From Octopus bimaculoides (lineage: Eukaryota), in assembly GCF_001194135.2 (NCBI RefSeq), contig NC_068987.1, forward strand, positions 24,236,581 to 24,300,580: a DNA stretch of 64,000 nt. Direction: 5' to 3'. The notes below the pieces were generated by a model. That model saw only the letters and a list, made by a program, of their open reading frames with translations, did not search any database and had not been told where the DNA came from. Both the position numbers and the translations under genes were made by a program. Below are positions 1 through 64,000 of this stretch, piece by piece. How positions within the stretch are numbered: position 1 is the stretch's first letter; the number at the start of each line of letters is the position of its first letter.

Positions 1-1
1 A

Positions 2-493
2 TGTGATATCTGTGGGAAAACATTCCCTCGTAAAAATACTTTGACTATTCACAAACGTACTCACACAGGGGAGAAACCATACCACTGTGATATATGTAGT
101 AAAACATTTTCTTGTAATAGTGACTTGACTGTTCACAAACGTATTCACACAGGTGAGAAACCATACCATTGTGATATCTGCGGTACAACATTTTCTCGTA
201 ATGATAAATTAACTATTCACAAACGTAGCCATACAGGTGAGAAGCCATTTTCCTGTGATATCTGTGGTAAAACATTCTCTCAGAAGCCTAGTTTAACTTC
301 TCATATACTTACTCACACAGGTGAGAAACAGTACCCTTGTGATATCTGTAGTAAAAGTTTTTCTACAAATTCTAATTTAACTATTCACAAACGTATTCAT
401 ACAGGTGAGAAACCATACCATTGTGATATTTGTGGTAAAAAGTTTTCTCGCAATTTTCATTTGACTAGACACATAAGCATTCACACAATTTAA
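2..493 (+). CDS. C2H2 zinc-finger protein, 3' part (5' end lies outside the window); 6 fingers visible
   Basis: Open frame from nt 2 (tgt gat atc tgt = CDIC) to TAA at 491-493; six C-x2-C-x12-H-x3-H units joined by TGEKP/TGEKQ linkers. Confidence 0.93.
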   Translation, partial: CDICGKTFPRKNTLTIHKRTHTGEKPYHCDICSKTFSCNSDLTVHKRIHTGEKPYHCDICGTTFSRNDKLTIHKRSHTGEKPFSCDICGKTFSQKPSLTSHILTHTGEKQYPCDICSKSFSTNSNLTIHKRIHTGEKPYHCDICGKKFSRNFHLTRHISIHTI

Positions 494-726
494 AAACTAT
501 AATACTATAAAATCTGATAATTCAGTTTCTAATGATGGTAAATCGACTGTTCATATACCTACCTACACAAGTAAGAAACCTTCGTTTCTTACCTGTGAGT
601 TGCTTTGTGAAAATATTCCCTTAATTGTTCATATATAACTTGAGAATTGATACCACAGGGAATTCTGTGGTCAAACAGTCTCTCAGAATGTTAATTTGAC
701 TTGATAGACATATTTACATCATCCAT

Positions 727-1110
727 ATCATCATTGTTATTGTTTCAATGCCAGATTTACCATGCTTTCATGGGTCATATCGAATTCATTGATCAAATTT
801 TCTATGGCTGGATGCCCTTGTTTTCACTAACCCTCACCTGTTAGTATTTCATCATGGCTGGACATGTTTTCATGGAAGATTGGAAATGAAAGACACCACT
901 TGTATGATAGTAGTGCTTGTTTGTAATTGACACCAAATGTCCAGACAAGTAGAGACACACACATATGCATATGTAAATATATAATAATCTTCCAGTTTCT
1001 AACTACCAAATCCACTCATAAGGCTATCGTAGGTTTGGAGTTATAGGAGAAAACACCTGCTCAATGTGTCGCAGTGGGACTGAACCCAAAACCACCGTGT
1101 AATAAATCAA
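727..1110 (-). mobile_element. tRNA-derived SINE (octopus CORE-type), diverged
   Basis: Reverse complement gives a tRNA-like head (gggttcagtcccactg), a core homologous to other copies, a (CA) tract and a (gat)n tail; homologous to 1438-1830 and 8682-9010. Confidence 0.75.
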
Positions 1111-1437
1111 ACCATTGAGTAAGCATTTCCCTGATATCTATGGTTAAGTTATTTGAAAGATTAGGTTGGTTAATCACAAATTAATCCACTCAGGTAAAAA
1201 AGCAAACCCTTGAATTCTATGGGTATACATTGCCTCAGAATGCTCATTCAGTACATGATATATTCATGTATATAATAACCAAACCAATGTGAGATTTGAG
1301 GGAAAACATTATCTCAGTACTAATTTAATTAGTCACAAATATACTTAAAACTCAAACTTCATTGAAAAATATTATCACAAAATTATATCAAACCACAGAA
1401 AAGTAGTTGGGGAGATGTACTTCAGTAGAATATTTAT

Positions 1438-1830
1438 CATCATCATCGCTTAATGTCCACTTTCCCATGCTTATATGGGTCAAATAGAACTTGTTGAGGC
1501 AGATGCTCTTCCTGTCGCCAACCCTCACTTGTTTCCAAGCAAGGTAATAATTTCCCCGTAGCCAGACATGTTTTCAAGGAAGACTGGAAATGAAGGACAC
1601 CCTTTGTATGCTGGTGACACTTGTCTACAACCATTGTGATGTCCAAACAAGTGGACACTAACACACACACACACACATTTATGATAGACTTTCAGTTTCC
1701 ATGTACCAAATGCACTCACATGGCTTTGGTTGACTCAGGGCTATAGAAGAGACACTTGCCCATGGTGCCATGCAATGGGACTGAACCCAAAACCATGTAG
1801 TTAGAAAGTAAATTAAATTACATGGCTCCC
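1438..1830 (-). mobile_element. tRNA-derived SINE with RTE-like 3' tail
   Basis: gacacttgcccatggtgccatgcaatgggactgaaccc head/core; catcatc tail resembling the RTE 3' tail at 40090-40250. Confidence 0.8.
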
Positions 1831-2549
1831 ACCCTCTGGGAAAATGGCTAATGTGAGAATTTATGCATTTTGATTGTGAAATACTATATCATTTCAGAAA
1901 TTTTTGTCATATTTGTAATTTTATTGGAAAATTACAAATACACAGCTGTCATATTTAGCATCAATTATTCTTATAAGTTTGTCATGCAACACATCTCTAG
2001 GGGTGAGAACCTTTTTGAAAACATCCACACACTGATCTTTTCTTCTCATTAAAATATATATTTTATATTTTTCAAGTGATTAAATTTTAACTTTTATGAA
2101 AGACAGTAATTTCAATTTAATTATTTAAACCTTGTCTCAGAATCTGCATTTTATACACACACACAGAGTTTTAAAATTAGCATTAGAAATATTTGGTTGA
2201 TATGTTTCCTAATTATTTATTTGAGAATGATTTGATTACAAACTCACAATTATCAGTTTTGCTGCTACGAGCATTTAAAAATTCATTGTAAGTGCTTTTT
2301 TCTGTGATTTAATAATACTGGAATTATGTTTGGTGGGTGCTTATGTTCATAGCTGCCTTTTATTCTCTATTAGAGTTTGCCAAAATATATTATCCTCTAT
2401 TTAAGACACATACAAAAACAGTAGAAATAATGAGTTGCAGTTAACTTGGCAAAGGCAGAGGTCAAGAAACTAAATTTACCTCAGTTATAAAGACTGTGAG
2501 AACTTCTATAATTTCTGTTTATATATATCAGAAAAGGATCAAAAGCCCT

Positions 2550-2735
2550 TCATGAGCCATAAGCTCATAAGGCTAGTTTCCCAGATTCTATTGCGTATAC
2601 ATTCCCCACTGGATGGACACCAGTCCATTGCAGGGTTTCTCATTTTAGCAGTTGAGTGGACTAGCACAATATGAAATGTGTTTTGCTCAAGATTCTAATG
2701 CATTGCCCACTCCAGTGATTGAAATCACGATAAGT
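2550..2735 (-). mobile_element. SINE fragment, second family
   Basis: ccccactggatggacaccagtccattgcaggg...gttgagtggactagcacaatatgaaatgtgttttgctcaaga resembles central domains of metazoan SINEs; family not determined. Confidence 0.5.
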
Positions 2736-2841
2736 TTTCTTAGATACCAATTCAATTAATAAACATTAAAAGCTGATTGAGCAACTACTTTTAAACTAAG
2801 TGTATAGTTGGATGAAATGGTGATTGTAATGGAACAAAATA

Positions 2842-3732
2842 TAGGTGGGCAGGGCAATAAGGAATATTTACTGCATTTTTGATTTTAAGAAAAAAGAATT
2901 TTTTACAAATGTTCGTTACCTTACAAAAACTGTATCAGCTAAGCAAATGTCATTCTCTATATGCATTAAAAAAATTTTCATAAAATTATCGCCATTCTCT
3001 TTGAGCTTATAAAAGACAAATTCAGCTGGGACAAAATGAATAAGCCAAGATAAGTCAAATTTGCGTCTTCAGTTTTCCAGAATAACATTTGTAAAACGAT
3101 TTATATATGTCAATATTCTTAAACATCAGAAAGATCAGAAATGCTGCAAAATTTTAAAATATTTAAGTCATGAAACTGGATCATGGAAAAATGGTACCTG
3201 ATATGGAATTAACAAAACTTGACTAAATCTAAAAGTTCAACATAAGATATTCTCTATAACTTCACAATCTGCTTGAGTGGCTCTCTTCCCAATACATTTA
3301 CACATCAGGAAATTAAAGAAAATAAATTATTGAAATTAGTCATCACTCATTTTGCTCCATTTTAGACATCATCTTTTGAAAATTATTAAATTAAACATTA
3401 GTGTAGAAAAAATTGATTTGGAATCCAACAGAGAAAAGAATATTGATTGTTAGGCACCAAAAATTATCCAAGTATTTTATTAGGAACCTCAATTACAACT
3501 GGCTCAAATTTGAGGAAAAATTTCTTGAAAAAAAAAGTACCTGACTTTGTTTCAAATTCTCAACTTCAGCAACAACTATGCTGACCAGTTTTTACTCCCA
3601 AGGATAATGCAACAGTACAAAATGATGATGCAATACTTGCAATGTAATGGTTTCAAACAGGTAAGGGGAAAATAACGAGAAATCAGAAATTACGCATTTT
3701 ACCCCAGTTACCAATCTTGCCCACAACCACCG
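2842..3732 (+). mobile_element. Non-autonomous DNA-transposon-like repeat (GGGGCAAAATGAGTAA-motif family), copy 1
   Basis: Collinear with 53450-54555 (+) and partly with 39110-39432 (-); internal and terminal ggg(a/g)caaaatga motifs shared with the pogo-like relics at 40290-41120. Confidence 0.7.
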
Positions 3733-3869
3733 CAATTAAGAATGAAGTGAAGATGATTTAGAACATAAAAATAAATCGGAACCCGAGCATGGCCTCAGAC
3801 TCTGGCCAAAAGAATCATAGTTCAGTTTTAATTTAAAAGTGAGAAAGATATAATAAAAGTCTTCAAGCT

Positions 3870-4460
3870 GATTCATCATCATCTGGTCAAGCTTGCTTGG
3901 ACATTTTTAACCCATGCACACCATCTATCTTGGTCCTGCATTAGTTGAGGAAGGCATTCAGTGTCGCTGGTGAGTTGATCTACATACATTGTATTCAGAC
4001 CAACTCAAGTACGATCAGCACCTGTTTAGCTCACTAGCAATGACCTGCAAAGTACAAGCAGATCTCCATACAGCTGTTTATTGGCGAGATGTGTTCCCCA
4101 AGATATGTTTAAGACTGCTCTTAATATTTGGGTGTAAGTTCCATCTAACTTGGATGCCAGTTTCTCAATAAGCATCGGGCTGTTGCTCCATATAAAAGGA
4201 CTGAGTCTACTATTTATTGGAAAAAATTCCTCCTAAAGTTGTCTGACACGGTTGATTTTTCAGATAACATCCAGTTTGTTTAAGGTCAACCATGCTTTGG
4301 CTGTCCATGTTTTTACATCCTCTTCAGTTGAGGCTTTCTCAGAACGGATGTGCATGAAATCATCAACTTGACTGATAGTATCTCTGCTGCTTTTGGTGAT
4401 GGATCCTTGTTGAACAGTGCCTTAAACACTGAGTCTTACAATACTTTTGAAGGAGTGAAC
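3870..4460 (-). mobile_element. RTE-clade LINE, 3' fragment
   Basis: Minus-strand frames give QVDDF...KAWLTLNKLD, VDSVLLYGA, KLDGTYTQILRAVLNISW...LYGDL, ending in a (gat)n tail. Confidence 0.75.
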
Positions 4461-4950
4461 AGTGACCACAAAATTTCGTCCTGTCTCACATACAACTGGT
4501 CAGTTTTAACGAACAACAGTGACCATAAAATTTCATCTTGACTTGCATATGACTAGTCAGTTTTAACAAACAACAGAGAAATCTGCAATCAATACACCAT
4601 AGCAGTTAGAAACAGATTTGAGCTACTACAAAATGAAATTAAAGAAAACCCCTACAACACAGCATACAATAATTTTGTAATGTGTCACACAGAAGTTGCA
4701 AAAAAAAAAAAAGGCCATCAGACTAAGAACTAACAAACGACTTCCCTAGGATGACCTAGAGAAAGCACCTCCAAGCTAACAAGCACAATACTGATGAGAA
4801 ACCTCAATACTTTTAGTCTATGCTGCTAACATTATTTATATATCTAACTCTTGCTAACAATATAAGTAGCATACTCTGCTTAGGCATTAGAAACCACGAA
4901 AGAAAAGAAACAAGGACTTATAGAAAACCTGCAACTAAGAGATAAATTTG
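4458..4950 (+). mobile_element. RTE-clade LINE, endonuclease-RT linker fragment
   Basis: NWSVLTNNREICNQYTIAVRNRFELLQNE...YNNFVMCHTEVA, typical of the RTE inter-domain linker; begins with a 57-bp tandem duplication. Confidence 0.6.
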
Positions 4951-5820
4951 TTTGTCAGATCTGAATTGAGCATAGCTGATTTAATTAGAAATAGTGGTCC
5001 ACTTGTGTATACCAGAAAAAGTTATTCGCTGCATAACAAATTCGGTGTTGAAATTTTTATTTAGTTAACTGTAGAATTACTTCCCCTGACAATTTTCTTA
5101 ATTCCATATTCCGTTCACTTGCTGCAGTTGTTTGATGTAAATTGATATTCTTTTGTCAGTTTTAGTAGACTAAAACTGCTACATAGTTGGATCAAACTAA
5201 ATATAGTTGATTGGTATTTAACTGAGTATGGTTTCTTTATTACGTTGAGCCAAAAATGGAAATCAAGTTTTGTTGTAGAATCCTGAAGCTGTTATTGTTC
5301 ACTTAGCACTTAGGTTGTTAATGCTTAAGCAAATGTAACATCTTCCATATGAAGTCTATATTAATATTTATACCCATCAATATTGTTGACATGTCATTTC
5401 TCATGCGTCTGTTTGCTTTGATATTGCTTATAATTAAAATAAAAGAAAGAAGCTGAAAGAACACAAAATGAATTTTACGAAACTAATTGTTATGACATCA
5501 CACGAGATTCTCGTGGACCAAGGTTGCCGTTATCCTCTCCTACTTTATTAATTCTGCACTTCATAACAAAACATGAAAGTTCATAGAAAATAAAGAAAAA
5601 AGCAGAAATTGCAGTGAATTGATTTTGTGTTGAGGTATGAAATGTCTAATGTCTCGAATATTCGTCTTACTTCGTATAGAAAGAATATAGAGGCTAATAC
5701 CACGATCACAGGCAGACAAGGCAAACTGCTACGCTTAGGAATTTTTATGGATTAACTTTTGCCAACACAGACCACTACCACCAACAGCACCATTCCCTTG
5801 GATTTAAGATCTTAGCTTCT

Positions 5821-5836
5821 CATAAAATATGGCGGA
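5821..5836 (+). promoter_or_regulatory. YY1-type motif (AANATGGCG), candidate TSS-proximal element of the transposase/ZNF unit
   Basis: aaatatggcggac in a locally CpG-richer stretch, followed by a possible donor aaa|gtgaga near 5889. Confidence 0.35.
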
Positions 5837-6017
5837 CATTGGGAATTGAACCCCTCCTCTCTGACAAAACTTATTGCTTCTCGTTAAAGTGAGAGCGTTT
5901 CGTTATTTTTGTTAGATAATACATTTTTCTTAGTAAAATGAAAAATTAGTATTAATTTGCTTTCTTCATATATGTATGTATATATATGTGTGTGTATATA
6001 TATATAGAGAGAGACGC

Positions 6018-6140
6018 TTATTATAATCACGGATTATATTATCAAAGGTTATTGTCATCAAAATCAAACTTTTCTAAATACTTTATTTAATGTCAAGTAA
6101 AGAGTTATTCACTTATTGCTCTAGAGATTGTTATCAAAAT
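6018..6140 (+). repeat. Sub-terminal repeats of the pogo element's left end (TTAT(T/A)(G/A/T)TNATCA)
   Basis: ttattataatca (6018), ttatattatca (6034), ttattgtcatca (6049), attgttatca (~6127); no mirror set found to the right of the ORF. Confidence 0.45.
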
Positions 6141-6258
6141 TTTCAGTTAATCTGTTTTCGTTGACATTTGTCAGAGGCCAAACAAAGTTGTGATATTGAT
6201 ATTTATTTATATTGTTTCCTAATTAAATAAAGTGAGCATAGGCGACTATTAAAACATC

Positions 6259-7800
6259 ATGATGAAAGAGGTAAATAAGAAACGTAAAGATTTGTCTTTA
6301 CAAGAAAAACTAAACATATTGGGGTGTTATGATAAGTTACCCAAAATGAGCCAGCGCAGTGCTGCTGTTTACTTGAATATTTCCCAACCACTTTTGTGTA
6401 AGATTTTAAAAAACAGATCTAGTATTGAAAAATTAGCACTTTCTAATGAGAACATAGATCGTAAGAGAGTACGGTCTGGCAAAGATAGTCAAATTGAGTC
6501 AGCATTGAAAATTTGGTTTGGCAATGTTCGTGAAAAGAATACAACAATTAATGGCCCGCTAATGCGCCAAAAGGCAGAAGAGTTTGCAAAAGAAATGGGT
6601 AAAACAAATTTCACACCAACTGAAGGTTGGTTTAACAGATGGAAAAGACGAGAGAATATTGTATACAAGCGTGTTCATGGCGAGGGGAAAAGGGCTAATG
6701 TTTCATCAGCTGAAATGTGGATTAAGACAGAATGGCCAAAAATTATTGCTGAATATTCTCCGGAAGATATTTACAATGCAGACGAAACAGGGATTTATTT
6801 TCGAGCAATGCCGGAACATACTTATTCGTTAAAAAATGAAAATGCCAAAGGATTTAAATGTTCAAAAGAGCAAGTGACAGTTCTATGTTGCGCTAATATG
6901 AAAGGACAGAAACGAGAGCTTGTGGTTATTGGAAAAAGTAAAAATCCTGTGTGTTTTAAAGGTGTCAAAAGTTTACCTGTTCGTTACTGTTCAAATGCTA
7001 ATGCTTGGATGACTACAGATATTTTTAACAACTGGTTACTTATGTGGGATTTGGAATTAAAGCGAAAAATTGTACTGTTAGTTGACAATTGTTTGGCACA
7101 TAGAAATAATTTGTCATTAAAAAACATCAAATTAATTTTATTACCTTCAGATACTACATCATTAATTCAACCATGTGACCAAGGCATCACACGAGCTTTA
7201 AAAGCTTATTATCGTAGAGAAATTTGTATAAGAATTTTACCTGAAATTGATGATAGTCAAAGCCAGTCGGATGTAAATGCAATCGCAAAACAGATTTCCC
7301 TTCTTGATGTATTGCATATGCTAGCAATGTCATGGGACCAAGTATCAGTGAAGACTATTGAAAACTGTTTCAAAAAAAGTGGATTTTGTAAAGCAAACAC
7401 AGAAACCCTTGTTAACAATGAATTAGAACTTATTACAAATGAAATTCTTGACAGAAACCCAGATGACATGCAAAAAGAAGAGTTTGACTATTGGTTGGCT
7501 ATCGATGACAAAGTGGAATTGGAGGCTACAATGACAGTGTCAGAAATATGCCAGGCTGTTACAGATACAGATTCTAAATTAGAAGAGAATGAGCTAAATC
7601 CAGAAGAAGAAATTCCAGAGATTCCAACCAATGCTCAGATGCGAGAAGCTCTAAAAATACTTCGTCGTGGTGTGCAACATCGATCAGCAGAATTTCAAAA
7701 GCAGTATGAGTATGAGCGGTTTGTTAATGAACTACTAAATGTAAACAGTATGCACAATCAACAATGGGTAAGTTTTTTTTTTTCTTCTTTAAATAAATAA
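6259..7800 (+). CDS. pogo/Tigger-family (TIGD4/6-like) transposase, 513 aa: HTH_psq, CENP-B HTH and DDE_1 with an intact DD30D triad
   Basis: Uninterrupted ORF with EGWFNRWKRR, YNADETG (D1), LLVDNC (D2) and IQPCDQG (D3); 30 residues between D2 and D3. Confidence 0.95.
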   Translation: MMKEVNKKRKDLSLQEKLNILGCYDKLPKMSQRSAAVYLNISQPLLCKILKNRSSIEKLALSNENIDRKRVRSGKDSQIESALKIWFGNVREKNTTINGPLMRQKAEEFAKEMGKTNFTPTEGWFNRWKRRENIVYKRVHGEGKRANVSSAEMWIKTEWPKIIAEYSPEDIYNADETGIYFRAMPEHTYSLKNENAKGFKCSKEQVTVLCCANMKGQKRELVVIGKSKNPVCFKGVKSLPVRYCSNANAWMTTDIFNNWLLMWDLELKRKIVLLVDNCLAHRNNLSLKNIKLILLPSDTTSLIQPCDQGITRALKAYYRREICIRILPEIDDSQSQSDVNAIAKQISLLDVLHMLAMSWDQVSVKTIENCFKKSGFCKANTETLVNNELELITNEILDRNPDDMQKEEFDYWLAIDDKVELEATMTVSEICQAVTDTDSKLEENELNPEEEIPEIPTNAQMREALKILRRGVQHRSAEFQKQYEYERFVNELLNVNSMHNQQWVSFFFSSLNK

Positions 7801-7812
7801 TTGTTAATAATA

Positions 7813-8075
7813 AGTGGTGGGTGGGTGGTTAAGAAGTTTGCTTCCCAACTACATGGTTTCAAGTTCAACCCCACTACATGGCATCAAGTTCAACCCCACT
7901 ACATGGCATCTTGGGCAAATGTCTTCTGCTATAGCCTTGTGAGTAGATATGGTAGATAAAAACTGAAAGAAGTCCATCGTTTATACACACACATACATAT
8001 GTCCATGTGTATATGGGTCTCCTCTTCACATCACATGCTAGTTATAAATGTGTGTCACTCATTTGCTGTGAAAAC
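7813..8075 (+). mobile_element. tRNA/CORE-type SINE 5' part with an internal 24-25 bp duplication
   Basis: ggttaagaagtttgcttcccaactacatgg head; aagttcaaccccactacatggcatc present twice; ttgggcaaatgtcttctgctatagcc core. Confidence 0.8.
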
Positions 8076-8084
8076 ATTCTTTTA

Positions 8085-8492
8085 CTTTTTTCAGTCATTT
8101 GACTGTAGCCATGCTGGAGCACCACCTTTGGTCAAACAAATCAACCCCCAGGACTTATTCTTTGTAAGCCTAGTACTTATTCTATTGGTCTTTTTTGACA
8201 AACCACTAAGTTACAGGGACATAAACACACCAACATTGGTTGTCAAGTGATAGTGGGGGAACAAATACAGACAGACAAACATATTTATCAGGCTGTTGCT
8301 GATGCAGATTCTAAATTAGAAGAGAATGAACTGAAGAAATTCCAACCAATGCTCAGGTGCCAAATCCACTCACAAGGCTTTGGTTGGCCTGAGGCTATAG
8401 TAGAAGACACTTGCCCAAGGTGCCACAGATAAGACTGAACCTGGAACCATGTGGTTGAAAAGCAAGCTTCTTACCATACAGCCATGCCTGTG
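8085..8492 (-). mobile_element. tRNA/CORE-type SINE interrupted by a 72-nt transposase fragment
   Basis: 3' half at 8085-8275 and 5' half at 8361-8492 are reverse complements of 8682-9010; 8289-8360 matches 7552-7642. Confidence 0.8.
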
Positions 8493-8681
8493 CTTATCTA
8501 CCATGTAGAAATATTATCTTGCTTGGAAACAAGTGAGGATTGGCAACAGGAAGGGCATTCAACTGTAGAAAATTTGCTTCCACAAACACTGTCCAACCCA
8601 TGGAAGAGTGGATAGTTAAACAATAATGTCAGTTTCCAATTCATTTAAATAATAATTTGAAGTTAATTAATTTCATATCCT

Positions 8682-9010
8682 GGCATGGGTGTGTGGTAAG
8701 AAGCTTGCTTCCCATTCACATGGTTCCGGGTTCAGTCCCATTGTGTGGTTCCTTGAGTGTGATGTCAACCAAAGCCTTGTGAGTGGATTATGTATGTATA
8801 TTTATGTGTTTTTGTCTTTGTGTTTGTCTTCCCACCATCGCTTGACAACCGATGTCAGTGTGTTTACGTCCCAATAACTGAGTGGTTTGGCAAAGAAACT
8901 GATAGAATAAGTACTAGGCTTACAAAGAATAACTCCTAGGGTTGATTTCTTTCACTAAAACCCTTTAAGGCAGTGCTCCAGCATGGCTACTGTCAACTGA
9001 CTGAAACGAG
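8682..9010 (+). mobile_element. tRNA/CORE-type SINE, near full length
   Basis: A-box/B-box-like head (gtgtggtaagaagcttgcttccc...ccgggttcagtccca), (TG) spacer, ccaccatcgcttgacaaccgatg...ggtgctccagcatgg 3' part. Confidence 0.85.
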
Positions 9011-9914
9011 GAAGTTCTCATTACTTTTATCCTCTGCTGCAGAGGTTGAGTTTTGTGATGTCTGCCTAAAACATGGTGTCAGAAAGGGATGAATATTTCA
9101 TGCATATATAGACAAATTGTTGAGATAGAAGATTAATAGTAACTTTATAGCAAGCTATCAGAGTATGAGAATCTTGTGGTACTTTGATGTCATAACATCA
9201 TTTTTACTTAAAGTTAAGATAGAGGCTTTTATAAATCTTTACAAAAAGTAATGCCTAAGTTTTGTTACAAACACAGAGTCTTGTATTTCTATTGAACTTA
9301 TCTATGCAATAATGCAGGTTATGAAATTCTTGTAATTCTTTGTGTTGTATTCTGTTATATCTTTGTATTGAAATGTGTTTCATTTTTTTTACTGTCTCTT
9401 AATTTTAGTGTGTCTGGTATTACTGAAGTGATCATTTCTCACGCAAGTTACATCAACAGATCCATGAAGAATCCAAAAAAATTGAAGAACTGATTTAATA
9501 ATGAAGACATCACAGTGGTTATCTAAGTTAATGAAAGTGATTTGAAATAAATCTCCTGAGTGATATTGCAATGGAAACACTTGAAAAAGCCATTATTATA
9601 TAATGTGTTACATATCTGGATATATTTTGATAAGTGGAGCAAATGCAGTTATGTTTGAATTGATTAGCTTTAATTACAAAATTAAAATCTGAGGGAATAA
9701 ATTTATCCCTTAATATATTTGAAAATATTTATTTATACTTGAGACATAACTACAAATATTTTCAAATATTCATTATTTGAAGAGAAAATAGACTGTATTA
9801 TAATCTGTAAGTTTTGATCTCATGATCTTGTGCTCAATAGTCTAGCACATTAATCGCAGTGTCATTTGCCTTATAAAACATTATATTTGTGTTCTATGAA
9901 CAACAAATCACATT

Positions 9915-11090
9915 ATGGAGGAGAGGCTGCACGAGAATCAGGTTTATAAGGAAACACAAAGGGAAAATAATGAAATTTCCTTACCAAACTGAGGAAGACG
10001 AAGAGAAGAAATTATATGTCTGTGATATCAAGGGAAAGACATTTAGAAAATGTAAGGACATCAATGAACTCAAATCACTTCACACAAGTTCAAATATTTA
10101 CTTTTGTAAAGTTTGCTCTAAAGATTTCATTATAAATGGTTCTTTGTCAGTGCACAAATACACTTACATAACTAAGAAACCACAGCACTATTAACTGCAG
10201 TAAGGCATACTCTTGGAGTGATTATTTGACAAGTCACAAACATATTCACACAGGTAAGAAAGCATACTGTTGTATTTGTGGTTAAACATTTTCCTCAATG
10301 TTTACTCAAGTGAGAAATCTTGTCTGTGCTATGTGGTAAAACATTCTTTCTTAATTGTGAATGTTCATGGGTGTAAGTCATACAGATGTGAAATTATACC
10401 ACTGTTCTTTATAAAAAAAAAAAACTCTGGTTAAGATCACTTGACAAGTCACAACATACACATACAGATGAGAAACAGTATCACTGATATCTGGTATAAA
10501 ATTCTCTCAATAATACCTGACTGATTGCAAATGTACTCGTGCAAGGGAGAAACCATACTATTGTAATGTCTATTATAAAATATTCATTTGTAGCAGTGAA
10601 TTGATTATTCACAAACATAATCACACAGCTGAGAAACCATGTCACTATGATATATGTGGAAAAAATATTCCTTCAGAAATCTTAACTCCCCATATAAATA
10701 TTGATACAGACAAGAAAATGTACCTTTGTGATATCTTTTAGATATTCTGGTCTAACTCCTCATACATGTGAGAAACCTTACCACTGTGATGTCTATAGAG
10801 AAAATTTTTAGACATATCTATAGTCTCACTCATTTATGTTAGGAACTGAACCATTGTGATGTTCATGGTAAAACATTCTCTTATATTAGAAATATAAACT
10901 AGTCACAAACAAATCTCCTCAGATAAGAAATCATAGCCTTGAATTCTGTAGTCAAACATTCTTTAAGAATGCTTACCCAACTCATATACAGATTAGTACG
11001 TTAAATAAACCAAACCATTGTGCTGTCTTTTATAAAACATTATCTCAAAATACTGATTTAATTGGTCACAATTTACTCAAGAAACTGAAA
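9915..11090 (+). pseudogene. Decayed C2H2-ZNF array, paralog of the 61008 gene
   Basis: Starts atggaggagaggctgcacgagaatcaggtttat (MEERLHENQVY vs MEERLCKNQVY at 61008); many frameshifted or stop-containing finger relics ([19 protein letters not shown], gagaaaccatactattgt). Confidence 0.88.
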
Positions 11091-11490
11091 ACTGTTATTA
11101 CAATAATAAATCAAGCTACAGTAGGATGGTCATGGTGAGAGTTCACTGGAGCTTTTGGCTTACTTCAAGAAATGGATGAATGTTGTATTTATAGAGTTTC
11201 ATTGTGAAATATTACCATTTTGTTTCAGAATCGTTTCCCATATTTATGATTTTTATATAAAAATTTTTATTTACACCTTTAATATTTAGCATCCATTATT
11301 CTCTGCATTAGTCTTTATTGCATGAAACATTTGTGGTTCAAAAACTCTGAAAATATCCATATACAGATCACAAACCATTTTTTTACTATTGTAATATTTA
11401 CATTTTCCCAATGGTTTAAATTTTTATAGAAGTCAGAAGCAGCAATTCATTTTTACAACCTTCATTTCAGAATATGTGTATGTATGTATG

Positions 11491-11530
<40 letters not shown>

Positions 11531-11539
11531 TACATATAC

Positions 11540-11583
<44 letters not shown>

Positions 11584-11649
11584 NNNNNNNNNNNNNNNNN
11601 NNNNNNNNNNNNNNNNNNNNNNNNNNNNNNNNNNNNNNNNNNNNNNNNN

Positions 11650-12191
11650 ATTCATCAGGCACCCATTTTCCAAGTTTAGGAACCTTTCCAAGTTGTTGAA
11701 GATGACGATGAACAGTTGTATGGTTTGAACTAAGCTTTACTGCCAATTCTTCAACTGTAATGCAGGATTTTCTTCAAGTAATGCCTCGAGGAGTTTATAA
11801 AACTCAACTGGACATCCTGTTCGATCTTCATCTTCAAGGCTGAAATCTCCACTTCTGAATTTTGCAAACCATCTTCTGCAAGTTCTTTCATTCAAGCATT
11901 CTTTCCCATAAATTGAGTGTATGTTTCAAGTCGCTTCAGCTGCAAAGTTTCCTTTTTTTGTACTCATAAAGCATTTTGTGCCTCAAATGCTCTTTGGATA
12001 CTTCCATGTTACAAAGGGTTTTAATCAAAGAAATTTTAATTCTATTATTCTGTAAAATAATACTGAATTAGCTTAAATGTACACAAATGCATAAAAATAA
12101 TTTTTAATTCCATTAGACATTCTAAAATACTATTAAATTTCATTCAGTTTTAAACAACATAAAATCGGACAGAACTTATGGGATGACCTGA
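11650..12191 (-). mobile_element. mariner transposon 5' part (TIR plus N-terminal transposase), cut by an assembly gap
   Basis: MEVSKEHLRH...RRWFAKFRSGDFSLEDEDRTG...LGKWVPDE (WVPHEL-type motif); TIR tcaggtcatcccataagttctgtccg next to TA. Confidence 0.88.
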
Positions 12192-12369
12192 TATATATAC
12201 ATACATATATATATGTATATGGCTGGCCGGCAACGTATTTTTCTGCATTATATGGATAATTTATCCTGATCACGCTATTTTATAGCATTATCACGCATTT
12301 GAGAATTGAATTTATTTCTGTATCTTACAATACATCTCAATGCTTCTAAAAATAAAATTTTTTTTAAAA

Positions 12370-12840
12370 ACTTTACTTTCATCGTAAAGTTGAATATATA
12401 TATGTATATAGGGAGAATTCACAAAAAAAAACTACAGATGAATACAGGTGGTGTAGACAACAAACAGATGTATTAGTATAACGCTCGGGAATAGAAAAAG
12501 TCTTTAATGTTTTGAGCCTACGCTCTTCCACAGAAAGAAACAAGGAGAGAAAAAAAATGTGTGTAGTGGTTAGCGATCTATCATGGCGAATGCTGACAGA
12601 AGGGTCACACAGGAGAGTTAAGAAGAAGGGGAGATAACGTAGTGATCCCAAAACGAAGGTGTGCATGTGTAAGAGAGTGCTGGTGATATTGACGTGTGTA
12701 GGTGTGAAAATGTGGGGATGGGAATTGGTCAGTGGTGGTGGGAAAAGCATGGGGCGGTAGGGTATAAGGGATGGGTAGGACTGAGTGGGGGTGGGGTGCG
12801 CTTATGAGGGAGGGTTGCTCGTTTACAACAATCACATAAT
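12370..12840. mobile_element. Penelope-like terminal-repeat relic
   Basis: Strong purine/pyrimidine strand skew; gagcctacgctcttcc...aatgtttt resembles degenerate PLE terminal motifs. Recognition only. Confidence 0.35.
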
Positions 12841-13029
12841 ATCAAGACAAGAATTCATACACATACATGATGAGCGTTCTCTTTCCAACTATTTAGTCCA
12901 ATCATCAGGTTTTTGTTGACCCAAAGCAACAGTAGAAGACACCCAAGGTGCCTTGCAGGGAACTGAAACTAAGACCATGTTTTCCCAGATTTTGGTATTC
13001 ATACTCATTGCCTTCATGTCACGTTTGTA

Positions 13030-13625
13030 CTCATCCTTGAAACGGAGGTGTGGTCGTTAGCGAGCACGTCTGCCAGAGGCTAGCTCCCCATACATTATAT
13101 CTTTTGGTAACCTCCTGTCAGGCATCCAGTGCACATGTCCCAGCCAGCAGAGATGGCGTTACCGAAGTAGTGTGAAAGTAGTTAATAGCTGGGAATGGGT
13201 AAGTATTTCATTGTTGGTGATGTGGTCATTCCACTTGACCCTAAGAATACTCCGAAAGTTGTGCAGATGAAAGGCATTCAGGTGGTGTTCTTGTCTGGCA
13301 TAAAGGCACCAGGTCTCACCACTGTATAGCAAGGTGCTGAAGACACATACATTATAAAATGTGAATTTGGTGGATCTCGTCAGCTTGCCATTTAACCACA
13401 CTTTTTGAGCTAGTTTGGCGAAGGTCAAAGCTCAAGGCTGCTAACCCAATTCTCCTGTTCAGCTCCTGGTCGAGTGTGAGGCCATCTGTAATTGTTGAGC
13501 CAAGGTACATAAACTCACAGACCACATCAAGTGAGTGGTTGTCAATGGTAATGATGGGGGTATCCAAGACACCTTGGCCCATTACCTTGGTCTTCTGTTG
13601 GCTGATTGTTAAGCTGAAGGCACAG
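13030..13625 (-). mobile_element. RTE-BovB-like LINE 3' fragment
   Basis: FMYLGSTITDG...FAKLAQKVWLN...STLLYSGETW...LRVKWNDHITNNEIL. Confidence 0.85.
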
Positions 13626-13664
13626 CACGCCTGGTTGCGATTGCTTATTTATATATATTTATAT

Positions 13665-13925
13665 AGGGTGTCCCAAAATTAAGGCAACCAACTTTTTCAA
13701 TTTTGCCAAGGTAAAATATTGTTATATTTTGGGTCTAAGCAATGGTAAAGGAAACACAATTATGACACTGCCACATTTATTCGATATGACCACCTCTGTT
13801 TCGAACCACAGCCTTAAGTCTAGGTGTGAATACTTCACATGCGACATGCAGCTGTTCTTGTGGAGCTAAAGCCCATTTATGGTGTAGTTTTACTTTCAGA
13901 GCATTGAGCAAAGCACGAGGAGTTC
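13665..13925 (-). mobile_element. Tc1/mariner (maT/DD37D-like) 3' end with TIR
   Basis: C-terminus FTPRLKAVVRNRGGHIE*; TA-flanked agggtgtcccaaaatt TIR. Confidence 0.7.
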
Positions 13926-13998
13926 TATATTTAAGAGATGAGGAATTATGTACATTATTTACATTTGACGGATATTTGTCCTCATCTTGTTTGTTGTT

Positions 13999-14044
13999 AA
14001 CACAACGTTTCGGCTGATATACCCTCCAGCCTTCATCAGGTGTC
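13999..14044 (-). ncRNA. Minimal type-I hammerhead ribozyme (Penelope-like element type)
   Basis: Minus strand reads GACAC-CUGAUGA-A-GGCUG-(10-nt loop)-CAGCC-GAA-ACGU-U^GUGUU; stems I and II pair and helix III is the palindrome ACGU. Confidence 0.7.
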
Positions 14045-14635
14045 TTGGAGAATCCAGGTTCTAAATTTCCCCAAGACACCTGATGAAGGCTGGAGGGTAT
14101 ATCAGCTAAAGACATACACCAAAATACCCATGTTCACAAATACACACGCCCATAAGACAGACATCCCGTAGATAACCACCCCAACACATACCTGCTCATA
14201 CGAATTCTATTCTCACATAAACAAACCAACACACTATACATTACACACCGTATGCACTACACTTTACGCATCACATTACACATTTCACACCACACGGTAG
14301 TATATAAAAAAAACCCCACACAACTTTATCCTTTACACGCACCAACAGCAAGCATAACCAAGGGATATAACTCATGTTGGACTCCTCTGGAACTTTTTTC
14401 AGCCTACCACCTTTACACAGCAGACGCCGACCGGTCGTGTTCATTTCCACCTCCAGCAGTGGAGAGCGGTCGCTATTTCCTATTACATGTCGGCTATCTC
14501 TGATGAGCGCATATTACTGGTTTGTTGCCTAACACTGCATTATATAATTTCACTTGAAATCGATTGGTAAGACCAGCCGTGATGGATAATTAACACTATA
14601 AAATTCAGACACTATATATATATATATATATATAT

Positions 14636-15005
14636 GCAGAGGAGTGGCTACGTAATAAGAAGTTGCTTCCCAACTACACGGTTGCGGGATCAGTCCCACT
14701 TGGACAAGTGTCTTCTACTATAGCCTTGGGCTGACCAAAGCCTTTTGAGTGGATTTGGTAAAGAAGCTCGTCGTGAATCAACCTCAGCACACAAAGACAC
14801 ACACACATGTGTCTGTGCTTGTCTCCCATCACCGCTTGACAACCGGTGTTGGTGTGTTTCTGTCCTCGTATATTAGCGGATCGACATAGTGTTCGATAAA
14901 ATAAGTACCAGGCTTAAAAAAAAAAGTACTGGGTCTGATTCATTCAACTAAGAATTCTCCAATATGGTGCCCTAACATGACCGCCGTCAAAGATTGGTAC
15001 AAATA
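14636..15005 (+). mobile_element. tRNA/CORE-type SINE
   Basis: Collinear with 8682-9010 (gcttcccaactacacggtt, gtgtcttctactatagccttggg, accgcttgacaaccggtgttgg). Confidence 0.8.
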
Positions 15006-15060
15006 AAATGATATGTGGAGAGATGGGGGTGGGGTGCAGACAGCTGTATTAATTTACTCT

Positions 15061-15108
15061 TTACGTCACTTCCTTTTCTTTTCTTTTCTTCCGGTAGCGA
15101 AGGTAACA
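15061..15108. promoter_or_regulatory. ETS-CRE composite and second ETS core; candidate promoter/first exon of the 17500 gene
   Basis: acgtcacttcc (reverse GGAAGTGACGT) at 15063-15073, cttccggt at ~15088, possible donor gaag|gtaaca at 15103. Confidence 0.4.
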
Positions 15109-16081
15109 AAGAAATTAGTCGTGGTTCGCCATTATTGATTAATCTATCTCGGAAATTCTTGACGATAACTTATAGAACCTGGCTATTTCGTTGAACAGCT
15201 CAGTGGTAAGTGGACTGGTTTCATCCTCACTTGGCAAAACTTCTCTGTGTATGAGTACATTCGATAACTTTTGTTTTCACCCTATATTGATATATAAGTA
15301 TTAAAAATATCGACCTATGCAGTCAATATTTTTTCGAAAATAAAGCTACAGTTTAGTCTGCAGGTGTTTAGTTCCAGGTCAGAATTGGTCTGGCAGACCT
15401 ATTCTAAAAGTTGTTCCGGCTGTGATCACCCCTACCAAATTTTCATGTAGAACGTGCTGTCTCTAGTTTGACAGCCGAATGTAGGTGATAATGACACATA
15501 AACATAGTGATTGGATATTTGCGAAGATTATGATTATTATCAGTAAACAGTATGTTCTGAAATTATGTATTTCATCAAAGATTTATTCTTCTTCGATTTG
15601 CTATAAATGACGATGATCGTGCGTTGGCTAAAAGTATTAAATCATTTGTTTACAATTATTGACACCAGTGTTACCCGTCACATCATGGGAGTATGCTTTT
15701 GCCACCTTTTTGTAGTAGTATCGAGAGATGGCATACATACATACAGTAACTATAACTTCATTTTTATGAAATTTCTTGATGCATATACAAAATGATGAAA
15801 TGAATTCTAATTTTCAGAAGAAAATTATTTAAACATCAGGCTGTTCAGAAAGTGAAAAAAAAGAAAAAAAAAAAAGTTGAAAGCGAAAAACAAAATTCTG
15901 TTTTGATTTTATATTATGAAGTTCTCTCTCACCTTGCATATATATTCCCTCTCATCCATTGTCTTTTATTCTTTCAGTATTTGTAGTGCTCATTTATATA
16001 TTGCTTGCTATGTTAACTGTCTTTTACTATCACTTCCTCTCTATATAAACAGTGTAAACGAACCAACATTCATGGCATAAC

Positions 16082-16435
16082 TACAGATTTCTGTCCACCC
16101 CCACCCGCGGACTTTAGATGATCATAACTTTCAGAAAAATGGATATTTTTGTTTATGAAATTTTCTACGAATATGTGTTATATCATGTATATTCCGAATA
16201 TACAACTTGTTTTGGGGGTGGGGTTGGAATTTCGGAAATTCACCGGAGTCCACTTCAATTCGTCTTAACTTTCGGGAAAATGGATATTTTTAAATGAAAT
16301 TCTCTACAAATATACCTCGGACTATGTAGATTCCGAGGACATAGGAATTTTGGGGGAAAACAATTAGAGGTTATTTTTGAGAACCGTTCCCCAGTCGGAG
16401 GTGTTTCGGAACAAGTCGTCCATGTTTGTTTCATT
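16082..16435 (-). mobile_element. Interspersed repeat with internal subrepeats (possibly Helitron-derived)
   Basis: Reverse complement of 57290-57680; related copy at 27180-27450. Confidence 0.55.
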
Positions 16436-17499
16436 TTGTTTTCTACGTTTGTGCATCCGTAGATTTCAACATACACACACACACACTTGTAATTAAAAAA
16501 GTTAAAACGGGGAATTATTTCATTCACTATCATGTGTATTATAGAGATTATGTAACAAATTACACTTGTGCGTGTATATTCTTTATTTTTGCTTCTGGTG
16601 TCTTCTGCCTTTCTATTAGAAACGTTTACCTGGGAATTTACTTAAAGTGAAAAAAAAAATCGTATGCCACAGATAAGTCGTCTTAGTAACATATTTCTGT
16701 GTATCAGACATTTAACTGTTATTTTTAGCTTAACGAGTTTTCTGGTGAGGGCTTCATTTGCCTTCATTGCCTGTTTAATCTGGCATGGTACACACTCTGA
16801 CATTGTTGTATTTTACAAATGCAGAGTTCCCACAAAGTTGTGTGAAGTCATGTTAATAAGAAATTAGAAATTAAAGTTGAAATATTCAGGTAAATGTTTA
16901 TATTTATAGTTTGTTAATATAGAAATGTAACAAAGTTTGTATTGTTTCTAACACTGTTTCTTTATTATTTCAGCTGACATTGGCATAAAATGATTCTCTC
17001 CTTCATATAAATCACCAATGTTTGTCATACTTTTTAAAGATGTTATACAGAACTGATAAAACTTTGTTTGTATAAATCTATGGTGGAATTACCGTGAAAT
17101 AATTCCTTTGACCTGATATTATTAATAATATTTCTCTACTTTCTGGAATAAATACAAGATAATTTTGCATTCTAATTAAACTTGGACAAATTTACCACAG
17201 AGACATAACTGGCTTCTCTTGACAGAAATTTCATGTATATCTAGGTAACTGGATCTATTTTAGTGTTACCATACGCATTGATTTCTTACTACAAGACAGA
17301 CTTCTGTAATAAAACAGTCTTGGAATACTTGCACAGAAATGATTTCTTATGATAAATCACCATGTAAGTAACCATTAGTTGCATCTTCAGACATCATCAA
17401 AGATCAGAGTTGATGGAAATAAAGTTCAAGAAATGTTTGTTGAAATATAAAGCCTAACACAAGAAAAGTATTTGTATATTGTGGTAAGAGAAGAAAATT

Positions 17500-18702
17500 A
17501 TGGAAAATGAATTATGTGACAACCAGGATGAATATAAAATACAGTCAAGGACTGATTTTCCTGATAAGACACTGAAACAAATAGAAAAGTCATCAAAACA
17601 CTGTGATGTTTCTAAGCTATTATCTGAAAAAGGTACCTTAACTAAACATAAACCTATTCATGCTGGAGGGAAACCATATCACTGTGATATCTGTGGTAAA
17701 TCATTTTCTCAGAAGGGTTCCTTAACTACACACAACCGTATTCATACAGGAGAGAAGCCATATGACTGTGATATCTGTAGTAAATCATTCTCTACAAAAG
17801 TTCACCTAGCTACTCACATACGCATTCATACAGGAGTGAAACCATATCACTGTGATACCTGTGATAAATCATTCTCTCAAAGCAGTTATTTAACTACTCA
17901 TAAACGTATTCATACAGGAGAGAAGCCATATCACTGTGATATCTGTGGAAAATCATTTTCTCGCAATGGCAAATTATCTACTCACAAACGTATTCATACA
18001 GGAGAGAAGCCATATGACTGTAATATCTGTGGTAAAACATTTTCTAGAAGTGATTATTTAACTACTCATAAACATATTCATACAGGAAAGAAGCCTTATG
18101 ACTGCGATGGCTGTGATAAATCATTCTTTCGATATAGTGAATTGACTACTCACAAACGTATTCATACAGGAGAGAAGCCATATCACTGTGATATCTGTGG
18201 TAAATCATTCTCTCGAAGTGATCACTTAACTACTCACAAACATATTCATACAAGAGAGAGGCCATATCATTGTGATATCTGTGGTAAATCATTCTCTGTA
18301 GATAGTCACTTAACTACTCACAAACGCATTCATGCAGGGGAGAAGCCATATCAATGTGACATCTGTGGTAAATCTTTCTCTCAAACAAATATCTTAACAA
18401 CTCACAAACGTATTCATACAGGAGAGAAGCCATATCTCTGTGATGTATGTGGCAAATCATTCTCTGTACCATGTAGTTTAACTAAACACAAACGTATCCA
18501 TACAGGAGAGAGACCATATCACTGCAGTATCTGTGGTAAATCATTCTCCATAGATAGTCACTTGACAACTCACAAACGCATTCATACTGGAGAGAAACCA
18601 TATCACTGTGATATCTGTGGTAAATCATTCTCTCGAAGTAGCTATTTGAATACTCACAAGCGTGTTCATACAGAAAAGAAGCCAGATGACTCTGATATAT
18701 AA
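17500..18702 (+). CDS. C2H2 zinc-finger protein, 400 aa; 12 intact fingers plus one degenerate N-terminal finger
   Basis: ATG-initiated ORF with tandem [11 protein letters not shown]...H-x3-H TGEKP units. Confidence 0.95.
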
Positions 18703-20229
18703 AGTAAATAATTCTCTTTTAATGGTGACAACCATTTGGAAACACATTCACATATTTGTTGCTGGGTTTAGCATCACAATTTGGCTGTTGTGTTATTTTA
18801 GTGAAGACTACTGTGTTTGCATTCAGAACAGGTGTTATTTTCATTTGAGTGAACTATGAAAAGTCTGTCCTATAAGAGAGAAGCTATATCCCTGTTGAAA
18901 ATACTTCTCTCTAAAATGTTGAGTTAATGAGATACAAGCATTCATACAAGAAAAAAAGCTGTCACTCTCACCTGCATTAAATCATTCTCATAAAATTATA
19001 TAGCCATATTTTCATATTACAACAAATATGTCTATATTGGTGATGTTAAAACTTATCAGTGTGATATTTCTAATAAATACTTGCTTTCAAAATGCTCATC
19101 TACATATATATATATATATATACATTTTAGAAATGCCTAGAAAGGAGAAAAGATACTCTTGGTTTATTTGAAATTGAGAGTAAATAATATGGAAATGTAT
19201 TTACTGATTAACATTACAGTATGTTTTAAGTAAAATACACAAGCCTTAATAAAATGCACTTCATCATAGGATAATATGTATTAGAACTTATATTCTAGTT
19301 CTTTTTATACAGTCAGGTCTTACTACCTATTCTGATAAAATAAATTTAAAGTATATGCCTTTAAGAAACTGATTTTGTTTGGAAAATCCATGTAATTTAT
19401 CATTTCTCTGATGCTTAAGCAAATGTTAATTTGCATGTATCAAGGTCTATGATACAGCAGATCATCACTCTGAATTGACTTCTGACACCTCATCTGTAAC
19501 GCCCTGCACCCTGAGATCTGACTGCATCACTCTATTGTTTATATGTGATTGTTTTAAATAAAGAAACTAAATCTCTTTATGAAGATGTAAATATTTCTAT
19601 CTGAAAAATGTATGATGAAGATAAATTTTAGATTAAATTCTTTTTAATCTCCTAACTTATGAACGCAATAACTGCATTACTCTGCTGTTACTTAACAATA
19701 CTGTTGCATATACTATTGATAGTATACATCATTCTATGCACACACATTCATGCAGGAGAGAAGCTATACACTTGTGGTATCTTGTTTTCTAAGCTGTAAA
19801 TTAAACAAACATCAACACATTCAGGAAGAGAAGCAATATCTCTGAAATATCTATTGTGTATCATATCCTGAAACTGGTAACTTCATGAGACAGGAGAGGA
19901 GCTGTATTTCTATAACATCTTTGGACATATTCACAACTATGTTCATATTGAAGTAAAGTATATGTAACAGGATTCAGCACATATTATATGTAAACCACTA
20001 CTGCATTGGTAATTTCTAAAAATACTGTCCACACATGTGCATTATCTTCCTAAACACCTTACCCCCAATAATTCACTGAATCTAGGAATAGACCTGAAAA
20101 GCATCTTTCAACGAAGTCATGACATCCTTGTCACTTTGACAACACACCAACTTGTTTACTAGACTTATCAATAAAACATGTTATACCATATAGTTTGTAG
20201 TCGCGAATAACAAATCCCTCAGTTGTTAC

Positions 20230-20760
20230 ACTTGTTAGGTTTTGCAATCTTTGGTGCCATTATATTGTATTTCCACATATATAACATTAATAAACTATCA
20301 CAAATACTAGGATTCTTGTTTAGAATCAGGAGATTAACAACCTCAATTGTTAAATCTATACAAAGCTCAAATAAGACAAACCATGGAGCAGTGTGTATAT
20401 CTATGGGATGGCACTGATGATATTAATACATTTGCATCCTTGAGCAAATTCAAAAGAAAGTAATTTAACTGATTCAATCACAAAGAAGCTTCAACCACTA
20501 TCTCATGGAAACAATTTGTTCTCTCTCTGTTGTTACTGCAGTGGTATCTCCTCTGAAATATCTGAACATGTTCCCTCTTACAATTACCTCTCTGCCCATG
20601 TTTTTCCCAATGAATCTTCAAACTGAAAATCAAAATATCAACCCTACCGATCTCACCGGTCTGGAAGGACTTACGAAGATCAGTAACTGACAAAAGCATC
20701 AACAAATAGATAACTTACCACTGGTGAAGCACTCTTAAAATATTTATTTTCTCTCTTAAC
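20230..20760 (+). mobile_element. Jockey/CR1-like LINE, RT C-terminal relic
   Basis: Frameshifted LYKAQIRQTMEQCVYLWDG...PLSHG...YCSGISSE, matching the LYKAQxRPxMEYCSHxWxG pattern. Confidence 0.55.
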
Positions 20761-21761
20761 ATCAGAAACATATTCTCACAACTTGATGATAGCATCACTG
20801 CACAGTTATATAAATAAATGTGTATACCTGTTTTCACTTCACTCTGCACCAGTTCTGATTGTTGATTGAAAATATTGAGTAAAACAATTATTGAAAAAAT
20901 ATTTCTTGGCTAAAAGCTATTGAAATAGATTAACCTCAGGAGTGTCATAAGATGTATTATCTATATTTATCTGAATGATAAAAAAACATTTTAAAACTAG
21001 AAAACTTCAGTTACACAAATATTATTTATATTTTTTTAACAAATCAAAGGATATAAACAGAAAAATGTTAAACTTATCAGCTGACAGCCATCCTCTTATA
21101 GGGAATGTACAACTGAAGTACATAAAACAATACAAAAGACATTAAACCCAGGAGGACTAATATCAGCTGATACAACCCTCCATACAATCTGCCTGTGACT
21201 AGAAATGTAACAAGCAACTTATTGTCATTGGTCAGCTAATGATTTTGCAGCAACAGAAGTACCACAATACCCCTGATAAAAGTGTGAAGATATACAGCTA
21301 TATAGATAATATACACTTCAAAATCTCACACAATAACAAAATGCTCAGAAATCTGAATATAATCACAAAACTTCACTCAATGGAAAATATCTGTTGAAGG
21401 TTATACATAAAACTAGTAAAAACAAGATAATATTAAGACAGCATATATACAGCTAACAGAAAACACTTGAAATATACTTGGCACATTTCTTCAAATCTAC
21501 AAACAACTTTATATTGCTGTTAAAAGTTGGAGGAATTAACAATATATCAACAACAATGTTGAAAACACTAGATCATATATCAATGCCGGTAAGAGGTGCA
21601 ACTGGTGAACCATTAAAAAATTCAATATAGTTATAACAAGAGTTATTTAGAGCATGTCCATTCTTAAAAAAACTTACAATAATGATGAGCTAACTTCCCT
21701 AAATATGCTGGATAATACTGGGAGGCAGTAGGAGATGCACTATATGCTGTGTGTTTTTACA

Positions 21762-21935
21762 ATCATCATCATTGTTTAATGTCCATGTTCCATGCTGGCA
21801 TGGGTTGGATAGTTTGACAGGATTCAGGGTGTCAAAGTACTGGATTGTGTTCCAGTGTTTGCTTTGGTATGGTTTCTATGGTTGGGTGTCCTTCCTAACA
21901 TTGACTTCACAATGTGCATTAGATACTTTTTGTTT
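21762..21935 (-). mobile_element. SINE/RTE 3' tail fragment
   Basis: catcatcattgtttaatgtcc...ccatgctggcatgggttgga, homologous to 44518-44680. Confidence 0.6.
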
Positions 21936-23911
21936 TTTTATCATGTTACCAACACTTGTGAGGTTACGTACAGCTTGCAAGACTACAAACCCCCAAGCTT
22001 TATGCTCCGTGATGAGAAGTTAAAATGTGAGAGAAGAGGTCAGAGCAGAATCTACAATCATTGTGGATGTAGTTATCTCTTATTCAATTATAAGAGGTAA
22101 CTATATAAGTAGGCATGAAGAAAAACATTATCAAAGCACATGATCTGATATGGCTAATGAAAATAATGTGATAACTCTGTTTAACTTCCAGCAGATGCTC
22201 CACCTTACTGGAGTCTTTCCAATAGTAAGGTTATTGCAAATTCCAGACAAATCTGAGTTCAACAGAAAAACAGATATAGCCTGTGAAACTGCAATGAACT
22301 GATAAATGTTATTGTATCTGGTGGTTGCAGGAGGGTTATCATACCAATGAATGTATGTAAATATATATTCATGTGAATCTTTATGTGTGTATGTTTAATG
22401 TTTAGGTTGTAACTGGTAAAAGGTTTGGGTTAGGCAGTATGTGGCAAGTTGAGAAAAAGTTGCATAGTCGATACATCGGAAAAAATTGATGCAACAAATA
22501 GTTCATACTTATCAGAGATTTTATTCACTGAGAATTTCACCATCATTTAAAGCTCTTTCTAACAATAAAAACAAAGGAAAACATCAAAGCCTACGGGCTG
22601 TCAGTATATTTTTAATCCTCGTCATTTGAAAATCTGATTATATAACAAACATATTACAAACAGCTGATGGTCATTAGACTATAGAAGGGAAGTAACTCTC
22701 TCTTTCTCAGATTATTTCGTAAGTGCAAATTACAGTTGTCTGAAGTGTGTCAAAATAATTAAATACGTGTAATATGATTTTGGTGGGTAAATTAGATAGT
22801 TAATCAAGTTAACAGAAAATTTCTTGTAGTGACTTCACAACAATGCACAATGTTTGAACATAATTTACTGTGTTGTGTTAGTATGAAAAGATGTTCATGT
22901 ATTTCAATTAATATATATATGTAACGGTTAATTTTTAATATTTGTAGCGATGCCTGTTATGGTGCAACGTCGAGATCGCCAGTTTGTAACGATAATAATT
23001 TGTTGTTATAATTGCATGTTATAAGATGCGAAAGATGAACAATGCATGAAGTTTTAAGGAAATATTTATTTACCGTTACATTACAAGACCTTGCCTCGAC
23101 GGGCAGGTTATAATATCTGAAAGCATGCGGTAGAATGCTTCTTTGCATAGTTTGGTGTATACGAATTGTTAGTAGTAAGCCACAAATAGCGATAGAATAT
23201 GTAAAAGAACAGAATTAGAGCCAGCGTGAGTTGTAGGGTATGGGACGTTGTCTCACAGTTGCTGACAGTAAACTTCATTTCTTCCTCTGGCCAAGGTTGT
23301 AGCTGGTCAGCTAGACTTCGTTGTCACCATGTGACTGGACTCGTTGAGTTGTTACCGACTGGTGACTAAACTGGTTGAGTCGGCACTGACTGGTGACTAA
23401 ACTAACTTTTTGCTTGGGGTTTCCTTGCTTTTATAACGATCCAGAAGGATAGATATATCATTGAGAACAATAGATTTAGTTGGTGGTCTTGTTATCTCTA
23501 TTCTAGCTTTTGGTGAAGTAGAAGAGGTTAGAAAGGATCAAGTAGTGAAGACATTATTTCGGCCTAGCTAAAGGCATCTGGAAAATGTAAAACTGCTGTC
23601 AGAGAAAAACCATTGTTCCAACGTGGGAAAAGTTCTGTTGTAGTGTTAATTTAAATTTGGCTATGGTGGATTGAATCCACCTCATNNNNNNNNNNNNNNN
23701 NNNNNNNNNNNNNNNNNNNNNNNNNNNNNNNNNNNNNNNNNNNNNNNNNNNNNNNNNNNNNNNNNNNNNNNNNNNNNNNNNNNNNNNNNNNNNNNNNNNN
23801 NNNNNNNNNNNNNNNNNNNNNNNNNNNNNNNNNNNNNNNNNNNNNNNNNNNNNNNNNNNNNNNNNNNNNNNNNNNNNNNNNNNNNNNNNNNNNNNNNNNN
23901 NNNNNNNNNNN

Positions 23912-24172
23912 AAAGCTCCACGAGGCTCCGGCGGGGGATGGTGGCGAACCCTGCTGTACTCTTTCACCACAACTTTCTCTCTCTCTCACTCTTACTTCCT
24001 GTTTCTGTTGTGCCTGTAATTCAAAGGGTCAGCCTTGTCACGCTGAATATCGCTGAGAACTACGTTAAGGGTACACGTGTCTGTGGAGCGCTCAACCACT
24101 TGCACGTTAATTTCACGAGCAGGCTGTTCCATTGATTGGATCAACTGAAACCCGCGACGGAGTGCCAACAAC
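23912..24172 (+). mobile_element. SINE 3' part, third family
   Basis: gagaactacgttaagggtacacgtgtctgtggag...cacgagcaggctgttcc...acggagtgccaacaac; recognised octopus repeat, family not assigned. Confidence 0.5.
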
Positions 24173-24569
24173 ATATGAGCAGTATGGTGAAAATAGCATA
24201 ATATGGCATGTAAGGAAAATGTCTATTCAAGGTGTAACACTTGGGGTGGTTTTGACATATTAAATCTTCAGATGCTGTCATGTCTTCAATATCCTCGACT
24301 GTATAGGCAGCCATTAAACAGCTATATACACTGAATTTGACGAGAGTTGGGAATGTCATACCGGCTCTGACGTCTATGGTACTCTGCGAAATTGGCGCTT
24401 AAATTGACTGTATTTATAGGCCTTGCTCCTGGAAAGTTCCAGAAGAGCTACCAAACTGTCACGTGAACAACAGCCATTCATTGGATAAAATCTGTTGCAC
24501 ACATGAGCAAAATATGATTGAATTGTGATTTGAAATTCGTATCTGGCAAAACGCGATCAAATCCAAAGC

Positions 24570-26095
24570 TACATACCTACCAATCAACAATAGCTAGACG
24601 GTCAAGTTCAGTAGATCAAGCTGAAGATGGCGTCTACATCAGGTACCATCTAGACAGCAATCTTTTCAACCTCTGGTACCTACTGGCCCACACTAAGACT
24701 CAAGAGCAAGTGATCCAGGACCTCTTCTTTAGAGATGATGCTGCACTTGTCGCACACATAGAAAGAGCCCTCCAGCGCATCACATCCTGCTTTACAGAAG
24801 CCGCCCAGCTCTTTGGGCTGGAAGTAAGCTTGAAAAAGACTGAAGTCTTATACCAACCAGGAAGAGTACAGGATGCCCCACATCACCATTGCTGAAACAG
24901 AACTGAAGTCGATACAGCAGTTCACTTATCTTGGACATAACATTTTATCAGATGCAAGTATTCTTTTTTTTTTTTTCTATTCTTTAGGCACGAGGCACAA
25001 AATTTGGCAGACTGCACAAGCATGTGTGGAATAAGCATTTGTAAAAGGTTGATAGTTGCAATAGAGACATTAGTCTCTCTCTATCACCTTTCAACAAAAC
25101 TATATATTAAGAAACAGTAGAACAATTAACAACATAATAAAATAAGTTTTATTTTTGGTGATGCTTGGTTTTACAAATCCTGTGTCATTCAGCCTAGTAG
25201 TCGCTGGTTAACTTGTAATCAGCATTGGAAGGTTAAAAGCTTCGTTGAGGAATCTCAGAGGATCAAGTTGTTAAATCGAAGGCATCATGCTAAAGAGGCT
25301 TAGAAAGCGAAAGAAGCGCTTTAAGTGCTGGTTTTACTACGCATGTGCACTCGAGGGGCTTCCGGGAAGGCAAGTCCCTTGCGCATGCGTAGATTGTACT
25401 TCCTTAATGGCGGCCATAATTTCGCGCCACTACACATTTTAAGATCAGCACAAAAGTTAGTCTACAGGGCCATCATCCTCACAACACTCCTATATGACTC
25501 TGAGTCCTGGGTCCCCTACTGGTCATCTCAGGCTCCTTGAACGTTTTCACCAACACTGCCTTCATACCATCCACAACATCTACTGGAGTGACTACATTAC
25601 CAACACTGAGGTCCTCAAGTGAGCAAAGGTCACCAGCCTGGAAGCCATTTTATTTGAGACATGACTACATTGGGCAGGACACGTTGACAGGATGAAAGAC
25701 CACCACCTACCCAAGATCATCATGTACAGTGAGCTCACCACTGGCCACAACAGAGAGGGGGGCACCAAAGAAGCATTTCAAGGACTGCCTGAAGCAGTCC
25801 CTTAGCATTTGTGACACTGATTATCGTGAATGGTCCACTCTAACAGCTGACCATGCTGCTTGGTGCCATACCATTAGCGATGCTGTTTCCTCGTTTGAGA
25901 TCTCTCGCAGTGCATCTCTTGAAGACAACCGTCAGAGGTGAAAAGATAATGCAGCTGCATCATCGGATCCTGGACAATCATACCTCTGTCGTTATTGCAA
26001 TTAGATATGTTGATCCCACATTGGTCTTTTCAGCCATGAACGAGCATGCAGATGTGGACAACAGCCTTCCTAATTTTCGTCAGTGAAGCCAAGCC
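24570..26095 (+). mobile_element. RTE-BovB-like LINE (RT to 3' end), interrupted at ~24961-25001 and 25040-25439
   Basis: GVYIRYHLDSNLFNL...LFFRDDAALVAH...FGLEVSLKKTEVLYQP; FGRLHKHVWNK; KISTK..YRAIILTTLLYDSESW; C-terminal Cys/His finger relic. Confidence 0.88.
25336..25433. promoter_or_regulatory. Compact housekeeping-type promoter module (NRF1, ETS x2, YY1, E2F)
   Basis: TGCGCATGCGT 25380-25390, CTTCCGG 25359-25365, ACTTCC 25398-25403, ATGGCGGCC 25407-25415, TTTCGCGCC 25420-25428. Confidence 0.6.
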
Positions 26096-26099
26096 AAGA

Positions 26100-26315
26100 A
26101 AATTCCTTTCTGCTATAAGAACAAAGCCTGAAATCTGGAGGAGGGAGTAGTCGATTACATTGACCCAGTACTAAACTGGTACTTAATTTATCGACCCTGA
26201 AAGGATGAACGGCAAAGTTGACCTCGGTGGAATTTGAACTCAGAACATAGCAATGGGCAAAATACCACTAAGCATTTCATCCAGCATGCTAGCGATTCTG
26301 CCAGATCACGGCCTT
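26100..26315 (-). mobile_element. Deu/Nin-domain-like SINE
   Basis: ggtacttaatttatcgaccctgaaaggatgaacggcaaagttgacctcgg resembles the Deu/Nin core; related + copies at 56585-56864 and 57700-57830. Confidence 0.6.
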
Positions 26316-26369
26316 CAATAATAATAATAATAATGAAATTATTGTGTATAGTTGCCAGTACATAGGATT

Positions 26370-27180
26370 ATGTACAAATGTTAGGAAATGAACAGTGTAT
26401 GAGTCATGGTGTACATGTGTATGGAGGTGGGGGGAATATCAGGTGTAGTGTTGGTGAATTTCAGGAAGCATGGAGGTTTTAAAGGATACAATGTCTTGGC
26501 AACTAACAACTGATGCAGGTAGTTTGTTCCATGCTTCAGTAACTCTGAGTGTGAAAAAATGTTTCTGAAAGTCATGGGAGCTCTGCTGTTTTCTAATTTT
26601 GTAGCTATACCCACGTGTGTTAGACACATGGAATTCAAAAAGGTGCTCAAGGTTGTTGTTGGCACAATGGTTAATAATTTTGTGGATGTTTACCAAGTCA
26701 GTTGCCAGACATCAGAGCTTCAATGTATCCATGCCCAGAGAAGCAAGGCGTTCATAGTACGATAAATGCATATCTCTGAAAAGTTTCCAGGAGGTTGATG
26801 TTCTGAGCAAGATAGGGGATCCAGACTGGTGATGCAAATTTCAAGTGTGGCTGCACTATAGCCATATACACCCTTAAATAGATAGCTAGAGAGTGGCTGA
26901 CAAAGGTCTTGCTGAGTGATGCCAAGACACCCTTGTCCTTCTTGACAATTTTAGAAATGTGCTTTGTTCAGTGCAAATTACTGCTGACAGTAGTGCCCAG
27001 GTCACGTTCACAAGAAGACTTCTTGATATTAGTGTTGTGGAGGGATTGCGTGAATGCTGGGTTTTTTCTCCCAAAATGCATGGTGGTACACTTGTCCACA
27101 GCTAGCTTAAGTTGCCAGTCTGTGATCCATTGTTGCATTGTGTCCAGATCTGATTGCAGGAAAGATCTATCGTGTTCAGT
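26370..27180 (-). mobile_element. CR1-clade LINE 3' fragment
   Basis: DLGIIVSSNLH..HISKIVKK; NTRGYSYKI...HFFTLRVTEAWNKLPASVV..FK. Confidence 0.8.
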
Positions 27181-27849
27181 ATCTGTCCTTGTATGTATGT
27201 ATACGAGCCCAAATCTACATTCTGAAAGATATTTGTAGAAAATTTCATTAAAAACATCTCCATTTTTCTAAAATAAAGGAAATAAAGCCAACATGTGTGA
27301 ATTTTCCAAAACTCCTCTTCCCATCCTCAGAAAATTTTTTCACAAATTCCAATATAATCGATATCTACACCATCTCAAGCACATTTGTAGAAAACTTCCT
27401 TAAAATCATATCCATTTTTCAGGAAGTTATGAAGAAACAAAGTTGGTAGGGCATATTTGTATAGTAGGTATGCCACTCTTTTTCACAAAGATTACACACT
27501 ATGTCAAGAATGCCAAAGGTGCTTTCAAGGTAGACTGCAAGCAAATAACACCATCATTGCTCACAACCAGTGAACATAAGTGTTAATAAGAGAAAATACC
27601 AACTCATACAAACACAAACATATACATACTTGTATGTCTGTATTTATTTATTTACTATATCCATTCACAAGGCTTTGTTTAGCCTGGGGCTACAGAAGAC
27701 ACTTGTTCAACGTACCATATAATGGGACAAAATCTAAACCCATTTCAATAATAGAGAAGTTCCTCAAAATCCTGACAAAGTCTATTCTCATAGAATTGTC
27801 CATGAACCAAACGTGCCCTAGTTATAGAATGAATGACTACATTATCAAA

Positions 27850-28720
27850 AACTTACAAAAGTAGCACAGAAAATGTATTACACCCAATTACAGGCTAACA
27901 TTATACTACAAAAATATCAGAATTAATAACCTCATTGCCATCTCAAAGCCACACACTTGTAATGCAAATATAGAAGTTGTAAACCTGTTATATATCCTAG
28001 ATAATTTTGGTTTGACACACTGTTCTAGATTTTATTGGTAATTTCTACACAGATGTCGTTTTTCATACCAACAGAAAATCATAGCCTTTTGATAGTAGTC
28101 CATAAAATTATGAAACTTTGAAAATCAAAATTTTAGCAGTTCAGATTTTTCTTGACATTCCATCCAGTAGATATTATTTGTATATGTTCCTATATCAGCC
28201 AATTCAAACCATCTTGAAGTTAGAGTTAAGGAATAGGGTTTAGTGTTTGTCAGTCATCATAAACTTTCACTGCAGACATTAATATATTGTTTCATTAAAT
28301 ATTTTTTCATCTTTAATCAGATTTATCCACTCTTGACATCCCAGACTAGCTGACAATCTCAATTGCCATGTAATTTGTATGTTTTCACTACAATCAATTG
28401 AAACCATCTTGATTAGGGATACAATTTGCACTGCATCACAAAATTTCATAGTAAATTTTAATTTATTTTCTTTTATTAAATATTTGCATCCTTAACGATT
28501 TTTATCATTACTCAAAAAATAAATTATGATTTTCATCACCTCATGTCTTGAAAATAAAAAAAATTTTTAAAGTTGTTTTCCATAACATCACCAGTGTGCA
28601 GAGAATCACTGGATCCATTTGGCTAAAATAATTTTAAAAAAATTATGTCCTTAAAGGTTCAAAATTTTAATTATTTATTTCTTTAAAAAAACCCAGAAAA
28701 GTGAAAACAAATGATAAAGG
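27850..28720 (-). mobile_element. Possible THAP-domain DNA transposon relic
   Basis: Frameshifted MKFCDA..NC, EWINLIKR and VCSESF resemble THAP signature segments; heavily decayed. Confidence 0.25.
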
Positions 28721-29203
28721 AATGAAGTTATATTTATTGTATGATAACAGTTGTCAGAACTGTTCCCAATGATGTATATATAAATAATTTTTGTTGCTTA
28801 TGGTTGTAGTCTGTATTGTTCTCATTTGAAAGTGTAGTCATCGAAAGTAGAGCAATTCTTAAATTGGTTGAAATGAGAAAACTTATGTAAATAGTAAGAG
28901 ATAATGAATTAATGAAGAATATATACCTTACAATAAAATTTCATGTAATTGATATTGTAATCCCTCCATATGTTTTTCTTTGTGTTAGCAGCATTTGTGA
29001 GGTTGCTAACTTTTCATCAGGGATAGGAAAAGGAAAATGCTCCTATTACTAAATGGGTGAGTGGGGTATTTGAAAAGGGCAGATGACTTTGTGCAGAATA
29101 TTGAAAGGTTGAAGTAAGATAGAAAGACACGCACTGGTGTCTTGCTACACAAATATATATAACCTGTGTATCATATTTACAAAAAATGTGTACATAAATT
29201 GTG

Positions 29204-29234
<31 letters not shown>

Positions 29235-29586
29235 AACAACAGCCACTTACAATTCATAAAAATTGTTCCAATAAGAAAGTGAAAGATACATTTTAAATTT
29301 AAACAAAATATACTGTTTATTATAAAATTGAAAAAATTTCAATATACAATTACAATTGTATATTTACAATTGTAAAACATCACAATTGGAAATTTTACAG
29401 TTAATTACAGGATAAATGCTATCATCATTTACTACAACCGAATGGATATAAACAATAAGAAGATAACAAAAAATTGTAATCATTACTTATAACCTACTAA
29501 TTAGACTATTTTGACGTTATCAACAAATATCTGGAAATATCGATCAATTACTCTTTTAAATATTTTACAGGTGTTCACATAGTGTT

Positions 29587-29745
29587 TAATAATGTTACTA
29601 TAGTGATAATAGACATTTGCTAATGCCTAATAATGTTACTATGATGCTATATAAATACATTTGTTAGTGGTTAATAATTATTACACTGATAACAAACATT
29701 TGTTTGTTTGATAATGTTACTATGGTGATAACCGACATTTAATGT
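29587..29745. repeat. Minisatellite, about four units of ~41-44 bp
   Basis: taataatgttactat(a/g)gtgataa...acattt recurs near 29587, 29628, 29672 and 29710. Confidence 0.7.
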
Positions 29746-30596
29746 TAAAGAAAATAGCTAATATCTTAGCTAAGTCAGTACAGGATAATGTTAGCTTGGA
29801 TGTAATTCATGTTCATGTGTGGATGTAGAGTCAGAGATGCCATGTTTCTATAAGGACAACTGGAAAAGGTTTTAAGAATAAACCACTTAATCAATCTGGA
29901 GAATACTTCTAACAGGATCTCACCTTATGTAGTCTTGTGTGTGTACTAAGACTAGGTACAGATGTAGTCTTGTGAGAGACATTTCATACCAAATATGTAC
30001 TAAAGTAATTGAAAGAAACAAAGGTTTTGTGAAAGCTTGACTAAGGACTGAAACATCAGATGCTCTGTATGTACATGAGTAGTTAAAAGTAGCAGGAGCT
30101 ATAAAACAACTGGAAAATAACAACTTGCAGCAAATTAAGCATATATAGGCCTCCACCTAGAATTTGTCTAATTCCACTTCTGTTCATTATAGTTCTGTGT
30201 TACAGAATTATAATGAATTTAAACTATTGTAACACAGAGTTCAAAATTATTGATAATCTGGTTGTAGAAGCAGAATTTGCCAAACAAGCCATGGAATATT
30301 TTTTTAAACTTGGGAGAATGATCAGGAGTATAGAAACCTAAAACGTGGCAAAGTTAAAAAATCTACAGAGTACAATATGTGTAGTATTAACCCCAAAAGT
30401 TTATGAAGGTTTCTGGCAGATTGACTGAGGATTGGGGCATACTACATTAATTAAAAGTAGTAGCATCAGCCATTGAATATTCAAATGGCCAGAAACTCAG
30501 TACAAATAAATGATGCAAAATACCTCAGAAAAGCTGCAAGCATTGAAGATTAAAATACAAATGATGTTGATGATAACTGTATTCTAGAAAAAAATC

Positions 30597-30633
<37 letters not shown>

Positions 30634-30826
30634 TTATCATAAAATATATTGTTGATTGTAGAAAACATTTTGCCAAAGTATCTATGGAATTTTCACCTAT
30701 AAATAATTATTAAATAAAGTTCCACTACAGGTACCACAATGGTATGGTCTTTCATTTGTCTGGGCTAAGTTTGTGTTAAAATAAAGAACCACCTTAAGAG
30801 AATGTTTTACTACAAATATCAGAGTT

Positions 30827-31990
30827 TTATGGGCTTTCTCCTGTATGAACACGTATGTGAGAAGACAAATGACCTCTTTTAGAAAATGTTTTACCACAAA
30901 TGTCACAGTGGTATGGGCTTTCTTCTAAATGAATATGTTTGTGGGAACACAGCTCAACATTTGTAGAAAATGATTCACTACAGATATCACAGTGATATGG
31001 TTTCTCTCCTGCATGAATATGTTTGTGAAAAGACAAATCATCACTTCTAGAAAATGTTTCATCACCAGTATCATACTGGTATGTTTTCTCTCCAGTGTGG
31101 ATACGTTTGTGGGAAGATAAATTACTATTCTGAGAAAAATTTTTACCACAGATGTCACAATGATATGGTTTCCCTCCCGTGTGAACGAGTCTGTGGCAAG
31201 ACAAATCACCATTTCTAGAAAATGTTTTACCACAGATATCACATTTAAATGGTCTTTCTCCAGAGTGAATATGTTTGTGGCGAGTCAATGAACTGTTTCT
31301 AGTGAATCTCTCATCGCAGATATCACAGTGATATGGTTTTTCTCCTGTATGAGTAAGTTTGTGAGAAGACAAATGACTACTAACAGAAAATGTTCTACCA
31401 CAGATATCACAGCGATATGGTCTTTCTCCTGTATGAATACGTATATGACAAGACAAATGACCCCTTGTAGAAAATGTTTTATCACAGATATCACAGCGGA
31501 ATGGGCTTTCTCCTGTGTGAATTCGTTTGTGGGTAAATAAGCTACGATTATCAAAGAATGCTTTACCACAGTCACTACATTGGAAAGGTTTTTCTCCTGT
31601 ATGAATACGTTTGTGAGTAGATAAATTACCTTTCTGAGAGAAGTTTTTACCACATGTGTCACAGTGGTATGGTTTTTCTCCAGTATGAATACGCTTGTGG
31701 GCAGATAAACTGCCACTTGTAGAAAAGTTTTCATCACAGATATCACAGTGGTGTAGTTTTTTCCCTGTATGAATACGTTTATGGCAAGATAACAAATTTC
31801 TTGTAGAAAATATTTTATCACAAATTTTACATTGGTACAGTTTTTTGACAGAGTGGATTAATTTATGCTGAATTAAATTCTTTCTTGTTGTGAATAATTC
31901 CTCACAGATATCACAAGGATGTGATTCCTCTTCTGTATTTTCCTGTGTCTGAGTTGATGAATCAATATTTTCAGACTTTTTCTCATCCAT
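30827..31990 (-). CDS. C2H2 zinc-finger protein, 387 aa; 13 finger units (one has lost both Cys)
   Basis: First ATG at 31990 (MDEKK), homologous to the 47222 start; the ORF track's 32050 start is a TTG. Confidence 0.93.
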   Translation of the reverse strand: MDEKKSENIDSSTQTQENTEEESHPCDICEELFTTRKNLIQHKLIHSVKKLYQCKICDKIFSTRNLLSCHKRIHTGKKLHHCDICDENFSTSGSLSAHKRIHTGEKPYHCDTCGKNFSQKGNLSTHKRIHTGEKPFQCSDCGKAFFDNRSLFTHKRIHTGESPFRCDICDKTFSTRGHLSCHIRIHTGERPYRCDICGRTFSVSSHLSSHKLTHTGEKPYHCDICDERFTRNSSLTRHKHIHSGERPFKCDICGKTFSRNGDLSCHRLVHTGGKPYHCDICGKNFSQNSNLSSHKRIHTGEKTYQYDTGDETFSRSDDLSFHKHIHAGEKPYHCDICSESFSTNVELCSHKHIHLEESPYHCDICGKTFSKRGHLSSHIRVHTGESP

Positions 31991-32917
31991 AACTTTCTCT
32001 TTTAATCTATATGATGTGTTGATGTTTTGGCTGTTAAGAGAGAACTTCAAGTCAATTTATTGTAAAAGAATCTTATAATAACTAACTAGTAACTTAAGGG
32101 TTATCAAATTGGATCATTAAACTAACAAGATATTTCTAGATATACCACTCCTAACACATGAGAGTTTCAATATCATAGTGATTAATCCCTGTTAAATCAA
32201 AATTTCTGAACATAATTTTCCAGTTCACGTCAGCATGGAAGATGGATGTTAAAAGATGATAATTTTTCATTATAGTACAGGTTCCTGTCTGAGGATTGTG
32301 GCTATGCTGCAGCACTACCTATGCTAGTGAGGCCGTTACAACAGCCTTCTTCTAAATATGGCTTACGTAGTTTCGCCACTAATCTCAATCCAAAGGAAAT
32401 ATTTTACATTCATTCAACAAAGAGTTGTAGAAATAGGCTGACATTAGCTTGACGAAGTTCTTTTTAGTCTTCAAAAGTTGATAAACATGTTGATCTCCAG
32501 TGAAATATTAGTATCTCAACGTCATCAGATAACCTGAAATAAGAAGACAACATGAGATATAAGGGACAATGAAGTGTAAATATAAATATTATTGGAGAGA
32601 AGATATTTGACCACAGGCAACAAAGTTAGATTAGCAAGCAACAGCCAGAACACATTTACAGAAGAGGAAAAGAACAAGATGTGGTGGACTCAATGATAAG
32701 GACTATGAGTCCAGATCTTAGAATGAAGACCTTCAAATATGACCAGTCTACAGAACATTACCAAACCATTATATAAATATTATATCTTCTGATCAAAACA
32801 AACATACATATCTACAATATAATAATAACAAAACAGATTACTTCATTTGGTGCAAACTTTTGGTTGTCAGTCTCTTTGGATATATCTCGATCAATTCTAA
32901 AAGACAAAACGTATAAT

Positions 32918-33073
32918 GGTGTGGCTGTGTGGTAAAAAGTTGGCTTTCCGACTACATGATTCTGGCTTCAGTCCCACTAGGTCACACTTTGGGTAGGTGT
33001 CTTCTACTATAGCCCTGGGCCAACCAAAGTCTTGTTAATAGATTTGATAGATAGAAACTGAAAGGAGCCTATA

Positions 33074-33075
<2 letters not shown>
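32918..33075 (+). mobile_element. tRNA/CORE-type SINE 5' part
   Basis: ggtgtggctgtgtggtaa...cagtcccact...gtgtcttctactatagccctgggccaaccaaag. Confidence 0.75.
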
Positions 33076-33104
<29 letters not shown>

Positions 33105-33284
33105 TATATAAGCAACTATATGAAAGCATTATTGCTGTTTTTAACAGCAATAATGGGGCGGTTAGCAAGACTTCTACCTGTGTGCATGTGTAGATGGGGG
33201 TGGTGGAGGTATATGTGCGTTTTTTCACGCCTATGCACGTGTGTATGTATATGTGCGTGCATGTGTGTGCGTATGTGTGTGTGG

Positions 33285-33333
<49 letters not shown>

Positions 33334-33968
33334 AATTATTTTTACTTCTGACTGGAATAGCATTCACTGCTTGACCATTCTTATAATATACACGTTGGCT
33401 TTCGTGAGTGGATTTAATATCAACTTTCCTTGGATGTATACGTGTAAATACTTGTGTTTCGACATGTGAACCAGCTTTGGATGGTATGTACAATTATTTG
33501 GACTTAAACTTCCCCCCATGTACAGTGATGACAAAGGAAGAAGGCCTATTTTGTGCGTCAATCCATACATTGGACCCAATTTACAATTAACATGAGGTCT
33601 TTTTAATTCTCACTCGCTAGCGCATTTTCAGTCGTGTATATTTAGCTGGAGGTTTTGGTAGTTTTTTCAAGTTGTCAGCACATGAGGCATGCTGGAGACA
33701 GGTCGTTTTCACCCTTGCTCCCTTGATTTAATTATATACACATATATATCATTATTAATTTAATGCATTCACTGTCTATAAAGTTTTATATATATATCCA
33801 AGAAAGTTAGGGGTTGTGAATCCAACCCACTAAGGGATAATATCTATCCAATATACTGCTGGAAGAATACCCAATTATTATTACACTAGTGTTTTTTTTT
33901 TTGGCACGGCAATTACATTACCAAGTGCAATAAATGGATGCGGGTAAAAAGTTATTTCACCATTAATT

Positions 33969-34159
33969 TATATAGCAATAAGAAAATGGAGGGAATTAAT
34001 AGGTGGTATTCATCAACTTGCAGAAATTGCATTATGTCAATTTACTTGTTTATTTGTTTGTTTTGTCCTTTTAGTAAACAAATAAACAAGTAAATTGACA
34101 TAATACAATGTCTGCAAGTTGATGAATACCACCTATTAATCCCCTCCATTTTCTTATTG

Positions 34160-34166
<7 letters not shown>
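33969..34166. repeat. Fold-back hairpin (91-nt arms, 16-nt loop), TA-flanked, MITE-like
   Basis: 33969-34059 versus the reverse complement of 34076-34166: 4 mismatches in 91 nt. Confidence 0.9.
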
Positions 34167-34197
<31 letters not shown>

Positions 34198-34204
34198 TTG
34201 TGTG

Positions 34205-34250
<46 letters not shown>

Positions 34251-34290
34251 TATACATAAATATATATATACACACACACACATACATATA

Positions 34291-35530
34291 CAGGGTGTCT
34301 CAATAATATGCATACACACTTTTAATACCTATAAAGGCAATAATTATTAGTATACATAGGTTTTTTTTTAAATATTATGATCTACAAACGTAACTGAAAC
34401 GCATTTAAACACCCGAAAATAATTTATATTCAACAATTTATACAAAGCAGAATCCATTTTAATACAATTTGTTTCAGATTTTGCGATCATCTGTTTTCAA
34501 ATTGATATCCAATTTGATCCAGACATTTTTGTCAACGGGAAGTAATAGAATTAATAACAGCTAGTTAGTTACTTGAATGCATTCATTTTCATTGCCATCT
34601 CTCAGTTCAGCAATTGTCGTAGGTCTTGTAGCATACAGTTTATCTTTTAAGTATCCCCTTACGAAAAAATCTAAAGGGGTAAGGTCTGGTGAATGAGGAA
34701 GGTATTTTACAAAAGCTCTTCTTCCAATCCACCAGGGTGGCAAAATCTCATTAAGGTAGGACTGTACATCACGATGATAGTGTGGTGGTGCTTCATCTTT
34801 AAACACATTTCTAATGCATGACAGGATAGACTATTGCAGCATAATCAAATAAATAAGACCAGTTACTGTAGCATCAATAAGGAATGTTCCAATTAATCAT
34901 CTGGATGTAACAGCACACCAAACTGTAATTCCTGGTAAATTAACTTCTTGTTCCACTGTAACACGCAGATTTTGAGCCCCACACCCAAATGAGCAGTTGT
35001 GACAATTAAACCATTTAATTCAAATGTAACTTCATCAATCCACACAACTTTTGTTGCAAAATGTACACCTTCTGAGCATTTTGCCAAGTACTATTCGCAA
35101 TACTCTATTCTTCTGTTTGGATCATTGTCAATGATAGCATGGGTGAATGTAGGGATATAACTTTCCCATTCCTAGCAATTTAAAATGGACAAATGCACTT
35201 GAAATCCCCATGTCTAAGCTTGCTTGCCGCAAAGATTTTTGGGACTTCTTTGAAAACTTTCCTTTACCATTTCTTCCTTTATGGGGATCGTTGATGGACA
35301 TGGTCTTCCCAGAATGGTTCTTATGCACATCCTGCACTGTTCCATCAGATTCAACCTTATTAAAGATGTGATAGATGGCTACATGCATAGCTGGATTCTG
35401 ACTAAAAAAGTCTTTTATACTGTCTTTGGATTTCAACTGTGTTTTCATACTTCCAATAGCATTTTAGGATGAATGTCCTTTGTTCAAAGCTAATTCTTCA
35501 TGCCATCGTCTATTCTTATACATATATCTG
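34291..35530 (-). mobile_element. Tc1/mariner DD41D (rosa/Visitor-type) transposon, decayed
   Basis: KDEAPPHY...WIGRR...SPDLTPLDFF with 41 residues between D2 and D3; WIDEVTF (D1); TA-cagggtgtctca TIR at 34291. Confidence 0.85.
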
Positions 35531-35656
35531 AAAATAAAATAAAAAGTATTTGAGTTATCTACTAATAATTATTGCTTCTATAGGTATTCAAAGTGTGTAT
35601 ATATATTATAGATACCCCCTGTATCTATATTTCTGTGTTTGTTTGAGTGTATGTAG

Positions 35657-35710
<54 letters not shown>

Positions 35711-35999
35711 TTACACACATACACACATATATATATATACAAACATATCTATATACACACACACATATATATGAATATAAATATACATATCTTTATACAC
35801 ACACACACATATATATATCAATATAAATATATACATATATGTATATATATACATTTNNNNNNNNNNNNNNNNNNNNNNNNNNNNNNNNNNNNNNNNNNNN
35901 NNNNNNNNNNNNNNNNNNNNNNNNNNNNNNNNNNNNNNNNNNNNNNNNNNNNNNNNCTTGAAGAAATTTGTCCAGACTCCATTTAAAGGTGATGGGATC

Positions 36000-36955
36000 C
36001 TTTTCCCCTTTGATCAGTTTTGGGACAATGTATCATCATCGTCAGCCCAACACAGATTAGAACCATACACTTGTGAATGAAGCACACATAAACAATTTCA
36101 GCGTTTCCTAAGAGGGGGACCGTTTGAGCGATAGATTGCTCCCAGTTGAAGGAGGTTAATGGTCAACAGTTGGAATGTAGCCCTCAAGAGATTCATGCAA
36201 CACATAGCTGCCATGCATTTTGTAAATTGGTATCCTTTCCGTTGAATTGGTCACATTATTATTATGAATAAACATACTTGAAGTAATCGACCTTATAGAA
36301 AGCAGGAGAAATGTCCTCAAATATGTGATACCTAACCTGCCTTTCCGCTGGTCCGTTTGTAGCAGCTGTTTGACAACATTGTTTCTTCGCATTATTATCG
36401 TGCAACTGCAACGAATCACCACCCCTTTGCCATCGTAGGAGCACCACACGAACCGCCTTCCATAAACTCACAGAATGTCAAGAGGCAGGTGCCCCTTTCT
36501 GATATGGGAAAAATAGTAAAAGTAATTGAGCGTACCCCATTATATGCATGCATGGCGATAACGTACCCACATCAGCCTTGGCAAATATGTAGTAGTTCAT
36601 TCTAGACAATGTTTCTTGTCTTCCCCCATGTGTTAATGCGAACAGACTGTCTCTACTGTCGACTCTGGAGCATGCAACATACAGCTGGCCGTGGGAAAAG
36701 CAAGGCTCTTCCAAGAGAAATTCAGCCAGAGAAAGAGTCTGACCCTGGGACTTGTTGACAGACATGGCGAAGCTGAGCCGGAGGGGAAATTGCAGTCTTC
36801 TGAAGGTGAAAGGTATGTCTGCTCCCAAGGGAGTAAGGGGAATCCTGGGAATGAATACATCCTCACCTTTTCCACATCCAGAAAGGATGGTTGCCTTGAC
36901 AACATGCTTCATCAATTTGTTTACAACCAAGGTTTTGCAAAAACCGAACATTGAT
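36000..36955 (-). mobile_element. Helitron RepHel fragment (Pif1-like helicase C-terminus)
   Basis: VFIPRIPL...FRRLQFPLRLSFAMSVNKSQGQTL...CFSHGQLYVACSRV; the 36000-36470 part is less certain. Confidence 0.85.
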
Positions 36956-36959
36956 CAAA

Positions 36960-37265
36960 GCAGTTGTTATGACTAAAACATGCCTCGGAACATACCTAAT
37001 GCATATCTGAAATTTCAATCGAATCGGTCTGGTGCTTCAGCAGTTTGGCCTGGCTTGACGCGATAGCACTTGTACAAGTAAACAGCAGAAAAATATAACT
37101 TTTTGAAAGGCAGCTTGGGTATTGATTTGATTCAAGAGGTTACCAAGGTTACAGCTTTAACAATGTCACGCCCCAAACTGTCTTTTCTCAAGTGTAAGGC
37201 CTCATGTTTCCACAGTTTCATGGTAATTTATTAACACCCGTGCAACGCCAGTTACTACTGCTAGT
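36960..37265 (+). mobile_element. Non-autonomous Helitron 3' end
   Basis: cccgtgcaacgccagttactactgCTAGt: degenerate subterminal hairpin plus CTAG terminus at 37261-37264. Confidence 0.6.
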
Positions 37266-37699
37266 GAAATGGATGAAGAAAGTAGTAAGTATTTACCAGT
37301 AGCTTGTGCAGTGCAGAGGCTGTTATTGCTTTAACTATTTCATGCTACGCAGAAATCGCTTCCATTTATTGCAATGGAAAGCCTCAATGCCAGATGATTA
37401 CTGTTATTGGCAGTGGCTATTTTGAGGTCATGTGGGGTCAGAATGTGTGTGCACACCATGATGGAGATTAATTGTTTATGCATCGGAGAAGGAATGGGGT
37501 AAGAATTCTGAGAAAAACAAATCAGGAGCTACCTCAACAAAGGCATTTTGTTTGAATGTGAGTTTGTCAAATTGTGCTCAAACAAAGTGCAGTTTAATGA
37601 AATGAACCATGGCATAAGACTCGTTGGGTGAAAATGCATTCGTTTACTGAGTTTGGTTTAAATTGGCTCAATGGTCCCAGCGCTATAGCCTGCCTTAAA

Positions 37700-38560
37700 G
37701 GCATTTTTTGAGTCGGTTTTTCCCGTGCTGTATTCAAATGACACAGAATTTGAAAAAAATAATAACGAAACGAAAAACCTTGGGTAAGACAACTGGAGGT
37801 TTCTACGGGACAACCTGCTAAGGGCCACTGACCAGATCTGTGGATGGTGCAAAGTCCCCTCTCGACCCAAAATAACATGGTGATGGAACAATGTTGTTGA
37901 CAAGGCTATTAGACAAAAGAAACAAGCTTGGAAGGACTGGAAGAATGGTGGTAGCAGGGAATTGCATCAGACTGCCAAAAGAATTGAGGTATTTCGTGTT
38001 GCAAGACAGTGTGTGAGAGAGAGAACCGTGATATCGTAGGAGAGAAATGTGTCCACATGGATGATGGTTCACTTGCAATAAACAAGGCTGCAGAGAGAGG
38101 TTTGGAGACGCCACTATGAAAAGTTGCTCAATAAAGAGAATGAATGGGAGAAAGACAGTCTGCCGAATGTCGACCCAACAGAGCGACCAGCTATCCGAGT
38201 TGACAGTACCATGGTAGATAAAGCAATTAAGAGTATGAAGACAGGGAAAGCCCCTGGTCTATCAGGAATCGCTGCAGAGATGCTCAAAATATCTGGCAGT
38301 GTCGGCTATAGCCTAGTCTCCCGTATAGTTAAACAGGTGATACACGAAGGAGTCATACCCGATGACTAGTGTAGCAGCACCATAGTCAACTGCTACAAAG
38401 GTAAAGGTGATGCTTTAGATACAAATAATTACAGAGGTATCAAGTTGTTGGAACAGGTAATGAAAGTCACGGAGAGATCATAGCCCAACTAATTAGGGAG
38501 AGAGTCAGTTTAGATGAGATGCAGTTTGGGTTCATGCTAGGGAAAAGAACCACTGATGCT
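37700..38560 (+). mobile_element. RTE-clade LINE, linker and RT N-terminus
   Basis: WWWNNVVDKAI; KAIKSMKTGKAPGLSGIAAEMLK; YKGKGDALDTNNYRGIKLL; QFGFM.GK.TTDA. Confidence 0.88.
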
Positions 38561-39109
38561 GATGAATACCAGCCTGATGACATAGTCAACAAAGGGAGTT
38601 GAAGAAGTAATTAACTGAACCCTCTATCCAAATATTTATTGATCTTGTTCCATTCTTTGTAACAATTTTTATTCTTGTAACTTTTCGTAACTATTATAAA
38701 TGTTATCATTATTATAACTATTCTTCAAATTGAATATTCATTAGGAGCTGCCACACATGCAAGTTTGTTAATATTGTTAGCAACAGTTTGTTTTATGTCA
38801 TGTGTGGTCCAAAAGGCCTTCTTTTCTTCCTCCCATCACACTCCTTTCATGCACTTATCCCCTCTTCCTTCTCCTTCAACGGTATTCTTTTGAACTAGTG
38901 TATACGAAGGCTGTCTTTCGTCTTATATTTTTGCCAAATAATGCCTATGAATGGGACCAGCGAATTTCTTCATGGAACTGGGTTTTATGTTCAGATAATT
39001 GATGCCTGCCAATCTAATAGAACATGTGTACAATATATCAGGCATTAAACCAAATACGCTTTGTGTGTACCTTATATATATGTATATGATGTATGTTTAT
39101 GAAAAGATG

Positions 39110-39432
39110 GGAAAGGTGATTAGGTAAGTGAGGCAAAATGAGTAAATTCTGACTTCTTTTCTCCTTACCTGTTTGAACCTATTGCATTGCAGCATCATTT
39201 TGCACTGTTGCATCATCTTCAGAAGTAAAAATTGGTCAGCATAGTTGTTATTGAAGTTGAGAGAGCTTGAAACATAGTCAGCTGACAGGTGCATTTTTTT
39301 CAAGAAATTTTTCTTCAGCTTTGACCTGATTGTAATTAAAATTGCTAATAAAATATCTGGATAATTTTTGACGTTTAACAATCAACATTCATTTGTCTTT
39401 TGGATGCCAAATCAATTTTTTCCCACGCTAAT
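39110..39432 (-). mobile_element. Partial copy of the 2842-3732 repeat
   Basis: Reverse complement matches 3400-3720. Confidence 0.7.
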
Positions 39433-40250
39433 GAGTAATGTGCGTGTGCATACCCGACAGAGTGTAAGTATCTTGAAAGAAAAGTTGAACATAAGAAGCA
39501 TCAGCTGTGGTGTGCAAGAGAGACGATTGCGCTGGTATGGACATGTGGCGAGAATGGACGAGGATAGCTGCGTGAAAAAGTGCCACACCCTAACAGTTGC
39601 GGGAACCCGTGGAAGAGGTAGGCCCAGGTAGACCTGGGCTAAGGTGGTGAGGCAAGACCTGCGAACATTGGGCCTCACCGAGGCGATGACTTCTGACCAA
39701 GACCTTTGGAAATATGCTGTGCGTGAGAAGACCCGGCAAGCCAAGTGAGACCTAAATCCAAGGCCTCTGCCAGCCCACTTATGCATACCTTTCCTTCTTT
39801 GGACACTAAACTTTGCTTGCGAAGACCTGTTGAGGCAAGCGAAATTGAAACCGAACTAAATTCGACGACTGGCACCCATGCCAACGTCGTCTCCTTCATT
39901 GGACATGAAATTCAGCTTGCGAAGACTTATTGGAGCAAGCGAAAGCAAAATCGGGATGGTACCTGTGCCTGGCATCACCTTTCTGGCACTTGTGCCCATG
40001 GCATGTGTAATGGACTTTCAAGCAAAATCGTTGCCAGTGCCCCTGGACTGGCTCTTGTGCGGGTGGCACGTAAAAGCACCCACTACACTCTCAGAGTGGT
40101 TGGCGTTAGGAAGGGCATCCAGCTGTAGAAACTCTGCCAAATCAGATTGGAGCCTGGTGTAGCCATCTGGTTTCACCAGTCCTCAGTCAAATCGTCCAAC
40201 CCATGCTAGCATGGAAAGCCGACGTTAAACGAGGATGATGATGATGAATG
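39433..40250 (+). mobile_element. RTE-clade LINE 3' end with 3' UTR and (gat)n tail
   Basis: RRLRWYGHVARMDED...RGRGRPR; tail ggaagggcatccagctgtagaaac...catgctagcatggaaagccgacgttaaacgaggatgatgatgatg. Confidence 0.85.
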
Positions 40251-40289
40251 TCTGATTTGTTCATTTTCAATTTTCAAAAAAGTTATGTC

Positions 40290-41120
40290 TAAAGTGAGGC
40301 AAAATAGATAATGACTAATTTTAACAACTACTTCTGTTTAATAAGCATAGTGCATAAACATATCAGGAAGAGAGGCACTCCAGCAGATCATGAAGAAACT
40401 ATAGAGAAAGCTTGTGACATGATACCTAAAGGTGTATCAACCTATCATGCTGCAACTACAACTAATGTCCCATATGAGAAACTTCAAAGACGAGTCAACA
40501 GTATCTACCACTCTGAATGAATTGACAATGGACGTTTTGTTCGTGTGATTTCGAAGAAAGAGGAGGAAGACAGTCAATACACTCTTGCTTTCATCTAGGT
40601 TAGTTTGGCCATGTGGAACACAGGAAATTCAGAAAATAGATGTATCTAGACACAGCTGAGAAAAAAAAACCGTTTTAAAGAATAATGGACTGTGGGAAAA
40701 ACTGCTTGACCAAGGCTCACAAGGAGAACCTTTCGACAGAAACACTAGCAAAGTTTTTTTATGCTGGTAGAAGATGTTTTTTAAGAAGCTGAAATTTCTA
40801 ATGACCCAAATACTGGTAGACGGAACTTTAAAGCTTAAAGTGACTTTAATACAAACCCAGCTCAACGAAAACTTTAATTCACTATCGATTTTTCTGATGT
40901 CTAAGGATAGATGTTGATGTGCGAGTGTTTTTTCAAATGTAATTCAGGAAAAGTAAAAAGGCAAATTTATTTTACATTGTCATACTCATTTTGCCCCACT
41001 TAATCTCTCTTTTGTATGCTCAAAGAGTTTTCTGAAAGTGTTCTGAAGATGTTATAGTTTTTAATGCATTCAGAGAAGGTCGTTTGTAAAATGCAGTATT
41101 ACTCATTGTGCCCCGCACAT
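40290..41120 (+). mobile_element. Internally deleted pogo/Fot1-like element
   Basis: HTH_psq-like EKACDMIPKGVSTYHAA...VPYEKLQRR; inverted ends gtgaggcaaaat / cattgtgccccgcac. Confidence 0.65.
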
Positions 41121-41650
41121 CTCCTACAGAAAAGTGAGAACAATAACAAACTATGTCGTTGGAGTGGAACACGAGATAAAAACATGGAACAAGAGTGGAT
41201 GAAAAAATAATAGAAGGGGAAGAGTTTGAAAGAGCTAGAATAAAAATAGAGTCCCTGAAAATTAGATTAACTTTGGTATTTCAATGAACATCAAAGAGCA
41301 TGAAGAGGTAAAAGAAAACGGGATTTGTAGGGAACAGACATGGTGTAGATGAAATAGAAATGTAAATAGGAGAGGTTTTATATAAATGCAGAAATATATT
41401 AATGTATTATATAAATGTAGAAATATATTAAATCTATAGATGATACTTACATAATGAAATGAGTGATGTACTGAAGTAGCGATGAGGACATTGGTAAATT
41501 CAGCAGAACTTTCAACTACTTCTTACAAGACATCTTAAATTTCTTCTTCTGGTTATTAAATAATCAATTTTTTATGTTAATTTGTGATTACTAGTACAGT
41601 CTAAATAAGTTAATAGAAAGAATACTATATCTACAATATTTATAAATATA

Positions 41651-41680
41651 ATGGCGAGTGAAGGTAGACATACCGGAAGT
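41651..41680. promoter_or_regulatory. YY1-core plus ETS (CCGGAAGT) candidate promoter between divergent ZNF paralogs
   Basis: atggcg 41651-41656, ccggaagt 41673-41680. Confidence 0.35.
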
Positions 41681-42116
41681 CACTGATAACGTTCGAAGAA
41701 TGGACTTCCAATCACTGGAGAGTTCTTTACAAATTGTGGTGATTGTGTTTTTAGTGTCCTAACATTTATCAAGTATTCTCTCGTCTTTACCATCTATATT
41801 AAAACAAATTAAATTTTCCACTTTGTCCTTTTTTTATTCCTCTTGTTTAATCCCAAGTCAGCCCTGATCCAGTGTTTTCATAAAGGACAGTTGATTGGCA
41901 GATTGTTCGTCTAGGAACTAAAGATAGGAGAGTCAATCTACCAGCTATTTTCATTCAATTTTCAGATAGTGTATATTGAGGACGGAATTAATCTGTGTGC
42001 ACCCTTGATGCTGTTTATTTCTACGTCTGATGCAATAGACTTAAGTTCAAAAATGCCAAATGTAGACCACGTGTATTTGTTTACGTTTATGAACAAGATT
42101 GTCGCTTGCCATAAAG

Positions 42117-42866
42117 AATTTTTATTTTTTACTTATGTAGGGGCGGGGTATTTTGAAGTCGGCGCAAAAGCGAAAGAGAGAGACTGACAGACAGAGAGAG
42201 AAAGAGCGATTGAATCAGGGAAGTTATCTTTCGAAGTCTGCGTAAAGCCGAGGAATTGATGTGTGTGTTTGATGGGATGTACGAAACAGAAAGTGTGGCG
42301 TATATGTGAAGTTGTTTTGTTAGTGTGTTTGAAGAGACAGAGAGAGCAGTGGTGCTGGAGTGTGTGTGTGTGATGGAAGAGAGAGAGATAACTGAAATTT
42401 ATTCACTTTTGTAGAGAGTAGTTGACAGAAAAAAGAGAGAGAAAGAGGTTATGTATGTATGAATTTATGTATATGTGAATGGCTTCAGTGACATGCACAC
42501 ACACACACATACGTTCATACACCTATTGCATACATGTTTTTTGTACGCATACATGTTCATGTGCGTGTGTATTTACATTTTTAGTGAGTGATTGATAGAG
42601 AAAGAGAGAGGGGGGGTTGTTACGCATGTATGTATGTAAGTGTGAATGGCTTCAGTCACACACACACGCAAAAATACATACGTACGTACACCTATTGCAT
42701 ACATGTTTTTTGTACGCATACATGTTCATGTGCGTGTAAGGGAGAGAGAGAGGGGGGTATTATTTTTGTTTCTGCTTGTTGTTTCTCTCTTCCTCTCTCT
42801 CTCAAATACATACACATCAATTCCTCTGCTTCACGTGAACTTCAAAAGATAACTTCCTTGATCCAA

Positions 42867-42906
<40 letters not shown>

Positions 42907-42957
42907 GCTTTTACGCGCCACCTTCAAGACTTCCCCACATAAGTAAAAAATAAAATT
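42117..42957. repeat. Diverged inverted repeat (~150-170 nt arms) enclosing a ~130-nt direct repeat
   Basis: 42117-42270 is the reverse complement of ~42805-42957; 42440-42567 is similar to 42600-42738. Confidence 0.85.
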
Positions 42958-44517
42958 AATTAATTTAAAAAATACTAGAAAAGAGGGCTGAGTTAAATAG
43001 AATTAAAATAAAATACATTTCTTGCAAACTAGAGAAATCTGTGGTTACTTATCATGCTCGAAATAGTAGCCAATTCTTCTTTGTCACAATCTTAGGTTAT
43101 TTATAACAGGACACATATCACTGAAAAAAAAAAGGGAACGATCTTGACAGGAATTAGTTTTGATTTTATAGTTGTGCTATATGGAAGACTTTTGATTTTA
43201 AACCTGTTGGAACGCAGTAGAATTATTGCTCTAAACAACAACTATGTTGAAGATCGTCTATAAATTTATTGGGCAAAACATGAAGACGAAGTAACTAGAG
43301 ATGCCCTGAAATAGTGAGATTTGAGAGTGAATGAGAGGATGTTTCCTGGGGCTAAATAACAGTGCTACAGAGTTTTCTTTCTATGTAATAATTTATTCGG
43401 TCGCGATTCCAAGTTTCTCACATGAATTTCGAAGGAGCAAAAAAATAATAAAATAAATAAATAAATAAATATACAACGCAATGCTCTAACTTTAAACAGA
43501 TCCTTTCAATTTTACTGCATTTACTTTTACCGACGCTCTTCTACACACTTTCTCTGATACAAGTTCTGAATATCTACTATATAGAACTCTCTATTAGTTA
43601 GAGGTAGGGTTTTACCACACAAGTACTGACGCTTTCGATATGTCAACTTCAGTCTTCTCTGTATTTATAAATTGTATAGATATTTTATTTTTTGTTTACA
43701 TATATTTATACTTTGTTAGTAATAACTAATTAACTGCTGTGATTAACTTAAGAGATTGTTCATTAACCAAACAAAGACAATAGAGATATCTTGTAAAAAG
43801 TAGTTCTGTCTATTAATTTCAAGTTTTGCCGTTTCAGTACATCTTTCTGTCATCTTATAACTACATTGCTTTGTAAGTAATATTTATATATAATTTACAG
43901 TTCTTTTATACTAAACTTCTTTTATATTTACATTTCTACGTCAGTTACATCATTCCTGCTCCCTGTTGTTTTATGTTTTATCTCCTCATGTTTACTTCAT
44001 TCTCTAATTTTTTGCTTTTAAAATTTAGTTGTTTTTATTTAAGGATTTGTTTTCATTTCTTTTAATTCTGTTTTCTCTTTGTTTTATAATCATACATCAG
44101 ACATTTGCATGTCAACGAGAAATTCAAAAGTGCAATCAATTGATTACTACATTCCATAATATCAAATTTGTCTTTGTTTAATATTTGCATTAGCTACGGG
44201 AAAAAAAATACCAGTGGAGAGTAGGGTATAATGGATAAGTGGGACATAATGAGTCATTTGCCAGATTTCCATCATTTTTTGTCAACTCCAAACCAGAAAG
44301 TATGATGTAGCAGCTATTATGGATTGTATCATCCCTCCTGCTATTAATATAAATGTATCTTCCTGTTGACTCCTTTTCAAGTTCCTCAGTCACTAGACCA
44401 ACCAACTTTTCATTGTCAAGTAAAACTTCGCGGCACTGCAAGAAGTATTGCAAATTTGAATTTCTTGTACCATAAGTATGTTCGGAGTATCCTATGTTAT
44501 GTCGGATAAAGGAAATC

Positions 44518-44680
44518 ATCATCATCATCGTTTAACGTCCGCTTTCCATGCTAGCATGGGTTGGACGACTTGACTGAGGACTGGTGAAACCGGATGGCAA
44601 CACCAGGCTCCAATCTAAATTTGGCAGTTTCTACAGCTGGATGCCCTTCCTAACGCCAACCACTCAGAGAGTGTAGTGAA
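44518..44680 (-). mobile_element. RTE 3' tail copy
   Basis: Reverse complement of 40090-40250. Confidence 0.8.
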
Positions 44681-44719
44681 ATATCATTGGAAATTCTGAA
44701 ATTCAAGGTAATTCAAAAA

Positions 44720-45835
44720 TGAGGTATAATGGACCACTTAAGATATAGCGCATACGTTTCTATAAATAGAAGAAAAGAAGACTTAAGTCTTCCACAACCT
44801 ACACATTTGTGCCAGTATCTGAACGTGTTTCAGCAGCATTGTTTCATGTAATTAGTGATATTTACACAGAATCAAAGGGTGGTAAGGTGATTACATCGTT
44901 ATTCCAGGAGGCAAAACGGAAGTAAAAATAAGTCATTCATCTTGTTATGATAATGTGTTTCATGGAAAATATGCTCTCTCAAATGACAATCTCATTGGAG
45001 ACTTCCATGGAGTAGGCCTCTGGCCTGTAGATTGAGCTGCTGTTAATGACAAGTTGGCATCCTTCAAGAGCCAGAGCACAGGCTTTCTTCAAGTTTCACT
45101 GAATCATCATTTAATTGCTTGAAAAAGCTATTATATGAAGCAAACAATTTAAGCCATTGCCCCTGAAAAATCAGCTGAAACCAGAATTAGAGTCACTGAC
45201 TCTAACGAGAAGAGGCAGTGTGTCCAAACTTCCTATGGAAGCCCTAACATTTATGAGGTTGTCAAGTGGTTTAAGATTGAGGCAGAAGAGTATGCAGCAA
45301 AACATGCACCAAAAAAGCATTGGAAGTCTAAGAGTGGAAAGAAGGAGGGTCACTTGTTACAAAATGGCAGAAAACATGTAGTGCAGAGTGTTACAATAGT
45401 GATAATGGCCATGATAGTGTAAATTATTTGAAAGATGAGGATGCTGAGTGCTCCATCTGTAAGAGATTCTGGAGCAGATACAAAGGCAGGAAGAATGAAG
45501 TTTGGTTGCTGTGTGACCTTTGTGATGATTATGTCTACCCATATATATTCAAAGAGCAACAGATGTTAACTAAGATTTCTGTGAGAAGTGTACAGCTTAA
45601 CCTGGACTACATGTGCTATATGGAAGACTTTGTTGTGATTGATTTAACATTCAAAGTGACTGTTGTTCTGTAAACATGGTGGTTGTTTTTTTTATATTTT
45701 GTTGAAAATTGAATTTATTTAACTTGGTTAGATTAAGAGTTTTTTAGTCCTGTGTTTGTGCTTGTTTGCTATCTACTATCGTGTACTCAGTATATTTTAT
45801 TGTGTCAACAGTACCAGTGAGGTTGCCTTGTACCC
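44720..45835 (+). mobile_element. pogo/Fot1-like DDE element relic with C-terminal PHD-like finger
   Basis: ECSICKRFW...VWLLCDLCDDYVYP; ends gaggtataatggaccac / gttgccttgtacccc. Confidence 0.55.
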
Positions 45836-45889
45836 CATAAGGTTAAGACTCCTCACTACTCTGTCATTTCCATTTATCTGAGGCATAAG

Positions 45890-46105
45890 AAAGTAGTATC
45901 CTCACAAACACAGGAAAATATGGAAGAAAAATCACATCCTTGTGATAAATGTGGCAAGTTATACATAACTAGAAAGAATTTAATTCAACATAAATTAAGC
46001 CACTCAGTCTCCAAATTGTACCACTGTGAAGTCTGTGATAAAAGATTTACTAGAAACAGTTTGTTAACATGCCACAAACGTATTCACACAAGAAAGAAAC
46101 TGTCA
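45890..46105 (+). pseudogene. Near-identical copy of the first two fingers of the 47222 gene
   Basis: About 5 substitutions versus ~47227-47440; ORF 45920-46114 MEEKSHPCDKC...HKRIH. Confidence 0.85.
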
Positions 46106-46268
46106 GAAGAATGAGTGTGAGTGAAGAGTGTAAGAGCATGAAGGAAGAAACAGAGGTGTGGGTAGTGGTCAGTAGACGGATGGAAGTTACATGATTGTTT
46201 AGAAAAGAAATTAGTGGCAGCTACATAATTATTAGTGTGGGAGATTAATTGTATGGTGATGATGATGA

Positions 46269-46313
<45 letters not shown>

Positions 46314-47221
46314 ACTCTCCTGTCAGTTTTGACGTATAAGGATCTGACTACCTACACTTTCTTTGTCAGTTATGATTATGTTGAATGTAACATTTGAGTC
46401 TTGTCAATGATTTGCAAAGAAGCTTGCAGCTGTTGCAAGTATGAGGATTATGGGTAAGTGCAGGTGGTATATTTGCAGCTGCTTTTCTCCTTTGGCTTGC
46501 ACCCCTCTTAATGCTGGGTGTAACAAAGTCTCTTATACCATTTTGCCATGACACATACATGCATGCATGTGTGTGTGTGTATAAAAATGAGGATTTATCT
46601 AGGGGAAATAACTAATGTAAGTGAATTTCAATACAGGGTGGAATGTTTCAGTGTAAAAGAGGAATCAGTTTTCAAGACTGTCTTCATTCTAAGATTCATG
46701 ACTATAGTCCTTACCCAGATTCACCAGAACTCTATACCAGAATGTCTTTTCTCTGTAAACATTTTCTGACTCTTCCTTGCCATTCTAACTTTCAGTATAT
46801 GTGGTCAAATATTTTCTCTCCAGTAATCATAATTTTGCTGTCTCTTATGTCTTGTGTTCTTTTTAATTTCAGGTTATCTGCTGATATTGAGATAAAAATC
46901 TTACACTAAAGATGATCAACATATTTATCAACATATGAAAACTGATGCTAGCTGTATTTGCAGTGTTTGGTTGAATGTGTGTCACATTGTTTGCAAAAAT
47001 TCTTACACAAATGTATAACAATTAAACTTGGAAGATTGACCATGAAATTTTAGCTGTATGTACTTTCGTAGCTGTACTTTCTTCTTAATTGAAGCAAATT
47101 TCACAATCCTATAGTTACTGATTATTAATTACAAAATAAATCCACTTGCAGTTTCTTAATAAAAACCACCATGCTTTAAATACAACCAGCACAAAAAGAA
47201 TGTATAGATTAAAACAAAGTT

Positions 47222-48526
47222 ATGAATAAGAAAGTAGTATCCTCACAGACACAGGAAAATATGGAAGAAAAATCACATCCTTGTGATATATGTGGCAAGT
47301 TATACATAACTAGAAAGAATTTAATTCAACATAAATTAAGCCACTCAGTCTCCAAATTGTACCACTGTGAAGTCTGCGATAAAAGATTTACTAGAAACAG
47401 TTTGTTAACACGCCACAAACATATTCACACAGGAGAGAGACCATATCATTGTGATATCTGTGGCGAAAGATTTTCTAGAAGTAGCAATTTGTCTCGACAC
47501 AAACTTATTCATACTGGAGAGAAACTACACCACTGTGATATTTGTGGTAAGACATTCTCTGATAGTGGTATATTGTCTTCCCATAAACGTGTTCATACAG
47601 GAGAGAAACCATATCCCTGTAATATTTGTGGTAAAGCATTCTCTCAGAGTAATGTCCTATCTACCCACAAACGTATCCATACTGGAGAGAAACCATACCT
47701 TTGCAATATTTGTGGTAAAACATTTTCCCAAAGTGGTAGTTTGTCTTCCCACAAACATATTCACACAGGAGAGAAACCCTATCAGTGTAATATTTGTGGT
47801 AAAACATTCTCTAGAAACAGTAACCTATATTCTCACAAACGTAATCACACTGGTGATAACCCATATAAATGTGATGTTTGTGGCAACACATTTTCTCTAA
47901 GTCGTGACTTATCTTCCCACAAACGTATTCACACAGGAGAGAAACCATATCACTGTGATATCTGTGGTAAAACATTCTCTCAAAGTGGTAATTTATCTCA
48001 ACACAAGCATATCCACACAGGAGAGAAACCATACCATTGTAATATTTGTGGTAAAACATTCTCTCAGAAAGGTAATTTATATCAACACAAACTTATCCAC
48101 ACAGGTGAGAAACCATACCACTGTGATATCTGTGGTAAAAGATTCTCTCAGAATGCTATTTTATCTAAACACAAACGTATTCATACAGGTGAGAAACCAT
48201 ATGAGTGTGATGTCTGTAGTAAAGCATTCTCTAACAATAGTAGTGTGTCTCGGCACAAACGTATTCACACAGGAGAGAAACCATTCTACTGTGATATATG
48301 TGGTAAAACTTTCACTCGGAGTGGTAGTTTAGCAACCCATCAATATGTTCACATTGGAGAGAAACCATATCACTGTGATATCTGTGGTCAAACATTTTCT
48401 ACAAATAGAAATATATTAAGTCACAAACGTATCCACACAGGTGAAAAACCATATCACTGCCATATCTGTGGCAAAACATTCTCTAACAGTGGTACTTTAT
48501 CTCGACATAAACATATTCATATGTGA
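47222..48526 (+). CDS. C2H2 zinc-finger protein, 434 aa; 15 fingers
   Basis: ATG-initiated ORF with tandem fingers and TGEKP linkers; N-terminus paralogous to the 30827 gene. Confidence 0.95.
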   Translation: MNKKVVSSQTQENMEEKSHPCDICGKLYITRKNLIQHKLSHSVSKLYHCEVCDKRFTRNSLLTRHKHIHTGERPYHCDICGERFSRSSNLSRHKLIHTGEKLHHCDICGKTFSDSGILSSHKRVHTGEKPYPCNICGKAFSQSNVLSTHKRIHTGEKPYLCNICGKTFSQSGSLSSHKHIHTGEKPYQCNICGKTFSRNSNLYSHKRNHTGDNPYKCDVCGNTFSLSRDLSSHKRIHTGEKPYHCDICGKTFSQSGNLSQHKHIHTGEKPYHCNICGKTFSQKGNLYQHKLIHTGEKPYHCDICGKRFSQNAILSKHKRIHTGEKPYECDVCSKAFSNNSSVSRHKRIHTGEKPFYCDICGKTFTRSGSLATHQYVHIGEKPYHCDICGQTFSTNRNILSHKRIHTGEKPYHCHICGKTFSNSGTLSRHKHIHM

Positions 48527-49049
48527 GAGAAATATACAACCAATTTTACAGTATATTTTCTGGAAATGATTAATTACCTAGACCATGTTATGTTAAATCA
48601 AGAAGAAATCACTGATATTTGAGGTAAAACTTTTCTATGATTCATCCAACATATTTGAATTTATTTATGTACATTTATGGACATTAGTTTGAAATAAATG
48701 ATCAGAAGATTTCCACATGGAATGTAAGTGAGTGTCTTTGAACCAAGATAAACAGTTGTAACTTTGTAAAAATCAAATGCAAATGAATTATATTACTTCT
48801 AGATAATGCTGTTGAGTTAGTGGAAGAACTGAACATCCATAGAGCACAAAACATTTAATATGACACATGTTACAATATTGTTAGGAGTAAAAATAAATAG
48901 AAAAGGCGTAACAATGCAGAAATATATATAAAGTGAGGATGTGTTATCCATTTAATAATTGAGCACTAAGTAGGTGACTCAGTCAAATCTTGAGTGGTGT
49001 AAATATAAATTTGTATTTCTGTATTAAGGAATATTAGTTTTGGTTTGGT

Positions 49050-49275
49050 TACTTATGTTATGCTTCCATGACAGTGGCACTTATCCACAATTATCACATG
49101 ATATCAAGAGAAGGAGACATGCACACAATGAGTTTCTTTCAGTTTCTGTCCACTAGATCCACTCACAAGGCTTTGGTTAGCTTAGGGCTGAAGTAAAAGA
49201 CACTCGACCAAAGTGCCTCATAGTGGGATTGAACCCAAAACTATGTGATTATGAGGCAAACTTCTTTATCCTGCA
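49050..49275 (-). mobile_element. tRNA/CORE-type SINE
   Basis: tttctttcagtttctg...atccactcacaaggctttgg...gggattgaaccc. Confidence 0.7.
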
Positions 49276-50380
49276 GATCCACACATACATATCTCTATTA
49301 CATGCAACAGTAGTAGTATTAGATTAAAACAACCATCTATGTAACATGCTTTATGTAAATTGTTGAATCACAAATTTACTACAGTATTTGAAGGTAATAT
49401 TTCTTATGGATTTACTGTCTTTAAAAACACAATATATATATTGGAAGGAGGCAAAAATCAGACTAGCAGCAGCTAGTAAGAATGCTAGATGCATTTCTGT
49501 TTCGTTGGGCATTGTCATTAGCATACTCAGAGTCAGCCACATGCTTAGACAAAATGTATCACTGCTAATATATAAAGAAACTGAATAAATATTTGTTAAT
49601 GCTGTGAATAACTGCCCTGCTGAATAAAAATGTTATATGTAATAGAAGTAATAGATTAAAACATACATCCTTAAATTATATTTTATGTACATATATTGAA
49701 GAAGGACAAGCTTATTGCAGTATTCTGCAGATATCATCTTTTATGAATATGATGTGTTTATCTTTAGACAAGTATTGTTGTATATTTGCCTTTCAATTAT
49801 GTATTTTTGTTAAGTATGATACATAAATGAAAATATACATATAAAGTTTTAAAACTGAAACAGTACTTGTCTTACTACTTTAGTTTCATGCCACTGTAAT
49901 CTTCATATATGCATATATGAATAACTATGACATAAAACATGAGTGATTGAAACAAGTCCTTAACCATGTTATTCAAGCAAGACCTAAACTATACCCTGAC
50001 AAAGCAGAAGTTGGTAAAGATGAAGTCTGCTATCCTGATCATGCATTTCTTATCATATTAATTCTAATCCAGAATGAGCGCAAGCAGTTATTAAAATGCA
50101 TCAATCAGAAAATAAGCCAAGCATACATAGATATTTGAGAATGGTCATGTATTTTGCAAAATTTATTTCTAATTTTTCAGCACCATTATATCAGCTTGCC
50201 TAAGATGACACCAAATTCACATGCGATGACACACAAGAAGTGTTTTTAAATCATTTTATATATCTTGTTTCTTAAGATGGGAGATGTCAATATACTGAGC
50301 TACTTCCTTTCAATAGTGGGATTTTTTATTATTGTTGTTTATGGGAAGGATTACCTAAATAACAAAGCTTATAAACAAAA

Positions 50381-51061
50381 TCATTTTAAGCGGGTGGTGG
50401 TTTTAATAATGTAGGGGTTTGTGTATGCAGGGGCTGGGTTTTTTTCAATTTGTTTTGGGGTTGGCACTGTAACAGAGGGAGTGGGACTTCTTGTTTTTGT
50501 AGGGGTAGGTGAATTTGCAAGGGTGGTGATTTTTTTGTTTTCTGAGGAGCCTGGTGTCTGCGGTGGTTTCTTCTCAGTACAGTCAGCCTGATTGTGGTCC
50601 TTTTTACCACAGGCGTAACAGGTGGGCTTTCTGCCCTCGACCTGTACCCTAAGGGCCACATTCTTGCCCACGAGCACCCTCTCGGGCAGAACCTGAAGGT
50701 CCTCCTATGTCCCCTTTATTATGACAGTAATGATCCGCCCAAGCCAATCTTGAGGGACAGAGCATGTTACCTCTAGAATTTTAATTTTGTCCGCCCTGTT
50801 ATACAACAGGGTGACTACTATCTCAACAGGGTCCACTTCGGGTGGCACTTCTGCAATCTTGACCCAGGACGTCCTACATCCCATGTAGGTCAGCAGAAGC
50901 ACCACCTCCTTGGTTTTTAGGGGACACACGGAATGCCTGCGGGCCACCTCTTCCCCTGAGAAATGGACCTCCACAGTGCCGTATGCCCGTCCCCTGGTGA
51001 CGTACACTATGTCCCTCCAAATCAGGGACAGGCATTTTTCGTGAATAATCTCAACAGACAT
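50381..51061 (-). pseudogene. gag/ORF1-like protein with CCHC zinc knuckle, interrupted by one in-frame TAG
   Basis: ORFs 50705-51061 and 50381-50677 share a frame; CYACGKKDHNQADC = C-x2-C-x4-H-x4-C, followed by a Pro/Thr-rich tail. Confidence 0.75.
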
Positions 51062-51649
51062 TATTCTGTTGAAATTAATTAAACAAAAAATAAATATAAG
51101 TATTGGTTTCCCACAAAACTGGGAAACCTATCAAAAAAATTTTGTTTCCTCTCCAAAGAAGACAGCAGCTCAAAAATACAGTCCAAATCCCACCCCCGTT
51201 CGGGGGAGGGACACAAAAATTAGTCTAGAAAGACTATATGCAGTCACGGAAAAAATATAAGTCAAACAAAGCCACAATGGCCAACAAACACAGTTCAACA
51301 ATGACAAATTATAAAATTATTCCCCGGTTTTACTGGGGAACAAGACAGTTCAACAACAAATCTTCAAGAAGTCCAATAGGTAATCCAATAACACGAAGCA
51401 ACAATAACAGCACAGCAAAATACTTACCGACAAGAAAAACACATCCACACCATAGTAAGGTAAGCAAGCATCTTATCACAACCATGCCTGCACCTATTAT
51501 ATATATATAAAACTAGATGTGTGTATTTTTCCTTTGTTAACAATTAACATGGAAAGAATAGATAAATAGTTACCTGGGTAGCAAAAAATCACACAAGTAT
51601 AAAGGTTGTAACTCCTTGTTTTTAAAGGTAGAAACTCCGGGTTTACGTG

Positions 51650-52790
51650 AAATATTTTGTATAATATATATAAATAAATAGAGTTAAATGCATCACGATA
51701 TAGACCTCCATTTATGTTTGGGAACTGTTCTGCCATTTCAAAAAGTATATATATGCAGACTAAATCAGCTATTTGTGCTGAATAAGAACTTCCCATTGTA
51801 ACATCAAAACCATTTGGTGTGTCTTTACAGACCCACAACTTATTGTCAAATTTTATGATAGATTTTCTGGCTGTTAACACAACATTAATTTCTTCCCTGG
51901 TGAGATCAGCTTTGTTATGAGCAAGCCAAAGTACCTTAAGTACTATTGGGTTGATGGATGAATAAAAACTAGAAATATCAAACTGGATAAACTTAATGCC
52001 CTCCTTATTAGTAATAGAACTAAATCAGTTGACGACTTGGAATGAATTGGACCATAAAGTAAGTTTTAATTTTTTAATTAATGTAGGAACATATTTATCT
52101 AATATATTTTTACTAAGTACACCAATGTCAGAGCTAGAAGGGCAGATAAGTCTTAAGGATGGGTTATCAAAAAAATTTTGTTTATGATCTTTCAAAATAA
52201 ACTGAGGTTGCTTAGGATCAAGTGGTTCCGTCTTCATTTGTAAGTTATACTACTCTATAATTTTCATAGCCTCAATGTTGGCTTTCTTGAGTACACTTTT
52301 ATCGGTAATTCTATAGTTTTTTTTTAAATTTCCTTTTTAAGCAATTCCAAATAATAGTCCTTGTTACGTTTGTACAGGTTTCCCGTTTTATCCAACTGAA
52401 CCAGCATACTCTCCATGGTATTAATTTCCTTTGTGATATTGTGAAGATACCTCAAATGTTTATTTCTTAACGGTGATTGGTGAAATTTTACATTTCTCAC
52501 AATGGACCAAAGATCCTCAAACTGTTTCAATCTTGGGTTAGGTGGAGGACTATTTTTAGATTTAAATAATTTGTTAAATTCAGATGTTATATCATTAGTG
52601 TGTTGTTGAGTGTCCTTGTCAAAGAAAAAAGCGAACCATCTGATACAGTTGGTAAAGGAATTTATCTTATTAACGAGTTGTTTAAGGAAAGCATTCTTTG
52701 GTGGAATGGGTATATCCTTCAGAGATGCGTTAATATTAAATAACTCCATATGCTGTAACTATTTTGTTGGCAGGTTATAAGGAAACTTGG
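51650..52790 (-). mobile_element. Penelope-like element reverse transcriptase, decayed
   Basis: LDKTGNLY; PSLRLICPSSSDIGVLSKNILD; FIQFDISSFYSSI; FDVTMGS..AQIADLV..GGLYRD. Confidence 0.85.
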
Positions 52791-53449
52791 CTGAAGTATA
52801 TATATATAAAAATCTCCTTGTAAACATCATTACAGAGCGTGCATACCGATGTAAACATTGGCTGAAACACACCTTTAGATCATATAAGTGATATCTATCA
52901 TTATATATAATTCAAACATTAATTTTCTTCTTACATTTCACATTCAACAGATATATCTTTTTCCAAGTTTATATGGTTTTATTTAATTTACATATAATTA
53001 TATACTTCTCATTTATTTATTTTTTCTTTCCTTCACCCCTCCTCTCTCTATACGCTACCTTCGATGTTATATCCTCTAACATTTTTTCGAAACAAACTTA
53101 TTAGCATTCAGTTAATCACTATACATATCCATTATTTTCTGTTAAAATGTCTTATTGATGAGTTTCATTTCTTCATTTTCCTGAAGAGAAGATTACATTG
53201 TTTTGCTCCATTTTATTCCTTTGGAATAATACCAGTGATATTTTCGAAACATGTGTCAGAAGTAAAAGAATTTGAATAACACCTGTGTTTAGTTCTATAA
53301 TAAATAGTAAATAATATATATATAGTGTTTGTGTGTATATATATATACATACAAGAGGAAAAAATGGAAAACAGGACAAGTAAACACAGAGAAAGGATCC
53401 TTCATCAATTGTCAGCTGCCTATCTATTCCTCATATATATAGAGAGGGG

Positions 53450-54555
53450 GGGGCATAATTAGTAAGATTTACTGCATTTTTGACTTTCAGAAAAAAAATT
53501 TTTTTTACATATGTTCACTACCTCACAGTAACTATATCAGCTAAGCAAATGACTTCTAAATGCATTAAAACCTCTATATAAGGAGGTGTCGGGGTGCTGA
53601 AAAGTTCCTGGCTTTAAAGGTATTGCAAAAACCCTGGTTAGAGGCCCAAACTTCCGAGTTCTTTTACAAAACTTAGAAAATATGAAGCATCACTGCAATA
53701 AGTGTGTGAATCTGAGACAGGAATATGTTGAATAAAATCATAATTAACTGATCCTCCTGTATTTTCTTTTACCCAAAGCCAGGAAGCTTTCAGCACCCAT
53801 TCTTAACATAATCTGAACACTATTTCAGAAAATGATCTGTTCTTTTAAGCATATGAAAGACAAATTTAGCTGGGGCAAAATGAGCAAGACAAGACAAGGT
53901 AAATTTGTCTCTTCAGTTCTCCAGAATTACATTTGATAAAAGGCTCAGACACATCAACATCCATCCTTAGACATCAGACAGAGGAGAAATGCAACAAAAC
54001 TATTAATATTGGGGTCAAATTGACAGAGAATCATGGAAAATGGCACAATATGAAATCAACAAAACTCAACTAAATCTAAAATCTGAACATAAATATTTTC
54101 TATAACTTTTTCATGATCTGTTGGAGTGACTCTCGTTTTGATGTAGTTATGCACCGTGCAATTAAAGAGAAGAAACTGAAATTAATCATGACTCATTTTG
54201 CACCATTTTAGATACCATTTTTTGAAAATGATCAAATTAGACATTAGTGTGGGAAAAATTGACTTAGAATCCAACAGAGAAAAGAATATTGATTGTTACA
54301 GATATCTTATTAGCAACCTCAACCTCAATTACCATCGTGTCGAAGTTGAGGAAAAATATCATGAAAGGTGGTCTCTGCCACCTGACTATATTTTAAACTC
54401 TCTCAACTTCAACAACACCTGTAACGATCAATTTTTTTTTTATTTCCAAAGATGCTGCAATGCTTACAAATGAATTTCAAAGTGGGAGGGAGGAAATAAC
54501 ATGAAATCAAAAATAACTCATTTCGCTCCAGTTATCAAATTTTACCCCCGCCTAT
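53450..54555 (+). mobile_element. Copy 2 of the 2842-3732 repeat, carrying a nested mariner MITE
   Basis: Collinear with copy 1 apart from the insertion; ends gggggcataatt / aattttacccccgccta. Confidence 0.7.
53591..53798 (+). mobile_element. mariner-derived MITE, 208 bp
   Basis: TIRs ggggtgctgaaaagttcctggcttt / aaagccaggaagctttcagcaccc; internal HCNKCVNLRQEYVE* mariner C-terminus. Confidence 0.85.
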
Positions 54556-56584
54556 ATGTCTGTCTGTATGTATGTATGCATGCATTATAGTCTCCTTTCT
54601 TTGATTTCATGTGATAGTTGTAATTGAACGTTGCCATCATGCAAGCGGCGTCTTTTGTTACCAAATCTTCTAGCTCTGATCATCAGGAAAAATTACCTTA
54701 CTTGGAAACTACTAAGTGTTATCTACCTCCGCAAATCCCGTCTGACCCATGCATGAATGCACAAGTGGACATTAAGCATTGACGATGCTGATGATATAAA
54801 ATTATATGTATACACGACGCATACTTGTATGAGTACTGCCGACTTTGAAGTGATGGATGTACGCAGTTTGTATGATACTATATACTTAGATAATGGTGTT
54901 GTACCAGATATGATTCGCGTTGAACTGTACGAACACAAGTGATATTGTGTTCAGCAAGCGTGAACATTATGAGTTGTGCGAATGTTTTTTTTTTTTTTTT
55001 TTTTTTTTTGTTTATTTTACTCTCTTGGTTCTGTTGTAAGTTCATATTTTCTATTTCGCATTTGATTTTACTTATATTTTTTCAGCACACCAAAATAATT
55101 TTTAACTGCGTGTCGAGGAGAGATGAAATATGTATTAATTGTAGTGAATAAATTAATATCGCAGCAGAATAATTTATGTCACTGACTCGAGTTTTTGCTA
55201 AAGTTGACAATATAATTACTTCCCCTGACAATTTCCCTTTTTCCCTTCACTTCCTGCTATTGTTTGACGCAAATCTATGTTATTTTGACAGGCTCATATA
55301 ACAGCTGCCATTTAAGCGATAGAATAGGATATAGTAGGTTGATAACGAACTGTGTATGAAATAGATACGGCATTTTTTTTATTATTTTGTACACCTAGAA
55401 ATGGAAATTAATATTTGCTTTTGAAGCTATCATTGTCCCTCATAGTTTCTCACCACTTGTGTATATATTACATGTTCTTCCTTGGATCTATAATACGTAA
55501 GTATTATTTGTATAATATTGAAAACATGTCCCGCTAATACATGTGTTTGTTATATATTCTATAGTAAGATAAAAGAAAGTGAAGAAAATATGTCAATTAC
55601 GAAAGTAAAATGTTTTTGTTTAAAGTAAAGATGATTTTGTTTCTTTTTTCGCCACTTCGTAATTTTAATTCTAAGCTCATGCCTTTATTCCCACATTATC
55701 ACTTGACCTGCTAGAAATAATAATCAAATCGCATCCTCATTAGAAAAGGTAAAACGCATTTTATTAAATAGTCTTAGTTGGATACAGTATACCTGAAAAA
55801 AAAGACGAACGAAAGGCTGTCAGAATAGAAGTGACCAAGTGCTAAACAAGGAAACTTTGGACAAAATAGTTTTCATGCGATTATTGAAAGCATATCACTT
55901 TCAAACTGAAAGTGTCGCGTCTCGGAGATAATGATCCAAAGCAATCGTTGAATTGATTGAAGGATAGACGCGCCATTTCATATACCCACCCGTATCGCTT
56001 CCTTTGCGGAAAGAAAAATATATATTCTGTTTTAAATCACAATAACGTCGCATCCACTCACACAAATATTAATGTTTACAACAAATATATTTTAATAAAA
56101 CAATATTATAGCCTCATAATAACGAAATTACATATGTGTGTATACAACTATTCCTTTTAACCATTCCTGATAATTGTTGGGGTTGGTTCTTAACATCTGG
56201 TGCGAAACCAATAGATATTTTCGCTATTATGTGTTAATATTGTATTTTATCAATAATAATAATATACGTTTTCTTTTTCTGACTAATAGATTTTCAGACA
56301 ACTTTCAGGCTCCCCACTTGATGTATCGTATATCGCCATAGGAATCTTTTGATGCGTGCTCAAAAGCTACTGACCCTGGCAGTGCGCTCTTAGTCTTTAA
56401 AGACATGGTATTGAAAAATGCATGTTTTTACCATTCTAATTGTGTATCCTCAGATATTTCAGAAAGAATATCCCAAGGTCATACTATTCCTTTTAACCAT
56501 TTACGATGATTGCCGGGTTCTCAACTCCTGGTATGCCACCAATAGCTAATTTGGGTATTAAGAGGCCATATCACTTTTATTATT

Positions 56585-56864
56585 ATTTCATCCTTTCGCG
56601 GTCGATAAATTAAGTACCAGTGAAACACTGTGGTCGATGTAATCGACTAGTTCCCTTCCACAAAATTTCAGGCCTTGTACCTATAGTAGAAAAGGTTATT
56701 ATTATTAATAATAATAACTGTAAACCCTTTGTGGGAAATAAAGAAATCATTACTATTATCGTTAGGCGGCGAGCTGGCAGACTCGTAGCGGTATTTCGCC
56801 CGTTGCTACGTTCTAAGTTCAAATTCCTCCGAGGTCGACTTTATCTTTCATCTTTTTGGGGTCA
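56585..56864 (+). mobile_element. Deu/Nin-like SINE fragments in tandem
   Basis: ggtcgataaattaagtaccag...caggccttgtacctatagtagaa; ggcggcgagctggcag...ccgaggtcgacttt. Confidence 0.6.
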
Positions 56865-57289
56865 NNNNNNNNNNNNNNNNNNNNNNNNNNNNNNNNNNNN
56901 NNNNNNNNNNNNNNNNNNNNNNNNNNNNNNNNNNNNNNNNNNNNNNNNNNNNNNNNNNNNNNNNNNNNNNNNNNNNNNNNNNNNNNNNNNNNNNNNNNNN
57001 NNNNNNNNNNNNNNNNNNNNNNNNNNNNNNNNNNNNNNNNNNNNNNNNNNNNNNNNNNNNNNNNNNNNNNNNNNNNNNNNNNNNNNNNNNNNNNNNNNNN
57101 NNNNNNNNNNNNNNNNNNNNNNNNNNNNNNNNNNNNNNNNNNNNNNNNNNNNNNNNNNNNNNNNNNNNNNNNNNNNNNNNNNNNNNNNNNNNNNNNNNNN
57201 NNNNNNNNNNNNNNNNNNNNNNNNNNNNNNNNNNNNNNNNNNNNNNNNNNNNNNNNNNNNNNNNNNNNNATTTGTGGGGGGGGGGCTAG

Positions 57290-57680
57290 AAATCTACGAA
57301 TGCATGAACGGAGAAACTGAAACAAATATAAACAACTTGTTCCGAAACACCCTCGAGTGGAGAACGGGCCTCAAAAGTAACCCCCAATTATTTTCCACCC
57401 AAATTCCTATGTTCTCGGAATCTACATAGTCCGAGGTATATTTGTAGAAAATTTCATTAAAAAATATTTATTTTCTTGAAAGTTAAGACGAATTGAAGTG
57501 GATGCCGGTGAATTTTCCGAAATTCCCCACCCCACCCCTCCTAAAACACTTTCCCCCAAAAGTTTTGTATATACGGAATCTACATGATATAACACATATT
57601 CAAAGAAAATTGCATTAAAAAGTATCCATTTTTCTGAAAGTTATGATCATCCAAAGTCGGGGGAGGGACAGGAATCAGTA
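57290..57680 (+). mobile_element. Interspersed repeat, inverse copy of 16082-16435
   Basis: Reverse-complement similarity across the whole length. Confidence 0.6.
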
Positions 57681-57873
57681 ATGCCGAATCCACTAGTACC
57701 CTCCCCAACAATTTCGGACCTTGTATCAATAGTAAAAAAGATCATTATCGTTAGGCGGCGAGCTGGACTAAGTGCTTAGCAGTATTTCGCCCGTCGCTAC
57801 GTTCTGAGGTCGACTTTACCTTTTCAGACTTACTTTTGTACTTCACTATAAAATATTTTTTTTAAATATTAGA

Positions 57874-58119
57874 CATAGTGGAAAATTGATTTCCTACCAT
57901 GTCTCATAATGATGAGAAAGTCATAAAAATTAAGAATTTCTATTACAAAATCTTCATTTCTATATTATGTATATTCATGTCTCATTTTGCCTAACGTCAG
58001 AGCCTAAATTACCTAACCTTGAGACATGAATATACATAATACAGAAGTTTTCTTAATGTTTATGACTTTCTCATCATTATTATTATAAGACATGGTAGGG
58101 AAATCAATTTCCCACCATA
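57874..58119. repeat. Fold-back MITE-like hairpin (~100-nt arms, ~35-nt loop)
   Basis: gtggaaaattgatttcctaccatgtctcataat...gtatattcatgtctca pairs with tgagacatgaatatac...gacatggtagggaaatcaatttcccac. Confidence 0.85.
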
Positions 58120-58330
58120 CTCTTTACTCTTTTACTTGTTTCAGTCATTTGACTGCCGCCATGCTAGAGCACCGCCTTTAGTCAAGCAAATCGATCCCAG
58201 GACTTATTCTTTGTAAGCCTAGTACTTATTCTATCATTCTCTTTTACCAAACCGCTAAGTTACGGGGACATAAACACGCCAGCATCGGTTGTCAAGTGAT
58301 GTTGGGGGGACAAACGCAAACACACACACC
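58120..58330 (-). mobile_element. tRNA/CORE-type SINE 3' part
   Basis: Near-identical to 8085-8275. Confidence 0.8.
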
Positions 58331-59629
58331 TACATATATATATATATATANNNNNNNNNNNNNNNNNNNNNNNNNNNNNNNNNNNNNNNNNNNNNNNNNN
58401 NNNNNNNNNNNNNNNNNNNNNNNNNNNNNNNNNNNNNNNNNNNNNNNNNNNNNNNNNNNNNNNNNNNNNNNNNNNNNNNNNNNNNNNNNNNNNNNNNNNN
58501 NNNNNNNNNNNNNNNNNNNNNNNNNNNNNNNNNNNNNNNNNNNNNNNNNNNNNNNNNNNNNNNNNNNNNNNNNNNNNNNNNNNNNNNNNNNNNNNNNNNN
58601 NNNNNNNNNNNNNNNNNNNNNNNNNNNNNNNNNNNNNNNNNNNNNNNNNNNNNNNNNNNNNNNNNNNNNNNNNNNNNNNNNNNNNNNNNNNNNNNNNNNN
58701 NNNNNNNNNNNNNNNNNNNNNNNNNNNNNNNNNNNNNNNNNNNNNNNNNNNNNNNNNNNNNNNNNNNNNNNNNNNNNNNNNNNNNNNNNNNNNNNNNNNN
58801 NNNNNNNNNNNNNNNNNNNNNNNNNNNNNNNNNNNNNNNNNNNNNNNNNNNNNNNNNNNNNNNNNNNNNNNNNNNNNNNNNNNNNNNNNNNNNNNNNNNN
58901 NNNNNNNNNNNNNNNNNNNNNNNNNNNNNNNNNNNNNNNNNNNNNNNNNNNNNNNNNNNNNNNNNNNNNNNNNNNNNNNNNNNNNNNNNNNNNNNNNNNN
59001 NNNNNNNNNNNNNNNNNNNNNNNNNNNNNNNNNNNNNNNNNNNNNNNNNNNNNNNNNNNNNNNNNNNNNNNNNNNNNNNNNNNNNNNNNNNNNNNNNNNN
59101 NNNNNNNNNNNNNNNNNNNNNNNNNNNNNNNNNNNNNNNNNNNNNNNNNNNNNNNNNNNNNNNNNNNNNNNNNNNNNNNNNNNNNNNNNNNNNNNNNNNN
59201 NNNNNNNNNNNNNNNNNNNNNNNNNNNNNNNNNNNNNNNNNNNNNNNNNNNNNNNNNNNNNNNNNNNNNNNNNNNNNNNNNNNNNNNNNNNNNNNNNNNN
59301 NNNNNNNGTTCCAAGGATTCTGGATTATTTTTCCTGTTTTTTTACTTAATTTTTGAGAGCAATTGGGTTCAATTTTAGTATTCTCATTTGTGAGAGCAGT
59401 CGAATTTATTTCAGATATTCTCATTTTAAAAATCGTCTTTGGCTAATCGTTGAGAGGACATTGGTGTTTCCTTGGCGGAGGTTTGCGCTCTCTGAGTGCT
59501 CTTGTTATTATTGGTTTACTTCTTTGTTCTGGCAGATTCTGTGAGAGTGGGCAGCAGCCTGCTGTCAGAGGTTTCACAGGGTCTTTTTCCACACATTATA
59601 GGCTTTGATATTTGGTTGTTAATTATTGT

Positions 59630-60345
59630 GGGAGACATTCAACATCCAAATACCAATCTCAAAATCCTAGCTATCCCCAACAGAGCAGTTTTGGGGGCTT
59701 GCTCTGCTCTCGTGTCAATTCTGATTTCTTTGACATATTTCTCGAACTTGGTTGTTAATGCTCTGAAATGACAGACACTCTCCTCATAATCCACATTCTT
59801 GCAATTTCATCTTTTAGTAGTCTGTACTTTTCAATCTTTCTACTTATTTATCACTTATGCGTGAATTTCCAGGTATTGCAATATCTATGATCTTGGTTTC
59901 CCTTTTTCTTTTATCTACAATATTTGTTCTCCAATCCTTGATCAGGGAGTCACATTGGTTTGTATAATCCCACAGTATCTTATGTTCCTTGTTCTCGGTG
60001 ACTCTTGGTTCATGTTTGTACCATTTCCGTGCTCCGTTCAGGCTGTACCTCTCACATGACTTCCAGTGGATGAACTTAGCCATGTTATTGTGCCACCTTT
60101 TGTAGTGCTTTTGGGCCAGCTTGCTACACTCACTCACAATATGTGAGATTGTTTTGTTTCTGCTGCCACACCTCCTACAAAGGGACAATTTGCTACTCTT
60201 ATCTATTCGGGACTTGATGTAATTAGTGCATCCTTTTCGATCACTTTTTCTTAGCCATCTCTAAGTGTTGATCTTACCTTTCTCTGAGGTGTTGCCCATG
60301 CATTGGTTTCATTTTCCAGTTGTTTACTCTTTGTTCTTCATTTTG
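59630..60345 (-). mobile_element. R4/Dong-type non-LTR retrotransposon C-terminus (CCHC plus restriction-like endonuclease)
   Basis: MHGQHL; CRRCGSRNKTISHIVSECSKLAQ; KILWD; IIDIAIPG; TALLGIARILR. Confidence 0.8.
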
Positions 60346-61007
60346 TTTTTTAAATGTTTGTGGGTGCATCACATTTTTGGTAGATTTGAAACCATTATTT
60401 TTGGTTAAATATCTTCTCTCTATCACCCTTTTTGTTGACATTTAATTGTCTCTTATGATACCATCTCTGTATTTCAGGTTATCTGATAATACTGATGTGA
60501 CAATTTCTGACACAAGACACATCAACTGACTAATGAAGAATATGAAAGACTGAAGAATGACTTCGTGAAGTTAACATGTGACAGAGATTATCTAACTTCT
60601 CCGAAATGTTTTAAAGTTAATTGGAAATATATGTCTTGTCTTGATTTTTTTGTGGTTGAACTCAAGAAATTTAATAGAAAACATTACCAACCTTAATGCA
60701 TAAGATATCTGGATATATTTTGAAAATTGGATTGATTGAATACAATCATATTTGAGACGATAACATTTAATTCAAAAATTAAAATCAACAAGTATGGTAT
60801 TTACCTGAAAAGTGTATGAAAAATGTTTATATGTAAGTGACAGCTGAAAAAAAATTTCAAATTACTATGTACATTGTCACAAAAAATAATCTGTGTCATA
60901 ATAACATCTTAATCACAGTCTCACTTTACCTTATAAAACTATGAATTAAAGAAGGACATATATAAAGAAGAAATTAAATTTGCATTTTGTGAGGAACATA
61001 TGACATT

Positions 61008-62930
61008 ATGGAGGAGAGACTGTGTAAGAATCAGGTTTATGAGAATAAGGATTTCCCTCACCCAAATGAGAACGATGTACAGATGAAATCATATGACTGT
61101 GACATCAAAACAAATACATCCATGAATATTACGGAAACCAGTGAACACAATTCACTTAATACAAATTCAAATGTTTACCATTGTGAAGTTTGTGATGAAA
61201 ATTTCACATATGATTCTTTGCTTTCACACAAATGTACTCACACAGATGAGAAACTATGCCATTGTGATATCTGTGGTAAAATTTTCTCTAGTGATGACGA
61301 CTTGACTGTTCACAAATGTACACAGACAAGTAAGAAAACATTTAACTGTGATGTCTGTGGAAAAACATTTTACAAGAATTCTGATTTAACTCGTCACATA
61401 CGCATTCACACAGGTGAAAAACCATTCTGCTGTCATATCTGTGGTAAATCATTTTCTCGGAATTATGAATTGACTGGTCACAAATATACTCACACAGGTG
61501 AGAAACCATACTGCTGTGATATATGTGGTAAAACATTTTCTCAGAAGTTTCAATTGAAACTTCACATACGTACACACACAGGTGAGAAACCATATCACTG
61601 TGATGTGTGTGGTAAAACATTTACTACGAATTCTGATTTAACTCGTCACATACGCACTCACACAGGTGAGAAACCATACCACTGTAATAACTGTGGCAAA
61701 TCATTTTCTCGGAATTATGAACTGACTGCTCACAAATGTTTTCACACAGGTGAGAGACCACATCACTGTGCTGTCTGTGGTAAAACATTTTCAAAGAATT
61801 CTGACTTAACTCGACACATACGTATTCACACAGGTGAAAAACCTTTTCGCTGTGACATCTGTGGTAAATCATTTTCTCGAAATTACGGATTGACCGGTCA
61901 CAAATGTTTTCACACAGGTGACAAATCATATCACTGTAATGTCTGTGGTAAAACATTTTCAAAGAAATCCGACTTAATTCGTCACTTATGTATTCACACA
62001 GGGGAAAAACCATTTCACTGCGATGTTTGTGGTAAAACATTTTCAAAAAATTCTGACTTAACTCGTCACATACGTATTCACACTGGGGAAAAACCATTCC
62101 GCTGTGATATCTGTGGTAAATTATATTCTCGGAATTACGAATTGACTGTTCATAAATATTCTCATACAAATATGAAGCCATATCACTGTGATATATGTGG
62201 TAAAACATTTTCTCAGAAGTTTCAGTTGAAACTTCACATACGTACACACACAGGTGAGAAACCATATCACTGTGATGTCTGTGGAAAAACATTTACTACG
62301 AATTCTGATTTAACTCGTCACATACGCACTCATACAGGTGAGAAACCATTCCACTGTGACATCTGTGACAAATCGTTTTCTCAGAATTATGAGTTGACTG
62401 TTCACAAATGTTTTCACACAGGTGAGAAACCATATCACTGTGATATATGTGGTAAAACATTTTCAAAGAATTCTGACTTAACTCGTCACATACGCATTCA
62501 CACAGGTGAAAAACCATTTCACTGTGGTGTCTGTGGTAAATCTTTTTCTCGGAATTATGAATTGACTGGTCACAAATATACTCACACAGGTGAGAAACCA
62601 TACTGCTGTGATATATGTGGTAAAACATTTTCTCAAAAATATCAATTAAATCTTCACATACGGACTCACACAGGTGAAAAAGAATATCAATGTGATATTT
62701 GTGGTAAAACATTTAGTAGAAATGGGGACTTGACTGTTCATAAATATACTCATACAGGTGAGAAACCATACCACTGTGATATCTGTGGTAAAACATTCTC
62801 ACGGAATTCTCACTTAACTCGTCATATACCTACACACAGAGGTGAGAAACAATACCACTGTGATATCTGCGATGAATCATTTTCTCGGAAAAATGCGTTG
62901 ACTGTTCACAAATCTACTCACACAAGTTAG
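61008..62930 (+). CDS. C2H2 zinc-finger protein, 640 aa; 19 canonical and 2 degenerate fingers, internally repetitive
   Basis: ATG-initiated ORF; repeated helices NSDLTR, RNYELT and QKFQLKL. Confidence 0.96.
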   Translation: MEERLCKNQVYENKDFPHPNENDVQMKSYDCDIKTNTSMNITETSEHNSLNTNSNVYHCEVCDENFTYDSLLSHKCTHTDEKLCHCDICGKIFSSDDDLTVHKCTQTSKKTFNCDVCGKTFYKNSDLTRHIRIHTGEKPFCCHICGKSFSRNYELTGHKYTHTGEKPYCCDICGKTFSQKFQLKLHIRTHTGEKPYHCDVCGKTFTTNSDLTRHIRTHTGEKPYHCNNCGKSFSRNYELTAHKCFHTGERPHHCAVCGKTFSKNSDLTRHIRIHTGEKPFRCDICGKSFSRNYGLTGHKCFHTGDKSYHCNVCGKTFSKKSDLIRHLCIHTGEKPFHCDVCGKTFSKNSDLTRHIRIHTGEKPFRCDICGKLYSRNYELTVHKYSHTNMKPYHCDICGKTFSQKFQLKLHIRTHTGEKPYHCDVCGKTFTTNSDLTRHIRTHTGEKPFHCDICDKSFSQNYELTVHKCFHTGEKPYHCDICGKTFSKNSDLTRHIRIHTGEKPFHCGVCGKSFSRNYELTGHKYTHTGEKPYCCDICGKTFSQKYQLNLHIRTHTGEKEYQCDICGKTFSRNGDLTVHKYTHTGEKPYHCDICGKTFSRNSHLTRHIPTHRGEKQYHCDICDESFSRKNALTVHKSTHTS

Positions 62931-62990
62931 AAACCTTACCACTGTGACGTTTGTGGCAAAACATTTTCACAAAGTTCTCACTTAACTTGT

Positions 62991-63028
<38 letters not shown>

Positions 63029-63038
63029 NNNNNNNNNN

Positions 63039-63078
<40 letters not shown>

Positions 63079-64000
63079 TGACAAACCATAACATTATGGT
63101 ACCTTTGGTAAATCTTTCTTTTGTAATGGTGAGTTGTCTACTCACAAGTTTGCCCACAGTTGAGAAACCATACTAATGTGTTATCTGTAGTAAAGCATTT
63201 ACCAAAACATTTCACTTAACTTGTTACGTATATACACTGGTGAAAAACCATAGCATTGTGATATTGTAATAAAACATTTTCCACAATTCATCAATTGACT
63301 TTTTACAAATGTTCTTACATGAGTGTGAATACTAACTACAGTGGTATCTGTGGTTAAAAATGTTATCAACATAGAGACTTCACTATTCACACGCATACTC
63401 GGGTAGTTGAGAGCATACTACTGATATCTATTGTAAAACATTTTAAGTAAATTCACATTTAGCCCTTCACATACATACTAATGCAGGTGAGAAACCATAC
63501 CACTGTGATATCTGTGGTAAAATATTTTCAAGAATTTCTTAACTTTTTAGAAGCCATACTACTGATCATTATCATTTTTTGCTGCAGACTAACTGGAATG
63601 TTAGGGTCCAAGTCAGTTCTTATTCAATGTGGCTGATTGAAGATTACATCTCATCCTTACTTAATATTTTGACATGGCTTCTACATCAGGATACCCTTCC
63701 TAAATGTAAACCACTTGATAGTGTAATGGTTGCATTTTATGTTAGCACAAGCACTAAGACTATAGAGTGGGTTGATTTCGTGGACCTAGTGGTAGGATGG
63801 ATCAGTCTATTTGCCATGCCCATAGGGGTTGGGTGGTTAATTAGAGTCCAAGACAAATCTTATTAGAGATCTTGAATTAGTTTTTTGCCCTTTACAATCT
63901 TCTCTTAAAAATAAACTGCTGTAACACCCATATGCACACACACACATATTCTTGTATATGTGTAAAGACAATATACATCAAAGAACACAGGAAGAACAAA

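Follow-up and report, generated by a model that had tools for sequence, protein, structure and literature searches.

This analysis of a 64-kb stretch of Octopus bimaculoides DNA, referred to here as the window, revealed an ORF for a 513-aa pogo transposase at window positions 6259-7800 (+). In a Pfam search, the ORF matched PF03184 (DDE_1) at 2.8e-41 over the whole profile and PF03221 (HTH_Tnp_Tc5) at 4.7e-14, while its residues 7-132 matched the CENP-B DNA-binding domain 1HLV (E=2.5e-11). The first HTH alone gave only a weak match to HTH_23; a bipartite N-terminal DNA-binding domain of the CENP-B_N/psq plus HTH_Tnp_Tc5 type is present. The three catalytic Asp (DD30D) claimed in the original prediction were found at D175, D276 and D307 upon alignment with the conserved columns of 16 relatives. 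The last two are separated by 30 residues, which lies inside the range of 29-59 that serves as the pogo criterion (PMC7386202), and all three are invariant in the four octopods compared. The AlphaFold model of the catalytic core showed a pLDDT of 80-94, and its best PDB matches were the Mos1 and SETMAR transposases and the CENP-B DNA-binding domain. Clustering at 90% protein identity or more yielded one protein per species, and the closest other database protein in a protein search was only 67% identical.

The pogo DNA starts with a left TIR near 6006-6033. The outer tip of this TIR (6006-6015, +) reads TAGAGAGAGA, a (GA)n run after (TA)n, where the aligned relatives L011 and L010 read TA-CAGTAGWAK. 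The (GA)n state is common to all four octopods, and the tip consensus has no match anywhere in the window. The inner left TIR (CGCTTATTATAATCACGG), followed by subterminal repeats of the TGTTATCAA type, is retained at 6015-6064 (+), the sole TIR-consensus match in the window. Positions 6014-6064 match the left TIR region of the TIR-bounded L011 (137-188) at 42 of 51 positions, with a Smith-Waterman score of 55; shuffled sequences scored 21.6±2.8, and 0 of 500 reached 55. A second subterminal repeat unit (TTCACTTATTGC...TTGTTATCAAAAT; 6104-6140, +) aligns with an internal TIR-like repeat of L011 (228-268), and a 13-mer of this unit recurs at 6052. The left subterminal repeats proposed at 6018-6140 are real by this homology to L011, although the two 13-mers alone would have been insufficient. 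L011 and L010 are autonomous pogo loci with the same protein architecture as the octopus ORF (57% aa identity) and a homologous left TIR with TGTTATCAA repeats, and one of the two elements occurs on 15 contigs. They have both TIRs, TA-CAGT(A/G)G...C(T/C)ACTG-TA, with TA duplications, whereas the octopus copy lacks the tip and the right end, and searches of the window with the element's own left end and with the relatives' right ends gave no right TIR. Of the two TIRs and flanking TA target-site duplication by which a mobile element is recognized, only the inner left TIR survives. Because the outer ~10 nt of the left TIR have been replaced by (GA)n and the right end is undetectable, the element is immobile and cannot be excised, as had been thought probable.

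Downstream of the ORF, the SINEs described earlier are present. A SINE head fragment (7813-7940, +), recognized by repeat matches within the window, starts 13 nt past the stop codon and lies at the same place in all four octopods. It is followed by a reverse SINE (8078-8490, -; body 8078-8284, head 8360-8490) and a full-length forward SINE (8682-9013, +). The microsatellite slot of the reverse SINE is filled by a patch of ~75-110 nt copied from the transposase ORF, at about 8259-8371 (8283-8357, similar to 7545-7640); apart from this small patch, no other transposase copy was found in the window.

With regard to the ZNF sequences further downstream, the strong acceptor at 9409 corresponds to the one that precedes the terminal exon of the neighbouring ZNF genes and is conserved across the family. 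In the intact paralog (60478-62930, +), the homologous terminal exon begins at 60478, with the ATG at 61008 following exactly 530 nt later, as had been stated, and the ZNF ORF (61008-62930) encodes 640 aa. The stretch corresponding to the leader of the paralogous terminal exons (9427-9914, +) makes up the remainder of the captured exon, as far as the start codon of the dead ZNF, and is a probable 3' UTR. It is 96.9% identical between O. bimaculoides and O. vulgaris, compared with a neutral 92.4% (p=2e-5). The dead C2H2 zinc-finger ORF (9915-11090, +) begins with a start codon homologous to that of the 61008 paralog and is frameshifted: homology to intact fingers is found in all three frames, each frame holds at least 15 stops, and no intact C2H2 motif was found in the array. 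Its identity between species, 94.0%, is near neutral, and its disabling stops are common to O. bimaculoides, O. sinensis and O. vulgaris. The decay of the finger array is thereby confirmed in three species, and the shared stops indicate that the array was dead before these species split, and nothing more; the idea that it decayed after the transposase had taken over the gene is unsupported. Nor is the array borne out as the 3' UTR, with polyA signals (AATAAA/ATTAAA) at 9546, 9681 and 9696 preceding it.

The splice that had been predicted between these two parts is exactly that of an annotated but uncharacterised gene. The donor TGG/GTAAGT (7767/7768) falls after codon 503 in phase 0, as claimed, and is conserved in four species. 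The first coding exon (6259-7767, +; codons 1-503) encodes the HTH domains, a DDE_1 core that contains D175/D276/D307, and a C-terminal region of acidic character. The intron of the annotated model (7768-9408, +; donor GTAAGT, acceptor ttttag) ends at the acceptor ttttag/TGTGTCTGGTATTACTGA (9408/9409), and the ZNF terminal exon encodes the final five codons and the stop (CVWYY; 9409-9426, +), which are 100% identical in three species. The RefSeq protein XP_014787158.1 of O. bimaculoides consists of ORF residues 1-503 plus CVWYY, with a CDS range equal to window 6259-9426, and the models XP_029638673.1 (O. sinensis) and CAI9725523.1 (O. vulgaris) likewise end in QQWCVWYY; the O. sinensis model uses the orthologous acceptor. 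The 9408/9409 site is real and family-conserved, but it is not the next acceptor-like site, as AGs with at least 13 of 16 pyrimidines occur earlier at 8094 (inside a SINE) and 9042. A 577-aa second isoform of O. vulgaris is spliced at the same acceptor as well, followed by the donor of an 8-nt micro-exon. This isoform gains a single degenerate finger whose C2H2 motif is broken, and one of its exons is orthologous to window 10594-10719. At the matching codon of the captured exon, two paralogous exons have a TAA stop (TGG TAA, TGA TAA), which would mean that a derived A>T change in the host locus removed a stop and added the two aromatic residues. The transcript appears to end within the terminal exon of a ZNF gene that is itself dead. 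Five codons, a stop and UTR are all that the host exon contributes, and the junction is best read as an end-capture of that exon rather than a domain fusion.

O. bimaculoides, O. sinensis and O. vulgaris carry the locus in a syntenic position, with the same flanking 424-aa and 400-aa ZNF genes and with flanks and SINEs that are ~93% identical. The insertion is likewise present at the orthologous site in a fourth octopod (SRA runs SRR11869385, SRR11869391 and SRR11869394), which shows the same immediate flanks and whose contigs break in the same upstream (GA)n and the same downstream SINE. The ORF is intact in all four octopods. Pairwise dN/dS values among the four orthologs, calculated by the Nei-Gojobori method, were 0.065 for O. 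bimaculoides-O. vulgaris, 0.115 for O. bimaculoides-O. sinensis and 0.126 for O. bimaculoides-fourth octopod (p<1e-8); all informative pairs fell within 0.065-0.147 (p<1e-8), far from 1. The dS of the ORF, 0.076, equals the flank mismatch rate of 7.6%. All three domains showed constraint, with an omega of 0-0.06 in the DNA-binding part, 0.03-0.12 in the core and about 0.2 at the C-terminal end. A single, in-frame indel was found in 1509 nt of the ORF, compared with 26 gap columns in the 232-nt leader. The private changes of O. sinensis (5 non-synonymous, 1 synonymous) are too few to be significant. An ORF that is intact in four octopods with a dN/dS of 0.07-0.13 reflects host-level purifying selection, which argues that the transposase gene has been domesticated in octopods, as originally proposed.

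Taken together, it is probable that the locus holds an immobile, domesticated pogo gene that pre-dates the divergence of the four octopods and is spliced into a ZNF terminal exon. A pogoR/Tigger-type pogo (DD30D) would have inserted on the + strand ~3.4 kb upstream of the terminal exon of a member of a C2H2 ZNF cluster, before the four sampled octopods diverged. The element would then have lost its excisability, as its outer left ~10 nt turned into (GA)n, its right end disappeared and SINEs settled 13 nt past the stop. Purifying selection in the host has kept the full reading frame, with both HTH domains, the RNase-H-like core with its three Asp and the C-terminal region. The GTAAGT donor, lying within the codons of a putative ancestral PCNA-box-like motif, would have been joined to the ZNF terminal-exon acceptor, and CVWYY and the stop would come from the ZNF exon, as would probably the 3' UTR and polyA site; the downstream ZNF ORF is a pseudogene.

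The gene may also have been domesticated with the unspliced 513-aa protein as its main product, the splice being minor or propagated by annotation and the ZNF gene uninvolved; we regard this as unlikely. The read-through tail (7768-7800, +) encodes VSFFFSSLNK and a stop, with a native AATAAA at 7792. The native stop and AATAAA just past the donor are conserved in four of four species, and an unspliced mRNA is therefore also plausible. Together with the preceding QQW, the tail gives QQWVSFFF, which fits the PIP-like consensus Q-x-x-[ILMV]-x-x-[FY]-[FY], a pattern that the KQxxIxxFF C-termini of relatives match as well, and a C-terminal PCNA-binding motif is documented for pogo (PMC4231638); from its sequence, QQWVSFFF is probably the ancestral C-terminal PIP-like box of the pogo ORF. 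Alternative isoforms were added to the O. vulgaris annotation by PASA from Iso-Seq and RNA-seq data, and the O. bimaculoides proteome served as protein evidence (PMC10700109). The O. vulgaris 508-aa model could be a projection from this proteome and thus not independent of the O. bimaculoides model, and the RefSeq model XP_014787158.1 may itself be partly ab initio; no independent fragments derived from transcripts turned up when a protein database was searched with the spliced C-terminus. Nevertheless, the splice is present in three annotations, the PASA-derived O. vulgaris isoform shares the acceptor, the GTAAGT donor is perfect in four species, and the captured exon at 9427-9914 is conserved above neutral. 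Furthermore, in the read-through tail of O. sinensis and O. vulgaris, QQWVSYFS, there is no second aromatic residue. Q1 and both aromatic positions of the PIP-like consensus are present in the spliced tail, QQWCVWYY, whose position 4 is a Cys. The donor splits the putative ancestral box after Q-Q-W, and the foreign exon would restore x-x-x-Y-Y.

The pogo element could also have landed in an active ZNF gene and be transcribed from the ZNF promoter and one or more 5' exons upstream of 6006, the array decaying only after the take-over; this we consider quite unlikely. The insertion does lie upstream of the ZNF terminal exon on the same strand. A 97-nt block (5063-5159) is collinear with 55202-55291 upstream of the 61008 paralog (74% identity), which suggests that the duplicated ZNF unit reached upstream of pogo, and 5401-5959 is conserved slightly above neutral (95%, p=0.008). 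However, the collinear block ends acceptor-like rather than donor-like, and no upstream ZNF exon or promoter was identified. As all examined array lesions are common to three species, the order of take-over and decay is unreadable from them. The proposal that upstream ZNF exons near 5800-5890 drive the gene is likewise unsupported, as pogo DNA starts at ~6006-6033 and is followed by pogo's own 5' leader (6016-6258, +; 243 nt), a candidate promoter and 5' UTR. The leader is 97.5% identical between O. bimaculoides and O. vulgaris, compared with a neutral 92.4% (p=7e-4); its identity to the fourth octopod, 85.6%, is near neutral. Since it has been kept and conserved above neutral, a promoter within pogo itself is no less likely: the leader is an equally good candidate as the ZNF promoter, and we infer that transcription starts from it. 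The surviving catalytic triad and partial left TIR would also fit an ordinary recently active or lucky transposon copy with an ORF open by chance, but this is very improbable. It is contradicted by an insertion at one site, next to one and the same SINE, in four taxa (dS up to 0.2) and by their low dN/dS (non-synonymous changes 8-15 times rarer than synonymous, p<1e-8), in addition to the nearly indel-free ORF next to an indel-rich leader, the missing TIR tip and right end, and a closest other database protein of only 67% identity.

The domesticated pogo gene resembles the vertebrate genes TIGD3/4/6, JRK/JRKL and TIGD2/5/7, in which a whole ~500-aa pogo ORF, comprising a DDE_1 core and HTH domains of the CENP-B and Tc5 types, is kept at a stationary single locus conserved across species. 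Its dN/dS of 0.07-0.13 falls in the same range as the Ka/Ks of 0.09-0.21 of vertebrate domesticated pogo genes (Gao et al. 2020, PMC7386202), and its DD30 spacing is that of TIGD6 (DD30N; PMC7386202). In contrast to the vertebrate genes, it represents an independent event in octopods, its C-terminus has been remodelled by splicing into a foreign exon, and its DDD triad is intact, whereas most vertebrate TIGDs lack at least one residue (PMC7386202). Orthology to TIGD6/TIGD4 was rejected, as the protein is ~39-40% identical to fish and coelacanth TIGD6/4 and transposon copies, including those of arthropods, are closer (57-67%); the TIGD-like name in RefSeq is an automatic similarity label. The product would bind DNA in a sequence-specific way, perhaps with a remaining nuclease activity, much like the pogo-derived vertebrate genes of the TIGD/JRK type.

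In the transposase captures that Cosby et al. reportedly described, the ORF of a DNA transposon is spliced with neighbouring host exons, with KZNF-type genes as frequent partners, and the host 5' exons are said to donate a protein domain that is spliced onto the transposase DNA-binding domain. The annotated octopus models likewise join a transposon ORF to a neighbouring ZNF exon, but in the opposite polarity: the start codon and nearly the whole protein come from the transposase, whereas the host exon adds 5 residues, a stop and UTR, and no functional host domain is fused.

The octopus gene also shares its pogo origin with CENP-B, S. pombe Abp1/Cbh1/Cbh2 and Drosophila CAG, in keeping with the match of residues 7-132 to the CENP-B DNA-binding domain. 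It differs from CENP-B, which lost the catalytic triad and gained a dimerisation domain, in keeping the triad, and from CAG, which has no DDE domain, in having DDE_1. In passages of Mukherjee & Moroz (2023, PMC10027918), 7 pogo-derived CENPB-type proteins are given for O. bimaculoides and a domestication event in the Octopus lineage is inferred; these passages hold no locus-level synteny, dN/dS, TIR state or splice structure. The gene described here may be among the 7, and its accession was not found in the supplementary files of that paper.

For both pogo and CAG, a PCNA link by way of the pogo C-terminus has been documented (Mateo & Gonzalez 2014, PMC4231638). It is conceivable, albeit decidedly speculative, that octopods have retained a pogo nuclease that is catalytically competent and tethered to PCNA, with a PCNA-box rebuilt out of a captured ZNF exon. 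If this rebuilding were adaptive, the protein would work at replication forks or in programmed DNA cleavage, and not merely in DNA binding. With this gene, a host-adopted transposase of octopods would join the known vertebrate cases.

This analysis revealed that the octopus pogo transposase gene is real and domesticated, and that it is already present in annotations, yet uncharacterised; the function of its protein is one that we infer. The window belongs to chromosome record CM046607.1 (GCA_001194135.2), with window position 6259 at record position 24,242,839. The predicted DD30D transposase was recovered as an ORF of 513 aa at 6259-7800 (+), with Pfam matches to HTH_Tnp_Tc5 (residues 77-137) and to full-length DDE_1 (residues 203-371, E=2.8e-41). 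Residues 7-132 matched the solved CENP-B DNA-binding domain (E=2.5e-11), and alignment with 16 relatives placed the catalytic triad at D175, D276 and D307, the last two 30 residues apart. AlphaFold predicts a core at residues ~171-375 with confidence (pLDDT 80-94), and the PDB structures closest to the model are the Mos1 mariner transposase, the SETMAR transposase domain and the CENP-B DNA-binding domain. After the octopus orthologs, the nearest relative in the protein database is only 67% identical. Within the 64-kb window, apart from the N-runs at 56865-57269 and 58351-59307, neither a second copy of the transposase nor a matching terminal inverted repeat (TIR) was found; because of these N-runs, a transposase in the matching interval of the 61008 paralog, an intact zinc-finger (ZNF) gene, can be excluded only partly. 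ORFs of 269-364 aa within 56620-59424 are artefacts of the same N-runs.

The proposed domestication was borne out by comparison with other octopods. In O. sinensis and O. vulgaris the locus carries the insertion at the orthologous site and is syntenic with O. bimaculoides, sharing a 424-aa ZNF gene ~7 kb upstream and a 400-aa ZNF (window 17500-18702) downstream; the alignment with both covers the whole of window 4675-9005, with its SINEs, at 93% identity. In three Logan contigs (SRA runs SRR11869385, SRR11869391 and SRR11869394) the ORF is 95% identical, and the contigs break in the shared (GA)n upstream and the shared SINE head downstream, which indicates that a fourth, more distant octopod carries the same insertion. 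Orthologs are thus found in at least three octopods and probably four, and the reading frame is uninterrupted in each of the four taxa. Over codons 1-503, Nei-Gojobori dN/dS was 0.065 between O. bimaculoides and O. vulgaris (dS 0.076), 0.115 with O. sinensis (dS 0.080) and 0.126 with the fourth octopod (dS 0.198), each pair departing from neutrality at p<1e-8; non-coding DNA around the gene mismatches at 7.6%, a rate equal to dS. Every part of the protein is constrained, with omega of 0-0.06 in the DNA-binding domain, 0.03-0.12 in the catalytic region, where the triad is invariant, and ~0.2 in the C-terminal third. Alignment with the fourth octopod shows a single in-frame codon indel across the 1509 nt of the ORF, compared with 26 gap columns in the 232-nt leader. 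Selection for transposition does not keep a copy fixed at a single orthologous site, and the selection observed on this fixed copy therefore acts at the level of the host.

The O. sinensis ORF (L004, the locus of this species, 10001-11539) shows five private non-synonymous changes and one synonymous change relative to O. vulgaris, a difference that is not significant; one of them is D>Y in the acidic C-terminal region. These changes could reflect assembly error or relaxed constraint. The annotation of the same locus also holds a 749-aa gene spanning its whole 25 kb (1-25342, -), and given this range the transposase gene and the adjoining ZNFs would sit inside its intron.

With regard to the ends of the element, two of the more distant relatives, loci L010 and L011, are complete elements with both TIRs and TA duplications. 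The ends of L011 (57% aa identity, 15 contigs) are TA|CAGTAGTATCCGTTTATTGTAATCACGG... on the left and ...GTGATCACAATAAGCGGCTTCTACTG|TA on the right, those of L010 are TA|CAGTGGACGCC...GGCATCCACTG|TA, and the TIR consensus is CAGTAGWAKCCGYTTATTRTRATCACGG. Window 6014-6064 aligns at 42 of 51 positions with the left TIR of L011 and the TGTTATCAA-type subterminal repeats of that element, with a Smith-Waterman score of 55 against 21.6±2.8 for shuffles, none of 500 of which equalled it. As this match lies far above the shuffles, the left sub-terminal repeats proposed from the sequence are genuine. All four octopods have TAGAGAGAGA/(GA)n in place of the outermost ~10 nt of the left TIR, with the CAG tip among the nucleotides replaced. 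The right end, reported as not visible, was likewise not found at 7798-11580: searches with the inverted left end (a 20-mer with <=3 mismatches, and Smith-Waterman against shuffles), with family consensus patterns and with right ends taken from the relatives gave only matches at chance level. One candidate right TIR at 7803-7817, with three mismatches, was rejected, being no better than shuffles and missing in the fourth octopod. The distance from stop codon to right TIR is 190-290 nt in complete relatives, and in the octopus copy a SINE follows after 13 nt. The octopus copy is an immobile, one-ended pogo.

TIRs came only from the P0009 and P0010 loci, which are more distant than P0002 (L007, L008 and L009; ERR3431203, SRR6517992 and ERR4030425), the closest non-octopus relative at 67% aa and 75% nt identity. 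No TIRs were seen in P0002, and its flanks were unalignable, so that it gave no guide to the ends. It has an intact ORF of 499 aa in three samples, with two catalytic Asp gone (D276S, D307N) and a FINELL-coding segment in tandem copies at its 3' end, and may represent a further pogo gene that was domesticated or inactivated. L010 (P0009) and L011-L016 (P0010) are TIR-bounded pogo elements with 57% aa identity to the octopus gene; as the 15 contigs are spread over many SRA runs of one project, one P0009/P0010 element is probably active, or recently so, in its host.

SINE sequence begins at 7813, at the predicted 13 nt past the stop codon, and three SINE pieces occupy most of 7813-9013. Rfam and tRNA scans of 5400-11300 returned nothing relevant, and the SINE label is therefore derived from repeat copies within the window. 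One reverse-oriented SINE carries, in its internal microsatellite slot, a patch of ~75-110 nt (8259-8371, core 8283-8357) that is 74-79% identical to ORF 7533-7642; the other copies of the SINE lack it, and O. sinensis and O. vulgaris share it. It resembles sequence copied from the adjoining ORF during repair, either as templated filler or by conversion. A second pogo copy was ruled out here, since the patch is confined to the microsatellite slot of one SINE copy.

The predicted splice into the ZNF terminal exon is sequence-perfect and has been adopted by three annotations. It joins the donor TGG|GTAAGT after codon 503 (7767/7768, +) to the acceptor ttttag|TGTGTCTGGTATTACTGA (9408/9409, +), and the product predicted from the sequence matches the O. 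bimaculoides protein XP_014787158.1 exactly: this protein consists of residues 1-503 of the window ORF followed by CVWYY, and its CDS range (3168 nt) is window 6259-9426. The 90%-identity protein cluster around the ORF comprises three 508-aa proteins, XP_014787158.1, XP_029638673.1 (O. sinensis) and CAI9725523.1 (O. vulgaris), and one longer isoform of 577 aa, CAI9725522.1 (O. vulgaris). The acceptor itself is as proposed; it is not strictly the next strong one, as acceptor-like sites lie at 8094, within a SINE, and at 9042.

The 577-aa isoform (L006, the O. vulgaris locus, 15329-27605; window ~9409-9416, 10594-10719, 15121-15332 and ~16970) shares the acceptor and leaves the exon 8 nt later (TGTGTCTG|GTATTA). 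It then enters one exon within the dead finger array that corresponds by orthology to window 10594-10719, followed by a further exon ~5 kb beyond, and terminates at an acceptor ~520 nt 5' of the start codon of the following ZNF gene. Read-through transcripts in this cluster seem to pass from the strong terminal-exon acceptor of one ZNF gene to that of the next. In the O. vulgaris annotation, PASA added alternative isoforms from Iso-Seq and RNA-seq assemblies (PMC10700109), and the 577-aa isoform is therefore indirect evidence from transcripts that the acceptor is used. The same annotation took O. bimaculoides proteins as protein evidence (PMC10700109), so that its 508-aa model is not independent. 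No transcript-derived fragments turned up when the spliced C-terminal 122 aa were searched against the database; the hits were all ~60%-identical pieces of other elements. The spliced mRNA is presumably the main product.

The homology of the acceptor to that of the 61008 paralog was confirmed. Window 9395-9689 is homologous to 60464-60786. In the paralog, 530 nt separate the exon start (60478) from the start codon of the intact 640-aa ZNF; in the host locus, 506 nt separate the exon start (9409) from the homologous dead start region at 9915. A third paralog, 5' of the 424-aa ZNF, has an identical type of acceptor block. This homology across paralogs identifies 9408/9409 as the terminal-exon acceptor of the ZNF family. 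The array at 9915-11090 is decayed as described: it matches intact fingers across three frames, with at least 15 stops per frame and no intact C2H2 motif. The early stops are identical in O. bimaculoides, O. sinensis and O. vulgaris, indicating that the array was dead before the three species split; decay after capture, as originally suggested, thus finds no support. Between O. bimaculoides and O. vulgaris, identity is 98.1% in the ORF (p 2e-23 against pooled neutral flanks), 97.5% in the pogo leader at 6016-6258 (p 7e-4), 96.9% in the captured exon at 9427-9914 (p 2e-5) and 94.0% in the dead array (p 0.02), with the pooled flanks at 92.4%. PolyA signals occur at 9546, 9681 and 9696, and the next one only at 11004. 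From this spacing the main 3' end may precede the array, in which case the dead array may lie outside the UTR.

A ZNF promoter driving the gene, also part of the original prediction, was not supported. Pogo DNA begins at ~6006, and the element has kept its own leader, which is conserved; an internal promoter is therefore at least as likely. In a comparison of the 5.5 kb 5' of pogo with the regions 5' of four paralogs, neither of two shared blocks pinpointed a conserved upstream ZNF exon or promoter. The first, a 97-nt block at 5063-5159 that ends in acceptor-like TTTTGTCAG, is collinear with 55202-55291, 5' of the 61008 paralog, at 74% identity, and is the sole sign of an upstream extension; it suggests that the duplicated ancestral ZNF unit would have reached at least 0.85 kb 5' of the pogo insertion point. 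The larger block at 2839-3714 is an interspersed repeat of ~0.9 kb, present three times in the window (2839-3714, 53437-54538 and, inverted, ~39119-39440 (-)). The stretch 2911-4675, in which the first copy lies, has no alignable counterpart at the orthologous loci of O. sinensis and O. vulgaris, and this copy is probably a lineage-specific insertion.

The new C-terminus may bear on a PCNA-binding motif. The relatives end in KQxxIxxFF, and in Drosophila pogo a PCNA-binding motif holds this C-terminal position (Warbrick et al. 1998, as cited in PMC4231638). The read-through tail of the octopus ORF, QQWVSFFF, conforms to Q-x-x-[ILMV]-x-x-[FY]-[FY]. The donor falls within the motif, directly after QQW, and joining to the captured exon gives QQWCVWYY, again with an aromatic pair at positions 7-8. 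The codons of the captured exon (window 9418-9420 region) are TGG TAT TAC TGA, and those of the paralogous exons are TGA TAA TAC TGA (60487-60489) and TGG TAA TAA (L004, ~1684-1686). As the codon matching the first Tyr is TAA in both paralogous exons, a derived A>T change at the host locus removed the stop and added YY. The rebuilt pair may be coincidental, resting as it does on one substitution and five codons. The PCNA-box hypothesis is testable, with peptide endings ...QQWVSFFFSSLNK, ...QQWCVWYY and ...QQWCVW; PIP-box peptide work is available (PMC4103810).

Locus-level studies of domesticated pogo transposases have mostly concerned vertebrates, fission yeast and insects. Octopus ZNF clusters are greatly expanded, and the capture locus sits in such clusters. 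For O. bimaculoides, a cephalopod survey lists seven pogo-derived CENPB-type proteins and infers domestication in the Octopus lineage (PMC10027918); this survey of TE-derived TFs gives gene counts rather than locus-level evidence, and the O. bimaculoides accession was not found in its supplements. The octopus gene is of the same kind as the vertebrate TIGD and JRK genes, and its dN/dS of 0.065-0.126 compares with 0.09-0.21 for vertebrate pogo-derived genes (PMC7386202). It nevertheless represents a domestication event separate from theirs, fish TIGD6 being only ~40% identical; as transposon copies are closer, the RefSeq name 'TIGD6-like' is a similarity label and not a statement of orthology. 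Transposase capture (Cosby et al., bioRxiv 10.1101/2020.05.07.082677) likewise involves splicing to a host gene, whereas the octopus gene has the opposite polarity and no fused host domain.

The standard criteria for domestication, namely synteny, lost element ends and strong purifying selection, are all cleanly in evidence at this locus. The practical value is modest, consisting of improved naming and gene structure for the LOC-level 'TIGD6-like' annotations. The polarity of the exon capture is unusual: the transposase retains its own start codon and body and would take only its 3' end from a dying ZNF gene. In contrast to most vertebrate TIGD genes, from which it has been lost, the full catalytic triad is kept in the octopus gene, which is therefore well suited to exploring whether DNA cleavage persists in a pogo-derived host protein.

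Follow-up and report, generated by a model that had tools for sequence, protein, structure and literature searches.

Octopuses carry a C2H2 expansion of about 1,800 genes. Octopod lineage-specific clusters of C2H2 poly-zinc-finger genes were reportedly described by Albertin et al. in 2015. The octopod C2H2 expansion is also documented in a further study (PMC9795677). Vertebrate ZNF genes often diverge by gain and loss of fingers within their arrays (Nowick et al., 2011, PMC3126818). The arrays of PRDM9 consist of tandem 84-bp units, which are near-identical except for the hypervariable codons −1, 3 and 6, and variation and positive selection are concentrated at these positions (PMC4060951).

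The gene analysed here is located at 61008..62930 on the plus strand of the window, by which we mean the whole 64-kb stretch of Octopus bimaculoides DNA that was analysed. The window has a GC content of 35% and a CpG observed/expected ratio of 0.44, and it contains at least five finger arrays, which are found on both strands. The complete open reading frame codes for 640 amino acids followed by a TAG stop. An exact-sequence look-up showed that the poly-finger product is identical to that of a gene on record for Octopus bimaculoides (CM046607.1 at about 24.2976-24.2996 Mb, in the chromosome-scale assembly GCA_001194135.2). Altogether, the product contains 21 C2H2 fingers in a strict 84-bp register. 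The spacing C-X2-C-X12-H-X3-H recurs every 28 residues and is strict in 19 fingers; finger 1 is intact as well, and finger 2 is a C2H2 finger except that its last His is replaced by Gln (HKCTQ). The linkers following fingers 3 to 18 are TGEKP in 12 of 16 cases and near-canonical in the remaining four (TGERP, TGDKS, TNMKP and TGEKE).

The Pfam models zf-C2H2 (PF00096, 371 bits with a cut-off of 25.2, 19 stretches) and zf-H2C2_2 (PF13465, 480 bits with a cut-off of 40) match the reading frame. Pfam found no KRAB (PF01352), SCAN, BTB or PR/SET domain in the frame, including its 57 amino acid leader, and no real domain besides the C2H2 fingers anywhere in the 640 amino acids. A match to the Pfam MBD family was discarded, since it has 0 stretches and its score is summed noise. 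The gene can thus be classed, by its domain content, as an effector-less classical (Krüppel-type) C2H2 poly-zinc-finger gene, and it is not a KRAB-ZFP. It belongs to an octopod lineage-specific C2H2 cluster, with which it shares the species, the clustering on both strands, the short leader followed by Krüppel-type fingers, the TGEKP linkers and the lack of a KRAB domain.

Fingers 3 to 18 (61347..62690, plus strand) form a higher-order repeat. Types were assigned by the helix, taken as positions −1 to +6, and the fingers follow the order A B C A B A B A A B C A B A B C, exactly as stated in an earlier sequence-only reading of this DNA. The first half of eight fingers (fingers 3 to 10, 61347..62018, plus strand) is A B C A B A B A and the second (fingers 11 to 18, 62019..62690, plus strand) is A B C A B A B C. 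Seven helices are of type A: KNSDLTR in fingers 3, 8, 11 and 16, TNSDLTR in fingers 6 and 14 and KKSDLIR in finger 10. Type B has six members, which are RNYELTG (fingers 4 and 17), RNYELTA (finger 7), RNYELTV (finger 12) and the variants RNYGLTG (finger 9) and QNYELTV (finger 15); type C has three, QKFQLKL in fingers 5 and 13 and QKYQLNL in finger 18. Ten distinct helices are found among the 16 fingers. The helix formulas proposed in that reading are right in their counts of seven, six and three, but only four of the six B helices match literally and finger 10 is a variant of A. The fingers flanking the repeat have unique helices; these are fingers 1 and 2 (61179..61346, plus strand) and fingers 19 to 21 (62691..62927, plus strand; RNGDLTV, RNSHLTR and RKNALTV). 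It had also been noted that the other arrays have mostly unique helices, and in four of them this applies to all 46 of 46 helices (6/6, 12/12, 13/13 and 15/15). These neighbouring octopod genes have no higher-order period, whereas the gene studied here reuses three specificities in blocks.

Comparison of the array with itself revealed two registers of elevated identity. Fingers 3 to 10 and 11 to 18 are 87.1% identical across 672 bp (an offset of eight fingers), and fingers 3 to 5 and 16 to 18 are 90.5% identical across 252 bp (an offset of 1092 bp or 13 fingers). Self-identity reaches 0.871 at the offset of 672 bp and 0.905 at that of 1092 bp, compared with 0.72-0.81 at other multiples of 84 bp; in the four neighbouring arrays it is flat over all unit offsets. 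The fingers still group by type when the helix codons are removed and only the backbones are clustered: backbone-only identity is 0.82-0.94 within types and 0.81 across all pairs, and the within-type backbone distance of 0.150 is smaller than in all 5000 label permutations (mean 0.195). Since the backbones cluster by type, the shared helices were inherited by duplication; convergent helix evolution was rejected for the same reason. The proposal that the expansion occurred inside the gene is thus borne out, by the two block registers and by the fact that the types share the backbone as well as the helix.

The backbones fall into two classes, one consisting of A, C and finger 20 and the other of B and fingers 19 and 21, so that fingers 19 to 21 carry on the alternation as B class, A class and B class. 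These two classes explain the 168-bp period that TRF reports in the array. The nearest-neighbour offsets are mixed (8, 13, 6, 5 and 3 fingers), and therefore several events took place, the order of which is ambiguous. A single clean history with one higher-order unit of eight or five fingers was rejected because of these mixed offsets and the mosaic identity along the alignments.

The copies are not near-identical at the DNA level, as had been claimed: the mean within-type nucleotide identity is 86.5% for A, 82.7% for B and 90.5% for C. Only the finger pairs 5/13 (one mismatch in 84), 6/14 (four) and 4/17 (four) are at least 95% identical. The best-conserved block is made up of fingers 5 and 6 (61515..61682, plus strand), a C finger and an A finger with Thr at −1, which differ from fingers 13 and 14 (62187..62354, plus strand) at five positions in 168 bp. 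The longest exact repeat in the array is a perfect tract of 92 bp, which is found at the junction of fingers 4 and 5 (61452..61543, plus strand) and again at the junction of fingers 17 and 18 (62544..62635, plus strand). It is longer than expected if mismatches were evenly spread (P=0.0002), which points to gene conversion or to a small duplication at a later stage.

With an exact repeat of this length in the array, mis-joins or a collapse are conceivable, and the window contains six N gaps, one of them just 99 bp past the stop. That the repetition is an artefact of short-read assembly is nevertheless hardly credible. All units of the array can be told apart, the copies differ at 1-21 of 84 bases, mostly silently, and the frame is kept, which an assembler cannot invent. 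There is no N inside 61008..62930, and a collapse hides repeats and does not create them.

The divergence between the copies was determined by Nei-Gojobori counts. The two halves of eight fingers have a dS of 0.34 and a dN of 0.10 (omega 0.29 overall), fingers 5 to 8 and 13 to 16 have a dS of 0.20, and fingers 5 and 6 and fingers 13 and 14 have a dS of 0.12 (omega 0.06). The neighbouring genes in the window have a dS of 0.5-1.0 from each other, compared with 0.12-0.34 between the copies, and the internal duplications therefore post-date the origin of the gene. The expansion had been called recent, which does not agree with a dS of 0.34 between the halves and of 0.12 at the best-kept block. Differences between copies are mostly silent, with an omega of 0.2-0.3.

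To see where these differences fall, pN/pS was computed on the seven same-type finger pairs at an offset of eight. At the contact positions −1, 2, 3 and 6 pN/pS is 0.15, with 4 non-synonymous and 8 synonymous differences where 77% non-synonymous are expected (binomial P=0.0018), counts that are small (12 differences) and come from pairs partly defined by the helix, which biases pN downwards. When the non-matching pair of fingers 10 and 18 is included, the helix omega is 0.19. Elsewhere pN/pS is 0.12 in the helix, 0.03 for residues of the zinc sites and the hydrophobic core, and 0.49 for the rest of the backbone; the contact positions are the most conserved non-structural codons. The silent divergence together with the unchanged contact residues argues that selection kept the repeated specificities.

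This pattern bears on the comparison with PRDM9. The array shares with PRDM9 the tandem 84-bp units, the reuse of few finger types and the evidence for unequal exchange or conversion, and it had been described as PRDM9-like and minisatellite-like. However, the low pN/pS at the contact positions compared with the backbone is the opposite of what is found in PRDM9. In the octopus array divergence is seen at silent and backbone sites, whereas the contact codons are conserved, and the reading frame contains neither the PR/SET domain of PRDM9 nor a KRAB domain. On every criterion that was tested, the array departs from PRDM9. We consider it quite improbable that it is a minisatellite of this kind, that is, very recent, changing by fast unequal exchange and length-polymorphic. 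The strict 84-bp register would fit such a minisatellite, and the close similarity of fingers 5/13, 6/14 and 4/17 and the 92-bp perfect tract show that some recent exchange has occurred and could still occur. Within-type identity of just 83-90%, with a dS of 0.12-0.34, and differences that avoid the contact residues, in contrast to PRDM9 (PMC4060951), speak against it.

Fingers 3 to 18 derive from three finger lineages with an underlying period of 168 bp. Unequal crossing-over copied these lineages in frame, as blocks of several fingers, and the registers of eight fingers (fingers 3 to 10 against 11 to 18) and 13 fingers (fingers 3 to 5 against 16 to 18) are its clearest traces. The duplications are younger than the split from the neighbouring genes, yet not recent. 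After copying, many silent differences gathered and the DNA-contact residues stayed unchanged, and the patches of higher identity stem from gene conversion or a smaller duplication at a later time. The in-frame gain of whole 84-bp units inside the array is shared with vertebrate KRAB/Krüppel-type ZNF genes. The octopus gene differs from these in lacking a KRAB or SCAN effector, in the large size of its blocks (3-8 fingers) and in that its duplicated specificities were conserved and not diversified.

Our preferred reading, to which we give about even chances, is that this is an intact, effector-less gene of 21 fingers, which grew by block duplication, kept its specificities and likely has a long periodic target of double-stranded DNA. 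The preserved periodic array of identical specificities together with TGEKP in 12 of 16 linkers makes binding of double-stranded DNA along such a target likely. The target of fingers 3 to 18 is predicted to be a tandem repeat or an element that contains repeats. According to the textbook recognition code, position −1 reads the 3′ base, +3 the middle base and +6 the 5′ base of a triplet. This code predicts GC(G/T) for A, NCG for B and NAA for C, and for fingers 3 to 18 altogether the site 5′ NAA NCG GCG TCA GCT NAA TCG GCG GCG NNG GCG TCG GCT NAA NCG GCG 3′. The textbook code thus predicts a target that is periodic and rich in GC and CpG. Such a CpG-dense site would be rare in the AT-rich, CpG-depleted octopus genome. 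For long natural arrays the simple code is not a reliable guide, and long arrays often employ just a subset of their fingers. The B and C fingers have, in addition, an unusual aromatic residue at +2. A scan of the local 73 kb with a hand-made motif built from the code gave a best match of 21 out of 41 specified bases, which is the same as in shuffled sequences.

The scan result would also fit an array without a periodic target. The block copies might simply have been retained, with a subset of the fingers reading an ordinary site, RNA or protein; the extra copies would persist as tolerated, in-frame folded fingers in which helix changes are mildly deleterious. This explanation is possible but seems rather doubtful to us. 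It agrees with the fact that arrays commonly gain and lose fingers where no repeat target is known (PMC3126818), that no repeat in the local 73 kb matches the predicted site and that helices have drifted in finger 9 (Glu to Gly), finger 15 (Arg to Gln) and finger 10. It does not readily account for the difference between the contact positions and the non-structural backbone (pN/pS 0.15 and 0.49), which applies to all same-type copies. Constraint across all of these copies would be unexpected if most of them were passengers.

Fingers of Zif268/EGR1 read GCG, and Arg/Glu fingers of ZFP57, KLF4 and Kaiso tolerate methyl-CpG. B fingers with Arg at −1 and Glu at +3 resemble fingers 1 and 3 of Zif268, and in this respect the analogy drawn in the sequence-only reading is fair. 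It does not extend to position +2, where Zif268 has an Asp that buttresses the Arg at −1 and the B fingers have a Tyr. At +6 the B fingers have Gly, Ala or Val; the A fingers have Asp at +3 and Arg at +6. The combination of Arg at −1 and Glu at +3 is present in four of the six B fingers and is also found in fingers that are not methyl-specific. Octopus methylation is described as sparse, located in gene bodies and absent from transposons (PMC9476566). The idea that the array reads methyl-CpG at transposons is weakened because octopus transposons are reported there as unmethylated, and this weakening covers transposon targets alone.

In a more specific form of the periodic-target reading, the protein would be dedicated to reading a tandem repeat that is rich in GC and CpG and lies in an otherwise AT-rich genome; this repeat could be a satellite or be made up of the repeats inside a mobile element. 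Finger blocks of 2, 5 and 8, which correspond to 6, 15 and 24 bp, would mirror the periodicity of the DNA, and selection would hold the repeated specificities in place. We regard this form as unlikely.

The leader of 57 amino acids (61008..61178, plus strand) contains no recognisable domain and matches no Pfam family. A comparison of N-termini showed that it includes the residues SYDCDI where the octopus paralogues P0124 and P0181 begin their first finger, and from this position it looks like a decayed finger. The TAG stop (62928..62930, plus strand) stands in place of the Glu codon (GAG) of the linker TGEKP, and unit 21 reads ...HTS*KPYH at this point. The stop is followed by a decayed tail of about seven former finger units (62931..63545, plus strand), which is broken by a (TA)n microsatellite at 62994..63076 with a 10-N assembly gap inside it (63029..63038). 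Judged from this arrangement, the stop truncates a finger array that was once longer.

Database searches were carried out with different forms of the protein. A full-length query and a query with the N-terminal 218 amino acids returned only generic ZNF proteins with at most 54% identity among the matches listed, all of which were shorter than about 1.75 times the query length, as if a length filter applied. For a helix-only query the generic C..CGK and linker residues were masked with X; the best match was a pipefish protein with 216 bits, where several hundred bits are expected for a true orthologue, and the matches from O. bimaculoides and O. vulgaris were unrelated to the array. An exhaustive HMMER search of 1.84 billion cluster representatives gave a maximum identity of 54% and no relative with this set of fingers, and the exact protein is absent from a collection of about 15 billion proteins. 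As far as these comparisons go, no relative with this array is detectable among annotated octopus proteins. The lack of an orthologue in these searches, the lack of an effector domain and the stop that truncates a longer array were counted against the preferred reading.

Taken further, such observations might mean that the gene, dead or dying, is a remnant without expression in a cluster with fast turnover, and that its frame is still open by chance. The replaced linker codon with the decayed units behind it, the missing zinc ligand in finger 2, the leader that resembles a decayed finger and the lack of an effector domain are in line with this, as are the protein missing from the large collection and the orthologue that was not found. 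A frame of 640 codons that is open despite 35% GC and an omega of 0.2-0.3 since the duplications argue against it, as they reflect past constraint; such constraint is compatible with function having been lost only very recently. Altogether, we assign this explanation little probability.

The growth process that this gene displays is already described for vertebrate ZNF genes, and what is mildly unusual here is that the blocks are so large and that the specificities they duplicated have been conserved. The array is a clean counter-example to calling every repetitive finger array PRDM9-like, since its repetition accompanies conserved specificity and not turnover. Most octopus C2H2 arrays give no handle on their targets, whereas the strongly periodic layout of this one, maintained by selection, does: it yields the concrete and falsifiable prediction of a long, periodic and CpG-containing site. 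This makes the array a convenient first candidate of the octopus C2H2 expansion for binding assays. Should it indeed be a dedicated reader of a tandem repeat, the cephalopod C2H2 expansion would have its first proposed pairing of a protein with a repeat, and the gene would be a natural example of an array whose architecture predicts that of its target.

The open reading frame of the 21-finger array (61008..62930, +) is followed, 3′ of its TAG stop, by about seven decayed finger units (62931..63545, +); the array formerly comprised about 28 fingers. This tail is split by a (TA)n microsatellite at 62994..63076, which itself contains a gap of 10 Ns. Altogether, six N runs of 10 to 957 bases are present in the window (at 11584, 23686, 35857, 56865, 58351 and 63029), several of which adjoin TA/AT microsatellites. 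The window is part of a gap-rich scaffolded assembly, and therefore the copy number of any repeat in it merits long-read confirmation.

The product of 61008..62927 (+) scored 35 bits against the Pfam methyl-CpG binding domain (MBD), above the cut-off, at residues 313-332, with no stretch passing individually. An MBD domain was rejected, since the score is noise summed over the repeated fingers; the match thus lends no support to methyl-CpG binding.

The array in the window closest to the PRDM9 mode, in which the finger scaffold is conserved and specificity varies, is the 12-finger array at 17683..18669 (+). Its backbone is homogenised and its helix codons are diversified (between-unit nucleotide identity 86% versus 58%), and all 12 fingers have distinct helices. 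The arrays at 30845..31915 (-) and 47282..48520 (+) are inverted paralogues: the first finger is the same in both, and across 13 units they align best at offset 0, with 73% nucleotide identity and a dS of 0.76. An orphan copy of fingers 1-2 (TRKNLIQ, RNSLLT[C/R]) of the latter array is located at 45885..46097, 1.3 kb upstream of its parent. This 213-bp duplicate (45885..46097 versus 47226..47438, +) is 96.7% identical and is far younger than any copy within the 21-finger array.

A 114-aa ORF at 59844..60188 (-) carries a CxxC...HxxxxC knuckle (MSLCRRCGSRNKTISHIVSEC...) and is similar to the C-terminal end of the ORF2 proteins of non-LTR retrotransposons; no Pfam match was found for it at E<=0.01.

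A search for relatives with the full-length 21-finger protein as query identified protein P0043 of the octopod Argonauta hians, whose long N-terminal region is followed by an array in which two finger types alternate (AQR[Y/H]YLQIH / xRKD[S/T]LQIH). Among cephalopods, periodic finger arrays are thus not confined to the Octopus bimaculoides gene.
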